Source of the DNA: a virus
Lineage: Duplodnaviria; Caudoviricetes
IMG/VR virus record: IMGVR_UViG_3300027801_000061
Location: 1-39,139 of that record
Direction: 5' to 3' (one strand)
DNA: 39,139 nt
In this document: positions 1-39,139 of the stretch, in pieces
Position numbering within the stretch: the first letter of the stretch is position 1
Layout of the letters: every line of letters starts with the position of its first letter
Made by a program: the position numbers and the translations under genes
Notes under the pieces: generated by a model
Seen by the model: only the letters and a program-made list of their open reading frames with translations
What the model was told of the DNA's origin: nothing
Databases searched by the model: none

Positions 1-9
1 CAGAGCGAA

Positions 10-480
10 TCAGTTCTTGACGGTACCTTTCGCCACGCGCATGCCTGCAGTCTTAAGCGTACCGACGCACAGTTTCACGCGGTCCGCGTCACCTGTCGCT
101 ACACAGAGGTCGTGCCAGATCTGCGCGTTGTTTGTGTTTGTGTGCTTACTGAACCGCGTCTTAGCTATCCCTGCCTGCTGTGCAGGCGTACGCGGTCCAC
201 GCGGACGCTTTACGGTCGCCTTAGGTGCAGGTGGCGTCTTCCCACCGCGGCTCTTACGTTCTGCAGTACCGTTGCCTTTCGGCGCAATCGTGAACGTAGG
301 CGCGGGATCCTCTGCAGGTTCCACGATCGTCACGGGCGTCACGGGCGTCACGGGCGCCACGGGCGCCACGGTCGGCACGGTCGGCGCAATCGCAGGAGTC
401 TGCAGTGCATAGCCTGCAGCAACAAGCATTGTCGCTAGGTCTGCGAGCTTAATAGTTACGGTGTCTTGTGTGTTCGTCAT
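10..480 (-). CDS. First early protein, Pro/Thr/Val-rich linker and basic C-terminal half (156 aa, MTNTQDT...)
   Basis: SD TAAGGA and ACACA before ATG at 480. Differences between the two terminal copies are almost all at third codon positions in this frame. Confidence 0.8.
   Translation of the reverse strand: MTNTQDTVTIKLADLATMLVAAGYALQTPAIAPTVPTVAPVAPVTPVTPVTIVEPAEDPAPTFTIAPKGNGTAERKSRGGKTPPAPKATVKRPRGPRTPAQQAGIAKTRFSKHTNTNNAQIWHDLCVATGDADRVKLCVGTLKTAGMRVAKGTVKN
322..384. repeat. 9-bp tandem repeat, 7 imperfect units (cacgggcgt-like), encoding PTV/APV/TPV
   Basis: cacgatcgt cacgggcgt cacgggcgt cacgggcgc cacgggcgc cacggtcgg cacggtcgg. Confidence 0.9.
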
Positions 481-533
481 TGTGTGTTCATCCTTATGTG
501 TAGTGGAACGCATGCGCCCCTATGTAAGACACC

Positions 534-562
534 ATGGTACCACGGTTCACCATTACCGTCAC
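534..562 (-). promoter_or_regulatory. Putative housekeeping-sigma early promoter
   Basis: Minus strand GTGACG-N17-TACCAT with extended -10 TG, upstream of the first early gene. Confidence 0.6.
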
Positions 563-741
563 CTGTCCTATGTTTGTATGGGGAAAGTCGGGGTCGACGT
601 TAAACCATTACCCTAGCGGCATGCGTCTTTCCATGGTATTTCACGATATACCACGCTACAGAGGCACCCGATCACGCTACAGGGAGGGAAGAAGGCTACA
701 GAGACGACAGACCTACAGACGCAACGCCCACAGACCTCGAT

Positions 742-785
742 GGGGGGGTATAGGGGGGGGCGGGGGTGCGCGCGTGTGTATATAT
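742..785. other. G-tracts followed by a 20-bp alternating purine/pyrimidine run
   Basis: gggggggtataggggggggcggggg then gtgcgcgcgtgtgtatatat, in the divergent non-coding region. Confidence 0.7.
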
Positions 786-1040
786 TACCTTGGATCTGCA
801 GATTGTTTCTGATTCCCCGAATGCTTGTCCGTTTCGTTGTCCGCTGCGCGTATGTTAGTGGTCGTTAACATGAACGCTGTCCATGTGATATTAGCTTCTC
901 GCTTTGCAGCGGGGCCGCCCGAGCGGACCCGCACCAGCGCAGGCTCGCTTAGAGTGTGTATGGCCCTCCTTTCCATGGCTGGACTGTAGTAGCCGCTCTG
1001 GCATTCGTGGCCCCTGAGGGGGGCCACTCATTAAAGCATT

Positions 1041-1114
1041 GGGTGTGAAGGTTGGCTTCGCTGCTCCTCCTACTGGGGGTGCGGGACACGGGGGTTCGAT
1101 TCCCCCCACATCCA
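1041..1114 (+). ncRNA. tRNA-like RNA resembling the tmRNA tRNA-like domain, without an mRNA-like domain
   Basis: Acceptor GGGTGTG/CACATCC with G3.U70 and discriminator A; T-arm GGGGG-TTCGATT-CCCCC; stemless D-loop AAGGTTGGCTTCG; single hairpin CTGCTCCTCC-TACT-GGGGGTGCGG; GAC(AC) before the T-arm. Confidence 0.6.
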
Positions 1115-1194
1115 CTAACTAGACTTAGCTAGACCTAGCTAAACCTAACGCTAGGCACCTAGCGTTTGCCTAGCATCACCTAGGATTACCTAGC
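1115..1194. repeat. Array of eight CTAG / CCTAG motifs upstream of terS
   Basis: CTAG at 1119, 1129, 1135, 1151, 1159, 1170, 1180 and 1190. Confidence 0.8.
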
Positions 1195-1223
1195 GGAGGG
1201 GCGTCTACGACCCCCGACGCTGT

Positions 1224-1234
1224 ACGCTGTCCAC
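1224..1234 (+). promoter_or_regulatory. Putative late promoter motif (ACGCTGTCCAC)
   Basis: Same motif recurs at 3319, 5848, 15753 and 24866, each in an intergenic position before late genes. Confidence 0.5.
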
Positions 1235-1237
1235 GGT

Positions 1238-1717
1238 ATGGACATGGAAGCTGGAGAGACGCCATCTGATTATCATTGGTCTTACAATTCGGACGTTGGT
1301 GAGGAGGAGCCTCCTCCGATTGTGCTGACGTATCTGGAAAATTTGACTTCTTTGGAACACGACCGCCTGTCTGATAAGGCGTGGGCTGCCGAGAACGGGA
1401 TCGCTGATCGGACGTTGCGGCGTTGGAAGAAAGATGAGCGGTTTCGGAAGTTGTGGACGAAGATGGCTGATAGTTCGGTGTTGGGGCCTGACGCTATTTC
1501 GCCGATTTATCATGCGGCGTTGAAAATTGCTGCTGATCCTGATCATCCGAAGTGGGATGCTGCGTCGAAAATGATTTTGTCGTTGGCTGACAAGGTGCGG
1601 CCTCCGACTTTGCAGATCAATGTGACTGCTGAGGATCGGTTTACTAACATGTCTGATGATCAGCTCCAGACGTATTTGTCTAAGGGCAAGGATGTGTTGG
1701 AGATCGGTCCGACGTGA
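1238..1717 (+). CDS. terS: Terminase small subunit (HTH); start may be 1244
   Basis: HTH-like AAENGIADRTLRRWKKDERF; overlaps the terL start (GTGA). Confidence 0.75.
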   Translation: MDMEAGETPSDYHWSYNSDVGEEEPPPIVLTYLENLTSLEHDRLSDKAWAAENGIADRTLRRWKKDERFRKLWTKMADSSVLGPDAISPIYHAALKIAADPDHPKWDAASKMILSLADKVRPPTLQINVTAEDRFTNMSDDQLQTYLSKGKDVLEIGPT

Positions 1718-3303
1718 GCTTGGGCAATGATCATGCTGAGCTTGCTCGTAGGGAGGCTGCCTGGCGTCGTGGCGCTGCGGACCCGCATTGGGTAGCTGAG
1801 CAGTGCTGGATGATTCAGCATCCCAAGGGTGAGCGTCTGTTTACTCTTAGGACTTCTCAGTCGACGGCTCTTCAGCGTTGGTTGGATGGCGAGAACAGCA
1901 TCACTCTTAAGGCCCGTCAGATTGGCTGGTCGACGTTGGTGGCGTTCTACGTTTTTTGGTTGGCGTTTTGGTTTCCGAATACCCGAATCATGTTGCTCTC
2001 TAAGGGTGAGCGTGAGGCTCAGGAGTTGTTGGGCAAAGTCAAGTTTGGGTTGGATCGGATCCCTGGCTGGCTCAGGGTTCGTGGCCCGAGGGTTCGTACC
2101 AGCAATTTGACAAGGATTGAGTTGTCGAATGGTTCTGAGATTTTGTCGTTGCCGTCAGGCAACAACCCTGCCCGTGGTTTCACGGGCCGTTTGATCGTTG
2201 TTGATGAGTTTGCGTTCTTGGAGAACGCAAGCGAGGCGTGGGCTTCGATCGAGCCGACCGCCGATATTGGCGGTCAGCTCATCCTTCTCAGCACAGCTAA
2301 CGGGTCTGGTAACAAGTTTGAAGACTTGTGGGTGCGAGCTGAGACAGGCAAATCTGTGTTCAAGCCGATGTTCTACGGTTGGGACTCGGTATACGAGCGC
2401 GATGACGAGTGGTATAAGCAGAAGCAGTTTGATCTGCCTGAGTGGCAGCTTCATCAGGAATATCCGTCAAACCCGACTCAGGCGTTTATTCGTTCAGGGA
2501 TGATGGTGTTTAATGCTGAGCTGTTGGAAGAGTTGAACGCTGGCGCGAAAGAACCGTTGTTGACGTTGAACCTTGAGGGGCCAGGGCCAGATTTCCCTCG
2601 GACGTTCACGCCAGTGGAAAATATTGCTTCAAGCTCGTTTGTTCATGTTTGGGAAGAACCGCAGGAAAACCAGGCGTACGTAATTGGTGCTGATGTCGCT
2701 GAAGGCTTGGCACATGGCGACTACAGCACAGCGCACGTTGTGACAGTCGGCGAAGAACCTCGGATCGTGGCCGAATGGCACGGCCATATCGAGGCCGACT
2801 TGTTTGGCTATGAGTTGTTCAAGTTGGGAACGTGGTACAACTCGGCACTCATATTGCCTGAGGTCAACAACCACGGGTTGACGACTGTGACGGAACTACG
2901 GAAACTCGGATATCGGCGAATTTGGCGGCGGATGAGTCTGAACTCTGTTACCCGAAAACGGACGATGGAGTGGGGTTGGAAAACGACCCGAGTCACTAAG
3001 CCGCTAATGATCGACGGTTTGCATCAGTGGATGAGAATACGACGTTCAGATGGGATCCCGTCTGTTGCCACATGCGCCGAACTCTCACGGTTTACACGCA
3101 ACCATCGAGGCCAAATGTCTGGCTCGCCTCACGATGACCGTGTCATCTCTCTCGCTCTGGCAGTTCACGCTCTGGATTTTGCGTGGAACCCCGAATATCA
3201 AGAAGAAGTAGAGATGCCATACGGCTCGATGGGCTGGTACGAAGAGCAGGTACAAAAAATGGACAACGAACACGACGTTGAAGATGGATGGCTCATAGGC
3301 TAA
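1714..3303 (+). CDS. terL: Terminase large subunit
   Basis: Walker A LKARQIGWST, Walker B IVVDEFAF, motif III LSTANG, nuclease IGADVAEG and HDDRVISLAL. Confidence 0.97.
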   Translation: MSLGNDHAELARREAAWRRGAADPHWVAEQCWMIQHPKGERLFTLRTSQSTALQRWLDGENSITLKARQIGWSTLVAFYVFWLAFWFPNTRIMLLSKGEREAQELLGKVKFGLDRIPGWLRVRGPRVRTSNLTRIELSNGSEILSLPSGNNPARGFTGRLIVVDEFAFLENASEAWASIEPTADIGGQLILLSTANGSGNKFEDLWVRAETGKSVFKPMFYGWDSVYERDDEWYKQKQFDLPEWQLHQEYPSNPTQAFIRSGMMVFNAELLEELNAGAKEPLLTLNLEGPGPDFPRTFTPVENIASSSFVHVWEEPQENQAYVIGADVAEGLAHGDYSTAHVVTVGEEPRIVAEWHGHIEADLFGYELFKLGTWYNSALILPEVNNHGLTTVTELRKLGYRRIWRRMSLNSVTRKRTMEWGWKTTRVTKPLMIDGLHQWMRIRRSDGIPSVATCAELSRFTRNHRGQMSGSPHDDRVISLALAVHALDFAWNPEYQEEVEMPYGSMGWYEEQVQKMDNEHDVEDGWLIG

Positions 3304-3318
3304 ACCTGTAGGAGCCGA

Positions 3319-3329
3319 ACACTGTCCAC
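3319..3329 (+). promoter_or_regulatory. Putative late promoter motif (ACACTGTCCAC)
   Basis: Member of the recurring intergenic motif. Confidence 0.45.
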
Positions 3330-3369
3330 TAGAGGCTTGAACGCATTCTTTTCTTGATTGGAAGTTCAA

Positions 3370-3612
3370 ATGGGTCCAGACAAACTTGAGTACGACAGCA
3401 CTGGTGCTGGTGAACTTGTGAAGTCTCACAGCGGTGAAATCATGGGCGGCTTTGCGTCGCCTGGGGGCGGTTCAACCCTCCCCCCGTCGGCTTCTGGCGA
3501 CGTTGTCGCCCCTGGTAGCCAACACGCTGGTTCTGACGTACGCACCATCACTGGCGCAAGCGGCGGGGCCATCGGTGGTTTCGCTTCTCCTGGCGGCAGC
3601 CAGGAAGTCTGA
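3370..3612 (+). CDS. Gly/Ser-rich hypothetical protein with two GGFASPGG repeats
   Basis: Fills the gap in the late operon; GGAAG before ATG 3370. Confidence 0.7.
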   Translation: MGPDKLEYDSTGAGELVKSHSGEIMGGFASPGGGSTLPPSASGDVVAPGSQHAGSDVRTITGASGGAIGGFASPGGSQEV

Positions 3613-3624
3613 TACGTTTGCCTA

Positions 3625-3969
3625 ATGGGCATCCGTACCGCAAGCGCTGAAGAACCAATCCCGACAGAATGGGATTTGTCTTACGAGCCGTGCCCTTGTG
3701 GGGGCACGGCCCAACGCTTTTTTCATGAGACAAGAACGTTTTACCCCGTGCCATGCGAAGGCGAAGCCACAGGGCGGCGCGTTTCGTGGGAATGCAAGAT
3801 GAAACACCACCATAAAGAATTTGCCCAGGGCCGTGACCCTGTGGGCAAGGGTGGAACCCCGTTCCGTGTCTCAGCCGCTGAAGGCTGGACGCAATTTGGG
3901 GCGATGAAAGAGTCACAGGATTTCGCTCGTTCTGAAGGTACCGATCTTCAGCGCTCTTCCCGTTCGTAG
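3625..3969 (+). CDS. Hypothetical Cys/His protein, possible zinc ribbon
   Basis: CPCGG plus further Cys/His residues; lies immediately before the portal. Confidence 0.65.
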   Translation: MGIRTASAEEPIPTEWDLSYEPCPCGGTAQRFFHETRTFYPVPCEGEATGRRVSWECKMKHHHKEFAQGRDPVGKGGTPFRVSAAEGWTQFGAMKESQDFARSEGTDLQRSSRS

Positions 3970-3977
3970 GAGAAACC

Positions 3978-5834
3978 ATGCCTGTATTCGGGCGGAAACC
4001 AGTACATAGGCCACAGGCAGAGCTTTTGTCCTACTACGGGGGAGAGCTTGAACGTTCTCGTGCGTGGCGGGAAGCCGAGGGTTACGACGCTCTGTGGACT
4101 GACATGATCAACATCTACAAGGGTGATTCGATCATTCCTAGCGGCAGTTCTGCTGATGATCGCATAGCGATCAATCAGGCGTTCTCAACGATCAATGTCA
4201 TTTATCCTGCAATTTCGGTTTCTCGACCAGAAATTACAGTCCAAGCCAATCGGTCTGACATGGAAACCCGTGCCGTGTTTGTTCAGGCGATGGTTAACCA
4301 CCAGTGGGAGCGTTACCGCTTTCAGGAGCCGTTCCGTCGAGCCGTTAAAGATTCGCTGCTTGTGGGCCATGGCTGGTGCAAGATGCTTTGGTCTTATGAA
4401 GAGACTGAGAAAGATCTAACCGAAGAAGAGTTCGCTGCTCGGTTCCAGTCGGCTTTGCAAAACGAAACTGCTATAGCTGCTGAAGAAGAACGTGAAATGG
4501 TCACGGACACAGAGTTAGCCAAGCAGATTATGGCGCAATCGAAGCAAACGCTGGTTGACCGTCCCGTCATGGAACGCATTTCTGTTCACGACATGTTTGT
4601 CAACCCTGAAGCTACGTCGTTGGAAGATGCCCGTTGGATCGCTCAGCGGGTCGTGCGCCATATCGAAGACGTTCACAATGACCCTGCGTATTCGAAGAAA
4701 GCACGAGAATCTGTTCAAGCAGGACTTCTACTCTCCAATTCGCAGAACAAGACGGCAGAAGAAAGCTACAAGTCCAAGGAACTAGTCGAAGTTTTCGAAT
4801 TCTATGACTTGCATCGCAAAACGATGTCGACCTTTGCTACGGGTGCCCGAGAGTACCTGATTCGTCCTCGGGCAATGCCGTACGCTTTCGGTCACCCGTT
4901 CGAACAGCTCCGTAACTACGAGATCCCTGACCATTTCTATCCGATGGGCGATCTTGAATCGATCGCTCCTCTGATCAAGGAACTATCTAAGACCCGTTCC
5001 GAGATGATGAACCATCGTGCCCGTTACGCACGTAAATACATTGCACGCAAGTCGGCGATCAACAAAGCTGACCTGTCGAAGATCGCATCAAAACGTGACG
5101 GCGAAGTCATCTTCATCGAAGATGACAACGTCCCACTAAACGACGTTATTCAGCCTGTGAATCAGGTTGCGATGGACCCTGGCCTGTACAACTGGTCGCA
5201 GTTGATATCACAAGATATTGAAGACATTTCGGGAGTTTCCGAATTTATGCGCGGCGGAGGCGGCCAAATCCGCCGTACCGCCACAGAAGCATCCCTGATG
5301 CAAGACGCTGCGAACGTGCGAACCGCTGAGAAACTGGACCGTGTCGAAACGTTCATCGCTCAGCTCGCTACTAAACTCCTCCAGATCAATCAGCAATACG
5401 TGACGGGGGAACAGGTCGCTAAGATCGTTGGCCGAGACGGTGCATCTTTGTGGGTGCCGTACACCCGTGAAGACATCAAAGGCCAGTACGACTTCCGTGT
5501 CGAGGGCGGCTCGACCGTTCCGAAGAACGAAACGTTCCGACGCCAATCGGCGCTCGGAATGTTGCAGGCAATGGCCCCGTTCATTGAAACTGGCCAAATT
5601 AACACTCAGGAACTGATGCGTGTCGTTCTGCGTGACGGCTTCAACATCAAGAACCCTGAGAAGTTCCTGCAACAGCCACAACAGCAAGACCCGATGGCTC
5701 AACAGGGCGGAATGCCTGGCCAAGGGCAGCAAGCCGCACTAGGCGGCGGTGGCGGTGGTAGCGGGGCTGACGCCCCGCAGCTAGAACCAGCTCAGCAAGC
5801 AGAAGCTGACGCCGCCTCACAATTAGGAATATAA
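3978..5834 (+). CDS. Portal protein (podovirus / P22-like)
   Basis: 618 aa after terL; DSLLVGHGW, IEDISGVSEFMRG...RTATEA and YDFRVEGGST motifs; Gln-rich tail; SD AGGAG. Confidence 0.92.
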   Translation: MPVFGRKPVHRPQAELLSYYGGELERSRAWREAEGYDALWTDMINIYKGDSIIPSGSSADDRIAINQAFSTINVIYPAISVSRPEITVQANRSDMETRAVFVQAMVNHQWERYRFQEPFRRAVKDSLLVGHGWCKMLWSYEETEKDLTEEEFAARFQSALQNETAIAAEEEREMVTDTELAKQIMAQSKQTLVDRPVMERISVHDMFVNPEATSLEDARWIAQRVVRHIEDVHNDPAYSKKARESVQAGLLLSNSQNKTAEESYKSKELVEVFEFYDLHRKTMSTFATGAREYLIRPRAMPYAFGHPFEQLRNYEIPDHFYPMGDLESIAPLIKELSKTRSEMMNHRARYARKYIARKSAINKADLSKIASKRDGEVIFIEDDNVPLNDVIQPVNQVAMDPGLYNWSQLISQDIEDISGVSEFMRGGGGQIRRTATEASLMQDAANVRTAEKLDRVETFIAQLATKLLQINQQYVTGEQVAKIVGRDGASLWVPYTREDIKGQYDFRVEGGSTVPKNETFRRQSALGMLQAMAPFIETGQINTQELMRVVLRDGFNIKNPEKFLQQPQQQDPMAQQGGMPGQGQQAALGGGGGGSGADAPQLEPAQQAEADAASQLGI

Positions 5835-5847
5835 AACCACTTCCTGC

Positions 5848-5858
5848 ACGCCGTCTAC
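5848..5858 (+). promoter_or_regulatory. Putative late promoter motif (ACGCCGTCTAC)
   Basis: Identical 11-mer also at 15753-15763. Confidence 0.55.
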
Positions 5859-5906
5859 CCATAATGTAGGAGCAACCCAATATTTGGGACTCTTAAGGAG
5901 CAATCC

Positions 5907-6710
5907 GTGAATCAGACCGAAAGTGGACTCCAAAGTGGAGCACCCGCCACAAGTCAGCAGCAGCAGAATTCAGAAATCCCCTTACCTGACGGTACGGTGA
6001 TTAGTCTGGAAGAAGCGGCACAAGGCTATATGCGTCAAAGGGATTACACCCAGAAAACGCAGGACTTAGCCAACCAGCGTCGCATCGCCCAAAGAGGAGT
6101 TGATCTTCTTCAGGCGCTCGATACCGATCCCAAAGCAACCGTTGATCTGATTGCAGAGACTTACAAAGTTCATGTTTCGCAGGCGTCAGCGCCTGCGACA
6201 GCTACGAACGAGTGGGGCGAAACAATCGAGTCTTCTACGCAGGACACCGCAGAGGTGGCTGCTTTGAAGTCTGAGGTTCAGCAACTTCGGGGGACTGTCG
6301 GGAATGTGGCACAACAGCAGCAGCGTTCTGTTTTGATGAACGAAATCGCTGAGGTTCAAGCTCGTTATGGTGATTTTGATCAGGATGTTATTCTTCGGCA
6401 CATGCAGGCGAATGATATTCCAACGGTCGAGATGGCTTATCGGGATTTGAACTGGGCGTCTGCACAGGAAGCGGTGTCTACACAGCGCGATCTTGAGCAG
6501 GAGCAACAGCGGGTTCTGGATGAGAAACGTGGAATGCAGGGTGTTGTGGCAGCGGGCGCTGGAATCCCTGGAATGAATACTGACACTGGTCCGAAAGAAT
6601 ACAGTGCCTCGTCCCAGGGTTCATGGCGAGATTCTCTCGCCGAGGCTTTCCGAGATTCGATGTCCGAACGTGGTTTTTCGAATGTTGGAGATCCTTTGCT
6701 GAACGGCTGA
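5907..6710 (+). CDS. Capsid scaffolding protein
   Basis: ISLEEAAQGYMRQRDYTQKTQDLA scaffold-type motif, coiled coil, between portal and capsid; SD TAAGGAG. Confidence 0.85.
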   Translation: MNQTESGLQSGAPATSQQQQNSEIPLPDGTVISLEEAAQGYMRQRDYTQKTQDLANQRRIAQRGVDLLQALDTDPKATVDLIAETYKVHVSQASAPATATNEWGETIESSTQDTAEVAALKSEVQQLRGTVGNVAQQQQRSVLMNEIAEVQARYGDFDQDVILRHMQANDIPTVEMAYRDLNWASAQEAVSTQRDLEQEQQRVLDEKRGMQGVVAAGAGIPGMNTDTGPKEYSASSQGSWRDSLAEAFRDSMSERGFSNVGDPLLNG

Positions 6711-6752
6711 CGTTTGGCTGATCCCATCCCATCTACTCCTTAGGAGTCAATC

Positions 6753-7769
6753 ATGGCTTTCGGTTACAAAGACACCGATGCTAACTGGTCAGATATTCTG
6801 ACCACGACCTTTGCGAAGGTCACCCCACAATTCATCGATCAGGTCTTCCAGGCCCGTCCTCTCGCTTATTTCTTGGCGCAGGCTGGTCAGGTCATCCAGA
6901 TCGATGGTGGCGCACGTATCCAAGAGGCTCTTATCGGCCTTGACAACGCGGCTAACACCATCACCTACACGGGTGCTGGCACTATTGCCAATACCGCTCA
7001 GGAAGAAGTCACTTCGGCGATTTACGATTGGAAGCAGCTTGCTTCTACCGTGTCGATCACTGGTCTTGAAGAGGCTCAGAACAGCGGCGAAGCTGCGTTC
7101 CTTGATCTTCTCAACACGAAGATCGAGATTGCCCGTGAGTCTGTTGTTCAGAAGATGAACAGCATGTTCTGGGGTGCCTCGCCTGCTGGAACCGATTTCC
7201 ACGGCCTTACCCTTCTGGTTAAGGACGCTACCTCTACTGTCGGTGGCATCACTCCTGGTGATTCCCCCGACGATTACTGGTGGAGGTCTGCGGTTCACAA
7301 CGCTGCTCAGGTAGCTGAGGCAACTACGGCTGGCGTTTCTGGCTTCGGTCACACCGTGGCTGCGGTCCTTGACCGTGAAATGATGACGAACGTCTTCAAC
7401 GATGCTTCTGTGGGTGGCGACACTCCGCAGTTCATCATCACCACTCAGGAACTACACGAGCATTACGAGTCACTTCTGCAGGCGAACATGCGTCACACCG
7501 ACGCTAAGCTCGCAGACGCTGGCTTCCAGGCTTTGGAGTTCAAGGGCCGTCCCGTCGTATTCGATGATGACTGTCCCACTGGTGAGATGTACTTCATCAA
7601 CCCGAAGTACCTGCGCCTCAAGGTCCACAAGGACCGCTTCTTCAAGGCTGGACCCTTCATCCAGCCGACCAATGCGGATACCCGCACCATGAAGATGCTG
7701 ACCTACGGCAACCTCACGATCAACTCCCGTCGTCACCAGGGAATGATCTACGGCCTCACCACTGCCTAA
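6753..7769 (+). CDS. Major capsid protein (podovirus-type, HK97 fold)
   Basis: YDWKQLASTVSITGLEEAQNSGE and GFQALEFKGRPVVFDDDCP...YFIN motifs; size and position; SD TAGGAG. Confidence 0.93.
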   Translation: MAFGYKDTDANWSDILTTTFAKVTPQFIDQVFQARPLAYFLAQAGQVIQIDGGARIQEALIGLDNAANTITYTGAGTIANTAQEEVTSAIYDWKQLASTVSITGLEEAQNSGEAAFLDLLNTKIEIARESVVQKMNSMFWGASPAGTDFHGLTLLVKDATSTVGGITPGDSPDDYWWRSAVHNAAQVAEATTAGVSGFGHTVAAVLDREMMTNVFNDASVGGDTPQFIITTQELHEHYESLLQANMRHTDAKLADAGFQALEFKGRPVVFDDDCPTGEMYFINPKYLRLKVHKDRFFKAGPFIQPTNADTRTMKMLTYGNLTINSRRHQGMIYGLTTA

Positions 7770-7789
7770 TCCAGGGCGAATGGTTTGAG

Positions 7790-7825
7790 TGGAGCGGGCC
7801 AGATCTTAGAATCTGGCCCGCTCCA
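7790..7825 (+). terminator. Perfect 15-bp stem-loop after the capsid gene (terminator or mRNA stabiliser, no U tract)
   Basis: tggagcgggccagat-cttaga-atctggcccgctcca. Confidence 0.75.
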
Positions 7826-7857
7826 AGGACGAACGTGACGAACGTTGGGAGAGGTCT

Positions 7858-8562
7858 GTGGCATACAATCTTGCAAGCTTCCGTGAACTTATACGGGCAA
7901 CGTTGGACTTGGATGCCACGGATCTCCCTGACATTCTTGTAGACGATTGGATTCGTGACGGCGCTACTCGTGCCCAAACACGTCGCCAGCAATGGCCGTT
8001 CTATGAGAAAGACTGGACGTTTAACGCTGTTGACGGCCAGGGCACGTACACGTTGTCGGCCATTCAGGCCGATAGCGGAAGTACCGATGCGATAGCTGAG
8101 ATCCGTCAGATCCGTGGTCCTAGTTCGGAGCTGCGATGGCAGGACATCACAACGCACGACAAAACGAACCCTCGGGGTTCTGTTTCTAGCGGCACTCCCA
8201 GGTTCTGGTCGCAGTGGAACAACAGCGATGTGATCTTGGATCCTGTGCCCAGCAATTCGACTGATACGTTCATTGTGCGTGGTTACGCTAAGCGTGCCGA
8301 TTGGGTTTCGAATGGGGCTGCTGCCCTGTCAGATATGCCTGTCGAGTTTGATAACACGATCCTGAATTGGGCTATCGGTAAAGCGCACGCTCAGCAGGGC
8401 GACCCTGCTTCGGCGTTGCATTATGCCGACATGTCTGATCTTCGGTTGCGGGAACTTGTCAGATACTACGACGATCCTTCTCCCAGCCACGAAGTCACTT
8501 TCGGCGGCAATTACAACCGTCAAGTAGGCGGGCTGTCGGATCCTCGCTTCTCGTGGGAGTGA
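7858..8562 (+). CDS. Head-tail adaptor (tail tubular A-like)
   Basis: Position after capsid; WPFYE, GTPRFW, LDPVP and DMPVEFDNTILNWA pattern typical of podovirus adaptors. Confidence 0.78.
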   Translation: MAYNLASFRELIRATLDLDATDLPDILVDDWIRDGATRAQTRRQQWPFYEKDWTFNAVDGQGTYTLSAIQADSGSTDAIAEIRQIRGPSSELRWQDITTHDKTNPRGSVSSGTPRFWSQWNNSDVILDPVPSNSTDTFIVRGYAKRADWVSNGAAALSDMPVEFDNTILNWAIGKAHAQQGDPASALHYADMSDLRLRELVRYYDDPSPSHEVTFGGNYNRQVGGLSDPRFSWE

Positions 8563-8567
8563 TCTGA

Positions 8568-10235
8568 ATGGCTATAGATGTTCGTAGAGGCGGCGCTCGA
8601 CCCCCACAGTTGAGGCTAGACCCACAGGTTGATTTCACTGGCGGGCTAAACGCTATTGAAGATCGTTTCCAGTTGGCTCCGAACGAGTCGCCCGACTGTT
8701 TAAACATCGACATTCATCGGCGTGGCGGCGTTCAACGCCGCCGTTCTGTGCGTTCTTGGGGCACTTATGACCCGTTCGGCACTGGCGTTGTGCCTGAGGA
8801 ACTGTTTGAACATCGCGATCAGATAAACGATTCGGCCAAAGTGATCGCTACTAAAGGTGCAGGCGTTTCTGCCGTGATCGCTGTCGGCGTTGGGGCTAGC
8901 TGGACGGCTGTGACGAACACGGGCCAAGACACAATCTACGATCACGCCATGATGAACGGCAAGTCATGGTTTGCTTGCAAACTTCAAGCCACCCAGTCGT
9001 GGGAAACCCCGTCAGGGGTTCCTGACGGTGCCACAGCCGTAATCCCTGATTCGGCGGGCGCATACCAAAACGACTATGCGACAGCAGCAGGCAACATCTT
9101 TCCTCATTGCCAGTTTATGGAATCTCACGGCGGGTTCATGTGGGCTGCCTGGACCGACGAGGGAGCAATCACTCACCCGACCCGTATCAGGTTCTCGCAT
9201 CCTGGCTACGCAGACAGGTGGTCTGAAGACGACTGGATCGAAATTGGAGACGAAGACGGCGACGAGATCGTCGCCATCAAATCGTTCCGTGATCACCTGC
9301 TTGTGTTCATGCACCGCTCAGTACATGCCGTGTTCGGCTATGACCGCCAAAACTTTCAAGTCGTCAAGGTCTCCTCTTCTGTAGGAGCCGAATCAAAGAA
9401 GAACATATCGGTCACTCCTCAGGGCGTTTGGTTCTTTTCCCCTGATCGGGGGGTTTACTTCTATAACGGTGACGGCGAACCGCAGTGGGCGTTTGAAAAG
9501 ATTTGGCCGTTGATGGATAGCGGCTCGTTTAACGAAGCTTCGTTTGACGATGTCGTTGTTGCTTCTGTGAGCGGCAAGATTTGGGTTTCGGTTCCGCAAG
9601 ATGACGGCACGGATGTGACGTTTGTGTTTGATCCAGCCGTTGGTGCGTGGGTTCGTTACGGTCTTGCTATCACTGGCCATCTAGAGTTTCAGAACTCTTC
9701 TGGTTTGGTTGAACATTTGGCGTCTACAGCGGGTAACGCTGGTTTGATCAAGTTGGATAGTGGTGCGACGTCTGATTCTTTCAATGATGCGGCTGTGCCT
9801 GCCGATGTGGGCATAAATTCGTATTACCGTACGCGGTGGATGGATGGCGGGTCACCGTTTCTTCCGAAACGGTATAAGAAGCCTGAGTTCATTGTGTCGG
9901 GCGTTTCTACTCACATCATTCAGGCTCACATCTATTTCGATTATGACGATGCGTCGGCTGCGAAGACTTTGCAGTTGAATGTGGTCGGGGATCTTTCGAC
10001 TACGAATTTGGTTTGGGACGACAATGACGGGTTCCCTGATGACAACTCGTCAGCCCAGTGGGACCAGGGGCTGTGGGCTGTTCAGTCGGCTGCAACTCAA
10101 GACGAGATTATTCGTGGAGGCACCATTGGCGGCACTGGCCGTTCTGTTGCTATCAACTTTGTCGGCCCAACCGACGTCCAGTGGGAAATAAGGGGATTTA
10201 CTCTGAAGTACCTAGCCAAGAAACCGAGATCTTAA
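8568..10235 (+). CDS. Tail nozzle / head stabilisation protein (T7 gp12 / P22 gp10-like)
   Basis: DFTGGLN...LAPNESPDCLNI start; beta-propeller-like body (RIRFS, GDEIVAI, LLVF). Confidence 0.82.
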   Translation: MAIDVRRGGARPPQLRLDPQVDFTGGLNAIEDRFQLAPNESPDCLNIDIHRRGGVQRRRSVRSWGTYDPFGTGVVPEELFEHRDQINDSAKVIATKGAGVSAVIAVGVGASWTAVTNTGQDTIYDHAMMNGKSWFACKLQATQSWETPSGVPDGATAVIPDSAGAYQNDYATAAGNIFPHCQFMESHGGFMWAAWTDEGAITHPTRIRFSHPGYADRWSEDDWIEIGDEDGDEIVAIKSFRDHLLVFMHRSVHAVFGYDRQNFQVVKVSSSVGAESKKNISVTPQGVWFFSPDRGVYFYNGDGEPQWAFEKIWPLMDSGSFNEASFDDVVVASVSGKIWVSVPQDDGTDVTFVFDPAVGAWVRYGLAITGHLEFQNSSGLVEHLASTAGNAGLIKLDSGATSDSFNDAAVPADVGINSYYRTRWMDGGSPFLPKRYKKPEFIVSGVSTHIIQAHIYFDYDDASAAKTLQLNVVGDLSTTNLVWDDNDGFPDDNSSAQWDQGLWAVQSAATQDEIIRGGTIGGTGRSVAINFVGPTDVQWEIRGFTLKYLAKKPRS

Positions 10236-10236
10236 T

Positions 10237-11378
10237 ATGGTTGCAAACGTAGTTGTCCCAAATACTTTCGTTGCGGCGTCCGATGCGGTTGCCGCTGAGG
10301 TAAACGCAAACTTTGTCGCGCTTCGTGACCACATCAACAACTACATGGTTTCTAACGACGGTGTAGTTGCTATAGCTGGCACTCAGACTTTGAACAATGT
10401 GACGGTTACTGGCGATCTGACGTTGACTGGCAACCTTGTGGCTAATGCCACAATCAAGGGCGATGTTGTTGATACTGGCGGTTCAACTGTCATTTTGGAT
10501 AACACTGCTGGTGCTGCTTGGTTCCGTGGCGATGTCAAGAACGCCAGCGACACAGTGATTGTGGATGTTTCAGCGGCCACGTTCGCTGGTAACGCTGCAA
10601 CTGCTACCAAACTCTTTGCCACTAAGACCATCGATATCACTGGGGTCACGGCGACAGCGACTCCTTTCGACGGCTCAGCCAACATTAACATTCCGATTAC
10701 TGCTGTGCCTTCAACGCTGCTCACGGGCACAATCGATACTGCACGTATCCCTACGCTGTCGCAATATGTGAGATCTGACACGGCTGACACGATGGCTGGC
10801 GATTTAACCGTCCAGGGCGACATTAACGTGACTGATGCTGGCGACAGAGTTGTTATTTCTGCCGATACCGACTGGTCGTTGAAGGTCGGCAATCTGGCTG
10901 CCGCTCAGTCTCCTGACAATAAGGCCGTCATAGGCATCGTGTGGAACAGCGCTCAGGGTACGGGCGCTTCGATGGGGATTAGTTTTAAGTACGACAGTGT
11001 GGTTACGACCAAAACATTTATCAAGTTCCAATACGCAACTGGTGTTGATGGTGGCTCCATCCAGTCGAATGGCACGACTACTTACTTTGTGGCCCCTTCG
11101 GACATTAGGTACAAGGAAAACGTGACGCCTGTATCGGGCGCTCTTGCCGCCTTGAATGGTGTGGATGTAATTAGCTACAACCGTATTGGGCATGATCTGA
11201 CTCGTGTCGGGTTCTCTGCCCAGAACGTACAAAGCATCAGTGAGTTTGCTCGGTTCGTTACAGTGGAAGAAGACGACTTAGACGAGAAGTTGCAGTTAGC
11301 GGAAGCAGAGTTTGTTCCGTATCTCGTGTCGGCTGTTCAGGAACTAACTGCCCGTTTAGAAACGCTTGAAGCTGTCTA

Positions 11379-11379
<1 letters not shown>
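10237..11379 (+). CDS. Tail fibre with C-terminal peptidase S74-like intramolecular chaperone
   Basis: N-terminal VPNTFVA..AAEVNANF; beta-rich shaft; SDIRYKENV...GFSAQNV...LVSAVQELTARLETLE. Confidence 0.88.
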
Positions 11380-12278
<899 letters not shown>

Positions 12279-12281
12279 CCG

Positions 12282-12506
12282 ATGAGCAAATGGGCGGCAA
12301 TCAAGAAATATCCGCTGCGCTACGTGCAGGGCACGTTGGCGTGTGCGGTGGCTCACAACCTAGAACAACTCCAGCAGGTCGTTGACCCTGCTGTTTTACA
12401 GGAAGCGTCGAAGACTGGTGTCGTGTTGGCCGCAATGCTGACTGGGAGTGGCCTTCTTCAGAAGGAACCTAAGCCAGAGCCTGTGCCCGAACCAGGGAAC
12501 AACTGA
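12282..12506 (+). CDS. Small lysis-region protein (74 aa)
   Basis: Starts 3 nt after the endolysin stop; weakly hydrophobic segments. Confidence 0.65.
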   Translation: MSKWAAIKKYPLRYVQGTLACAVAHNLEQLQQVVDPAVLQEASKTGVVLAAMLTGSGLLQKEPKPEPVPEPGNN

Positions 12507-12509
12507 CCG

Positions 12510-15567
<3,058 letters not shown>

Positions 15568-15582
15568 CCTTAAGGATTTGTC

Positions 15583-15744
15583 ATGGTCGAAGTAACAGCA
15601 GAAGAAGTAGTTCAAGCGTTCAAGGACCGTTACCCGACGGAGTTTGAGTTGTGTGTGCTGCTCATCCAGAACATCAAGATGCAGCAACAGTTGGCTGTTG
15701 ATCCCAACCCCGAGGATGTAGAAGCCGAAGATACCGCTACTTAG
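15583..15744 (+). CDS. Small acidic protein (53 aa, MVEVTAEEVVQAFKDRYPTEFELCVLL...), possible fibre chaperone; absent from the ORF track
   Basis: SD TAAGGA, ATG 15583, TAG 15742-15744; fills the gap after the fibre gene. Confidence 0.75.
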   Translation: MVEVTAEEVVQAFKDRYPTEFELCVLLIQNIKMQQQLAVDPNPEDVEAEDTAT

Positions 15745-15752
15745 GCGGTAGA

Positions 15753-15763
15753 ACGCCGTCTAC
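15753..15763 (+). promoter_or_regulatory. Putative late promoter motif (ACGCCGTCTAC)
   Basis: Identical to 5848-5858; precedes the internal virion genes. Confidence 0.55.
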
Positions 15764-15783
15764 CTCCCTATAGGAGGCTAGTT

Positions 15784-16215
15784 ATGTCTGTGTCTGATTT
15801 CTTTGCTGCCGAGAAGCCTGCGTTTGATCGCCAGCGCGACATCGCCGATTACGGGTACCAGAATGCTTTGGTCCGTAACTCGGCTCAACGGCAGTCGTTG
15901 AACGTCGAGCGCCTCAATGCGACTCGACGTTTGGGTAAGCAGTTGACTGCCCGTCGGCAGCAGATCCCTGGGCAGTTCACGGGTCGCGGTTTGCTGAACA
16001 GCGGCATTTATGGCAAGGCGTTGGGCGATTTTGAGACTGCTCGTTTGCAGGCTGAGTCTGGTTTGTCTCGCGGGTTTCAGAAGCGGGGCATGGATTTGTC
16101 TCAGCAGCTTTCTTCGGCTGAGATGAATCGTCTGATTCAGTTGGCTGATGTTGATTTGAATGAGGCTCAGCGTCGTACTGCGATTGCGGGCATGTTGCAG
16201 GGGGCTACGAGCTGA
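15784..16215 (+). CDS. Putative internal virion (ejection) protein
   Basis: Helical Q/R/A-rich protein with RGLLNSGIY motif; SD AGGAGG; first of three genes of increasing size. Confidence 0.7.
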   Translation: MSVSDFFAAEKPAFDRQRDIADYGYQNALVRNSAQRQSLNVERLNATRRLGKQLTARRQQIPGQFTGRGLLNSGIYGKALGDFETARLQAESGLSRGFQKRGMDLSQQLSSAEMNRLIQLADVDLNEAQRRTAIAGMLQGATS

Positions 16216-17561
16216 TGGCAATCACATGGCCTTCGTGGGATGACATAGCAGAGGAATTCGATGAGAGTGTGCTCGGTACGGGCTGGGATAAAATTGGGGA
16301 TGTTATAGATCAAATTCAGGGCGCACCTGACGAAACATTTGATGTTCCAGGGAATGATCCTGAAACTCTTTCGGGCCTGTTTGGCAATATCCCGATGACT
16401 GCTGGGGGGGCTTTAATAAACCCTAGTAATTCGGATATGGGGAACATGCAGTTCCGCATTGCTGCAGCGTGGCAGCACGCTCAGCAAGTCGCAAAGGTGC
16501 AGGGTAAAGCTGTTGGGGATACTTGGGAGAGCAATCCAGACCGAAAACCCGCTCTGGTAAATGCGGCCGATTGGCAGTACAAATACATAAAAACTCAGTC
16601 GGCTTTAGATTCTGCGGCTAACAAAAGTTACTTTGACTCTTTGTATGGTTCTGGATCTTCGGGCGGCACGGGTATAGACACCGCCAGTTTGGAGATGCAA
16701 CAGGCCGCTATTGAGGACACTCTTGCTCGGTCGATGGAACAGATCGCTTCACAGTTTGAGTTGATGACTGCCGAGATGGAACGGCAGAAGGAGGCTTCTG
16801 CTTTGGAGATGGACGCTGCCCGTGTGGCGGCGCTTGAGTCGTTGACTGCAATGTCGGCGGATCTTGAACAGACTTCGACCAGAACTCAGGCCCAGATGGC
16901 TGCTTCTGCTTTGCGTACTGGCGGAGACATTGGTGCTGCTACAGAGGGTGCGTTGCGCCGTTTGGGTTCGACTTCTGATGTGATTTCTGATGGGGCGCGT
17001 CGTGCCATTGAGGAGGAGGGCCAGTCTGAGGTTGGTTTGGCTGCGTCTGAGGCTCAGATTCAGTCTGATTTGTCTGCCCGTTTGGGGCAGATCACTGAGG
17101 GTCAGTTGGGTCGTTCTCGTGGGTCTGCTGAGCAGATCGCTCAGGGCGGTCAGACGGCGATGTCTGCGAGTATGGCTTCGCTGTTGTCGCAGCAGCAGGC
17201 TCAGCGTTCTGGCACAGAGTTTGAGGTGGGCGAGAATGCCCGTCAGGCTGCTTTGGAGTTGGCGTTGAATCCGCCGACTCGTTCTTGGGGTGGTACTGCT
17301 GGTGGTCCTCTTGCTGGTATGGACCATATTCGTCAGGCGGGGCTTGACTACGGCATGTCAGAAACGGAGATCATGCTTCGCATTGAAGCTGGCACGATGT
17401 TTGACAGGTTGGGCGTTGGGAAGCAGACGGGCAACAATAACGCTCAAATATTGTCTCAAGTCAAGACTGACGAGGAGCTAGCTGCTCTGGCGGTAAGCGA
17501 TAAGGGCGTAGTGAATCAAGATGTCATTGACGCTCTAGCCCTCGGTGGTGGATACCCATAG
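16215..17561 (+). CDS. Putative internal virion (ejection) protein
   Basis: Ala/Gln/Ser-rich coiled coil; coupled to both neighbours. Confidence 0.7.
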   Translation: MAITWPSWDDIAEEFDESVLGTGWDKIGDVIDQIQGAPDETFDVPGNDPETLSGLFGNIPMTAGGALINPSNSDMGNMQFRIAAAWQHAQQVAKVQGKAVGDTWESNPDRKPALVNAADWQYKYIKTQSALDSAANKSYFDSLYGSGSSGGTGIDTASLEMQQAAIEDTLARSMEQIASQFELMTAEMERQKEASALEMDAARVAALESLTAMSADLEQTSTRTQAQMAASALRTGGDIGAATEGALRRLGSTSDVISDGARRAIEEEGQSEVGLAASEAQIQSDLSARLGQITEGQLGRSRGSAEQIAQGGQTAMSASMASLLSQQQAQRSGTEFEVGENARQAALELALNPPTRSWGGTAGGPLAGMDHIRQAGLDYGMSETEIMLRIEAGTMFDRLGVGKQTGNNNAQILSQVKTDEELAALAVSDKGVVNQDVIDALALGGGYP

Positions 17562-20500
17562 TGTCTACCACTGAGTTTGATCAAGCCATTGCCGACATAG
17601 CGGCAAAGCACGATGTTTCAGAACAAGCTGTTCTGAACATCAAGAAGAACACGCCACGGTTGGCGGCGTTTGATCCTCTCGACCCTCAAGGGACGTGGGA
17701 TCCCATCCACGACTTCAGTGGCTCTGGTGGCGTTTCTGGCCAGTCTTTCGCTAACCCAGCCTTTCAGCTTTCGGATTCGATGATCGAAGCGATCCGTGCG
17801 AGTTGGAAGAAAGACGACGTTGATGAACGCGGCGGGATCACGGGCGCTTTGCTCGGTGTAGGCGAAACGATTCTGACAGCGATTGATCTGCCTCGGGCTG
17901 GTGTTGTTTCTACGATCAAAGAGTTTGGTGACATCTTTGACTCTGATGAAAAGTTCTCTCTAAACGAGTGGGGCAGTCAGCTTGGTTTGGGCGAAGAGCG
18001 TGCCATCGGGTTTGGTGACTTAATACACGACTGGGCACCTGGCCTGGGCGAGATCGAAATGTTTGGTGTGAAGCCGCTGGACAATCTTGCTGGGTTTGTT
18101 GGCGATGTCTTGTTCGATCCGTTTACTTGGCTGACATTGGGCACTTTGCCGATGGCGAAACAGGGCACTATGGGTGTCGTAAAGATGCTTGATGCTTTGG
18201 GCGATACGGTCAAAGCTCGTGCTGTGATGCGGAACGGTGTCCGTGCTTTGTCTGGCGATGATCTGGCTCGGTTGACCGTTTCGGCACGCAGCAATGGTTG
18301 GATTGGTGCCGCTGATGAACTCAAGGGCGGTATCCAGTTCAGGATCCCTGGCAGCAAAACGTTGTCTCGTCTCCATAGCGGGCCTACGAAGGCGAAACAG
18401 TTGCAGCTAATGTCTCAGGACAACATGCTGTTGAGGTTCACTCCCCGTATGGGAGCGAACACTGCGGCTCAACGGGTCCGCCTTTCAGCTTTGGGCGGGT
18501 TCTTCGGCGGGGACAGAAACCTTCTTAAGACTGCTTTGCGTGACCCGAATGTTTCTGACGACGTTTGGCGGGGGGCATTCCACGGGATATTGGCTGACAA
18601 TGTTGGCCGAGGGATCGAGAAGAGTCTCGACAATTCGTTGACTCAAGCTTGGAATGTCCTTGATCAAATGATCGTCAAGGAAGGTGTCAGCGGCAAAGTT
18701 GCTTATCGTGCGATGGGGATGGATGTTGCCCCCGATGGCATGTCTCAGGAGCTGTTTGAGGCGTTGACGGCGTTCAGTGATGACGTTCTGAAACAATCGA
18801 ACGACATCATGCGCGAGTCGATGGATGGCGTTGATTGGCTTGTTCGACGCAGCAACTGGCAGCCGACGTACAGGACGCAGGAATTTCGTCTCTGGTTGAA
18901 AGAGGCACGTAAAAGTGAGCCTTCTGGCGGCATGTTCGACATGCAGGGCTTTGAGAAGCAAGCGAACATTGTTGCTGGCGGCGAGTTCATGGGCGTCCCG
19001 CTTGTAGACGCCTCTGAAGATGCTGCTCGACGCGGGATCTTGTTGGACGACGGAACTGTTGATGTTGCTAAGGGCCGTGGCCCGAGGGAACAAGCGGTCA
19101 ACATTCTTGAAGAGAACGCTGCCGAGAACGGGTATGGGCACGATGAAATCTTTGACTGGTTCGAAGACGATGTGTTTGTGGCGATGCCACAACACATCAA
19201 GTTGTTGTCTCGTCGTGCCCGTGGCAAGTATGTCGAACGTAAACTTCGTAAAGTTGGTGTGAATCTGGATCGCACCGTCACTTTGGATGCGTCGGTGCGG
19301 CAGGCCAGAGATTACCGTCAGGTTGATGAGGTTCTGAACGATCTGAATCTTCAGATCGAAGAACTTGAGGCGGCAGCAGTTTTGGAACGGGAAGCTGCTG
19401 ATGCTGCCCGTGACGGTGGTATGCCGTTTGCTCAGCGTGGCGTTGACCTTGAGAACAAGATTATTGAGACGCTGCGGTGGCATGCCGATCAGGCTAAGAA
19501 GGCAGCAAAGTTTGGTGTCACTTGGGTTCCGCCGTCGAAGAACGGCACTATTTGGCGGCAGCTGGCTGGAGAAAGTTTGGAAGACGCTGAGCGGATCGGC
19601 CGTTTAGCTGATCAGCGTTCTGATGAGGCGTTTAACAACATAGAGGTGTTGAAGGATGGTGCTGCTGCTCTTGAGCGCCGCGCCGACTATTTGGAAGGTG
19701 AACTTGATCGGATTAAGGGCGGGCTTAGCAAGCTTCGTGCCCGTCAGGCAAATCTGCGCCTTGAGCAACATGATCTGTACGCAAAGGTAGAGCTTCAGGT
19801 TTCGCAGGGGACGCGTGCAGCGTTGAAGGATTTGGCGCGGTTGGATGAGATCGCTCAAGATCTGCGTGACATCAACGAGCCGCTAGCTGCGGCTCGTACG
19901 AGTTTCCTTCTTCAGGCTGGCGAGATCGAAGAGGCCCAAGAGGTCATCAGGATGTCGGCGAAAGTTGTTGTGGGTTCTAACGTTGTTGAGGAGCAGCTCA
20001 GAAAACTGAAAAGACTGTTTCAGTTCAAAAAGGGTTTCCCTAATGATCTTCAGTCTCAGGATGCTTGGGCTAAGCAGGTCAGCAGTTTGATGGACGAAAT
20101 GAACATCCCGTTGAACCTTCGACCAAAGACGTACGAGGCGCTAATCGACTTTGAGATAAATATTGGGCGGGCGCGTCGGGCTGCTGGCCGAAATGTTGCT
20201 GTTGCCCGCAAGGTGATGAGCGCTGCGACTTCTGAGCACACTGATTTGAAGGCTTGGCAGAAAGAGATGGTCGCTGAACGCGACAGTTTGATCGCCCAGT
20301 TGGGTGACGATTTACCGCCTGATGTTGCTGAGGAGATCCGTCTTTCTTTGGAAACTTTGGCTCCTACGAAGGACGGCTACATGTCGTTTGACGGGTCGAC
20401 TGCTTTGTATCACGGTATGAATCGGAATCATGCCGAGATCGATTTGAATAAAGTTCCTGATGCCGCGTCGAGGTCTACTAGCGAGATCGATTCGATTGGG

Positions 20501-23500
20501 CAGCTTCACCTTTCGTTCGATCATGAGATTAGTTTGCGGTACGCTAGCGATCCTTCGAAGATCTTGGGGTTTCGGATGGTTGCGAAGAACCCTGTGATTT
20601 ATGGCGGGACTGGCGACGATTTCTTGCATGGGCATACTGCTTTGTGGGGTCAATCTTCGGAGTCGCATCGCGGTCGCGGTTTGGCTCAGATGCATGTGGA
20701 CATGGTCGATTCTGGGGTGAGGAACGGCCATATCACTTTGGAACATATGAAGGAGATGGGTGTCCCGAACGCTCAACGTATTTGGGATTTGATGGGCGGT
20801 GCCCCTCAGCGTCCGTATGTTCCGATCCTGCCGTTTCTTGACGGTTTGCCTAAACGGATGACTAGAGCTGAAATCGATCACGCTGGCCGTACTTCACTCT
20901 CGCACCCTCGTGGCAGAGATTTATTTGAGCGGTGGAAGCGTGGCCCTCACCCCAGAGATGTAACTTACAGTGACGTTAATTTTGATGATCTTGATGAAGC
21001 CGCACAGGCTATGTGGATCGAGAACTGGAACACGGGCTGGAGCAGGGACGGCACCGTAAATCTCCAAAACTTTCACGAGATAGAGGTTAATCAACTATTT
21101 GATGATGATCTTTGGGAGACAGGAGATTGGATCTCGACTCTAGATATTTCGGATTGGGCGGATGCTCCTGGGACTGGCGATGTGCTCGCTGATGTCCGCG
21201 AGATGCGTGAACGGCTCTATCTGACCGCTCAAGTCAGGATGGACGCCCTCGACGACATCGGCGCCCTCGACCTCGATGCGGACACCATCGGGGTGTGGGT
21301 TAAAACTAGCGATTTGGCAGGCGACACTGACGAAGTTATTCCGACCCAGATTTATGCGCCTGATGACAAAGCCAATGTGGTTCTAGTACAGATCCCTCCT
21401 GAAGCGGTCAGACACATCGTGCCCATCACCTCAAACCCTAAAGCAATTGTTAACAAATCAATTCTGATCCAAGCCCGCACTAATATGGATGACGCCAAAG
21501 CGGCCGTCGAGAAGTCTTTAAGGGTTGAAGAACTGATCGGCGTTCAGAGCGGCGTCAAACTGTCTTACTCGGAAGCGGCCGCTATTGTCGGCGACGACGG
21601 CACCCAACCTTTTCCCATCACAGGTATCATTTCCGAACTCCGCGACGAACACAAGCAAGTGGCCCATCGTGTGCAACAGATGGGCGGAACCATGGCCGAG
21701 TACGATTCTGGTGCAGTGGACATTCTGGCTCGGGGCGGGATGGACCTTCTAACATACCAAGGCAGCCACGACGCTGCTGGAATTCTTAATGCTCTCGCTC
21801 TGGAAGATCCGACGCTTCTGGGCCGTTTGAAGTACAAGCGTTCCCCATGGACAGGCAACCGTTCGGCTGGAGCTGGCGGGCCTTTGAGCAAAGAAGGTGT
21901 ACTGCAAGAGGAGCGGTGGATCGCCAACCTGATCGTTAAAGCTAAACGAAACGGTGTTGAGCCGTTGGAGAGAATCCCTCTAACCCCGAAGCAGCTTGTA
22001 GAAGACCCGAATGGTCAATGGTTCAATACTTACATCAAGCCAGTTTCTTCGAATCAGTGGATTGGCGGCAGCCCCGCCTCAGGATTGTCCAGCATGGGAG
22101 GTTCACAACTGAAGGACGACTTTGCTGACGGGTTGATGGATTGGGTAGCGGATTTCCATCGGGAGCTTCGCGCCGAAGGTTACGATTCGATCTTGTACAC
22201 AGGGTTTGAGCACGGCGGGCAATGGAACGCTATTCCGTTGGATCCGAAGAAGCAGTTACAGCCGTTTGCGGGTGGCGCCGACGAGTTGACGCCTAAGAAC
22301 AAGGACTCTTTGAACGCCTCTATGTTGGGTGATGAGGACACTAGTAAATCGTTTATCACTTCACGAGAGTTTGGGAAACAGTTAGACGATGCTGCCAGTG
22401 GCTCAGGGGCAATTGGCGGCGCTAATGCGATTGGCTCCAGTCCTAAAAACATAATCAGATATCAAAGCAGAATGGACGTTAATAAAGCGCTGGATTCAGC
22501 CGCGCTTGGGATTGAAGCTACCTCAAAAAAGAACTGGGCCAAGCACGAATACGATGTCATCACGGATCGCGTCGAGTCGACATTAAATGACTTCGAATCC
22601 ACCATTGAGACCTGGGTTACCCAGAACTTTGTCGATTCGACTGGCGGGAATACCAGGCATCCAGAGCAAATCCTAACGAATTTGACTTCGGCCAGAGGGA
22701 AACTTGCTCAGGAAATCGGCGCGCTGAGTAAGGTTGCTGACAAAATAGAAGCGATCGATCCTGCTCAAGCGGCGGCTATGGCCGCTCCCCTCAGGCAACA
22801 AATAGACATGTTGCGGAAATACCTTTCCGACACTACTCAAGTTTCGTGGAGCATCGGTCGTGCTTTCTCTGAGGCGAAGCGTGTAGGAGCAAAGAATCTT
22901 CAGGCCCGTACTGCCAAACAGTTTGTGGGGTTGATCGATGAGTCGATGCTGGCCTTGGAGGCACGCAAAGTAAAGAGGTATCAGGAGATTGCTGATGCCG
23001 CTGACGAGATCTCTCCCTTTGTTGCTGAGGCTCAGGGCAGTGTTCGGCAAGCTGCCGAGCAGCTTGCCGAGAACCAGCGAAGGATCGCTCAGATCGACGC
23101 TGATATGGCTGAGGAGGCTACTACAGCGGACGGGACGGTGGCGTATTTTAGGTCTCAGGAGTTGAGTCTCAGGGGTGAGGCGACTGAGCGGTTTGAGATG
23201 GCTAATCGTCTTGATAATGAGGAGCTTGAGGCTGCTGAGCGGGCGAGGCGGGCGTCTGTTACGGATGTGAGCATGGATGGTGTGCCTGTGCCTCGTCCTT
23301 CGGAGCGGGTTGCTTCTGTGGAAGTTCCTAATGTTGCGGCTGGTCGTGTTGCCGATATGCGGGTTGAGCGTGCGGCTCAGACTGTGTCGTTGAATCAGAC
23401 GAACGCCCAGTTTCTTCGGTTGGAGGCTAATGCGAAGATGTTGGAGGCCGATTTGGCCCGTCTGTCCCATGACAGGGATTTGATTGCTACTCGGTTTGCG

Positions 23501-24865
23501 ACGATGTCTATGCCTGAGCGCACCGAGGCTTTGTCTTCGGTTATGCGTGGGTTTACGGCGTTCGGTGCTGATGGTCAGATTCCTGAGGAAGTGGCTCAGG
23601 GTTTGGCTGATGTGAATCGGATTATTGGTGCGCGTGGCAGCAATAGTGTTGTGACGGTTTTTGACAAGGTGAACGACTTGTTTAAGGCGTGGGCTATTGC
23701 GTCGCCTGGTTTCCATTCTCGGAACTTCTTTGGCGGCGTGTTCAATAATGCTTTGGCTGGTGTTGAGCTTTCTTCGTATGGTCGTTTCCATCAGCTTTAT
23801 AAGCCTGTGCGGGCTGCTATTGATGCGGGTGGTTCTGTTGATGAGCAGGTGGCTGCGTTGCGGGGCAGCAAGCAGGCTCAGAGGCTGGTAGATAGCGGCA
23901 ATGGTCGGTTTGTGGATCACATGGCGACGTTGATGCGGAACGGCGTTTTGAATGGTGGTCAGACGACGGAGTTGCAGAGGGTGGCTCGGGCGCGGTCGAT
24001 CAATCCGTTGAACCCGAACAACATTGTTACGGCTACGGCCCGTCGGCCTGCGTTGCATGTTGAGAACATGTTGCGTGGGACGTTGGCGATGGACAGGCTC
24101 ACGAAGGGTCTTGATATTGATTTGGCTGTGGCTGACGTGTACAAGTATCACTTCGATTATGACGATTTGTCTGGGTTTGAGCGTGGCGTGATGCGGCGTG
24201 CGATCCCGTTCTATACGTGGACTCGCAAGAATTTGCCGTTGCAGTTGGAGATGATGTTTAAGAACCCGAAGGTTTATAACCGTGTTCATTCTTTGAAGCG
24301 GGAACTTGAGCGGGATTCGGAGAAGGAAACGTTGTTGCCGAAGTGGATCGAGGATCGGTTCCATATCCAGTTGCCTATGTCGATGGGCGGCGATTCGGTT
24401 TTCTTGGTTCCTGATTTGCCGTTTGCCGAGCTTGATCGGGCGATGAACCCGAGGCTGATCGTTGCGTCTATGAGTCCTTTGGTTAAGATTCCGTTGTCTG
24501 AGATTGCTGACAAGAACTTCTTCTTTGATAGCGATTTCCGCGATGATTACAAGCCGTTGCCGAAGGCGTGGGACACCGTTTTGGCTCCGTTGTTGCCTGC
24601 GTTGCATGGGGCTGGGATGGTTGGCCGTCGTGAGGATGGCGAGTGGGTGGCTACTGATCGGAACATGCACCATTTGGAGTCGACGTTGCCGATTTTCTCT
24701 GCGCTGCGTCGGCTGTGGCCGACGTTGGGTGACGAGAAGACTGAGTCTCGCACTATGCAGAACTGGGTGAACTGGACTTCAGGTATCGGGTTTAGGCGGA
24801 TCACTGAGGATCAACGCAAGTGGGAGCAGTGGCGGCGCGACAACGCAGAGTGGCTGGATCGGTAG
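17561..24865 (+). CDS. Giant internal virion / polyvalent protein (2434 aa) with coiled coils and a putative ART-PolyVal-like domain
   Basis: GFVGDVLFDPFTW near the N-terminus; PGFHSRNFFG and FDYDDLSGFER..MRRAIPFYTWTRKN near the C-terminus, typical of large podovirus ejection proteins; LYHG...RYA...AKNP and LRAEGYDSI...PLDPKKQL in the middle. Confidence 0.8.
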   Translation: MSTTEFDQAIADIAAKHDVSEQAVLNIKKNTPRLAAFDPLDPQGTWDPIHDFSGSGGVSGQSFANPAFQLSDSMIEAIRASWKKDDVDERGGITGALLGVGETILTAIDLPRAGVVSTIKEFGDIFDSDEKFSLNEWGSQLGLGEERAIGFGDLIHDWAPGLGEIEMFGVKPLDNLAGFVGDVLFDPFTWLTLGTLPMAKQGTMGVVKMLDALGDTVKARAVMRNGVRALSGDDLARLTVSARSNGWIGAADELKGGIQFRIPGSKTLSRLHSGPTKAKQLQLMSQDNMLLRFTPRMGANTAAQRVRLSALGGFFGGDRNLLKTALRDPNVSDDVWRGAFHGILADNVGRGIEKSLDNSLTQAWNVLDQMIVKEGVSGKVAYRAMGMDVAPDGMSQELFEALTAFSDDVLKQSNDIMRESMDGVDWLVRRSNWQPTYRTQEFRLWLKEARKSEPSGGMFDMQGFEKQANIVAGGEFMGVPLVDASEDAARRGILLDDGTVDVAKGRGPREQAVNILEENAAENGYGHDEIFDWFEDDVFVAMPQHIKLLSRRARGKYVERKLRKVGVNLDRTVTLDASVRQARDYRQVDEVLNDLNLQIEELEAAAVLEREAADAARDGGMPFAQRGVDLENKIIETLRWHADQAKKAAKFGVTWVPPSKNGTIWRQLAGESLEDAERIGRLADQRSDEAFNNIEVLKDGAAALERRADYLEGELDRIKGGLSKLRARQANLRLEQHDLYAKVELQVSQGTRAALKDLARLDEIAQDLRDINEPLAAARTSFLLQAGEIEEAQEVIRMSAKVVVGSNVVEEQLRKLKRLFQFKKGFPNDLQSQDAWAKQVSSLMDEMNIPLNLRPKTYEALIDFEINIGRARRAAGRNVAVARKVMSAATSEHTDLKAWQKEMVAERDSLIAQLGDDLPPDVAEEIRLSLETLAPTKDGYMSFDGSTALYHGMNRNHAEIDLNKVPDAASRSTSEIDSIGQLHLSFDHEISLRYASDPSKILGFRMVAKNPVIYGGTGDDFLHGHTALWGQSSESHRGRGLAQMHVDMVDSGVRNGHITLEHMKEMGVPNAQRIWDLMGGAPQRPYVPILPFLDGLPKRMTRAEIDHAGRTSLSHPRGRDLFERWKRGPHPRDVTYSDVNFDDLDEAAQAMWIENWNTGWSRDGTVNLQNFHEIEVNQLFDDDLWETGDWISTLDISDWADAPGTGDVLADVREMRERLYLTAQVRMDALDDIGALDLDADTIGVWVKTSDLAGDTDEVIPTQIYAPDDKANVVLVQIPPEAVRHIVPITSNPKAIVNKSILIQARTNMDDAKAAVEKSLRVEELIGVQSGVKLSYSEAAAIVGDDGTQPFPITGIISELRDEHKQVAHRVQQMGGTMAEYDSGAVDILARGGMDLLTYQGSHDAAGILNALALEDPTLLGRLKYKRSPWTGNRSAGAGGPLSKEGVLQEERWIANLIVKAKRNGVEPLERIPLTPKQLVEDPNGQWFNTYIKPVSSNQWIGGSPASGLSSMGGSQLKDDFADGLMDWVADFHRELRAEGYDSILYTGFEHGGQWNAIPLDPKKQLQPFAGGADELTPKNKDSLNASMLGDEDTSKSFITSREFGKQLDDAASGSGAIGGANAIGSSPKNIIRYQSRMDVNKALDSAALGIEATSKKNWAKHEYDVITDRVESTLNDFESTIETWVTQNFVDSTGGNTRHPEQILTNLTSARGKLAQEIGALSKVADKIEAIDPAQAAAMAAPLRQQIDMLRKYLSDTTQVSWSIGRAFSEAKRVGAKNLQARTAKQFVGLIDESMLALEARKVKRYQEIADAADEISPFVAEAQGSVRQAAEQLAENQRRIAQIDADMAEEATTADGTVAYFRSQELSLRGEATERFEMANRLDNEELEAAERARRASVTDVSMDGVPVPRPSERVASVEVPNVAAGRVADMRVERAAQTVSLNQTNAQFLRLEANAKMLEADLARLSHDRDLIATRFATMSMPERTEALSSVMRGFTAFGADGQIPEEVAQGLADVNRIIGARGSNSVVTVFDKVNDLFKAWAIASPGFHSRNFFGGVFNNALAGVELSSYGRFHQLYKPVRAAIDAGGSVDEQVAALRGSKQAQRLVDSGNGRFVDHMATLMRNGVLNGGQTTELQRVARARSINPLNPNNIVTATARRPALHVENMLRGTLAMDRLTKGLDIDLAVADVYKYHFDYDDLSGFERGVMRRAIPFYTWTRKNLPLQLEMMFKNPKVYNRVHSLKRELERDSEKETLLPKWIEDRFHIQLPMSMGGDSVFLVPDLPFAELDRAMNPRLIVASMSPLVKIPLSEIADKNFFFDSDFRDDYKPLPKAWDTVLAPLLPALHGAGMVGRREDGEWVATDRNMHHLESTLPIFSALRRLWPTLGDEKTESRTMQNWVNWTSGIGFRRITEDQRKWEQWRRDNAEWLDR

Positions 24866-24884
24866 ATGCCGTCCACCATGGGGC

Positions 24885-25070
24885 ATGATATTCCATATTC
24901 GTAACCTGTTGGCTGCCGAACCTGTGGCCGTTGTGGCTGCACTGCAGGCGTCGTTGGCGTTGGCTGTGCTGTTCGGTGTGGACTTGTCGGCCGATCAGCT
25001 TGCTGGTATCGGTGCGTGCGCTGCGACTTGGTTGGGGCTTGTGACCCGTCGCCGTGTCACTCCTGTGTAG
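24885..25070 (+). CDS. Holin-like two-TM protein
   Basis: EPVAVVAALQASLALAVLFGVDLSADQ...TRRRVTPV, an actinophage holin-like pattern. Confidence 0.72.
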   Translation: MIFHIRNLLAAEPVAVVAALQASLALAVLFGVDLSADQLAGIGACAATWLGLVTRRRVTPV

Positions 25071-25377
25071 GAGCCATATTTAGGGTGAGTAGCGCGCCCA
25101 TGTTCCACTGGACGGCGGCTGCGTGCAGCGTGCCTGTTTCTGTGTCGTGGGTTTGGCCTTGAGCCATCTTCATCAGGTGCCGTAGGGCAGCGTCTATGTA
25201 CTCGGAGTCTGGTTTGCCTCCGAGTATCCAGTTGGGTTTGCCGTCTACGTCGGGGTATTTGGTGCGTCCGACGTGGCAGTGCCATGCGAGTGGTGCCCAG
25301 TCGAACCAGCCTAGTTCTCCTAGCGGTTCTTTGTGGGCGTCGTCTCGTGCGGCTTTACGCTGGTTCGTCTTCTTCAA
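25057..25377 (-). CDS. dATP/dGTP diphosphohydrolase domain protein (DUF5664-like)
   Basis: GRTKY...NW..G...YIDAALRHL...G...DTETGTLHAAAVQWN. Confidence 0.85.
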   Translation of the reverse strand: MKKTNQRKAARDDAHKEPLGELGWFDWAPLAWHCHVGRTKYPDVDGKPNWILGGKPDSEYIDAALRHLMKMAQGQTHDTETGTLHAAAVQWNMGALLTLNMAPTQE

Positions 25378-25645
25378 CCCATTCTTCCATTTCTGCCCAG
25401 GAGGCGTCGCCGAATACGAACCAGTCGCCGTCGATGGTGTTGACTAGCCAGTCTGTGGGGCCAATTTCGATGACGGTTCCGTAGATGTATAGCTCTGTGG
25501 TGCTGTCTTGCAGGTCGTCTTCTGGTTCGGGGGCGATGTCGCCGTCGATCCAGTCTTGCATCAGGTAGGCCGTGTAAACGGATCCGTCGTATTGCACCGC
25601 TGTGGCGATGCCTAGCCCTTCAAAATATCCCATGGCTGTAGTCAT
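25355..25645 (-). CDS. Acidic hypothetical protein
   Basis: Coupled to the upstream gene (TAATG overlap). Confidence 0.7.
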   Translation of the reverse strand: MTTAMGYFEGLGIATAVQYDGSVYTAYLMQDWIDGDIAPEPEDDLQDSTTELYIYGTVIEIGPTDWLVNTIDGDWFVFGDASWAEMEEWVEEDEPA

Positions 25646-26178
25646 TATTCTGTTTCCTCTCGACTGTGTCGTTGTAGGTACTTAGTTACTTGTGGACTGT
25701 CTTCAAGGGCTGCTTCCATTTTCTCGATGGCTCTGGTTACCGTCAGGTAACATGTTGACTTGGGGAGAGCCATCCGTTGCGAGACGGATGCGTATGTTTC
25801 TGACCCGAGGACGATGGAGATCATAGCTTCGGCTTCCCGTAGCGTCAAAGTATCCTCTATGGCGTCTAGGAGCGTCTCTCGTAGCTCCTGTAGCTCTTCG
25901 GTGGTATATCCGCCCATTGGCTTGTGCGGCTCTTCCATGAGCTTCTCAGTGGCATCCATCAATCTTTGGTCGTATCCGAGAACGTCGATCAGGTTCGAGC
26001 TGATCTCACGGGGACCACGCCACTTGCGAACCCCGCCAGAATCTTTCTGCTTGTCTCTCATCAGCGGACGCCTCGGCTCGACAGACAACCCGTCACGAAG
26101 CAGTATTCGGTCCCACTTGTTAAACAGTTCTTCCCGTTCTTCATCAGACATTTCTTTCCTACGGCGACGGTTCGACAT
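25645..26178 (-). CDS. Sigma-70 region 4-like HTH protein, putative late transcription factor
   Basis: LTLREAEAMISIVLGSETYASVSQRMALPKSTCYLTVTRAIEKMEAAL; SD GAGGT before ATG 26178. Confidence 0.75.
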   Translation of the reverse strand: MSNRRRRKEMSDEEREELFNKWDRILLRDGLSVEPRRPLMRDKQKDSGGVRKWRGPREISSNLIDVLGYDQRLMDATEKLMEEPHKPMGGYTTEELQELRETLLDAIEDTLTLREAEAMISIVLGSETYASVSQRMALPKSTCYLTVTRAIEKMEAALEDSPQVTKYLQRHSREETE

Positions 26179-26650
26179 GATGGACCTCACCGATCTCTAT
26201 TAGGAGATCGGATGGGAATGCCCAGTAATGCTTCGGGGTCGCGTCGTCGAACACGCCTTTGCCTACGTGCGGGGAGGTTTCTACAGCCCGTACGAGGGCA
26301 CTCAGCTCGACAACTATTGAACGGTCTTCGTGGGAGTCGTAGAAGAACACTTCTACGGGGTGATGTTTCTGCCATTCGATCAAAGCATCCAGATTGGCGT
26401 ACTTGATTTTGGCGAGCTTGTCACGTCCGAACCCTTTCGCTTCGACCAGTGCCTGTGAGGTCAGAAAGTCGGGGGTGTGACGGATGAACTCGGACAGCAT
26501 CGATAGTTTGAGTGGGGGACGGTTCAGGCCGTACGGGATCCAGCCACGGTTCTGACTGTCGAGCCATGCGGCGCACCGCTCTTCTGCCACGTCACCCATT
26601 TGGGCGTAGCGTTGGCTCCACGCCATTTCTCTGAACGGCCCGCCAGCCAT
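26159..26650 (-). CDS. PD-(D/E)xK nuclease
   Basis: GDVAEE...TPDFL...LVEAKG. Confidence 0.75.
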   Translation of the reverse strand: MAGGPFREMAWSQRYAQMGDVAEERCAAWLDSQNRGWIPYGLNRPPLKLSMLSEFIRHTPDFLTSQALVEAKGFGRDKLAKIKYANLDALIEWQKHHPVEVFFYDSHEDRSIVVELSALVRAVETSPHVGKGVFDDATPKHYWAFPSDLLIEIGEVHHVEPSP

Positions 26651-26652
26651 CG

Positions 26653-26889
26653 TTACAGATCCTTCTTCAGATATACCCAGCCGCTGTCGACGGAGAACGG
26701 GACGTATCCATCTGCCGTTTTTTTACGCAACTGGATCTGCTTGTCGTACAAGACTTTGACAATGTCGATCTTGTAGTCGTTTTGCCACGGCTCTAGTTCG
26801 ATCACAGGCTCTTCAACCTTGGGGATCGGTGCGGCCGACGGCCGTTTCTGAGCTGGTTTCTTTACTCTTGTTCCTGGCTTTGGGTCCAT
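26653..26889 (-). CDS. Hypothetical protein (MDPKPG...)
   Basis: SD AGGAGG before ATG 26889. Confidence 0.7.
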   Translation of the reverse strand: MDPKPGTRVKKPAQKRPSAAPIPKVEEPVIELEPWQNDYKIDIVKVLYDKQIQLRKKTADGYVPFSVDSGWVYLKKDL

Positions 26890-26897
26890 AGCGCCTC

Positions 26898-27053
26898 CTA
26901 TTGGCATGACTCGCACGACTCGGGGTTTTCCAAGTCGCAGGATTGTTCGATCAGTTCATCGGCGTCTTTGCCCCAGTCGATACCGACTGTGCCGTATTCG
27001 CCCATCAGTTCGCCATCTTCGTACAGCTCTGCCAGTGTCTTGGGATCAGTCAT
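26898..27053 (-). CDS. 51-aa acidic peptide ending CDLENPESCESCQ; absent from the ORF track
   Basis: Hand translation MTDPKTLAELYEDGELMGEYGTVGIDWGKDADELIEQSCDLENPESCESCQ. Start overlaps the rusA end; stop overlaps the next gene's SD. Confidence 0.8.
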   Translation of the reverse strand: MTDPKTLAELYEDGELMGEYGTVGIDWGKDADELIEQSCDLENPESCESCQ

Positions 27054-27441
27054 TTTCTTCGTCGCCGCTTTCACTTATCCACAGGTGTCCTGTGGTTGTG
27101 GATTCTAATACAGATATCTGGCCGTCGTCCAAGTAAGCGATCCCGTTCAGGGCATCCAGCACTGCCTTCATGTAGTTGTCGATGTCGCCTCGCAGCACAG
27201 TTGGCAGCTCTGTAGGAGCAACTTCGATCCACATGCCGTTCTTGTCGAAGTCGACCGTGACTTTCACTGGTCCTTCTAGTGGTTTGCGTCGACCGAATCT
27301 GGTCTTCCACGCTGCAGCTATCGCAGCCTCGTGTATCTGTGTCGCTGCGGGCGTGAAGACACGCCCTCGGCGACCGAGCCGTGGCCGTTGCTTAACTCTG
27401 GGCTTTATCTGTATGTAGGTCCGCATCGGTTTACGTGACAT
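27046..27441 (-). CDS. rusA: RusA-family Holliday junction resolvase
   Basis: KQRPR...FTP; GDIDNYMKAVLDALNGIAYLDDGQI. Confidence 0.93.
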   Translation of the reverse strand: MSRKPMRTYIQIKPRVKQRPRLGRRGRVFTPAATQIHEAAIAAAWKTRFGRRKPLEGPVKVTVDFDKNGMWIEVAPTELPTVLRGDIDNYMKAVLDALNGIAYLDDGQISVLESTTTGHLWISESGDEEND

Positions 27442-27571
27442 AGGTAGCCTTTCCTCTGTAGTGCTCCAAGACCTGTGCCTCCAGCGTTGGACGCCAGTAG
27501 CTGTCTGGGAGATTGTTTGCTCTGTTGACGGAGCGCAGTTCTGCCAAACTGAGGTCTTTAATTCCGATCAA
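27431..27571 (-). CDS. Small hypothetical protein (46 aa, TTG start)
   Basis: Fills the whiB-rusA gap exactly; start overlaps the whiB stop (TTGA). Confidence 0.5.
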   Translation of the reverse strand: MIGIKDLSLAELRSVNRANNLPDSYWRPTLEAQVLEHYRGKATYVT

Positions 27572-27831
27572 CGGGAAACCGTTCTGGGTTTGCGTCTGGT
27601 GTCCTTGCCCCTGAGCCTGTGTCGTTGAGCTGGGGTGGTACCACCGTAGATCCCGCAGTCATCTAGTGGCGTTTCTTTCATCTCTTCCATGCGATGTTGC
27701 AGACAGTCGGCTACTACGAGGCAGGCGCCGCATGTCGCTAGGGATTCTTGTCTTTTCTGTGGATCTCGGCTGAAGAAAGCTGTGGTGTCTTTGCCTTGGC
27801 AGTTCGCTGATGTTCTCCAGTCGTCAGTCAT
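27568..27831 (-). CDS. whiB: WhiB-family Fe-S transcription factor
   Basis: WRTSANC...FF...CGAC.V..DC...GIYGGTTPAQR. Confidence 0.93.
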   Translation of the reverse strand: MTDDWRTSANCQGKDTTAFFSRDPQKRQESLATCGACLVVADCLQHRMEEMKETPLDDCGIYGGTTPAQRHRLRGKDTRRKPRTVSR

Positions 27832-27976
27832 CTTCTTGCCACCAGCGTTTCGACTTGGGCGAGTCTGCGGGGTTCAGTTCGTCGCGAACCAAGTACCAGA
27901 CCAGGGAGACAAACATCACAGCCCAGATCGCTCCGCAAACGAGGATGGCTGTGTCACTTATTTCTAGATTCATCAT
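27824..27976 (-). CDS. Small single-TM membrane protein (50 aa)
   Basis: AILVCGAIWAVMFVSLVWYLV; SD AAAGGA. Confidence 0.7.
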   Translation of the reverse strand: MMNLEISDTAILVCGAIWAVMFVSLVWYLVRDELNPADSPKSKRWWQEDD

Positions 27977-28122
27977 GTTCCTTTCGTGTAATACCTGTAG
28001 CGGCGTGGTCCGAGTATGCGAGCTATCCACTCTTCGGGTAGCTCGTCGCCTCGTATGTCTTTGCGCTCCTCGGGAGGCAAGTTCAGTGGTCGTTCTTCTG
28101 GCGGTAGTACTACTAATCCCAT
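27973..28122 (-). CDS. Small hypothetical protein (49 aa, LPPEER twice)
   Basis: SD AAAGGA before ATG 28122; ATGA overlap with the next gene. Confidence 0.6.
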   Translation of the reverse strand: MGLVVLPPEERPLNLPPEERKDIRGDELPEEWIARILGPRRYRYYTKGT

Positions 28123-28136
28123 GGTTTCCTTTGGTG

Positions 28137-29060
28137 TTATGCGGCTTGGCCAGATGCTTTGGCGAGCATCCTGTCGAGTTGTGGGCGTCCCTGGTCTGCT
28201 CGGGCCACCCATTTGGGTGCGTGCTGGTCGTGCGCTTCGTACAGGAACCCTTGTGCTTCTGTGAAGCTCAAGTCGCATTTGGCTAGTTCCCGAGAGAAGC
28301 TCCACAGCCATTCGGATCGGTCGTCGGAGCGGCCTGCACCTTGCGTGTACATGTGGAACGCTAGACCTGAGAGGCGGTTGCGGGACGACTTGTTGCGTGT
28401 GACGGATCCTGTGCCGAAGTTCTTGGCTGTCACTAGCACGGGGGCGTCATACAGGGCAGCTAGGGGTTCTAGCTGGGCGGCTTTAACGGTCGAGGCTGCT
28501 GCCTGGTTGGCGAAGTCTTCCAGTGTGCAGTCGACAATCATGCGTCGATGCTCTGCCTCGCCTGGGTTGTTTCCTGGGTACGGCAGCCGCACGTAGTTGC
28601 CGACGGCACCGTCAGCGAGAGCTGCTTGCTTCGGGTTGATCTCGCGGGTTGGTGCCTGTGCTAGTTGTGCTGCTGCCAGCAGTGCGTGGCGCATCAACTC
28701 TGCGGGCAGCCAGCCGTCAGCGAACACCCATACGTGGTAGCCCTTTGAGCGGGATCGTTCGATCCATCCTGTGATCCCGAACTTGGCGAGAACGGTCGTG
28801 ATGTTTCGGGCGTGGATCAGCGAAGCTTCTTCGCCCTCGTCTACGTCGATGCAGCCCCAGCAGACAACGAACCCTGTGGGGGCTTTGACCATGGGGTAGA
28901 CGCCTGCTTGTGGCCCGCCGTCTAGGTGCTGCTCTAGTTGTTCGACCCACCACCTAATTTGGGCTTCTAGCGTCTTGTGCGGGCTGCGGTCGCAGCCGCC
29001 TTTCTCGGTGCCGATCACGGCAGGGTTGCCGCCAAAGAGGGCAATGAATGTTTCTTTCAT
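28137..29060 (-). CDS. Archaeo-eukaryotic primase (AEP / prim-pol)
   Basis: CIDVD motif I, SRSKGYHVW motif II, EINPKQ, GNYVRLPY; adjacent to the helicase. Confidence 0.88.
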   Translation of the reverse strand: MKETFIALFGGNPAVIGTEKGGCDRSPHKTLEAQIRWWVEQLEQHLDGGPQAGVYPMVKAPTGFVVCWGCIDVDEGEEASLIHARNITTVLAKFGITGWIERSRSKGYHVWVFADGWLPAELMRHALLAAAQLAQAPTREINPKQAALADGAVGNYVRLPYPGNNPGEAEHRRMIVDCTLEDFANQAAASTVKAAQLEPLAALYDAPVLVTAKNFGTGSVTRNKSSRNRLSGLAFHMYTQGAGRSDDRSEWLWSFSRELAKCDLSFTEAQGFLYEAHDQHAPKWVARADQGRPQLDRMLAKASGQAA

Positions 29061-29067
29061 GTCTTTC

Positions 29068-30174
29068 CTAGAACATCGGGCGGTTAATGATGGGAGTGGG
29101 GGCTGGTTGCGCTGCACTCACCTCTTCCTTCAGAGCTGTGAGAGCGGCAGCGTTGTGTGATGCCCTGTCTGTGGTCGGCCCTGCACCGTCGTCGGGCGGC
29201 GGGACGTACCCGTCGCCGTCCTGCAGCGTACGGATCGCCCCTGTCTGTGACGTTATGTGCAGGTCCACATAGCCCGTCTTCGACGGGGGACGCTTGTTCT
29301 TCACGACACCTACGGTGATCGTGTTCTTCTCCGCTTCACGTTCATAGGCGTCCAGCGACTCGTCTTGGCATTTGCGGAACACTTCGACCACGTAGGTGGC
29401 CTCGTTCTCGCCTCCGTAACGCATCGAATCCATGCCTCGTGCTGTGCCTCGGTCGGAGCGTTTGCCTTGATGCAGGCAGACGATGGGGCGTTTCGCTGAC
29501 TTGGCGAAACGCTTCAGCTCCTGCACCTTCCATGTCACTCCGTCGTGGTCGCCGTCGCCTGGGATCAGCTCCAGATAGTCGATGAAGACTCCCTGTGTAG
29601 GCGCACCCCAATACTGTTCGCATTCCATGACGGCTTTGCCCATGTCATCGAAGTCGAGACCCTCGTCTATGACTACAAGGTTCGGGAAGTCGTCTACAGC
29701 GACTGCTCTCAGGGTGTCGATCATGTCGTTGTCGCCTGCCTTGATGGCCTGCTCAACGTCTTCGGGGTTCAGTCCTCGCATGATGGCTGCGAGTTTCATC
29801 AGTACCAGCTCTGCCATCTCGTCGGGTGTGAACAGGATGAAGCGGCCGTGGGCGTTGTTGCAGATGGCTTGCATGACGAGCTGTGTCTTGCCGCTGTGTG
29901 CGCGGCCTGTGACGAAGCACAGGTCACCGTCGCCTACGCCTCGCATCATGACATCAATGTCTCGGATGCCCCACATGAGGCGACCGTCGACGTTCTGCAG
30001 GGCGTCGACCAGCGGGTCGACTGCGGACCCGAGGTGGCGAACGAACCTCCATTCGGGGTCAGACACGGGCGGATCATTACCGTCTGCATCTGACCCCGTG
30101 CCATGGGAGGTGGTCTGTTGTGCAGCTATTGCTGCTTCGATTTGGGCGTCGTCAAGGATCTGTGGCATGGCCAC
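29068..30174 (-). CDS. DnaB-like SF4 replicative helicase
   Basis: GRAHSGKT Walker A, VFIDYLELI, IVCLHQ, VKNKR; SD GGAGG. Confidence 0.92.
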   Translation of the reverse strand: MAMPQILDDAQIEAAIAAQQTTSHGTGSDADGNDPPVSDPEWRFVRHLGSAVDPLVDALQNVDGRLMWGIRDIDVMMRGVGDGDLCFVTGRAHSGKTQLVMQAICNNAHGRFILFTPDEMAELVLMKLAAIMRGLNPEDVEQAIKAGDNDMIDTLRAVAVDDFPNLVVIDEGLDFDDMGKAVMECEQYWGAPTQGVFIDYLELIPGDGDHDGVTWKVQELKRFAKSAKRPIVCLHQGKRSDRGTARGMDSMRYGGENEATYVVEVFRKCQDESLDAYEREAEKNTITVGVVKNKRPPSKTGYVDLHITSQTGAIRTLQDGDGYVPPPDDGAGPTTDRASHNAAALTALKEEVSAAQPAPTPIINRPMF

Positions 30175-30257
30175 GGTTCTACCTCCCAGTAGGCGGGTGT
30201 GTGGGTTGGAGCGGGCAGGGGCGGCTGTGAAGCTGCACCCCTGCCCATTTCATGGAC

Positions 30258-30758
30258 CTAGTCCAGCCAGAGGGCTAGGGCTGAATCCTTGTGCTTCAAG
30301 TCGGGGCTGGTGGGCTTGTACTCGCCAGCGGCCTTCTTGGGGCGGTTGTCCCAGAACTCGTCTGGGGCGATGGCGTAGCGGGCTTTGCCCCACGCCTTGT
30401 TAGCTGCCTTCTCTGCTTTGTCTCGGGAGTCTCCCGAGTGTGGCGGCATGGCCGCTACGTTGCCCTGTGGCATCGTGATGACCTGTGCGCCTCCGAAGGC
30501 TTCACGGGCTGCGTCTGCGAAGGCATCGGGGCCGCTCTGTGGGACGACCTGTGGGGCTGGGGTTGGGACGGCCTGCAGCACGGTATCGGTGGCCCAGCCT
30601 CCGCTACCTGCAAGATCCCATACGACCTTCTCGATGTACGCTGCAGCCGCAGCGAGCGGCTGGTCTGTCTTGTCGGCAACGATCATCTCGATCGCTCCCT
30701 TGACGCAGACCTGTGCGACAATCAACTGGTCTTTGGGTGTGAAGTCATTCTTACTCAT
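30258..30758 (-). CDS. Putative ssDNA-binding protein with a C-terminal PDF-type motif
   Basis: FWDNRPKK...SPDLKHKDSALALWLD; between exonuclease and helicase; SD AGGAGG. Confidence 0.65.
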   Translation of the reverse strand: MSKNDFTPKDQLIVAQVCVKGAIEMIVADKTDQPLAAAAAYIEKVVWDLAGSGGWATDTVLQAVPTPAPQVVPQSGPDAFADAAREAFGGAQVITMPQGNVAAMPPHSGDSRDKAEKAANKAWGKARYAIAPDEFWDNRPKKAAGEYKPTSPDLKHKDSALALWLD

Positions 30759-30848
30759 GTGTGCCCTCCTATGGGCGGTACTGGCAACGAACTCTGCTTG
30801 CCGTTGCTCAGATCTACAAGGTACAGCCACTGTTGCAGTGACGTACAA

Positions 30849-31700
30849 TCATTGTGCGAAGTGTTTGCCTTTGCAGTCGTTCCATGCTGGGCACCATTTG
30901 GCGCTGCACAGAGCGTGCTGGTCGTTCTTGGGCCAAGCGTGGTCGACACCTACGCCCTCGTACAGGGTCACGAACGAGCGTAGCTGCTCTGCAAGCCATG
31001 AGGCGTGCCCGATGTTGCGCGTTGTGTGGAACAGTTTGGCGATGGGTTGTGTGGACTTGGACACGACTGCGTATGTGAAGTCGACCTCGGCCATCGCGCT
31101 CGTAGGCGCTTCTTTCCACATCAGCTCCATGGCTGCGTCTTCGCCGTGCGCCTCGACAAGGTCAACGATGGTAGCTGCGACACAGTAGAAGGTGGGCTGG
31201 ACGTGCCAGCGGTCGATCTCCCACCCTTGGTAGCGTTCGATCTGGGCTGCGGTCTTCCAGTCCCAGATACGGCCGTTGATGTCGCGTGCGTCCCATGCGC
31301 CCTTGAGGCGTATGGTGCCGTCGGCTGTGAGGGGGACGTTGAAGAGGCGTTCGATCTCTGCAGGGTCTACTGGCGGGATCGATGGCACGACGCTGACGTT
31401 CATGCGCGATGCACAGCCCACCAGTTTTCCTCGCAGGGTGTCGTCTCCTTTGATCTGGATCCGTTCGAAGTCTTCGGCTTCCATGCGTGCGTCGAGCCAC
31501 GCCACAGCGTCCTCTTCGGCTTCGCTGTGACTCAGCCCGTGCAGACGTGACTCCATGTACTCGTGCAGGGCTGTGCCCAGCACTGTGGCGTCTGTGTCTG
31601 GCGAGTCCCATTCGGGATCGAACGCTGAACGTCTGCTGCGCTCGGGGCACAGCAGAAAGTCTTTGGCCCACGACTGACGGAACGTGTACGTCTTCCTCAT
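30849..31700 (-). CDS. Cas4 / RecB-like PD-(D/E)xK exonuclease with 4-Cys cluster
   Basis: CPER, GTALH, GAWD...WDWKT, Q..FY, C..KWC.....C; true start 31700 (ATGA overlap). Confidence 0.88.
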   Translation of the reverse strand: MRKTYTFRQSWAKDFLLCPERSRRSAFDPEWDSPDTDATVLGTALHEYMESRLHGLSHSEAEEDAVAWLDARMEAEDFERIQIKGDDTLRGKLVGCASRMNVSVVPSIPPVDPAEIERLFNVPLTADGTIRLKGAWDARDINGRIWDWKTAAQIERYQGWEIDRWHVQPTFYCVAATIVDLVEAHGEDAAMELMWKEAPTSAMAEVDFTYAVVSKSTQPIAKLFHTTRNIGHASWLAEQLRSFVTLYEGVGVDHAWPKNDQHALCSAKWCPAWNDCKGKHFAQ

Positions 31701-32209
31701 GGCCTGCGGCCTTTCCCTCGGGCGAGGCGGGTGCGTTCTGTGTTGGTGGCGGCGTCGCCGCCGTTGCGGTTCAGGAACTGGTAGAACGCCCACTGGGTGC
31801 CGTCGAACCCCATGTCGACCATGTGTCTGTACACGTCTGCCTTGGTCAGGTGTGGGTTCGCACGCCACACAGCTTCGCCGTACTTGTTGTACATGCGTCG
31901 CACAGACCTGATCCCGTGCGGTCCTCGGGCCTGGTCGGGTGACTCGTTGTGGATCTTGTACGCCTCCAAGATCTCTATCCACACAGGGTAGCGGTCCTCC
32001 TCGACCCACTCGTAGAACTCGTCCATGATCTCTGCGAAGTCATGGACACGAACCTGCTGCTCTAGGTAGTCGAGCAGCGGCAGCTCCTCAGGCACTCTGT
32101 AGACGCCCCCATGTACGTGCGTAGGAGTTGTGATGATGACATCGTCCAGATCCCTGCGTGGGCCTCCTGCGAGGATGTCGGCCATCTCGACGTTGTCCAT
32201 GTAGCCCAT
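31697..32209 (-). CDS. Hypothetical protein
   Basis: Tightly packed 170-aa ORF. Confidence 0.75.
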   Translation of the reverse strand: MGYMDNVEMADILAGGPRRDLDDVIITTPTHVHGGVYRVPEELPLLDYLEQQVRVHDFAEIMDEFYEWVEEDRYPVWIEILEAYKIHNESPDQARGPHGIRSVRRMYNKYGEAVWRANPHLTKADVYRHMVDMGFDGTQWAFYQFLNRNGGDAATNTERTRLARGKGRRP

Positions 32210-32210
32210 G

Positions 32211-32507
32211 TCAGCCGTCCAGCCCGAGGCGTGCTGGGCGGGTGTTGGGCCTGTGTGCTGGCCCTCCGCTGACCCAGAACGACATCTTTTCGTCTACGAC
32301 GACAAACATGTCGGGGCATCCGAGGGATCGGTCTGCGTGCCATTTGCGTACGGCTGCGATTGCTGACGGGAGATCGTCTGCGTGCATCTCTACGTCAACG
32401 TCGTTGCCTTCACCGAAACCGAGGATGATCTCGATCCCCATACCTGGCTCGCATTCGTCTGGGTCTGCATGTGGGTCTGCAGGGTAGATCATTGCTGATG
32501 TGTTCAT
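32211..32507 (-). CDS. Acidic hypothetical protein
   Basis: SD TAGGAG then TACACA ATG. Confidence 0.75.
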   Translation of the reverse strand: MNTSAMIYPADPHADPDECEPGMGIEIILGFGEGNDVDVEMHADDLPSAIAAVRKWHADRSLGCPDMFVVVDEKMSFWVSGGPAHRPNTRPARLGLDG

Positions 32508-32600
32508 TGTGTACTCCTATGATTGCGGGACTTGAAATCCAACTATTGCGGACATCAGGCAACCCGCCACCCCTGTGTGGGACGGCGGGCTGCTTGTCGC

Positions 32601-32792
32601 CTACAAGTCTCGACTGTGCATGAGCGGCTTGGGTGCAGGCTGCACGGCCACGCTTGTGACCCACCACTCATCTCTGTCGTTCGCTTGGAAGGTTTCCAGC
32701 ATCTGTTCGGCGATGCCTTCCATCTGCTTCAGGTACACGGCTTTGCCCTCGGGCAGCCCGTCACGTAGGTGGACGTTCAACACGAGCCTCAT
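32601..32792 (-). CDS. Hypothetical protein (63 aa, MRLVLNV...)
   Basis: ATGA overlap with the upstream gene. Confidence 0.6.
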   Translation of the reverse strand: MRLVLNVHLRDGLPEGKAVYLKQMEGIAEQMLETFQANDRDEWWVTSVAVQPAPKPLMHSRDL

Positions 32793-32980
32793 CTGATGCC
32801 TGCTGCCTGCTGCATCAGTGACGCTGCGAAGTCGTCCATCGCTTCGGCTGTGCCGCATGCGGAGCAGACCATGGTCTTGTTGTCCTTGCGGGACAACGCT
32901 CCTGGGTACAGCCCTGGCGTGTCGTTGTTGGGTATGTAGCCCTCACATGTAGGGCATATTGGCTTGGTCGTATCGGTCAT
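32789..32980 (-). CDS. Small zinc-finger protein (63 aa)
   Basis: CPTC...PGALSRKDNKTMVCSACG, a recurrent phage Zn-finger pattern. Confidence 0.8.
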   Translation of the reverse strand: MTDTTKPICPTCEGYIPNNDTPGLYPGALSRKDNKTMVCSACGTAEAMDDFAASLMQQAAGIR

Positions 32981-33060
32981 ATCGGTATCTCTCTCTGTCT
33001 GTGTGTGAACGGTTGGTGCGGGGCAGGAGCATGACGCTCCTGCCCCACAGAGGCTGCCTA

Positions 33061-33987
33061 TCAGGCTCGAACGAGGATCCGTGCGGCCTTGTTGGTCAGC
33101 GGGAAGTTGTCTTTGGCCCAGTTGCCAGCGACCCGAGCCTGACGGCCCTTGTCGTTGCCTTGTACGTGCAGCTCGTACTCGTTGACCGTCTGCAGGAAGT
33201 GCCATGCAGTCTCCTGTGAGCCGATGGTCGGCCCATCGAAGATGCGGCGCATGTCTGCACGTCGCTCCATCCAGTTTGCCTTGACACGGTCTGTGGCTTC
33301 ACCCTCGGGCTTGGGGAACAACGCTGGCATCAGCTCCTCGCCGAAGGAGACACGGCTGTACGCCTTGTCCATCAGCCCTGCAGCCCAAGCATCGAACTCG
33401 TCGAACGCTGTGTACGTCGACACGAGTGCAACCTTCGCCTCGGCCAGACGTTCATGTGCAGAAGAACGGTGCTGGATGCTGTGGAACAGCTCGCCGCCAG
33501 AGACAGCGATCTTCAGCGTGTTCTCACAGACGACTCGCATGTTGACACCCTCGATGCGGAACGAGCCGCTGCCGTGCCATGTGGAGATGAGCAGCCAACG
33601 GTGGATGGCCTCGTCTGTGCCGTCGAAGCGAGGCGACTCGCCCAAGTCGACCAGCATCCAGACGAACTTGCCGCCCCACATCTGGCCGCAGGTCTGGACG
33701 CTCAGGTCCAGCTCGTCGGCGATGTCGGCCAGCTCCGTGTTCTGCAGGATCTCGTACTTGGGTGAAACGACATCCAGCACGGCTCCCTCGGTCGTCTTCA
33801 AAGCGACGTGAGTTTCCAACGGCGTGTAGCTGTTGGTGCAGAGCAGGGCTGACTTGTGGACGCCCCAGGCAATGCCTCCTAGGTGCAGAGCTTCACGGCC
33901 TGTGCAGAAGCGGTCGATGACCGTTCCGATGCCGTGCCACGGCGTGGTGCCGCTGTTGCTCATCATGGTTTCGGGGATTGCTCCCAT
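33061..33987 (-). CDS. DUF932 / DUF945-family phage-plasmid protein
   Basis: TPWHGIG, VSPKYEILQN, GGKFVW, STWHGSGS, RVVCENTL, TAWHFLQTVNEY. Confidence 0.87.
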   Translation of the reverse strand: MGAIPETMMSNSGTTPWHGIGTVIDRFCTGREALHLGGIAWGVHKSALLCTNSYTPLETHVALKTTEGAVLDVVSPKYEILQNTELADIADELDLSVQTCGQMWGGKFVWMLVDLGESPRFDGTDEAIHRWLLISTWHGSGSFRIEGVNMRVVCENTLKIAVSGGELFHSIQHRSSAHERLAEAKVALVSTYTAFDEFDAWAAGLMDKAYSRVSFGEELMPALFPKPEGEATDRVKANWMERRADMRRIFDGPTIGSQETAWHFLQTVNEYELHVQGNDKGRQARVAGNWAKDNFPLTNKAARILVRA

Positions 33988-34077
33988 TATGTGACCTCCT
34001 GTGGTCATGTGTGTGTGAAGTCTGAAGACTTCGCCGATGCCACACAGTACGCAGACCGTGTGACATCGACGCTGCTG

Positions 34078-34371
34078 TCAGGCCAGATCGGACGGGCCGC
34101 TGTACATGGAGACGTTCCCCTTGAGTACGAGGAAGCCGCTGGTGATCATCGTCTTGACTGCCTCCCTGACCTCGTGGCGGAACGCTGCACTCTGCAGGAA
34201 GGCAGCCTGTGCCTCGGCGATCAGGTTGCGGATGTCCTGAGCACTCAGCTCCGACGCATCCTCGTCTCGGTCGGCGAGGTAGCCATCGATGATGCTCTCG
34301 ATGGTCTCTCGGGCCTCCTCGACCAGTTCGTCTGCATCGATGTTGATCTCAGATTCGAAGGGAATATCCAT
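34078..34371 (-). CDS. Acidic hypothetical protein (97 aa)
   Basis: SD GGAGGT before ATG 34371; very D/E-rich N-terminal half. Confidence 0.75.
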   Translation of the reverse strand: MDIPFESEINIDADELVEEARETIESIIDGYLADRDEDASELSAQDIRNLIAEAQAAFLQSAAFRHEVREAVKTMITSGFLVLKGNVSMYSGPSDLA

Positions 34372-34475
34372 TATGTGTACCTCCCAGGTACATGTGTGTG
34401 AAGTTGTCGGGATTGATAACTTCGTGCAACACACAGAGCCGCTGTGGCCCTGTGCCCTGCACGCTGGCATCAGTC

Positions 34476-34544
34476 CTAGCCGTTCCCGCACCTGAGTGGC
34501 TTGTCTGTGTCTGTAGTTGATGTGTCTGTGTCTGTGTCGCTCAT
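34476..34544 (-). CDS. 22-aa micro-ORF MSDTDTDTSTTDTDKPLRCGNG
   Basis: Perfect SD TAAGGAGGT immediately before the ATG. Confidence 0.45.
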   Translation of the reverse strand: MSDTDTDTSTTDTDKPLRCGNG

Positions 34545-34627
34545 GGCGACCTCCTTATGTTGGTCGAGCGATCTGCTCGGCGAGTGGTGCCCCATCACCC
34601 TATCAGGCATGGGACGGTGTCGTACAA

Positions 34628-34759
34628 TCAGAAGAGTCGAGGCTCGTTGCCGTCCCTCTCCTCAGCGATGATGCTCAGTGCGAGGGTGCCGTGGATGCCA
34701 CGGGCACGCTCCACGCGTTCCTGATGCTTGTCTGCCTGTGATCGGTCTGAGTGGTTCAT
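34628..34759 (-). CDS. Small hypothetical protein (43 aa, MNHSDRSQ...)
   Basis: ATGA overlap with the upstream gene. Confidence 0.55.
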   Translation of the reverse strand: MNHSDRSQADKHQERVERARGIHGTLALSIIAEERDGNEPRLF

Positions 34760-35019
34760 GTCTTCTTCCAGTCTGCATAGTCGTTGGGAACTTCGGGGTA
34801 CTCTGTGGGCAGCAGCGGACGTTCGTGCAGAACGTCTGCGTCTGTGAACTGATGGCCCTGCACGAAGTTGCCGTGCATGGCTGCTTCCAGCACATGGCCG
34901 AAGGCTTCGCCGTCGGCGGCTTGCCTCTTCTCACGTTCGTGGTACAGGGCCAGGATCCAGCTCCCTACGATCATGATCATGACCATGATCGCCCAGAACG
35001 CTCCCAGTGATGTGTTCAT
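34756..35019 (-). CDS. Single-TM membrane protein (87 aa)
   Basis: LGAFWAIMVMIMIVGSWILALY. Confidence 0.7.
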   Translation of the reverse strand: MNTSLGAFWAIMVMIMIVGSWILALYHEREKRQAADGEAFGHVLEAAMHGNFVQGHQFTDADVLHERPLLPTEYPEVPNDYADWKKT

Positions 35020-35128
35020 ATCTGCTCTCTTTCTGTGGCTGCTACAGCAGCCGTCTTGTGTAGGTTCTTTCTTAATGAGCGGCTCCCTGAGGGGAGCCGC
35101 GAATGCAAGGCTGGAGAACTGCGTTCTC

Positions 35129-35158
35129 ATTATAACGCAGCCCTCCAGCCCCGTACAA
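35129..35158 (-). promoter_or_regulatory. Putative promoter TTGTAC-N18-TATAAT with the -10 inside an inverted repeat
   Basis: Consensus TATAAT on the minus strand at 35129-35134. Confidence 0.5.
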
Positions 35159-35179
35159 ACACGCTCTGTGTAGTAGCCC

Positions 35180-35296
35180 CTATGTGCAGGACGTCCAGCA
35201 GGCATCTGGCCCGAGAACGTAGGGCAGGCGAGTCGCCACAAGGGCTGCTAGAGCAAGCAGTGCGGCAACGAATGCGATGTCGTAGATGCGATTCAT
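35180..35296 (-). CDS. 38-aa hydrophobic peptide (MNRIYDIAFVAALLALAALV...)
   Basis: TM-like stretch; starts 5 nt after the upstream stop. Confidence 0.5.
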   Translation of the reverse strand: MNRIYDIAFVAALLALAALVATRLPYVLGPDACWTSCT

Positions 35297-35301
35297 GCTG
35301 T

Positions 35302-35598
35302 TCAGTCCCGCAGAGCGGAGTCGCCTGCAGGACCGTCGCTGGCCCACTCGCCGTCGTCGGGGTTGTGTGGCCCGTGGTCGCCTTCTTCCATGTACAGCCA
35401 GCACGTCGGGCACAGGTAGAACTGCACAGGCCGTGGCACGTTGTTCATGATGATCTCGCGGTGTGCAGGGTGCCAGTCCCCATCGGGGAAATGCGTCTTG
35501 ACGTTGCCGCCTGCCTTGTACGCCGCGAACTTGGTCGCGGAGACTTCTACAGACTGGATGGAGCTGCAGTCGTTGCATGTGGATGTGAGTGTGATCAT
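35302..35598 (-). CDS. Early protein with two CxxC motifs
   Basis: CNDC...REII...YLCPTCW; SD TAAGGAG. Confidence 0.8.
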   Translation of the reverse strand: MITLTSTCNDCSSIQSVEVSATKFAAYKAGGNVKTHFPDGDWHPAHREIIMNNVPRPVQFYLCPTCWLYMEEGDHGPHNPDDGEWASDGPAGDSALRD

Positions 35599-35691
35599 TG
35601 TGTGTATCTCCTTATCTGTGAAGCGGGATCGCTTCAGGGAACCTTCACACCGTAGGCGGAAGGCTCCCCGCAGAGATCCTCTCTCTGTGTC

Positions 35692-35979
35692 CTAGCGCCA
35701 GACGTTCTCGCAGGCGTCGTCGTAGTCTCCCTGTGTGGCGAACAGCTTGCCGCAGCCGTTCTTCACGGTACACAGCACAGACCCCTCGGGCATGCCGACC
35801 TGCTCGGGGAAGTACGCCCCGCCCTGCAGGTGGCCTTCGCCGTTGCCTGTGCCCAGGCTGGAGCTGTGGGTGCAGATCCCGCTGCGACGCAGAGCCGCAC
35901 CGTGGCGTGCCTCTTCGACGTACAGAGCCATCTCGATGTCGGCATCCTGAATGGTTGCCTCTTCGTCGTATCCAAACAT
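35692..35979 (-). CDS. Early Cys/His protein
   Basis: CTH...C....GCG; SD AAGGAG. Confidence 0.8.
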   Translation of the reverse strand: MFGYDEEATIQDADIEMALYVEEARHGAALRRSGICTHSSSLGTGNGEGHLQGGAYFPEQVGMPEGSVLCTVKNGCGKLFATQGDYDDACENVWR

Positions 35980-36060
35980 TGTGTGTATCTCCTTGTGTAG
36001 GTGAAGCGGAGTGCTTCGTGATCCCTGCAGACAGCAATGCCTGCAGGGATCCCGCTGTAC

Positions 36061-36444
36061 TCAGCCCTGTGCAGCGCGACGGGCAAACGCCGCGTCCTCG
36101 GCATCGTTGCCGTAAGGGGCGAACTCTGCAGGCATGTCATCCGACTGCCACACAGTGACGTCCATGTCGCGCAGGCGTCGGCAGAAGAACTGGAAACGGT
36201 CTACAGCGTCCACCCAGTCGAGGTCATAGGAGCCGCTCCCCCAACCTCGCGCGTCGTCGTCGTCGAGTCGTGCATCTGTGAAGAACACGAAACGCTGCGC
36301 GGGGTTGCGGGAGCCTGTGCACATGTCTGGGGCATCCACGATGCCATGCAGAACCTGCACAGTGCCGAATCCTGCAGGCTGCACAATCGCAGCGACCAGA
36401 GTGTGGCCGTTGATGGTTGTAGGGATGGTGTGTGTGGTCGACAT
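36061..36444 (-). CDS. Early hypothetical protein (GWGSGSYD motif)
   Basis: SD AAAGGA; bounded by leader modules. Confidence 0.78.
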   Translation of the reverse strand: MSTTHTIPTTINGHTLVAAIVQPAGFGTVQVLHGIVDAPDMCTGSRNPAQRFVFFTDARLDDDDARGWGSGSYDLDWVDAVDRFQFFCRRLRDMDVTVWQSDDMPAEFAPYGNDAEDAAFARRAAQG

Positions 36445-36525
36445 GAGTCGATCCTTTCTGTATGTGTGAAGCGGAGTGCTTCAGGATCTCTACAGATATC
36501 GCTACCTGCAGAGATCCCGCTGCAA

Positions 36526-36714
36526 TCACTTGCGGCGCTTGTCTTTCGATGGTCGGAACTCTGCACGATCTCCCACAGAGACCCACTTGCCGTCGCGCTC
36601 GTTGCCGTCACAGGAACCCCTGTTTGGCCTGCAGTGTGTGCATTGGCCCTGCGCTAGGCGTGCCCTGTTGCGCTCGACCTTCGTTGTGTAGCTATCAAAT
36701 CCTCCACCAGTCAT
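36526..36714 (-). CDS. Small basic early protein with CTHC (62 aa)
   Basis: SD AGGAGG before ATG 36714. Confidence 0.72.
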   Translation of the reverse strand: MTGGGFDSYTTKVERNRARLAQGQCTHCRPNRGSCDGNERDGKWVSVGDRAEFRPSKDKRRK

Positions 36715-36724
36715 GGCGGCCTCC

Positions 36725-36742
36725 TGTGTGTGTGTGTGTGTG
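36725..36742. repeat. (TG)9 microsatellite, read as (CA)9 just upstream of an SD
   Basis: Seen directly. Confidence 0.9.
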
Positions 36743-36811
36743 ATGCGGAGCATCGGCGACGGCACCACCTCTGCAGGCGATGCCGTCGCCGTCGTCTGTA
36801 TCAGTTGATTA

Positions 36812-37051
36812 TCACAGACGGCTGCCCTTGATCACAATCGTCGCCCATGAGACCCGCCCTGCAGACTCGTTCTCCTGCACAGCGGCATCGATCTCGGCGA
36901 GCACCTCTGCAGCCCGAGCCGCCACACCGCGGAATCCTTCCTGTGCAGCGATCCGCTGATCATGGATCAGTGCAGCGCGCAGATCCATCAGCGACACAGA
37001 GATCTCTAGACCCTTTGAGTAGGTGAATGTAACTGTCTGTTCTGTAGCCAT
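36812..37051 (-). CDS. Early hypothetical protein (79 aa)
   Basis: SD AAGGAG before ATG 37051. Confidence 0.75.
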   Translation of the reverse strand: MATEQTVTFTYSKGLEISVSLMDLRAALIHDQRIAAQEGFRGVAARAAEVLAEIDAAVQENESAGRVSWATIVIKGSRL

Positions 37052-37166
37052 TTCTGTATGTCTCCTTGTGTAGGGATGCGGGATCGCATCCTTGATTGAC
37101 GCTGTAGAGCATCGGGCAACACGCCACGGGGGTACCGCGGCATGCTGCACGTCGTCTGCAGACCGA

Positions 37167-38099
37167 CTAGGCGAACGTCACAGCAACCTCTGCAGACGGG
37201 TTCCTGATGAATCCCTTGTGATCGATGTTCTTGTAGCCGCGGGGCAGCTTGTAGCGCAACCCGACGACCACGCCCTGCAGATCACGGAAACGCAGATCGT
37301 GTTTGTCGCCGTCGATCACTCTGTGGCCCACGTACGTCTGTGGCAGATCCTCACCGCGTCGCACAGTGAACGGGATCACCACGTTTCGCCCTGCAGCGAT
37401 CTCGGCGTGAATCTCGGCGTCTGTAGTGTTCTCAGTCGCCGACAGCACCCTGTACAGGTTCGGACGTGCCCAACCCATCTGCAGATCATGACGCTTGCTG
37501 TAGTCTGTGAACACCACAGACGGGAACTGCTCTGTGAGCCACACAGGCACATTCACATCCGTTGTGCCATTGATTCGCACACACAGACGCTTGCCCTTCC
37601 GCTCTACACGAGCCTTGTTCCGCCGAACCTCTGCAGCCATCTGCGACCAGAACAACGACGGCGCACCGTCTGTAGTAGCACCCGTGTTTGCGTACAGAGC
37701 CGTTCGTGCAAGCTTCGCACGCTCCGCCATCGCGAGCCTGCCTGCAGTGTGCAGACAAGCTCCCCTGCAGCCCTGTGTGCTGTGTACACACATGTTCTCG
37801 AACAGCATCTCTACAGAGTCACGCCACATCTGCGGCACAGTCTCACGCCACAGAAGCCCGCCTAGCCTGTGCGGCAACATGTAGCAGATCGCCTGCTCCC
37901 ACTCTGTAGCGTCGTCGTCGACCCACAGAGCACCATCAGGCGCCTGTGCAGACTCATTCTTCTGCAGCTTGCCCACAGCCCGCTGTGGCGTCAACAAGTA
38001 GGCGGAAAGTCCGCCACCAACCATCTGCGACACGCTCTGCAGCAACGCTGCAGAATCACCTGCAGGCAACCGCGTCCCATCGATCCTGTAATTTCCCAT
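37167..38099 (-). CDS. GP88-like protein with a Cys triad (radical-SAM-like Fe-S motif)
   Basis: NMCVHSTQGCRGACL..AGR, VRINGTTD, FTDYSK, VIDGDKHDLRF.D..GVVVGL; SD AAGGAG. Confidence 0.78.
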   Translation of the reverse strand: MGNYRIDGTRLPAGDSAALLQSVSQMVGGGLSAYLLTPQRAVGKLQKNESAQAPDGALWVDDDATEWEQAICYMLPHRLGGLLWRETVPQMWRDSVEMLFENMCVHSTQGCRGACLHTAGRLAMAERAKLARTALYANTGATTDGAPSLFWSQMAAEVRRNKARVERKGKRLCVRINGTTDVNVPVWLTEQFPSVVFTDYSKRHDLQMGWARPNLYRVLSATENTTDAEIHAEIAAGRNVVIPFTVRRGEDLPQTYVGHRVIDGDKHDLRFRDLQGVVVGLRYKLPRGYKNIDHKGFIRNPSAEVAVTFA

Positions 38100-38187
38100 T
38101 TCTGTATATCTCCTTGTGTATGTGATGTCTACTGTAGAGCATCGCGCACGCCACACACACACGCTGTGTGTGTGGCGTCCATGTCGC

Positions 38188-38379
38188 CTACAGAGCCTCG
38201 ACTATTTCGAACGTGACCCGAACGTAACGATCACGCGGCCCCGTACGTATCGGCACGTACTGTGTAGCCTTGCCTGTAGTCCTAGGCGACGTGCCCTTCT
38301 GTAGCCGCGTCCCTAGCGTGTTTATGGTTTCCAGTATTTCGATGCCTGTAGGCGCGGTGTCTGTAGCAAGCATGATCAT
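38188..38379 (-). CDS. Small early protein (63 aa)
   Basis: ATGA overlap with the upstream gene. Confidence 0.65.
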   Translation of the reverse strand: MIMLATDTAPTGIEILETINTLGTRLQKGTSPRTTGKATQYVPIRTGPRDRYVRVTFEIVEAL

Positions 38380-38780
38380 TGCGCCACGTCACCCATCAAG
38401 CGACGGCATCGCTCCCACCGCTCCCCGAAATAGGGCGCAGGAACGTCCTCTGTGTAGAAGGGCAGACGGTCATCCTGCAGACGGTACGCAATCCACTCGG
38501 CGCGTTCCTCTGCAGAGTGATCCTGCAGAAACCACAAACCCGATGCCAGACGGTCCCGCACATAACGATCATGTGCATCGTCTGTGTCATAGCTCCACAC
38601 AGTTACCGCGTGTAGGCGCAAGTTCCAAAAACCGCCCTCTGCAGAGCCTTCCGTTGTGTAGCCTCGCGGCATGTAGCGTTGGATCTCGCGCTCTGCAGAC
38701 TCCAGATCACGATCACCGCGGACGCCTATGTAGCCTAGGAATCTGTCGCCAAACCTATTGATATGTAGCTCTTGTGTCAT
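38376..38780 (-). CDS. Early hypothetical protein (134 aa)
   Basis: ACACA-ATG leader like neighbouring early genes; YVRDRLASGLW motif. Confidence 0.75.
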   Translation of the reverse strand: MTQELHINRFGDRFLGYIGVRGDRDLESAEREIQRYMPRGYTTEGSAEGGFWNLRLHAVTVWSYDTDDAHDRYVRDRLASGLWFLQDHSAEERAEWIAYRLQDDRLPFYTEDVPAPYFGERWERCRRLMGDVAQ

Positions 38781-38794
38781 TGTGTGCATCTTTC

Positions 38795-38812
38795 TGTGTG
38801 TGTGTGTGTGTG
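38795..38812. repeat. (TG)9 microsatellite in an early-gene leader
   Basis: Seen directly. Confidence 0.9.
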
Positions 38813-38880
38813 CGATGCCTGTAGGGCATCCCGCACGCTACCGACTAACTAGGGTCGGCCGATAGCGTGCCAGTCGCCTA

Positions 38881-39139
38881 CAGAGCGAATCAGTTCTTTA
38901 CGGTACCCTTAGCGATACGCATGCCTGCAGTCTTAAGCGTACCGACGCACAGTTTCACGCGGTCCGCGTCACCTGTCGCTACACAGAGGTCATGCCAGAT
39001 CTGCGCGTTGTTCGTGTTTGTGTGCTTACTGAACCGCGTCTTAGCTATCCCTGCCTGCTGTGCAGGCGTACGCGGTCCACGCGGACGCTTTACGGTCGCC
39101 TTAGGTGCAGGTGGCGTCTTCCCACCGCGGCTCTTACGT
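38881..39139. repeat. Terminal duplication of positions 1-259 (circular overlap or terminal redundancy)
   Basis: Direct comparison shows mismatches only at offsets 19, 28, 31, 34, 36, 37, 112 and 133; offsets 134-259 are identical. Confidence 0.95.

Follow-up and report, generated by a model that had tools for sequence, protein, structure and literature searches.

The viral sequence analysed here (the window, 39,139 nt) carries a 77-nt gene (1041..1117, + strand) for a tag-less tmRNA-like RNA consisting of the tRNA-like domain (TLD) only, an assignment supported by its score against Rfam RF00023 and by covariation among homologues. The element is genuine and not a chance match. Established here are the gene, a selected fold, an invariant G3·U70 pair and A73, the absence of an anticodon, a tag frame and a phage SmpB, and an accessory, mobile distribution. 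The explanation that best fits the sequence evidence, and for which we see the chances as evenly balanced, is that the RNA acts as an alanylated, tag-less competitor of host tmRNA via SmpB.

The RNA and its place in the terminase leader

Against RF00023, the window element scored 47.2 bits (cut-off 47; E 6.9e-17), with model positions 1-374 aligned through both ends and 27 nt standing for 326 model positions, and 1041-1117 was the sole RF00023 match within the 39-kb record. Between the arms of the RNA there are only 24 nt plus a linker, and the tag reading frame and pseudoknots are absent. The initial annotation had proposed a tmRNA tRNA-like domain without message domain and had named the Rfam tmRNA model as a check; the search matched both tmRNA ends with the message region missing, which together with the covariation supports that proposal. 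The single-sequence fold of the window RNA alone fell short of significance (z -1.84), and the case therefore rests on homologues.

The acceptor stem GGGTGTG/CACATCC, read as such at the outset, pairs at 7/7 positions (1041-1047 with 1107-1113). Its 5′ strand (1041..1047, +) carries G3, with G1043 and T1111 forming G3·U70, and in the homologues the helix is 100% paired, with G·U in 15/15. The 3′ strand (1107..1117, +) brings the expected A discriminator at 1114 and the genomic end CTA; CCA would be added to the window RNA after 3′ trimming, and only 15/28 host tmRNA genes (best 30 of 58) encode it. The T-arm was also found where anticipated (1090..1106, +), and 3/5 of its pairs change on both sides. 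The D region (1048..1060, +) does span 13 nt from acceptor stem to hairpin and ends in GGCTTCG, and the A after TTCG (A20) is indeed gone. It had also been called stemless, which the alignment does not bear out: 1048-1050 can pair with 1056-1058 in a predicted 3-bp mini stem, as can their equivalents in 22/22 homologues, where pair 10-16 swaps between G-C and C-G. Within the D loop, G1051 is a Levitt-type candidate and GG lies at 1054-1055; C1059 and G1060 we take to be the equivalents of E. coli C18 and G19, and A1088 presumably corresponds to A334. In place of the pseudoknot and message region stands a hairpin (1061..1084, +) that has the 4-nt loop originally described, but 9 pairs and one U·U mismatch rather than 10 bp. 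It is followed by a 5-nt linker, G-N2-AC (1085..1089, +), in which G45, A48 and C49 are invariant in 22/22. Reading this linker as GAC plus 2 extra nt was misled by a coincidence of the window copy: in the homologues only G1085 and A1088-C1089 stay constant, and the subfamily linker is G-N(1-2)-AC.

The features of a canonical tRNA for alanine or proline (5-bp anticodon stem, 7-nt loop, conserved anticodon, U8/A9 connector) are absent. Hairpin loops in the homologues have 3-5 nt of variable sequence with no conserved anticodon, and the 7-nt anticodon loop that had been named as the mark of a decayed tRNA was not found. ARAGORN, from which no valid anticodon had been expected, did call the window element tRNA-Pro(ggg); we rejected this call, which forces a D-arm and places a C·C mismatch within the anticodon stem, and 19/22 homologues received no call. 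A peptide from the open frame 1018-1122, which runs across the RNA, was likewise rejected: it is too short and its frame is not conserved.

The record is a virus, 99% complete, whose portal, capsid and adaptor genes are SU10-like; it also has a WhiB gene. Because WhiB is also present in 5/5 other carriers of the RNA, the host is likely an actinobacterium; names on distant homologues of an SLT transglycosylase give only a hint of Acidimicrobiia. No smpB was found in the window or in the 5/5 other carriers searched, and any SmpB partner would therefore be the host's.

The RNA lies 120 nt upstream of the terminase small subunit gene (terS; 1238..1717, +; phrog_2538, E 9e-05), the first gene downstream, next to the large subunit gene (1714..3303, +; PF03237 over cut-off). 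A candidate sigma-70-type promoter for the leader and terminase operon is tentatively placed at 865..892 (+), with 1 site found where 0.6 is expected by chance, and the TGTGATA around it is conserved in 7/7 aligned relatives. No TAnnnT (-10 box) was found within the 70 nt upstream of the window copy. A conserved structured leader (895..1040, +), including a hairpin at 1007-1027, is also present in relatives without the RNA; across 5 sequences, both sides change in 10/42 of its predicted pairs, it has no Rfam match, and it is possibly a second RNA or a regulatory leader. The RNA is present in the terminase relatives L002, L003 and L004 (TerL identity 89-100%), its site is empty in 7 relatives that cover it (TerL identity 79-84%), and two near-complete relatives have no RF00023 match anywhere. 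It is thus an accessory insertion in a conserved structured leader.

The locus has other features. A CTAG-rich stretch follows the RNA directly (1116-1196), with 8 CTAG in ~75 nt against 75 in the whole 39 kb; it is found in L002 and is absent from L003 and L004. A palindrome, TGTCC-N7-GGACA, lies over the terS start (1229-1245), with related TGTCC motifs at 871-883 and 830-845, in 7/7 aligned relatives, and may represent operator or terminase sites. A G-run tract at 740-770 in the divergent intergenic region, seen in relatives too, is possibly a packaging or G-quadruplex signal.

Homologues, selection and genomic contexts

Two pattern scans of viral contigs gave 146 matches, from which 54 were dropped for failing the acceptor-stem filter and 92 were kept (65 unique); these patterns imposed U70-C72 and A73. 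Four further scans gave 22 unique sequences of 77-78 nt, the distinct subfamily to which the window copy belongs. When the 5′ half was left free, 22 of 45 loci were members, all with the same D-region pattern, and the remaining loci had different joints or were not TLDs. Three of the 16 loci of one scan (L172, L174 and L176) were discarded as chance matches, their 20-mer lying in coding DNA, and 87 unparsed scan loci gave 0 matches with model R1. GTDB genomes yielded 7 pattern matches, one of them a member, L312, a MAG whose RNA is identical to that of L280 and which was left out of host assignment. A blastn search of 50,697 cultured-phage records with the window region and with one subfamily member returned only T-arm-sized pieces.

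The alignment of these homologues indicates that the fold of the RNA is under selection. Pairs were counted in 15 indel-free rows, leaving out three members with a 14-nt D region and four with indels (MAFFT shifts), and 95.2% of cells pair across these rows, against ~47% in slid controls. Both-side changes occur in 11/22 pairs among the 15 homologues, and 0/500 shuffles reach the score, with the caveat that related sequences can beat shuffles. Compensatory changes are found in all three helices, and 6/10 pairs equivalent to the hairpin 1061-1084 change on both sides. G3·U70 is invariant across the subfamily, including members from scans that did not impose that pair, and A73 is invariant along with it. 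Divergence is moderate, with 84% mean column identity and 35 invariant columns.

The genomic contexts vary: the RNA is found in the terS leader, before a primase gene, before a rhomboid gene, after tRNA-like genes and inside an SLT gene. In 14/28 loci and 10/22 unique sequences, counts that are not independent events given that nested copies are near-relatives, it lies in frame within the linker of a predicted lipoprotein that bears an SLT transglycosylase domain (for example L167:3888-4469, +; L169:2979-3539, -; L177:3897-4442, +; and others). Covariation persists among the 10 nested sequences (9 pairs, 0/500 shuffles). The encoded peptide occurs in 22/120 homologous proteins among the matches listed, and the 219-aa and 197-aa forms of the SLT protein differ by about the RNA-encoded segment. 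Twelve SLT loci comprise 5 with an intact copy, 1 with a decayed copy (L321), 2 with a 137-nt variant without G3·U70 (L324:1563-1699, +, and L326) and 4 with none. Acceptor and T arms are preserved in the 137-nt variant, and its fold is strong (z -4.43); L324 carries G3-C70 and lacks TTCG, so that the alanine mark is gone together with the predicted SmpB mark. TAnnnT lies at exactly -15 to -10 in 10/11 nested loci, compared with 1/15 free loci and 0/3 sister genes that lack the RNA. Some nested relatives lie behind an integrase gene, and a tree test of the order of events, nested versus free, gave p-AU 0.30. On one contig, an SLT gene without the RNA has a free copy close by (L327 and L402). 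A GC-rich hairpin often lies within ~15 nt before free copies (L170, L179, L182, L186, L272, L274 and L312; 1007-1027 in the window).

A rebuilt core compared with known tmRNA forms

For the host set, 28 tmRNAs were parsed from the best 30 of 58 loci by score, a selection biased toward the consensus; L355, which did not parse, and loci of three unpublished genomes were excluded, and L329 was counted though not actinobacterial. The core comparison also included 53 other phage mini-tmRNAs, with L021/L040, L061 and L078 excluded as atypical. In the host tmRNAs, a 10-11-nt D region is followed by A20 and a GAC linker in 28/28 (best 30 of 58), and this 1+3 joint is kept in 45/56 other phage TLD-only RNAs. 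In the subfamily the D region runs to 13-14 nt, A20 is missing and the linker is G-N1-2-AC, which makes a 0+4/5 joint. The predicted 3-bp D stem is possible in 22/22 subfamily members, 0/28 hosts (best 30 of 58) and 0/53 other phage mini-tmRNAs. Pair 10-16 is G-C in 16 members and C-G in 6; on a tree from which the D region was left out, this swap requires 3 changes and a single clade was rejected (p-AU 0.015), with the caveat that recombination could mimic repeated change. Two of the three D-stem pairs show no variation in the 15-row count. G11 with C49, the Levitt pattern of tRNA G15:C48, is found in 22/22 members, 0/28 hosts (best 30 of 58) and 17/53 other phage RNAs, and T-loop C60 in 18/22, 0/28 (best 30 of 58) and 2/53, respectively, the window copy having U60. 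The core of this variant is predicted to be re-patterned and more tRNA-like.

Subfamily positions were mapped onto the E. coli tmRNA numbering, a correspondence that we assume here. On this map, the equivalents of U17, C18, G19 and A334 are invariant in 22/22, the neighbouring loop positions 12, 13, 46 and 47 vary, and within GG-N-TTCG variation is confined to one base, which is variable in host tmRNAs too. In tmRNA, U17, C18, G19 and A334 are described as SmpB contacts, and A15 and U17 as lining the SmpB Trp122 pocket (PMC8363625). The predicted SmpB contacts would then be retained despite the loss of A20. Nevertheless, the SmpB binding assumed in the initial annotation is less safe than stated there, as the subfamily lacks both A20 and the 3-nt GAC linker and shows a core with features of the tRNA type.

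A TLD-only phage tmRNA is already published, and the earlier view of phage tmRNAs as full length is outdated: the mycobacteriophage DS6A has such a form, listed as ‘TLD only’ in Table 2 of PMC4131195. We located this RNA at JN698994.1 28478-28560 (83 nt). Like the window RNA, it is phage-borne, has both tmRNA ends, G3·U70, A73, a hairpin for the message region and the end ACTA, and has no tag frame. Judged by anatomy, the window RNA is of this type, with joined tmRNA ends without message, G3·U70 and A73, no anticodon arm and the equivalents of the SmpB-contact bases, but the canonical joint (A20 plus a 3-nt linker) is absent from the subfamily and, given the predicted pairing, so is the stemless D-loop. 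A20, the 3-nt linker and a bulged two-part hairpin set DS6A apart from the subfamily, in which A20 is lost, the D region is longer and contains a covarying mini stem, and the linker reads G-N1-2-AC; DS6A scores only 33.8 bits on the subfamily model compared with 93-99 for members. The variant thus differs from the published form in its rebuilt joint and D region. The DS6A form is said in PMC11915505 to inhibit tmRNA in E. coli, and PMC4131195 describes inhibition by a similar molecule, chargeable or not, perhaps by titrating SmpB. The two sources disagree on whether the molecule tested was DS6A's own RNA or a similar one, and both give the result second-hand.

With standard bacterial tmRNA (RF00023), the window RNA shares the acceptor stem, GG-N-TTCG, the T-arm and alanine identity, but it is without pseudoknots, resume codon and tag frame, and its joint is unlike 28/28 hosts (best 30 of 58). 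Organellar tmRNAs without a CDS (mitochondrial RF02544 and the ~65-bp form of Mallomonadaceae plastids, PMC11915505) are alike in keeping the head only, with no tag frame. However, these are resident genes, the mitochondrial ones with a nucleus-encoded SmpB, whereas the gene of the window RNA is accessory, carried by a phage whose host cells should have a tmRNA of their own; RF02544 was not among the Rfam matches listed for the window. The bacterial Y RNA YrlA, as described in 10.1101/312249, is a tRNA mimic whose D/variable-loop core is built of RNA only and contains a Levitt pair, a likeness that bears on the tRNA-mimic alternative discussed below. YrlA has a Ro60-binding module, whereas the window RNA has a free alanine-type acceptor end, and no Y RNA family matched in Rfam at E up to 10. 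Among the open-access papers listed, none dealt with a wider phage family, with the joint or with nesting; the supplements of PMC11915505 comprise 79 phage sequences, 9 of them ‘standard, no CDS’, which could include a subfamily member.

Competitor, mimic or processing signal

As a competitor of host tmRNA, the RNA would be released from the terminase-operon leader through RNase P cleavage and 3′ trimming, much as tmRNA itself is processed by RNase P and 3′ nucleases (PMC3985003), and would then receive CCA. AlaRS would charge it with alanine, EF-Tu and host SmpB would bind the charged RNA, and it would soak up SmpB and/or enter stalled ribosomes, take the chain and add no degradation tag, which would spare stalled phage proteins from SsrA tagging. 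When SmpB binds, the core, rebuilt with a mini D-stem and a longer linker and without A20, would open or adapt. This reading is supported by the match of both tmRNA ends to RF00023, by an architecture that is that of DS6A, for which tmRNA inhibition is reported second-hand, and by the invariance of the SmpB-contact equivalents while neighbouring loop bases vary. The varied contexts and the nested copies' own -10 box favor a free small RNA acting in trans. Conversely, the reading is weakened because hosts keep A20 and the 3-nt GAC linker in 28/28 (best 30 of 58) and because most other phage TLD-only RNAs keep the 1+3 joint (45/56), where the subfamily has 0+4/5. The mini D-stem, if formed, would also pair the equivalents of A15 and U17 of the Trp122 pocket, and the lack of TAnnnT within 70 nt upstream of the window copy counts against the reading as well. 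The invariance of four bases is not strong proof, since the subfamily is only moderately diverged, and as the reported inhibition is independent of alanine charging (PMC4131195), SmpB titration alone leaves the invariant G3·U70 unexplained.

The same rebuilt core could belong to an SmpB-independent tRNA mimic, a tmRNA head whose RNA-only core folds by itself into an L-shape, and which might serve, alanylated and without anticodon, as a decoy for defence nucleases that target tRNA or tmRNA or as a sink for EF-Tu or AlaRS. We consider this possible, with the balance tilted clearly against it. It builds on the report that core stacking in tmRNA is supplied by SmpB (10.1101/312249), and it accommodates the mini D-stem, the Levitt-pattern G11-C49, the C60 of most members and the repeated 10-16 swap in the counts given above; moreover, defence systems predicted to target tmRNA exist (PMC11090510). 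However, C19, G20 and A48 stay invariant, the missing 8-9 connector makes true tRNA geometry doubtful, two of the three D-stem pairs are constant across the 15 rows counted, and the window copy itself has U60. The invariance of G11 and C49 leaves the Levitt pair without covariation support, and no defence system is linked to the carriers. A bolder version, which we regard as doubtful, is that an actinophage lineage turned a tmRNA head into a self-folding, SmpB-independent, anticodon-less alanyl-tRNA mimic that moves as a cassette between intergenic and nested sites and acts as a decoy against tRNA or tmRNA attackers; as part of that proposal, one DNA stretch at the nested site would serve as promoter, RNA gene and protein linker of a secreted transglycosylase.

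The position in the terS leader and, in half of the loci, in frame inside the SLT gene would suit a cis-acting processing signal, a tRNA-like fold that directs RNase P and 3′ nuclease cuts of the phage transcript and so sets the level or stability of terS mRNA here and SLT mRNA in relatives, and the 137-nt variant of L324 folds strongly though without G3·U70 and TTCG. We find this unlikely: neighbours are unrelated in different phages, nested copies have their own -10 box, and sister genes and sister phages do without the RNA. Moreover, RNase P needs neither G3·U70 nor TTCG. A functionless relic, whether a decayed tRNA, a tmRNA pseudogene or an attachment-site remnant, is very improbable and, on the sequence comparisons, already largely refuted. 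The tRNA-Pro call, the unencoded CCA, the close relatives without the RNA, the integrase gene before some nested relatives and the decaying copy L321 could be read in its favor. Yet compensatory change is found in all three helices and also among the 10 copies inside a coding frame, no anticodon is conserved, and the window copy, unlike L321, which shows what loss of selection looks like, has both tmRNA ends, where attachment-site remnants are expected to carry one.

If SmpB is bound, phages would have evolved a natural inhibitor of trans-translation, which has been proposed as an antibiotic target (PMC8363625), and the RNA would show that a joint found without exception in the host tmRNAs examined (best 30 of 58) can be rebuilt. 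If it is not bound, RNA pairing would replace a protein partner in a tRNA mimic, which would point to an undescribed counter-defence. In either case, the subfamily offers matched natural variants (intact, decayed, long and alanine-less, absent), and standard tools miss or mislabel the RNA, as with the silence of ARAGORN on most homologues (19/22).

The scans also returned other RNAs with unusual D regions. L366, L371, L372, L380, L382, L390 and L401 belong to another class of phage TLD-like RNAs, of 82-83 nt, in which the D region is altered differently (no TTCG) and linkers have 4-5 nt. L032, L051, L067 and L071, which were excluded from TLD counts, are tRNA-Ala-like genes with a TGC loop and an odd 17-nt D region ending in GGCTTCG.

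Follow-up and report, generated by a model that had tools for sequence, protein, structure and literature searches.

What do the hairpins that recur between the early genes of this phage do? The window, that is, the whole 39,139-nt stretch of DNA analysed here, is the complete genome of an uncultured, podovirus-like phage whose host is probably actinobacterial. Its capsid protein reaches at most 32% against cultured phages, and a host search via WhiB returned no relative among genome contigs and two homologues elsewhere. The early arm begins with a gene that wraps round the genome ends, from 10-513 (terminal overlap), and its named genes are GP88 (37167-38099) and DUF932/TIGR03299 (33061-33987); gene order and content vary among relatives, in which gene calling misses a few ORFs. 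An initial annotation had given nearly every early gene its own leader of a long hairpin, a short hairpin and a CA-rich tract, in about 13 copies, and had offered RNase processing, antitermination and recombination as explanations.

A repeated stem with a fixed core

We found one long RNA stem in 10 of the 13 early-arm spacers (Table 1); spacers 35020-35165 and 34546-34630 are promoter regions, and 32981-33063 holds a plain hairpin without the core. "Nearly every" was therefore an overstatement: an element stands ahead of about 10 of the 17-18 early ORFs, and the remaining ORFs are coupled to the preceding gene or lie downstream of a promoter. On the mRNA strand, each element comprises a lower stem, a core and an upper stem of 16-20 bp, the core consisting of a C-G pair, a purine·A mismatch and another C-G pair, in that order. 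The short hairpin, present in 9 of the 10 core-bearing spacers (32546-32606 is without it), is an alternative fold of the long stem's 3' arm; it and the lower stem are competing folds, and the two hairpins do not form a fixed pair. Its 5' edge is the core G in 46/51 elements, its loop spans 3-12 nt, and the tract downstream of it is 76% A+C. The two hairpins first described are real, but the repeated unit is larger: neither the lower stem nor the fixed core had been noticed.

One set of 51 elements was scored, with 14 family representatives used for fold details; counts over the set are not independent, because paralogues share ancestry. At the core, the 3' arm reads GAUG in 29 and GAAG in 22 of the 51, the final G being part of the search motif and the A/U partly curated (two intergenic matches with G there were excluded). 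Core-to-core length is 36-41 nt in 43/51 elements (full range 33-47).

Table 1. Features of the early arm, in window coordinates
Feature	Position	Strand	Predicted cut	Remarks
Early gene arm	32211..38780	-		17-18 ORFs, mostly small
Element, GA/AU core	38814..38886	-	38831/38830	after first early gene; short hairpin 38830-38814
Element, GA/AU core	38124..38196	-	38144/38143	precedes GP88-family gene; stop codon of preceding gene in lower stem
Element, GA/AU core	37074..37163	-	37114/37113	additional short GAUGC...GCAUC hairpin downstream, 37074-37091
Element, GA/AU core	36742..36803	-	36755/36754	followed by four different genes across relatives
Element, AG/AA core	36468..36529	-	36483/36482
Element, AG/AA core	36003..36063	-	36018/36017
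Element, UG/AA core, cUACGg tetraloop	35620..35684	-	35636/35635
Promoter candidate, host-type, TTGTAC-N18-TATAAT	35129..35158	-		-10 in loop of 22-bp hairpin 35103-35156
Promoter candidate, host-type, TTGTAC-N19-TAGGGT	34597..34627	-		overlaps weaker hairpin
Element, AG/AA core	34400..34476	-	34424/34423	short-hairpin loop of 12 nt, pairs with 5' flank
Element, AG/AA core	34017..34082	-	34033/34032	precedes DUF932 gene; chimeric junction from cassette deletion
Plain 15-bp hairpin without core	33017..33049	-		after DUF932 gene; not counted as element
Element, GA/AU core, lower stem present	32546..32606	-	32557/32556	stop codon of preceding gene within lower stem

Twelve of the 13 spacers fold far better than their dinucleotide shuffles (z -3.6 to -6.2), and 34546-34630 shows no clear excess (z -1.3). 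The core motif on a hairpin matches 12 times in the 6.5-kb early arm as against 0-2 times per shuffle (40 shuffles); among hairpins found independently of the motif, it occurs in 9/11 intergenic and 0/5 coding-region ones. The hairpins annotated earlier at 35980-36060 and 36445-36525 are present on the minus strand, where they show the compensatory changes that the annotation gave for them, and the corresponding elements (36003-36063 and 36468-36529) are paralogues. The non-Watson-Crick pairs, said to be G·U on the mRNA strand, are indeed mostly so at stem positions 5-14 of the 14 representatives (17 G·U, 1 A·C, 3 other), a tally partly shaped by selection, as G·U was permitted when the stems were selected. 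In orthologue sets, pairing is kept in 16/19 variant pair types, compared with 19-37% expected per random change, and across 11 orthologues, lower stem included, 99.3% of cells are paired. Orthologue covariation is thin, both sides changing in 2/25 pairs (55/500 shuffles reach this) and 16 pairs being invariant. The uncut fold favours the lower stem in 9/14 representatives and gives it a probability <0.3 in 5; taken overall, cognate partners pair better in the lower stem than shuffled ones do (p 0.005), an advantage that is lost when the comparison stays within core class (p 0.11).

Fit to proposed RNase III cleavage

Sequence rules suggest that host RNase III probably (roughly 70%) nicks the elements 5' of GA(A/U)G, with products that would keep a 3' hairpin and gain a 5' hairpin. 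An RNase III substrate needs a minimum of 11 bp to one side of its cleavage point, which the upper stems in the window exceed. G-C at proximal-box position 2 blocks binding by the E. coli enzyme (PMC1540722). At stem position 6, 50/51 elements have A-U or U-A, as against 27/140 at other positions, a feature for which they were not selected. The position sits seven steps away from the A/U in GA(A/U)G, as far apart as the two proximal-box position-2 pairs. Both halves of the stem conform to the position-2 rule, with A/U on the cut strand in 51/51 elements, a partly curated count. RNase III also prefers G at +3 (PMC9291653); in our own reading of the numbering from R0, this is the last G of GA(A/U)G, and G stands there in 51/51 3' arms (defined by the motif) and 23/51 5' arms. 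As to a U-A / U-G distal box, U-G peaks at position 12 (4.5/14 families), in an uncertain register. These box rules derive from E. coli and Aquifex RNase III and may not be those of the host.

The cut in T7 R1.1 lies at nt 5887 (PMC8708148). It is followed, in the T7 record, by G opposite C, A opposite A and U opposite A, with A-U at -5, so that R1.1 has a G/A·A/U core and an A-U pair in the same register as the elements. The position-6 rule, this register and the core-to-core length together support the RNase III reading, and the elements are probably RNase III sites because their signal matches T7 cutting sites. Further support is that the cut predicted by geometry falls just where the short hairpin begins on its 5' side: the probability of being paired is 0.20 one base ahead of the core G and 0.98 at the G, and a 5'-terminal hairpin is predicted after the cut in 46/51 elements, compared with 43% of shuffled controls.

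On this reading, host RNase III would divide a long early message at the elements into pieces of one to three genes, presumably nicking the 3' arm only. The upstream piece would retain the upper stem as a 3' barrier against exonucleases, and the downstream piece would refold to place a hairpin at its extreme 5' end, followed by the open CA-rich tract and the Shine-Dalgarno sequence. Among the alternatives in the initial annotation, such T7-like processing with 5' stabilisers is the best supported, and positional evidence has now been added to it.

One E. coli rule is broken: a G-C or C-G pair beside the scissile bond lowers cleavage 7- to 14-fold, and the core C-G is invariant. We considered whether the core is bound without being cut, by RNase III or by a different RNA-binding protein, since G-C at both positions beside the predicted cuts permits binding and suppresses E. 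coli cleavage; a hairpin that begins precisely where the cut is predicted would, however, be useful mainly once that end is freed. Cutting might instead fall to RNase E in the C-rich tract, as an excerpt of PMC10641625 describes cleavage before cytidines in C-rich RNA by the mycobacterial enzyme, or to another host or phage nuclease. Most early proteins have no family match, which leaves room for such a nuclease; for two conserved ones, ESM Atlas returned only clusters <0.9. No RNase III domain was found in the phage, and matches to nuclease or RNA-binding families were absent among the early ORFs. We regard this group of explanations as unlikely.

An unlikely extension of RNase III processing is that the elements are translation-sensing switches doubling as gene-swap joints. 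The upstream stop codon ends ≤9 nt before the core in 6/10 window copies (≤3 nt in 5), so near that a ribosome terminating there would open the lower stem; the 3' arm would then flip to the short hairpin, and the RNase III site would be masked. If so, cutting would depend on translation of the preceding gene, and this control would pass to every gene that is shuffled in at the core.

Promoters, terminators and gene exchange

GC-rich stems directly after stop codons, genes that shuffle at the elements and two promoter candidates that overlap hairpins, one of them (35129..35158) in a PeSL-like layout, are what would be expected of U-less intrinsic terminators or attenuators, each with its own promoter, as in PeSL-like or phiC31-like cassettes. 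This explanation is improbable. As noted in the initial annotation, U tracts are missing: the 9 nt after the upper stem hold ≤3 U in 51/51 elements, none having the 7-9 nt U tract of a canonical intrinsic terminator, and a terminator scan listed none of the ten elements. The RNA polymerase of mycobacteria depends on a U tract for termination, according to an excerpt of PMC3993855. The promoter pattern gave 4 forward sites in 14.2 kb and 0 in element spacers, and a TANNNT hexamer is absent from 6/10 of these spacers; a sigma-70 scan is blind to the 18-19 nt spacers of the two candidates. Six elements follow one another between promoters, and a terminator would leave the lower stem, the core and the position-6 rule unexplained. 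The lack of U tracts and of promoter patterns in element spacers in turn supports RNase III processing.

Two abutting hairpins without U tracts in a long operon also recall put-like antiterminators or anti-Rho structures that would sustain RNA polymerase through the early arm. A put antiterminator is expected just behind its promoter. Here, copies recur before single genes and none stands directly behind a promoter, the second hairpin forms at the expense of the lower stem, and Rfam gave no match except two weak miRNA models; the HK022 put-like proposal of the initial annotation is accordingly unsupported and highly improbable.

Comparison with related genomes, which the initial annotation had suggested, revealed cassette deletions and crossovers that map inside element copies, within 14-15 nt of shared sequence. 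The shared core and CA tract are where crossovers occur by which genes are lost or exchanged, so that recombination joints, also proposed earlier, are upheld as a second effect. Could the elements then act as DNA only, as attC-like single-strand hairpin joints or N4-like hairpin promoters of a virion RNA polymerase? G·T is tolerated in single-stranded DNA too, but ordinary homologous or annealing recombination accounts for the crossovers, neither an integrase nor an RNA polymerase was found in the genome, and the UNCG loops are located on the mRNA strand. An N4-type promoter has a virion RNA polymerase and a fixed 3-nt loop, whereas the short-hairpin loops vary. A 2434-aa virion protein, tried as the polymerase, was rejected, with no Pfam family or meaningful PDB match. 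Action at the DNA level alone is very improbable.

In three relatives (L020, L021 and L037), many early genes are separated by other, shorter hairpins or by none, which counts against RNase III processing at the elements. Two exact patterns, unable to detect diverged element families, matched 4 and 5 loci over viral contigs, all in this clade except one AT-rich chance match without the stem (L054). The motif matched three times in seven distant DUF932 phage loci; the match that was inspected (L030) is within a coding frame.

Comparison with known systems

Like the elements, T7 sites are intergenic stems in a polycistronic early arm, where a single 3'-arm cut leaves a protective 3' hairpin (PMC1540722, PMC8708148), as proposed here; a near-terminal 5' hairpin is also predicted for the R1.1 product. 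The register is common to 3/5 T7 early stems (R1.1 and two more), and the GAU core is absent from 2/5. R1.1 is also able to form the C-G pair beside its cut. By contrast with the five similar, shorter upper stems of T7, those of the ten window sites are diverse and 16-20 bp long; the elements have an invariant +3 G, which T7 sites lack, and a nearly symmetric stem instead of a 4x5 loop. The 5'-terminal refold in 46/51 elements, the gene-swap joints, the probable actinobacterial host and the merely predicted cleavage also set them apart from T7.

The host-takeover module of SPO1 has RNase III sites (PMC3896407, in an excerpt citing Stewart 1998). Small early genes are likewise separated there by intergenic stems that recur and share a conserved base, and promoters are interspersed, but the core differs (0 motif matches in 13.5 kb) and most spacers hold promoters and U-tract terminators. 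The assignment of the RNase III sites to particular SPO1 stems is presumed here, not taken from annotation. The early region of the Streptomyces phage phiC31 reportedly has U-less terminators; it resembles ours as an actinophage early arm in which the stems between genes are GC-rich and have no U tracts, whereas none of its intergenic stems examined has the core, and its three motif matches are scattered over both strands of 21.5 kb. PeSLs of T4-like phages (PMC2839356, PMC4122927) are repeated cassettes of stop codon, stem-loop and Shine-Dalgarno sequence ahead of ORFans, and recombination between copies shuffles genes; they carry a sigma-70 promoter as well as a functional terminator, neither of which the elements have by pattern.

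If cleavage occurs as predicted, T7-type early mRNA processing would extend to a probable actinobacterial phage, and one element may free the message of a gene from that of neighbouring genes and also be a point of gene exchange. With cut sites predicted to the base, the 51 natural variants, whose stems differ and whose fixed positions do not, are a ready set for studying the specificity of actinobacterial RNase III. This kind of system is already known from T7 and SPO1; here, probable processing sites of the T7/SPO1 type are combined with PeSL-like shuffling.

The phage genome and its relatives

With ends that overlap by 259 nt and a CheckV completeness of 99%, the window represents a complete phage genome. 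Podovirus-type virion genes lie on the plus strand; on the minus strand, small ORFs make up an early arm, and after it come genes for exonuclease, helicase, primase, WhiB and RusA and a sigma-like gene. WhiB is a pointer to actinobacterial hosts, and its gene points to such a host here. For comparison, we used relatives with helicase identity of 82-97% (about ten distinct genomes, several loci being duplicates). CCGG is absent from the window (about 140 copies expected) and from five related loci (L020, L021, L033, L035 and L037), suggesting that the phage avoids the site because of a host restriction system for CCGG. Where the early arm begins, CTRYAG is enriched, with 27 and 17 copies per bin (window 1-2000 and 36000-39139) versus 0-7 elsewhere, and also in L035 (33 and 22 in 2000-6000); the enrichment was not seen in four other relatives. 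Further features are listed in the table. The middle region of the 2434-aa virion protein, judged by eye, presumably resembles inserted polyvalent-protein domains.

Coordinates of features in the window and in related viral loci
Feature	Locus	Coordinates	Remark
Candidate extended -10 promoter, TGG-TACCAT	window (-)	534-542	precedes first early gene; found by eye
tRNA-Pro(GGG) gene	window	1041-1115	
Run of short CTAG-containing repeats	window	~1120-1190	after tRNA gene; absent from L035
Virion protein, 2434 aa	window	17561-24865	no match in Pfam or PDB
Gene shortened by internal deletion	window	34476-34545	~96 aa in L035, L033 and L020
Promoter-hairpin candidates	window	34597-34627; 35103-35158	
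Hairpins with compensatory changes	window	35980-36060; 36445-36525	
Element with exchanged downstream genes	window	36742-36803	
Inverted repeat, 531 bp, perfect-looking	L042	3717-4780	probably assembly artefact
Second hairpin class	L017	2265-2290; 2615-2637; 4248-4272; 4463-4492	
Second hairpin class	L015	3464-3490	

A conserved stem in the early-arm spacers

The initial annotation had described about 13 copies of a double hairpin, one before nearly every early gene. Folding of the spacers is real, with z of -3.6 to -6.2 in 12 of 13 early-arm spacers (the exception, 34546-34630, has z -1.3), and both hairpins quoted for their compensatory changes were found. Non-Watson-Crick pairs on the mRNA strand include 17 G.U versus 1 A.C, several hairpins bear UNCG loops on that strand, and the elements have no U tracts, as claimed. 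The hairpins stand, but the count does not: there are ten elements, preceding about ten of the 17-18 early ORFs. Nor are the two hairpins separate, since sequence immediately 5' of the long hairpin base-pairs with the short one's 5' arm and loop; the long hairpin and its flanks are one stem unit.

From its base, this stem consists of a lower stem of 4-8 bp, a C-G pair, two variable positions, a second C-G pair and an upper stem. In the core, C[AG]C, C[GA]C or C[UG]C on the 5' side faces G[AA]G or G[AU]G on the 3' side, and the two sides co-vary by class: in 14 stem families, GA occurs with AU in 8, AG with AA in 5 and UG with AA in 1. Scanning the window for the core on a hairpin gave 14 minus-strand matches (10 early-arm intergenic, 1 shifted duplicate, 1 in a gene and 2 elsewhere), whereas the plus strand had a single match; the early arm had 12 core matches versus 0-2 in 40 shuffles. 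Of the hairpins detected independently of the motif, the core was present in 9 of the 11 between genes and in none of the 5 within coding sequence. Over 26 loci, 134 matches (73 unique) were obtained, of which 51 intergenic elements were retained and 22 removed by eye. The removed matches were those in coding sequence, shifted duplicates, three in distant phages, one lying beyond the early arm, and two between genes with a span of 49-50 and G at the A/U position of GA(A/U)G.

The element is real and well conserved. Counting upward from the core, position 3 is mismatched in 57% (14 stem families). An A-U or U-A pair occupies position 6 in 50 of 51 elements, versus 27 of 140 at other positions. 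Variant pair types among orthologues preserved pairing in 16 of 19 cases, three through changes on both sides (19-37% expected). In one 11-orthologue set, 99.3% of cells were paired, lower stem included, but just 2 of its 25 pairs changed on both sides and 16 were invariant. The lower stem is weaker than the rest: cognate partners outperformed shuffled ones overall (p 0.005) but not within a core class (p 0.11), and it was favoured in the uncut fold of 9 of 14 representatives.

No Rfam family matched the element, and no published description was found in the literature searched, which covered few subscription journals. In exact-pattern searches of viral contigs, the family was found only in this clade. 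More distant relatives carry a second repeated class of hairpin, in which G/C-run stems of 9-10 bp are closed by UUCG, GCAA or GAA loops; these lie beside CA tracts and lack the core.

Gene exchange and promoters

Early gene order is strongly divergent between relatives; one element is followed by four different genes across the window and five other loci. L033 has the layout gene, element, extra gene, element, DUF932, and the extra gene and one element were lost in the window and, separately, in L035. The crossovers lie within 14-15 nt common to both element copies, at the 5' core (window) or in the short hairpin and CA tract (L035). Between the window and L033, many block ends fall inside elements; further indels are located within genes or in promoter spacers. 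Breakpoints are also pushed into spacers because broken genes are selected against; therefore, the claim of shuffling, raised in the initial annotation as one alternative (recombination joints), rests on these mapped deletion junctions, which bear it out.

The elements might instead be terminator-promoter cassettes. Across 14.2 kb of the window, a host-type promoter pattern has four forward sites and one reverse site; in eight related loci, the counts per locus are 1-5 forward and 0 reverse. It matched in none of the window's element spacers, and TANNNT is absent from 6 of these 10; U-less hairpins do not stop mycobacterial RNA polymerase (PMC3993855). Both points make cassettes unlikely. In two promoter candidates, the -10 box lies within or next to the loop of a hairpin that contains G.U pairs; their layout resembles PeSLs, defined as promoter plus terminator (PMC2839356 and PMC4122927), and is distinct from the ten elements. 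Their -35 sequences exchange between TTGTAC and TTGACG among relatives.

Probable RNase III processing and known systems

We consider the element a likely RNase III site, with a probability of roughly 70%. According to PMC1540722, a minimal E. coli RNase III substrate requires 11 bp, prefers G-C at proximal-box position 1 and loses binding with G-C at position 2; internal loops can restrict the enzyme to a single cut, leaving a protective 3' hairpin. Box preferences of B. subtilis RNase III are alike (bioRxiv 2023.03.12.532304), and G at +3 is preferred by the E. coli and Aquifex enzymes (PMC9291653). Position 6 lies seven steps from the A/U of GA(A/U)G, equal to the spacing of the two position-2 pairs; placing both on those pairs puts the predicted 3'-arm cut directly before the first G.

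After such a cut, the short hairpin would stand at the very start of the downstream piece. The three bases preceding G have pairing probabilities of 0.18-0.27, compared with 0.93-0.99 from G on, and 46 of 51 predicted downstream pieces have a 5'-terminal hairpin, versus 43% of controls. Its stem shows A-U/U-A and C-G/U-A/U-G exchanges. That 5'-terminal pairing shields mRNA against RNase E is established, according to works cited in PMC3997798. The tract 3' of the short hairpin is 76% A+C and likely holds the ribosome site open.

T7-like RNase III processing, one alternative in the initial annotation, is favoured, as the element register equals that of T7 R1.1. Following the R1.1 cut at nt 5887 (PMC8708148), the T7 record has G, A and U, which face C, A and A respectively, and an A-U pair lies five bases ahead of the cut. 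Two more T7 early stems share the register and two do not. The cut points of these other stems are presumed ones, the T7 record annotating neither them nor the stems' names. All these T7 early stems lack the +3 G, unlike the elements. The invariant C-G beside the predicted cut counts against an RNase III match, a G-C pair there reducing cleavage by the E. coli enzyme 7- to 14-fold. Systems of this kind are already known from T7 and SPO1 (for SPO1, PMC3896407).

Follow-up and report, generated by a model that had tools for sequence, protein, structure and literature searches.

It is an open question by which means short-tailed phages keep hold of the DNA that enters the cell first, draw it in and protect it. 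The giant virion RNA polymerase injected by coliphage N4 recognises C-G..A-G hairpins on the DNA entering first (accessible part of PMC4496689). Large, head-packaged proteins with an ADP-ribosyltransferase fold and predicted injection are represented by the ART-PolyVal polyvalent proteins (PF18760; PMC5512222) and T4 Alt; the accessible part of PMC5512222 treats the targets of polyvalent-protein transferase domains as predicted rather than shown, and mentions no cognate DNA array. The same part describes phage P1 DarB as a methylase-helicase which, as a virion protein, shields injected DNA in cis. In cyanophage A4, the ejection proteins of the pre-ejectosome, gp26/gp27 (PDB 9k3a), contact the DNA packaged in the capsid (accessible part of PMC12002296).

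The window, i.e., the whole stretch of 39,139 nucleotides analysed here, belongs to a marine podovirus-like phage, whose WhiB suggests a host probably among the Actinobacteria; in a host scan against GTDB, all matches were distant and fell into mixed bins. Its early genes are covered by a carpet of the word CTRYAG. The likeness to N4 lies in a giant virion protein, predicted to be injected, which may act on signals in the first-entering DNA, and in the hairpins of sister lineages, which share the C-G closing pair and the G..A loop with the N4 promoters. Nevertheless, N4 has a few promoters (PMC4496689, as far as accessible), whereas the sites here number in the tens and extend across coding sequence. 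Moreover, a polymerase motif was not found in the window's giant protein, the early promoters are host-type in look, and the window's own code is no hairpin: the N4-type, C-G-closed G..A triloop occurs only in the sister lineages G002 and L128, and the sites of the window fail to form it. Compared with the ART-PolyVal proteins, the transferase domain of the window's family is split by an insert of 250-500 aa, and strand 2 features a His where the accessible part of PMC5512222 gives a Tyr. The A4 pre-ejectosome is the top structural match of both modelled parts of the giant protein, but these matches are weak (Z 5-6), the two parts lie on two chains in A4, and A-4L has no word carpet (best word score 10), even though one of its ejection proteins contains YHG and matches in structure. 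DarB offers a parallel in its shielding role, but no methylase was found in the window.

Cluster A mycobacteriophages feature stoperators, i.e., many asymmetric sites of 13 bp, located mostly between genes, which are bound by an HTH repressor of the phage with a specificity that varies between relatives. The carpet resembles them in its many sites and its relative-specific specificity, and gp88 is located in the same early arm of these mycobacteriophages. In contrast to stoperators, the sites of the window are 6-bp palindromes inside genes and occur in both orientations (CTGTAG as well as CTACAG); a long, asymmetric, transcription-oriented site of the stoperator type was not encountered among them. 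Neither an integrase nor an immunity repressor was detected among the 61 proteins scanned, a scan which small HTH proteins may escape.

The CTRYAG carpet and the map of the early region

Between positions 36001 and 38886, CTRYAG occurs exactly 43 times (26 CTGCAG, 12 CTGTAG, 5 CTACAG and 0 CTATAG), in agreement with the approximate manual count of the first-pass annotation and against 3.8 ± 1.8 (maximum 10) in 1000 dinucleotide shuffles. The longer CTRYRYAG variants that had also been noticed number 9 in this stretch (1.3 ± 1.1 expected from 300 dinucleotide shuffles), and positions 1-800 hold the anticipated 10 sites, including the four CTACAG at 656, 677, 696 and 713. The whole window contains 101 sites, of which 20 fall into the structural genes at 1238-24865 (0.85 per kb), previously described as sparse. 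Sites are found in leaders as well as in genes, as had been claimed. Under synonymous-codon permutation, which preserves the protein and the early codon usage, the nine early genes (3393 bp) have 41 sites against 10.0 ± 2.3 expected (maximum 18), eight structural genes 9 against 10.0, and eight middle genes 13 against 4.8. Codon opportunities for the word are used in 40 of 64 cases in the early genes and in 9 of 171 in the structural genes. As the enrichment survives both the dinucleotide shuffle and the amino-acid-keeping permutation, the reading as a by-product of codon or dinucleotide usage is rejected; the density is not uniform either, and the earlier proposal of a DNA-level code laid over coding sequence stands. 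CTRYAG thus recurs as a DNA word at high density across the early genes, and the carpet reaches into protein sequence. The same genome avoids other palindromes, which is the opposite of the carpet, and the DNA-level signal is strong enough here to reshape protein sequence. A wider word family is likewise raised (GTRYAG/CTRYAC 26 vs 4.4 expected; CTGTG/CACAG 40 vs 8.7 expected), and helical phasing of the sites was absent at the periods checked (9.5 to 12 bp). A poly(TG) signal is a distinct leader feature, which is present in relatives, too.

Bases 38881-39139 duplicate 1-259 with 8 differences, and contig L123 continues through the 39139/1 junction; thus, 35-39 kb and 1-820 form one continuous region. 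The inner part of the carpet (35001..38880) comprises 5, 11, 16 and 17 sites per successive kb in genes and leaders, and the outer part (1..820) joins 38880 across the assembly overlap; neither part has a strand. A non-coding array (656..733, plus strand) consists of four CTACAG and one CCACAG in a single orientation, spaced 21, 19, 17 and 15 bp, and every site of it is kept in the relative G001 although the spacers changed. The carpet stops at a G-run (742..766, plus strand), which was found in every lineage examined and probably lies close to the genome end; it is crossed by contigs from four runs, which share no stopping point, and contigs cannot show ends. From this G-run, the density of CTRYAG declines from 13-18 to 1-3 per kb across ~6 kb. 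Beside it, the gene of the terminase small subunit (1238..1717, plus strand) borders the carpet. Pairs that differ in code still share 94-97% identity in this protein, which is therefore an unlikely reader; together with primase and helicase (91-97% identical in such pairs), it was rejected.

The early genes lie on the minus strand. The first of them (10..480) encodes a basic, Pro/Ala/Thr-rich protein of 156 aa (pI 10.2), which had no family in the Pfam scan and is a rival candidate reader. It is followed across the junction by genes for 137 aa (38376..38789; 5 sites, coding for SAE three times and LQD twice) and 63 aa (38188..38379; 5 sites), both of no assigned function, by a gp88-family gene (PF17338; 37167..38099; 16 sites), which marks terminal early regions of other phages, by three small genes with structured leaders (36812-37033, 36526-36714 and 36061-36444), and by two small Cys-rich genes on the declining flank of the carpet (35692-35979 and 35302-35598). 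A promoter-like site of the housekeeping-sigma type (534..562, minus strand; GTGACG, 17 nt, TACCAT), a pattern match only, would fire into this region. In CRP-143, HTVC120P and HMO-2011, homologues of gp88 lie no more than 1.3 kb from the start of the record, and in cluster A mycobacteriophages they lie close to the right end. Both the inward promoter-like site at 562-534 and this placement of gp88 suggest that the carpet region is probably the first-entering end, in accordance with the first-pass annotation. In gp88, 17 of 25 codon opportunities are used in the window and 15 of 20 in G001, compared with none of the 4-6 in four orthologues. Furthermore, of 52 sites compared between the window and G001, 44 are identical, a higher share than the 66% of background 6-mers. 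Since opportunities are both raised and filled and sites are conserved above background, the pressure for the word is strong.

Codes of relatives and the giant virion protein

A check of relatives, which had been recommended, revealed other codes in the same region: C-GNA-G mini-hairpins in G002 and L128/G006, and TGSCA in G003. Between the window and G006/L128, core proteins are 79-97% identical, the giant protein only 39%, and the codes differ. Likewise, G002 and G003 have core proteins of mostly 86-97% identity, giants of 34% identity and different codes. The window and G001 share the code, and their giants are 90% identical. The core tree separates (window, G001, G006) from (G002, G003, G004, G007); the giant tree gives (window, G001, G004, G007), (G002, G006) and G003, and an AU test on it rejects the grouping of window, G001 and G006 (p 2e-36), bearing in mind that long branches meet in this tree. 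Judged by these sequence comparisons, the code tracks the giant virion protein and not the core genes, a correlation across four code lineages with ~2-3 independent swaps. The giant gene and the carpet are separated by 10 kb, in which conserved genes are located. The giant tree predicts window-like words in G007 and G008, and TCTGY counts agree, with 31 and 39 occurrences, respectively, within 2.2-2.7 kb, compared with 30 in the window, 11 in G002 and 12 in G003 within 2.5 kb; the code assignment of G004, G007 and G008 rests on partial early DNA short of the ends. Complete G004-type early regions were not found in scans. L128 has window-like words in the same span as well (TCTGY 27), which are probably inherited.

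The giant protein (2434 aa; 17561..24865, plus strand) is of the large-polyvalent or ejection-protein type. The genes for 143 and 448 aa upstream of it (15784..17561, plus strand) are, by their position, probable ejection-module partners, and the 448-aa protein diverges together with the giant. Gene position and fold matches predict that the giant is packaged in the virion and injected. According to the models, it carries a split ADP-ribosyltransferase fold, with YHG, GQLHLS and KNPVIY in the first half (20423..20650, plus strand) and, after a 500-aa insert, GYDSILY, a variable loop and a W-N-A-I strand in the second (22163..22300, plus strand). In VIA, the A4 pre-ejectosome ranked first for both modelled parts (Z 6.0 and 5.2), and ranks 2-17 of the middle part were ADP-ribosyltransferase folds (Z 4.3-5.3), with a poor middle model (mean pLDDT 49.5) and every structural Z below 8. 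An ESM search gave the transferase as a lead (0.89), and profile homologues of the region exceed the PF18760 cut-off; the window protein itself is without a Pfam hit. At the catalytic H-Y-D positions, the His is kept, strand 2 has a His, as in several homologues above the cut-off, and Asp or Glu precedes the last strand. The variable loop before this strand matches the code classes, being GFEHGG in the window, G004 and G007, IRxDKG in G002 and G006, and GMREEVG in G003. The conserved C-terminal helical domain (23408..24862, plus strand) is common to large polyvalent proteins and weakly resembles A4 gp26 (BFVD: E 1e-18 and 2e-4, respectively). Foldseek against the PDB gave no match at E 0.001 with the giant models, and a PDB sequence search with both giant alignments nothing credible; an ESM search with the insert yielded a lead only (best 0.81). 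A DNA-binding domain was not identified in the giant, and a polymerase domain had no Pfam or PHROG match; residues 1-925 and 1590-1950 lie outside the folded parts.

As the transferase-bearing phages form one clade, the four phages in which a giant without the transferase domain goes along with a missing carpet (G009, G012, DS1 and ct52p938) are not independent negatives. G017, in which no transferase domain was detected, features a carpet of AACC/AACCG. Two further candidate readers were rejected: gp88, because among 12 other gp88-carrying records scored only G017 has a word near the strength of that in G003, most being weak (G012 is without gp88), and WhiB, which occurs in the window, G001 and G006, i.e., with two codes, and was not found in G002-G004.

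Possible readers of the word

The first-pass annotation had suggested a binding array for a phage or a host protein; of these, a phage protein fits best, as a prediction, and a host protein rates lower. Tentatively, and with a probability somewhat short of even, the ejected giant protein is predicted to recognise the carpet on the first-entering DNA. The carpet end would enter the cell first, and the 143-, 448- and 2434-aa products would form an ejection module, whose giant may leave the virion ahead of the DNA, settle at the inner membrane facing the cytoplasm and grip the first few kb entering. Its ADP-ribosyltransferase-fold region with the variable insert might read the word, and binding could hold the DNA that leads the way and escort it up to the point at which host RNA polymerase continues from the inward promoters. 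In addition, binding may restrict ADP-ribosylation to the phage early region, with DNA or polymerase on DNA as candidate target. Exchange of the ejection module would then bring about a matching early region, through replacement or through rewriting of the resident one. The stricter version, a lock-and-key in podoviruses, in which the injected giant recognises a lineage-specific carpet of words or hairpins and ADP-ribosylates the entering DNA or is switched on only by it, with code and reader swapping as a two-part module, is clearly unlikely. In this version, hairpin carpets of unrelated phages would represent further alphabets of one system. It speaks against the giant as reader that one protein family would then have to recognise hairpins in one lineage and double-stranded words in others. 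The family supplies matched pairs, i.e., near-identical phages with different codes and different giants, so that binding or modification can be tested cross-wise without a cultured host.

It is rather unlikely that the reader belongs to the early module itself, most likely as the basic first early protein (10-480), which would coat the region encoding it and thereby draw this region in, protect it or silence it; the giant would change through interaction with this protein or through a common host. Reader and sites travelling as one module would explain the swaps simply. All first early proteins are basic, with a pI of 9.4-10.2, and they group according to code (53% between the window and G001, 33% between G002 and L128, no match between these groups), which they track as well as the giant does; however, linkage alone predicts such grouping. 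Moreover, the C-terminal part differs even between the window and G001, the N-terminal stretch of the G004-type protein is unlike that of the window though the words are window-like, and in L128, the repeated Lys-Pro-Lys-Ala-Ser is simply what the hairpin sequence encodes. The in-step change of the unlinked giant gene is left unexplained.

CTGCAG and CTRYAG correspond to restriction-modification sites of the PstI or SfcI type, and a host DNA-binding protein or methyltransferase could read the word, with code, early genes and ejection module changing with the host. An adaptation of ejection proteins and early genes to the host is plausible, carpets are also present in phages without this giant, and the depletion of CGCG seen in the rest of the genome is relaxed in early DNA (window 8.6 vs 1.6, G001 7.4 vs 2.1 per kb). 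Nevertheless, such a host factor is quite improbable: G002 and G003 have tail spikes of 87% identity and different codes, and the fibre tip of the window is common to G003 (71%) and not to the same-code G001. The restriction sponge or methylation primer of the first-pass annotation, which belongs here, is poorly supported, as the avoided palindromes CCGG, TGCGCA, CACGTG and CAGCTG are still at zero in the early region, avoidance of CTGCAG outside it is not clear (10 vs 15.7 expected), the signature of avoided words goes with the core clade and not with the code, and one sister code is a hairpin with variable stem, which is no methyltransferase site. A PADLOC defence search matched 0 of 15 proteins.

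Selection for a physical property (single-strand folding, cruciforms or left-handed DNA under entry torsion) with a lineage-specific vocabulary is very improbable. It would suit the N4-type extrudable hairpin of the sister code and the raised runs of purine-pyrimidine alternation of at least 8 in early DNA (window 6.7 vs 1.8, G003 5.8 vs 2.2 per kb), but would not be expected to track the phylogeny of one gene. A hairpin or cruciform reading of CTRYAG is rejected, the flanks being unpaired in any register (18 of 58 sites with paired flanks vs 17.2 shuffled), and so is RNA or single-strand folding, as the early excess over the null (1.3-2.8 kcal per 100 nt) is like that of middle and late genes. 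Least probable of all is a readerless, context-dependent mutational process near the genome end, which would account for the changed amino acids besides silent sites, for the depletion of YCAR-type words and, as a sink state, for apparent conservation, but is at odds with the absence of a deaminase or methyltransferase among the 61 proteins scanned, a gain focused on one word (z 12) with mild losses (z about -3) except for CCGG, the filling of 40/64 opportunities, and the ordered array at 656-733, which persists while its spacers change.

The CTRYAG word in the early genes

The dense occurrence of CTRYAG in the early genes near one genome end, termed the carpet here, is a solid phenomenon and represents a sequence word, not a fold. 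Exact counting gave 101 sites in the window, with 43 in 36001-38886 and 10 in 1-800, and the latter two counts match the estimates of the first-pass annotation. The enrichment survives two null models, as dinucleotide shuffling of 36001-38886 (n=1000) yielded 3.8 ± 1.8 sites (maximum 10) and permutation of synonymous codons in nine early genes yielded 10.0 ± 2.3 compared to 41 observed. Likewise, the occurrence in ORFs as well as in non-coding DNA (37 sites in 2804 bp and 15 in 896 bp, respectively) and the scarcity in structural genes were borne out: of the positions at which the protein permits the word, early genes use 40 of 64, middle genes 13 of 61 and structural genes 9 of 171. The first 259 bases of the window recur as its last 259 with 8 differences and contig L123 continues across the junction; thus, both window ends form one region. 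With the G-run at 742-766 as origin, successive kilobases contain 13, 18, 12, 9, 4, 3, 2, 2, 2, 3, 1, 1 and 3 sites. This end probably enters the cell first, since a promoter-like site (562-534) fires inward and homologues of gp88, an early gene of family PF17338 (37167-38099, minus strand), lie near the record ends of isolated phages. Contigs from four runs pass through the G-run and share no stop that would place the physical end.

To judge by sequence comparison, the word is under strong pressure. Between the window and its relative G001, 44 of 52 sites are identical, compared to 66% for other 6-mers. The gp88 protein offers 25 places for the word in the window and 20 in G001 but only 4-6 in four orthologues; amino acids have thus been altered, too.

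A hairpin reading of CTRYAG was discarded as flank pairing was no higher than in shuffled flanks, and none of the other hairpin registers examined around the sites was raised. A folding reading was also dropped, the excess of the early genes over the null being no greater than that of middle or late genes. Intergenic leaders at 35960-36070, 36450-36530, 37050-37110 and 38095-38200 contain inverted repeats nested in one another, with an AC-rich stretch between these and the start codon. In one leader, a stem forms only with a G-U pair on the strand of the mRNA, an indication of RNA structure.

Different codes at the same genome end

The question raised at first pass, whether relatives enrich the same or another word, found a clear answer: G001 shares CTRYAG, whereas the same early region of other relatives is filled with different codes, each reaching its maximum density at the same genome end. 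Triloop hairpins with paired stems, mostly C-GAA-G, occur in G002, L124, L126, L127 and L128. The first flanks are paired in 53 of 83 hairpins of G002 compared to 22 after shuffling, and hairpins per kilobase increase towards the end of contig L007 (2, 10, 13, 28). G003 uses TGCCA/TGGCA (21 vs 5.2 and 26 vs 9.7 under the codon null), with 11, 15, 17, 11 and 3 per kilobase. In L127, the early region is present a second time in inverted form, which may be an assembly artefact. Besides, an unrelated phage group carries an AACC/AACCG carpet in and after gp88 in both orientations (G017:C1:2500-6000; L078:2000-4000; L065:1-2000), and a further group is enriched in TCGCG/CGCGA in early genes around gp88 (L083:10000-12000; L064:11000-15000).

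The giant protein and its relation to the code

The plus strand encodes terminase, a P22/SU10-type portal, capsid, tail spike, fibre and three genes ending in the giant, a predicted ejection protein of 2434 aa (17561-24865). Its residues ~955-1030 and 1535-1580 are predicted to form two halves of an ADP-ribosyltransferase fold with a variable insert between them. A profile of this region matches 29 proteins, and of six homologues scanned, five score above the cut-off of ART-PolyVal. The low-confidence model of the transferase region (pLDDT 49.5) ranked the A4 pre-ejectosome highest (Z 6.0, rmsd 4.8, 160 aligned), ahead of transferase folds, and the C-terminal model (pLDDT 79.5) retrieved it again in the PDB (Z 5.2, rmsd 4.7, 142 aligned); both Z values fall under the trust level of the tool, and weight is given to the agreement of the two models. 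In BFVD, the C-terminal model matched large polyvalent proteins and a 1114-aa A-4L protein of the same length as ejection protein gp26. The A4 ejection protein gp27 of A-4L (L248:20116-25269) features an LYHGT motif and the transferase model matches one A4 pre-ejectosome chain, so gp27 may possess an ADP-ribosyltransferase domain in a cultured phage. An insert of ~250 aa inside the transferase domain (20800-21540, residues ~1080-1327) is restricted to the giants of the window and G001.

The code tracks the giant. Fragment G006 yields, for the genes it has in common with L128, the same identities as L128 itself. Of its 18 genes comparable with the window, 15 show 79-97% identity; the 448-aa gene (60%), the giant (39%) and gp88 (55%) lie outside this conserved set. 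Most core genes of G002 and G003 are likewise 79-97% identical (tail spike 87%), their giants 34%; the giants of the window and G001, with the same code, share 90%. The core tree conflicts with the giant tree, with which the codes agree (quick trees, long branches flagged). G004 and G007 stand beside the window in the giant tree but with G002 and G003 by core, and window-like words occur in the incomplete early sequences of G007 and G008, which stop short of the true ends, as well as in the corresponding span of L128. Like the giant as a whole, the loop preceding its last transferase strand varies in line with the code.

Candidate readers and further features

Tentatively, the ejected giant is regarded as the reader of the carpet. 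It would attach to the carpet along the leading 4-5 kb and hold or escort this DNA until the host polymerase pulls in the remainder, and this binding would keep its transferase activity, possibly directed at DNA, local. There is precedent for this reading: the injected N4 polymerase is inactive until bound to hairpins in first-entering DNA (PMC4496689), and A4 ejection proteins contact the genome (PMC12002296). Polyvalent transferases are predicted to target host macromolecules (PMC5512222, PMC9503650). Nevertheless, A-4L has a matching ejection domain without a carpet, and G017 has its AACC carpet without a detected transferase, so that the phenomenon extends beyond the giant. Four phages with transferase-less giants all lack a carpet, which is not independent of clade structure. 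The main rival, a rather unlikely one, is reading by the first early protein (156 aa; 10-480, minus strand), which is basic and likewise sorts with the code. It is more doubtful that a host factor reads the word, as avoidance signatures and tail genes are common to phages with different codes. Selection of a physical DNA property is very improbable and generation of the word by mutation bias hardly probable at all, both fitting more poorly. The identity of the reader, which we infer from few lineages, is testable.

The carpet is neither an N4 promoter set nor a stoperator array, and a restriction-site array, as raised at first pass, is a candidate reading at most. The carpet looks undescribed so far: among the matches listed by full-text searches of largely open-access literature on comparable carpets, phage DNA ADP-ribosylation on entry, ART-PolyVal and early-gene mini-hairpins, none described it, and a mini-hairpin review describes single origins and promoters (PMC13037366).

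The minus strand encodes WhiB, RusA, AEP primase, DnaB helicase, DUF932 and gp88, and the WhiB gene suggests an actinobacterial host. At least half of the region is present in five runs, all marine/seawater metagenomes and possibly the window's own source data. Many palindromes are avoided across the genome; CCGG is absent from the window and the close relatives G001-G009 and G012, and CGCG is depleted genome-wide except in the early regions of the window (8.6 vs 1.6 per kb) and G001 (7.4 vs 2.1 per kb). A second local CGCG cluster lies near the exonuclease gene (L001:8000-9000 in G001; L128:16000-17000). A dATP/dGTP diphosphohydrolase domain (PF18909, 25057-25377) occurs in the window, G001 and G006 only; no PurZ-like gene was found among the proteins scanned. 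Before the terminase small subunit gene (1238-1717, plus strand), a conserved non-coding stretch (895-1030), which is matched near 35060-35110 and in all relatives, is possibly a small RNA or a repeated regulatory element. It is followed by tRNA-Pro(GGG) (1041-1115, ARAGORN) and a CTAG-repeat run (1117-1195), the latter being absent from one related contig.
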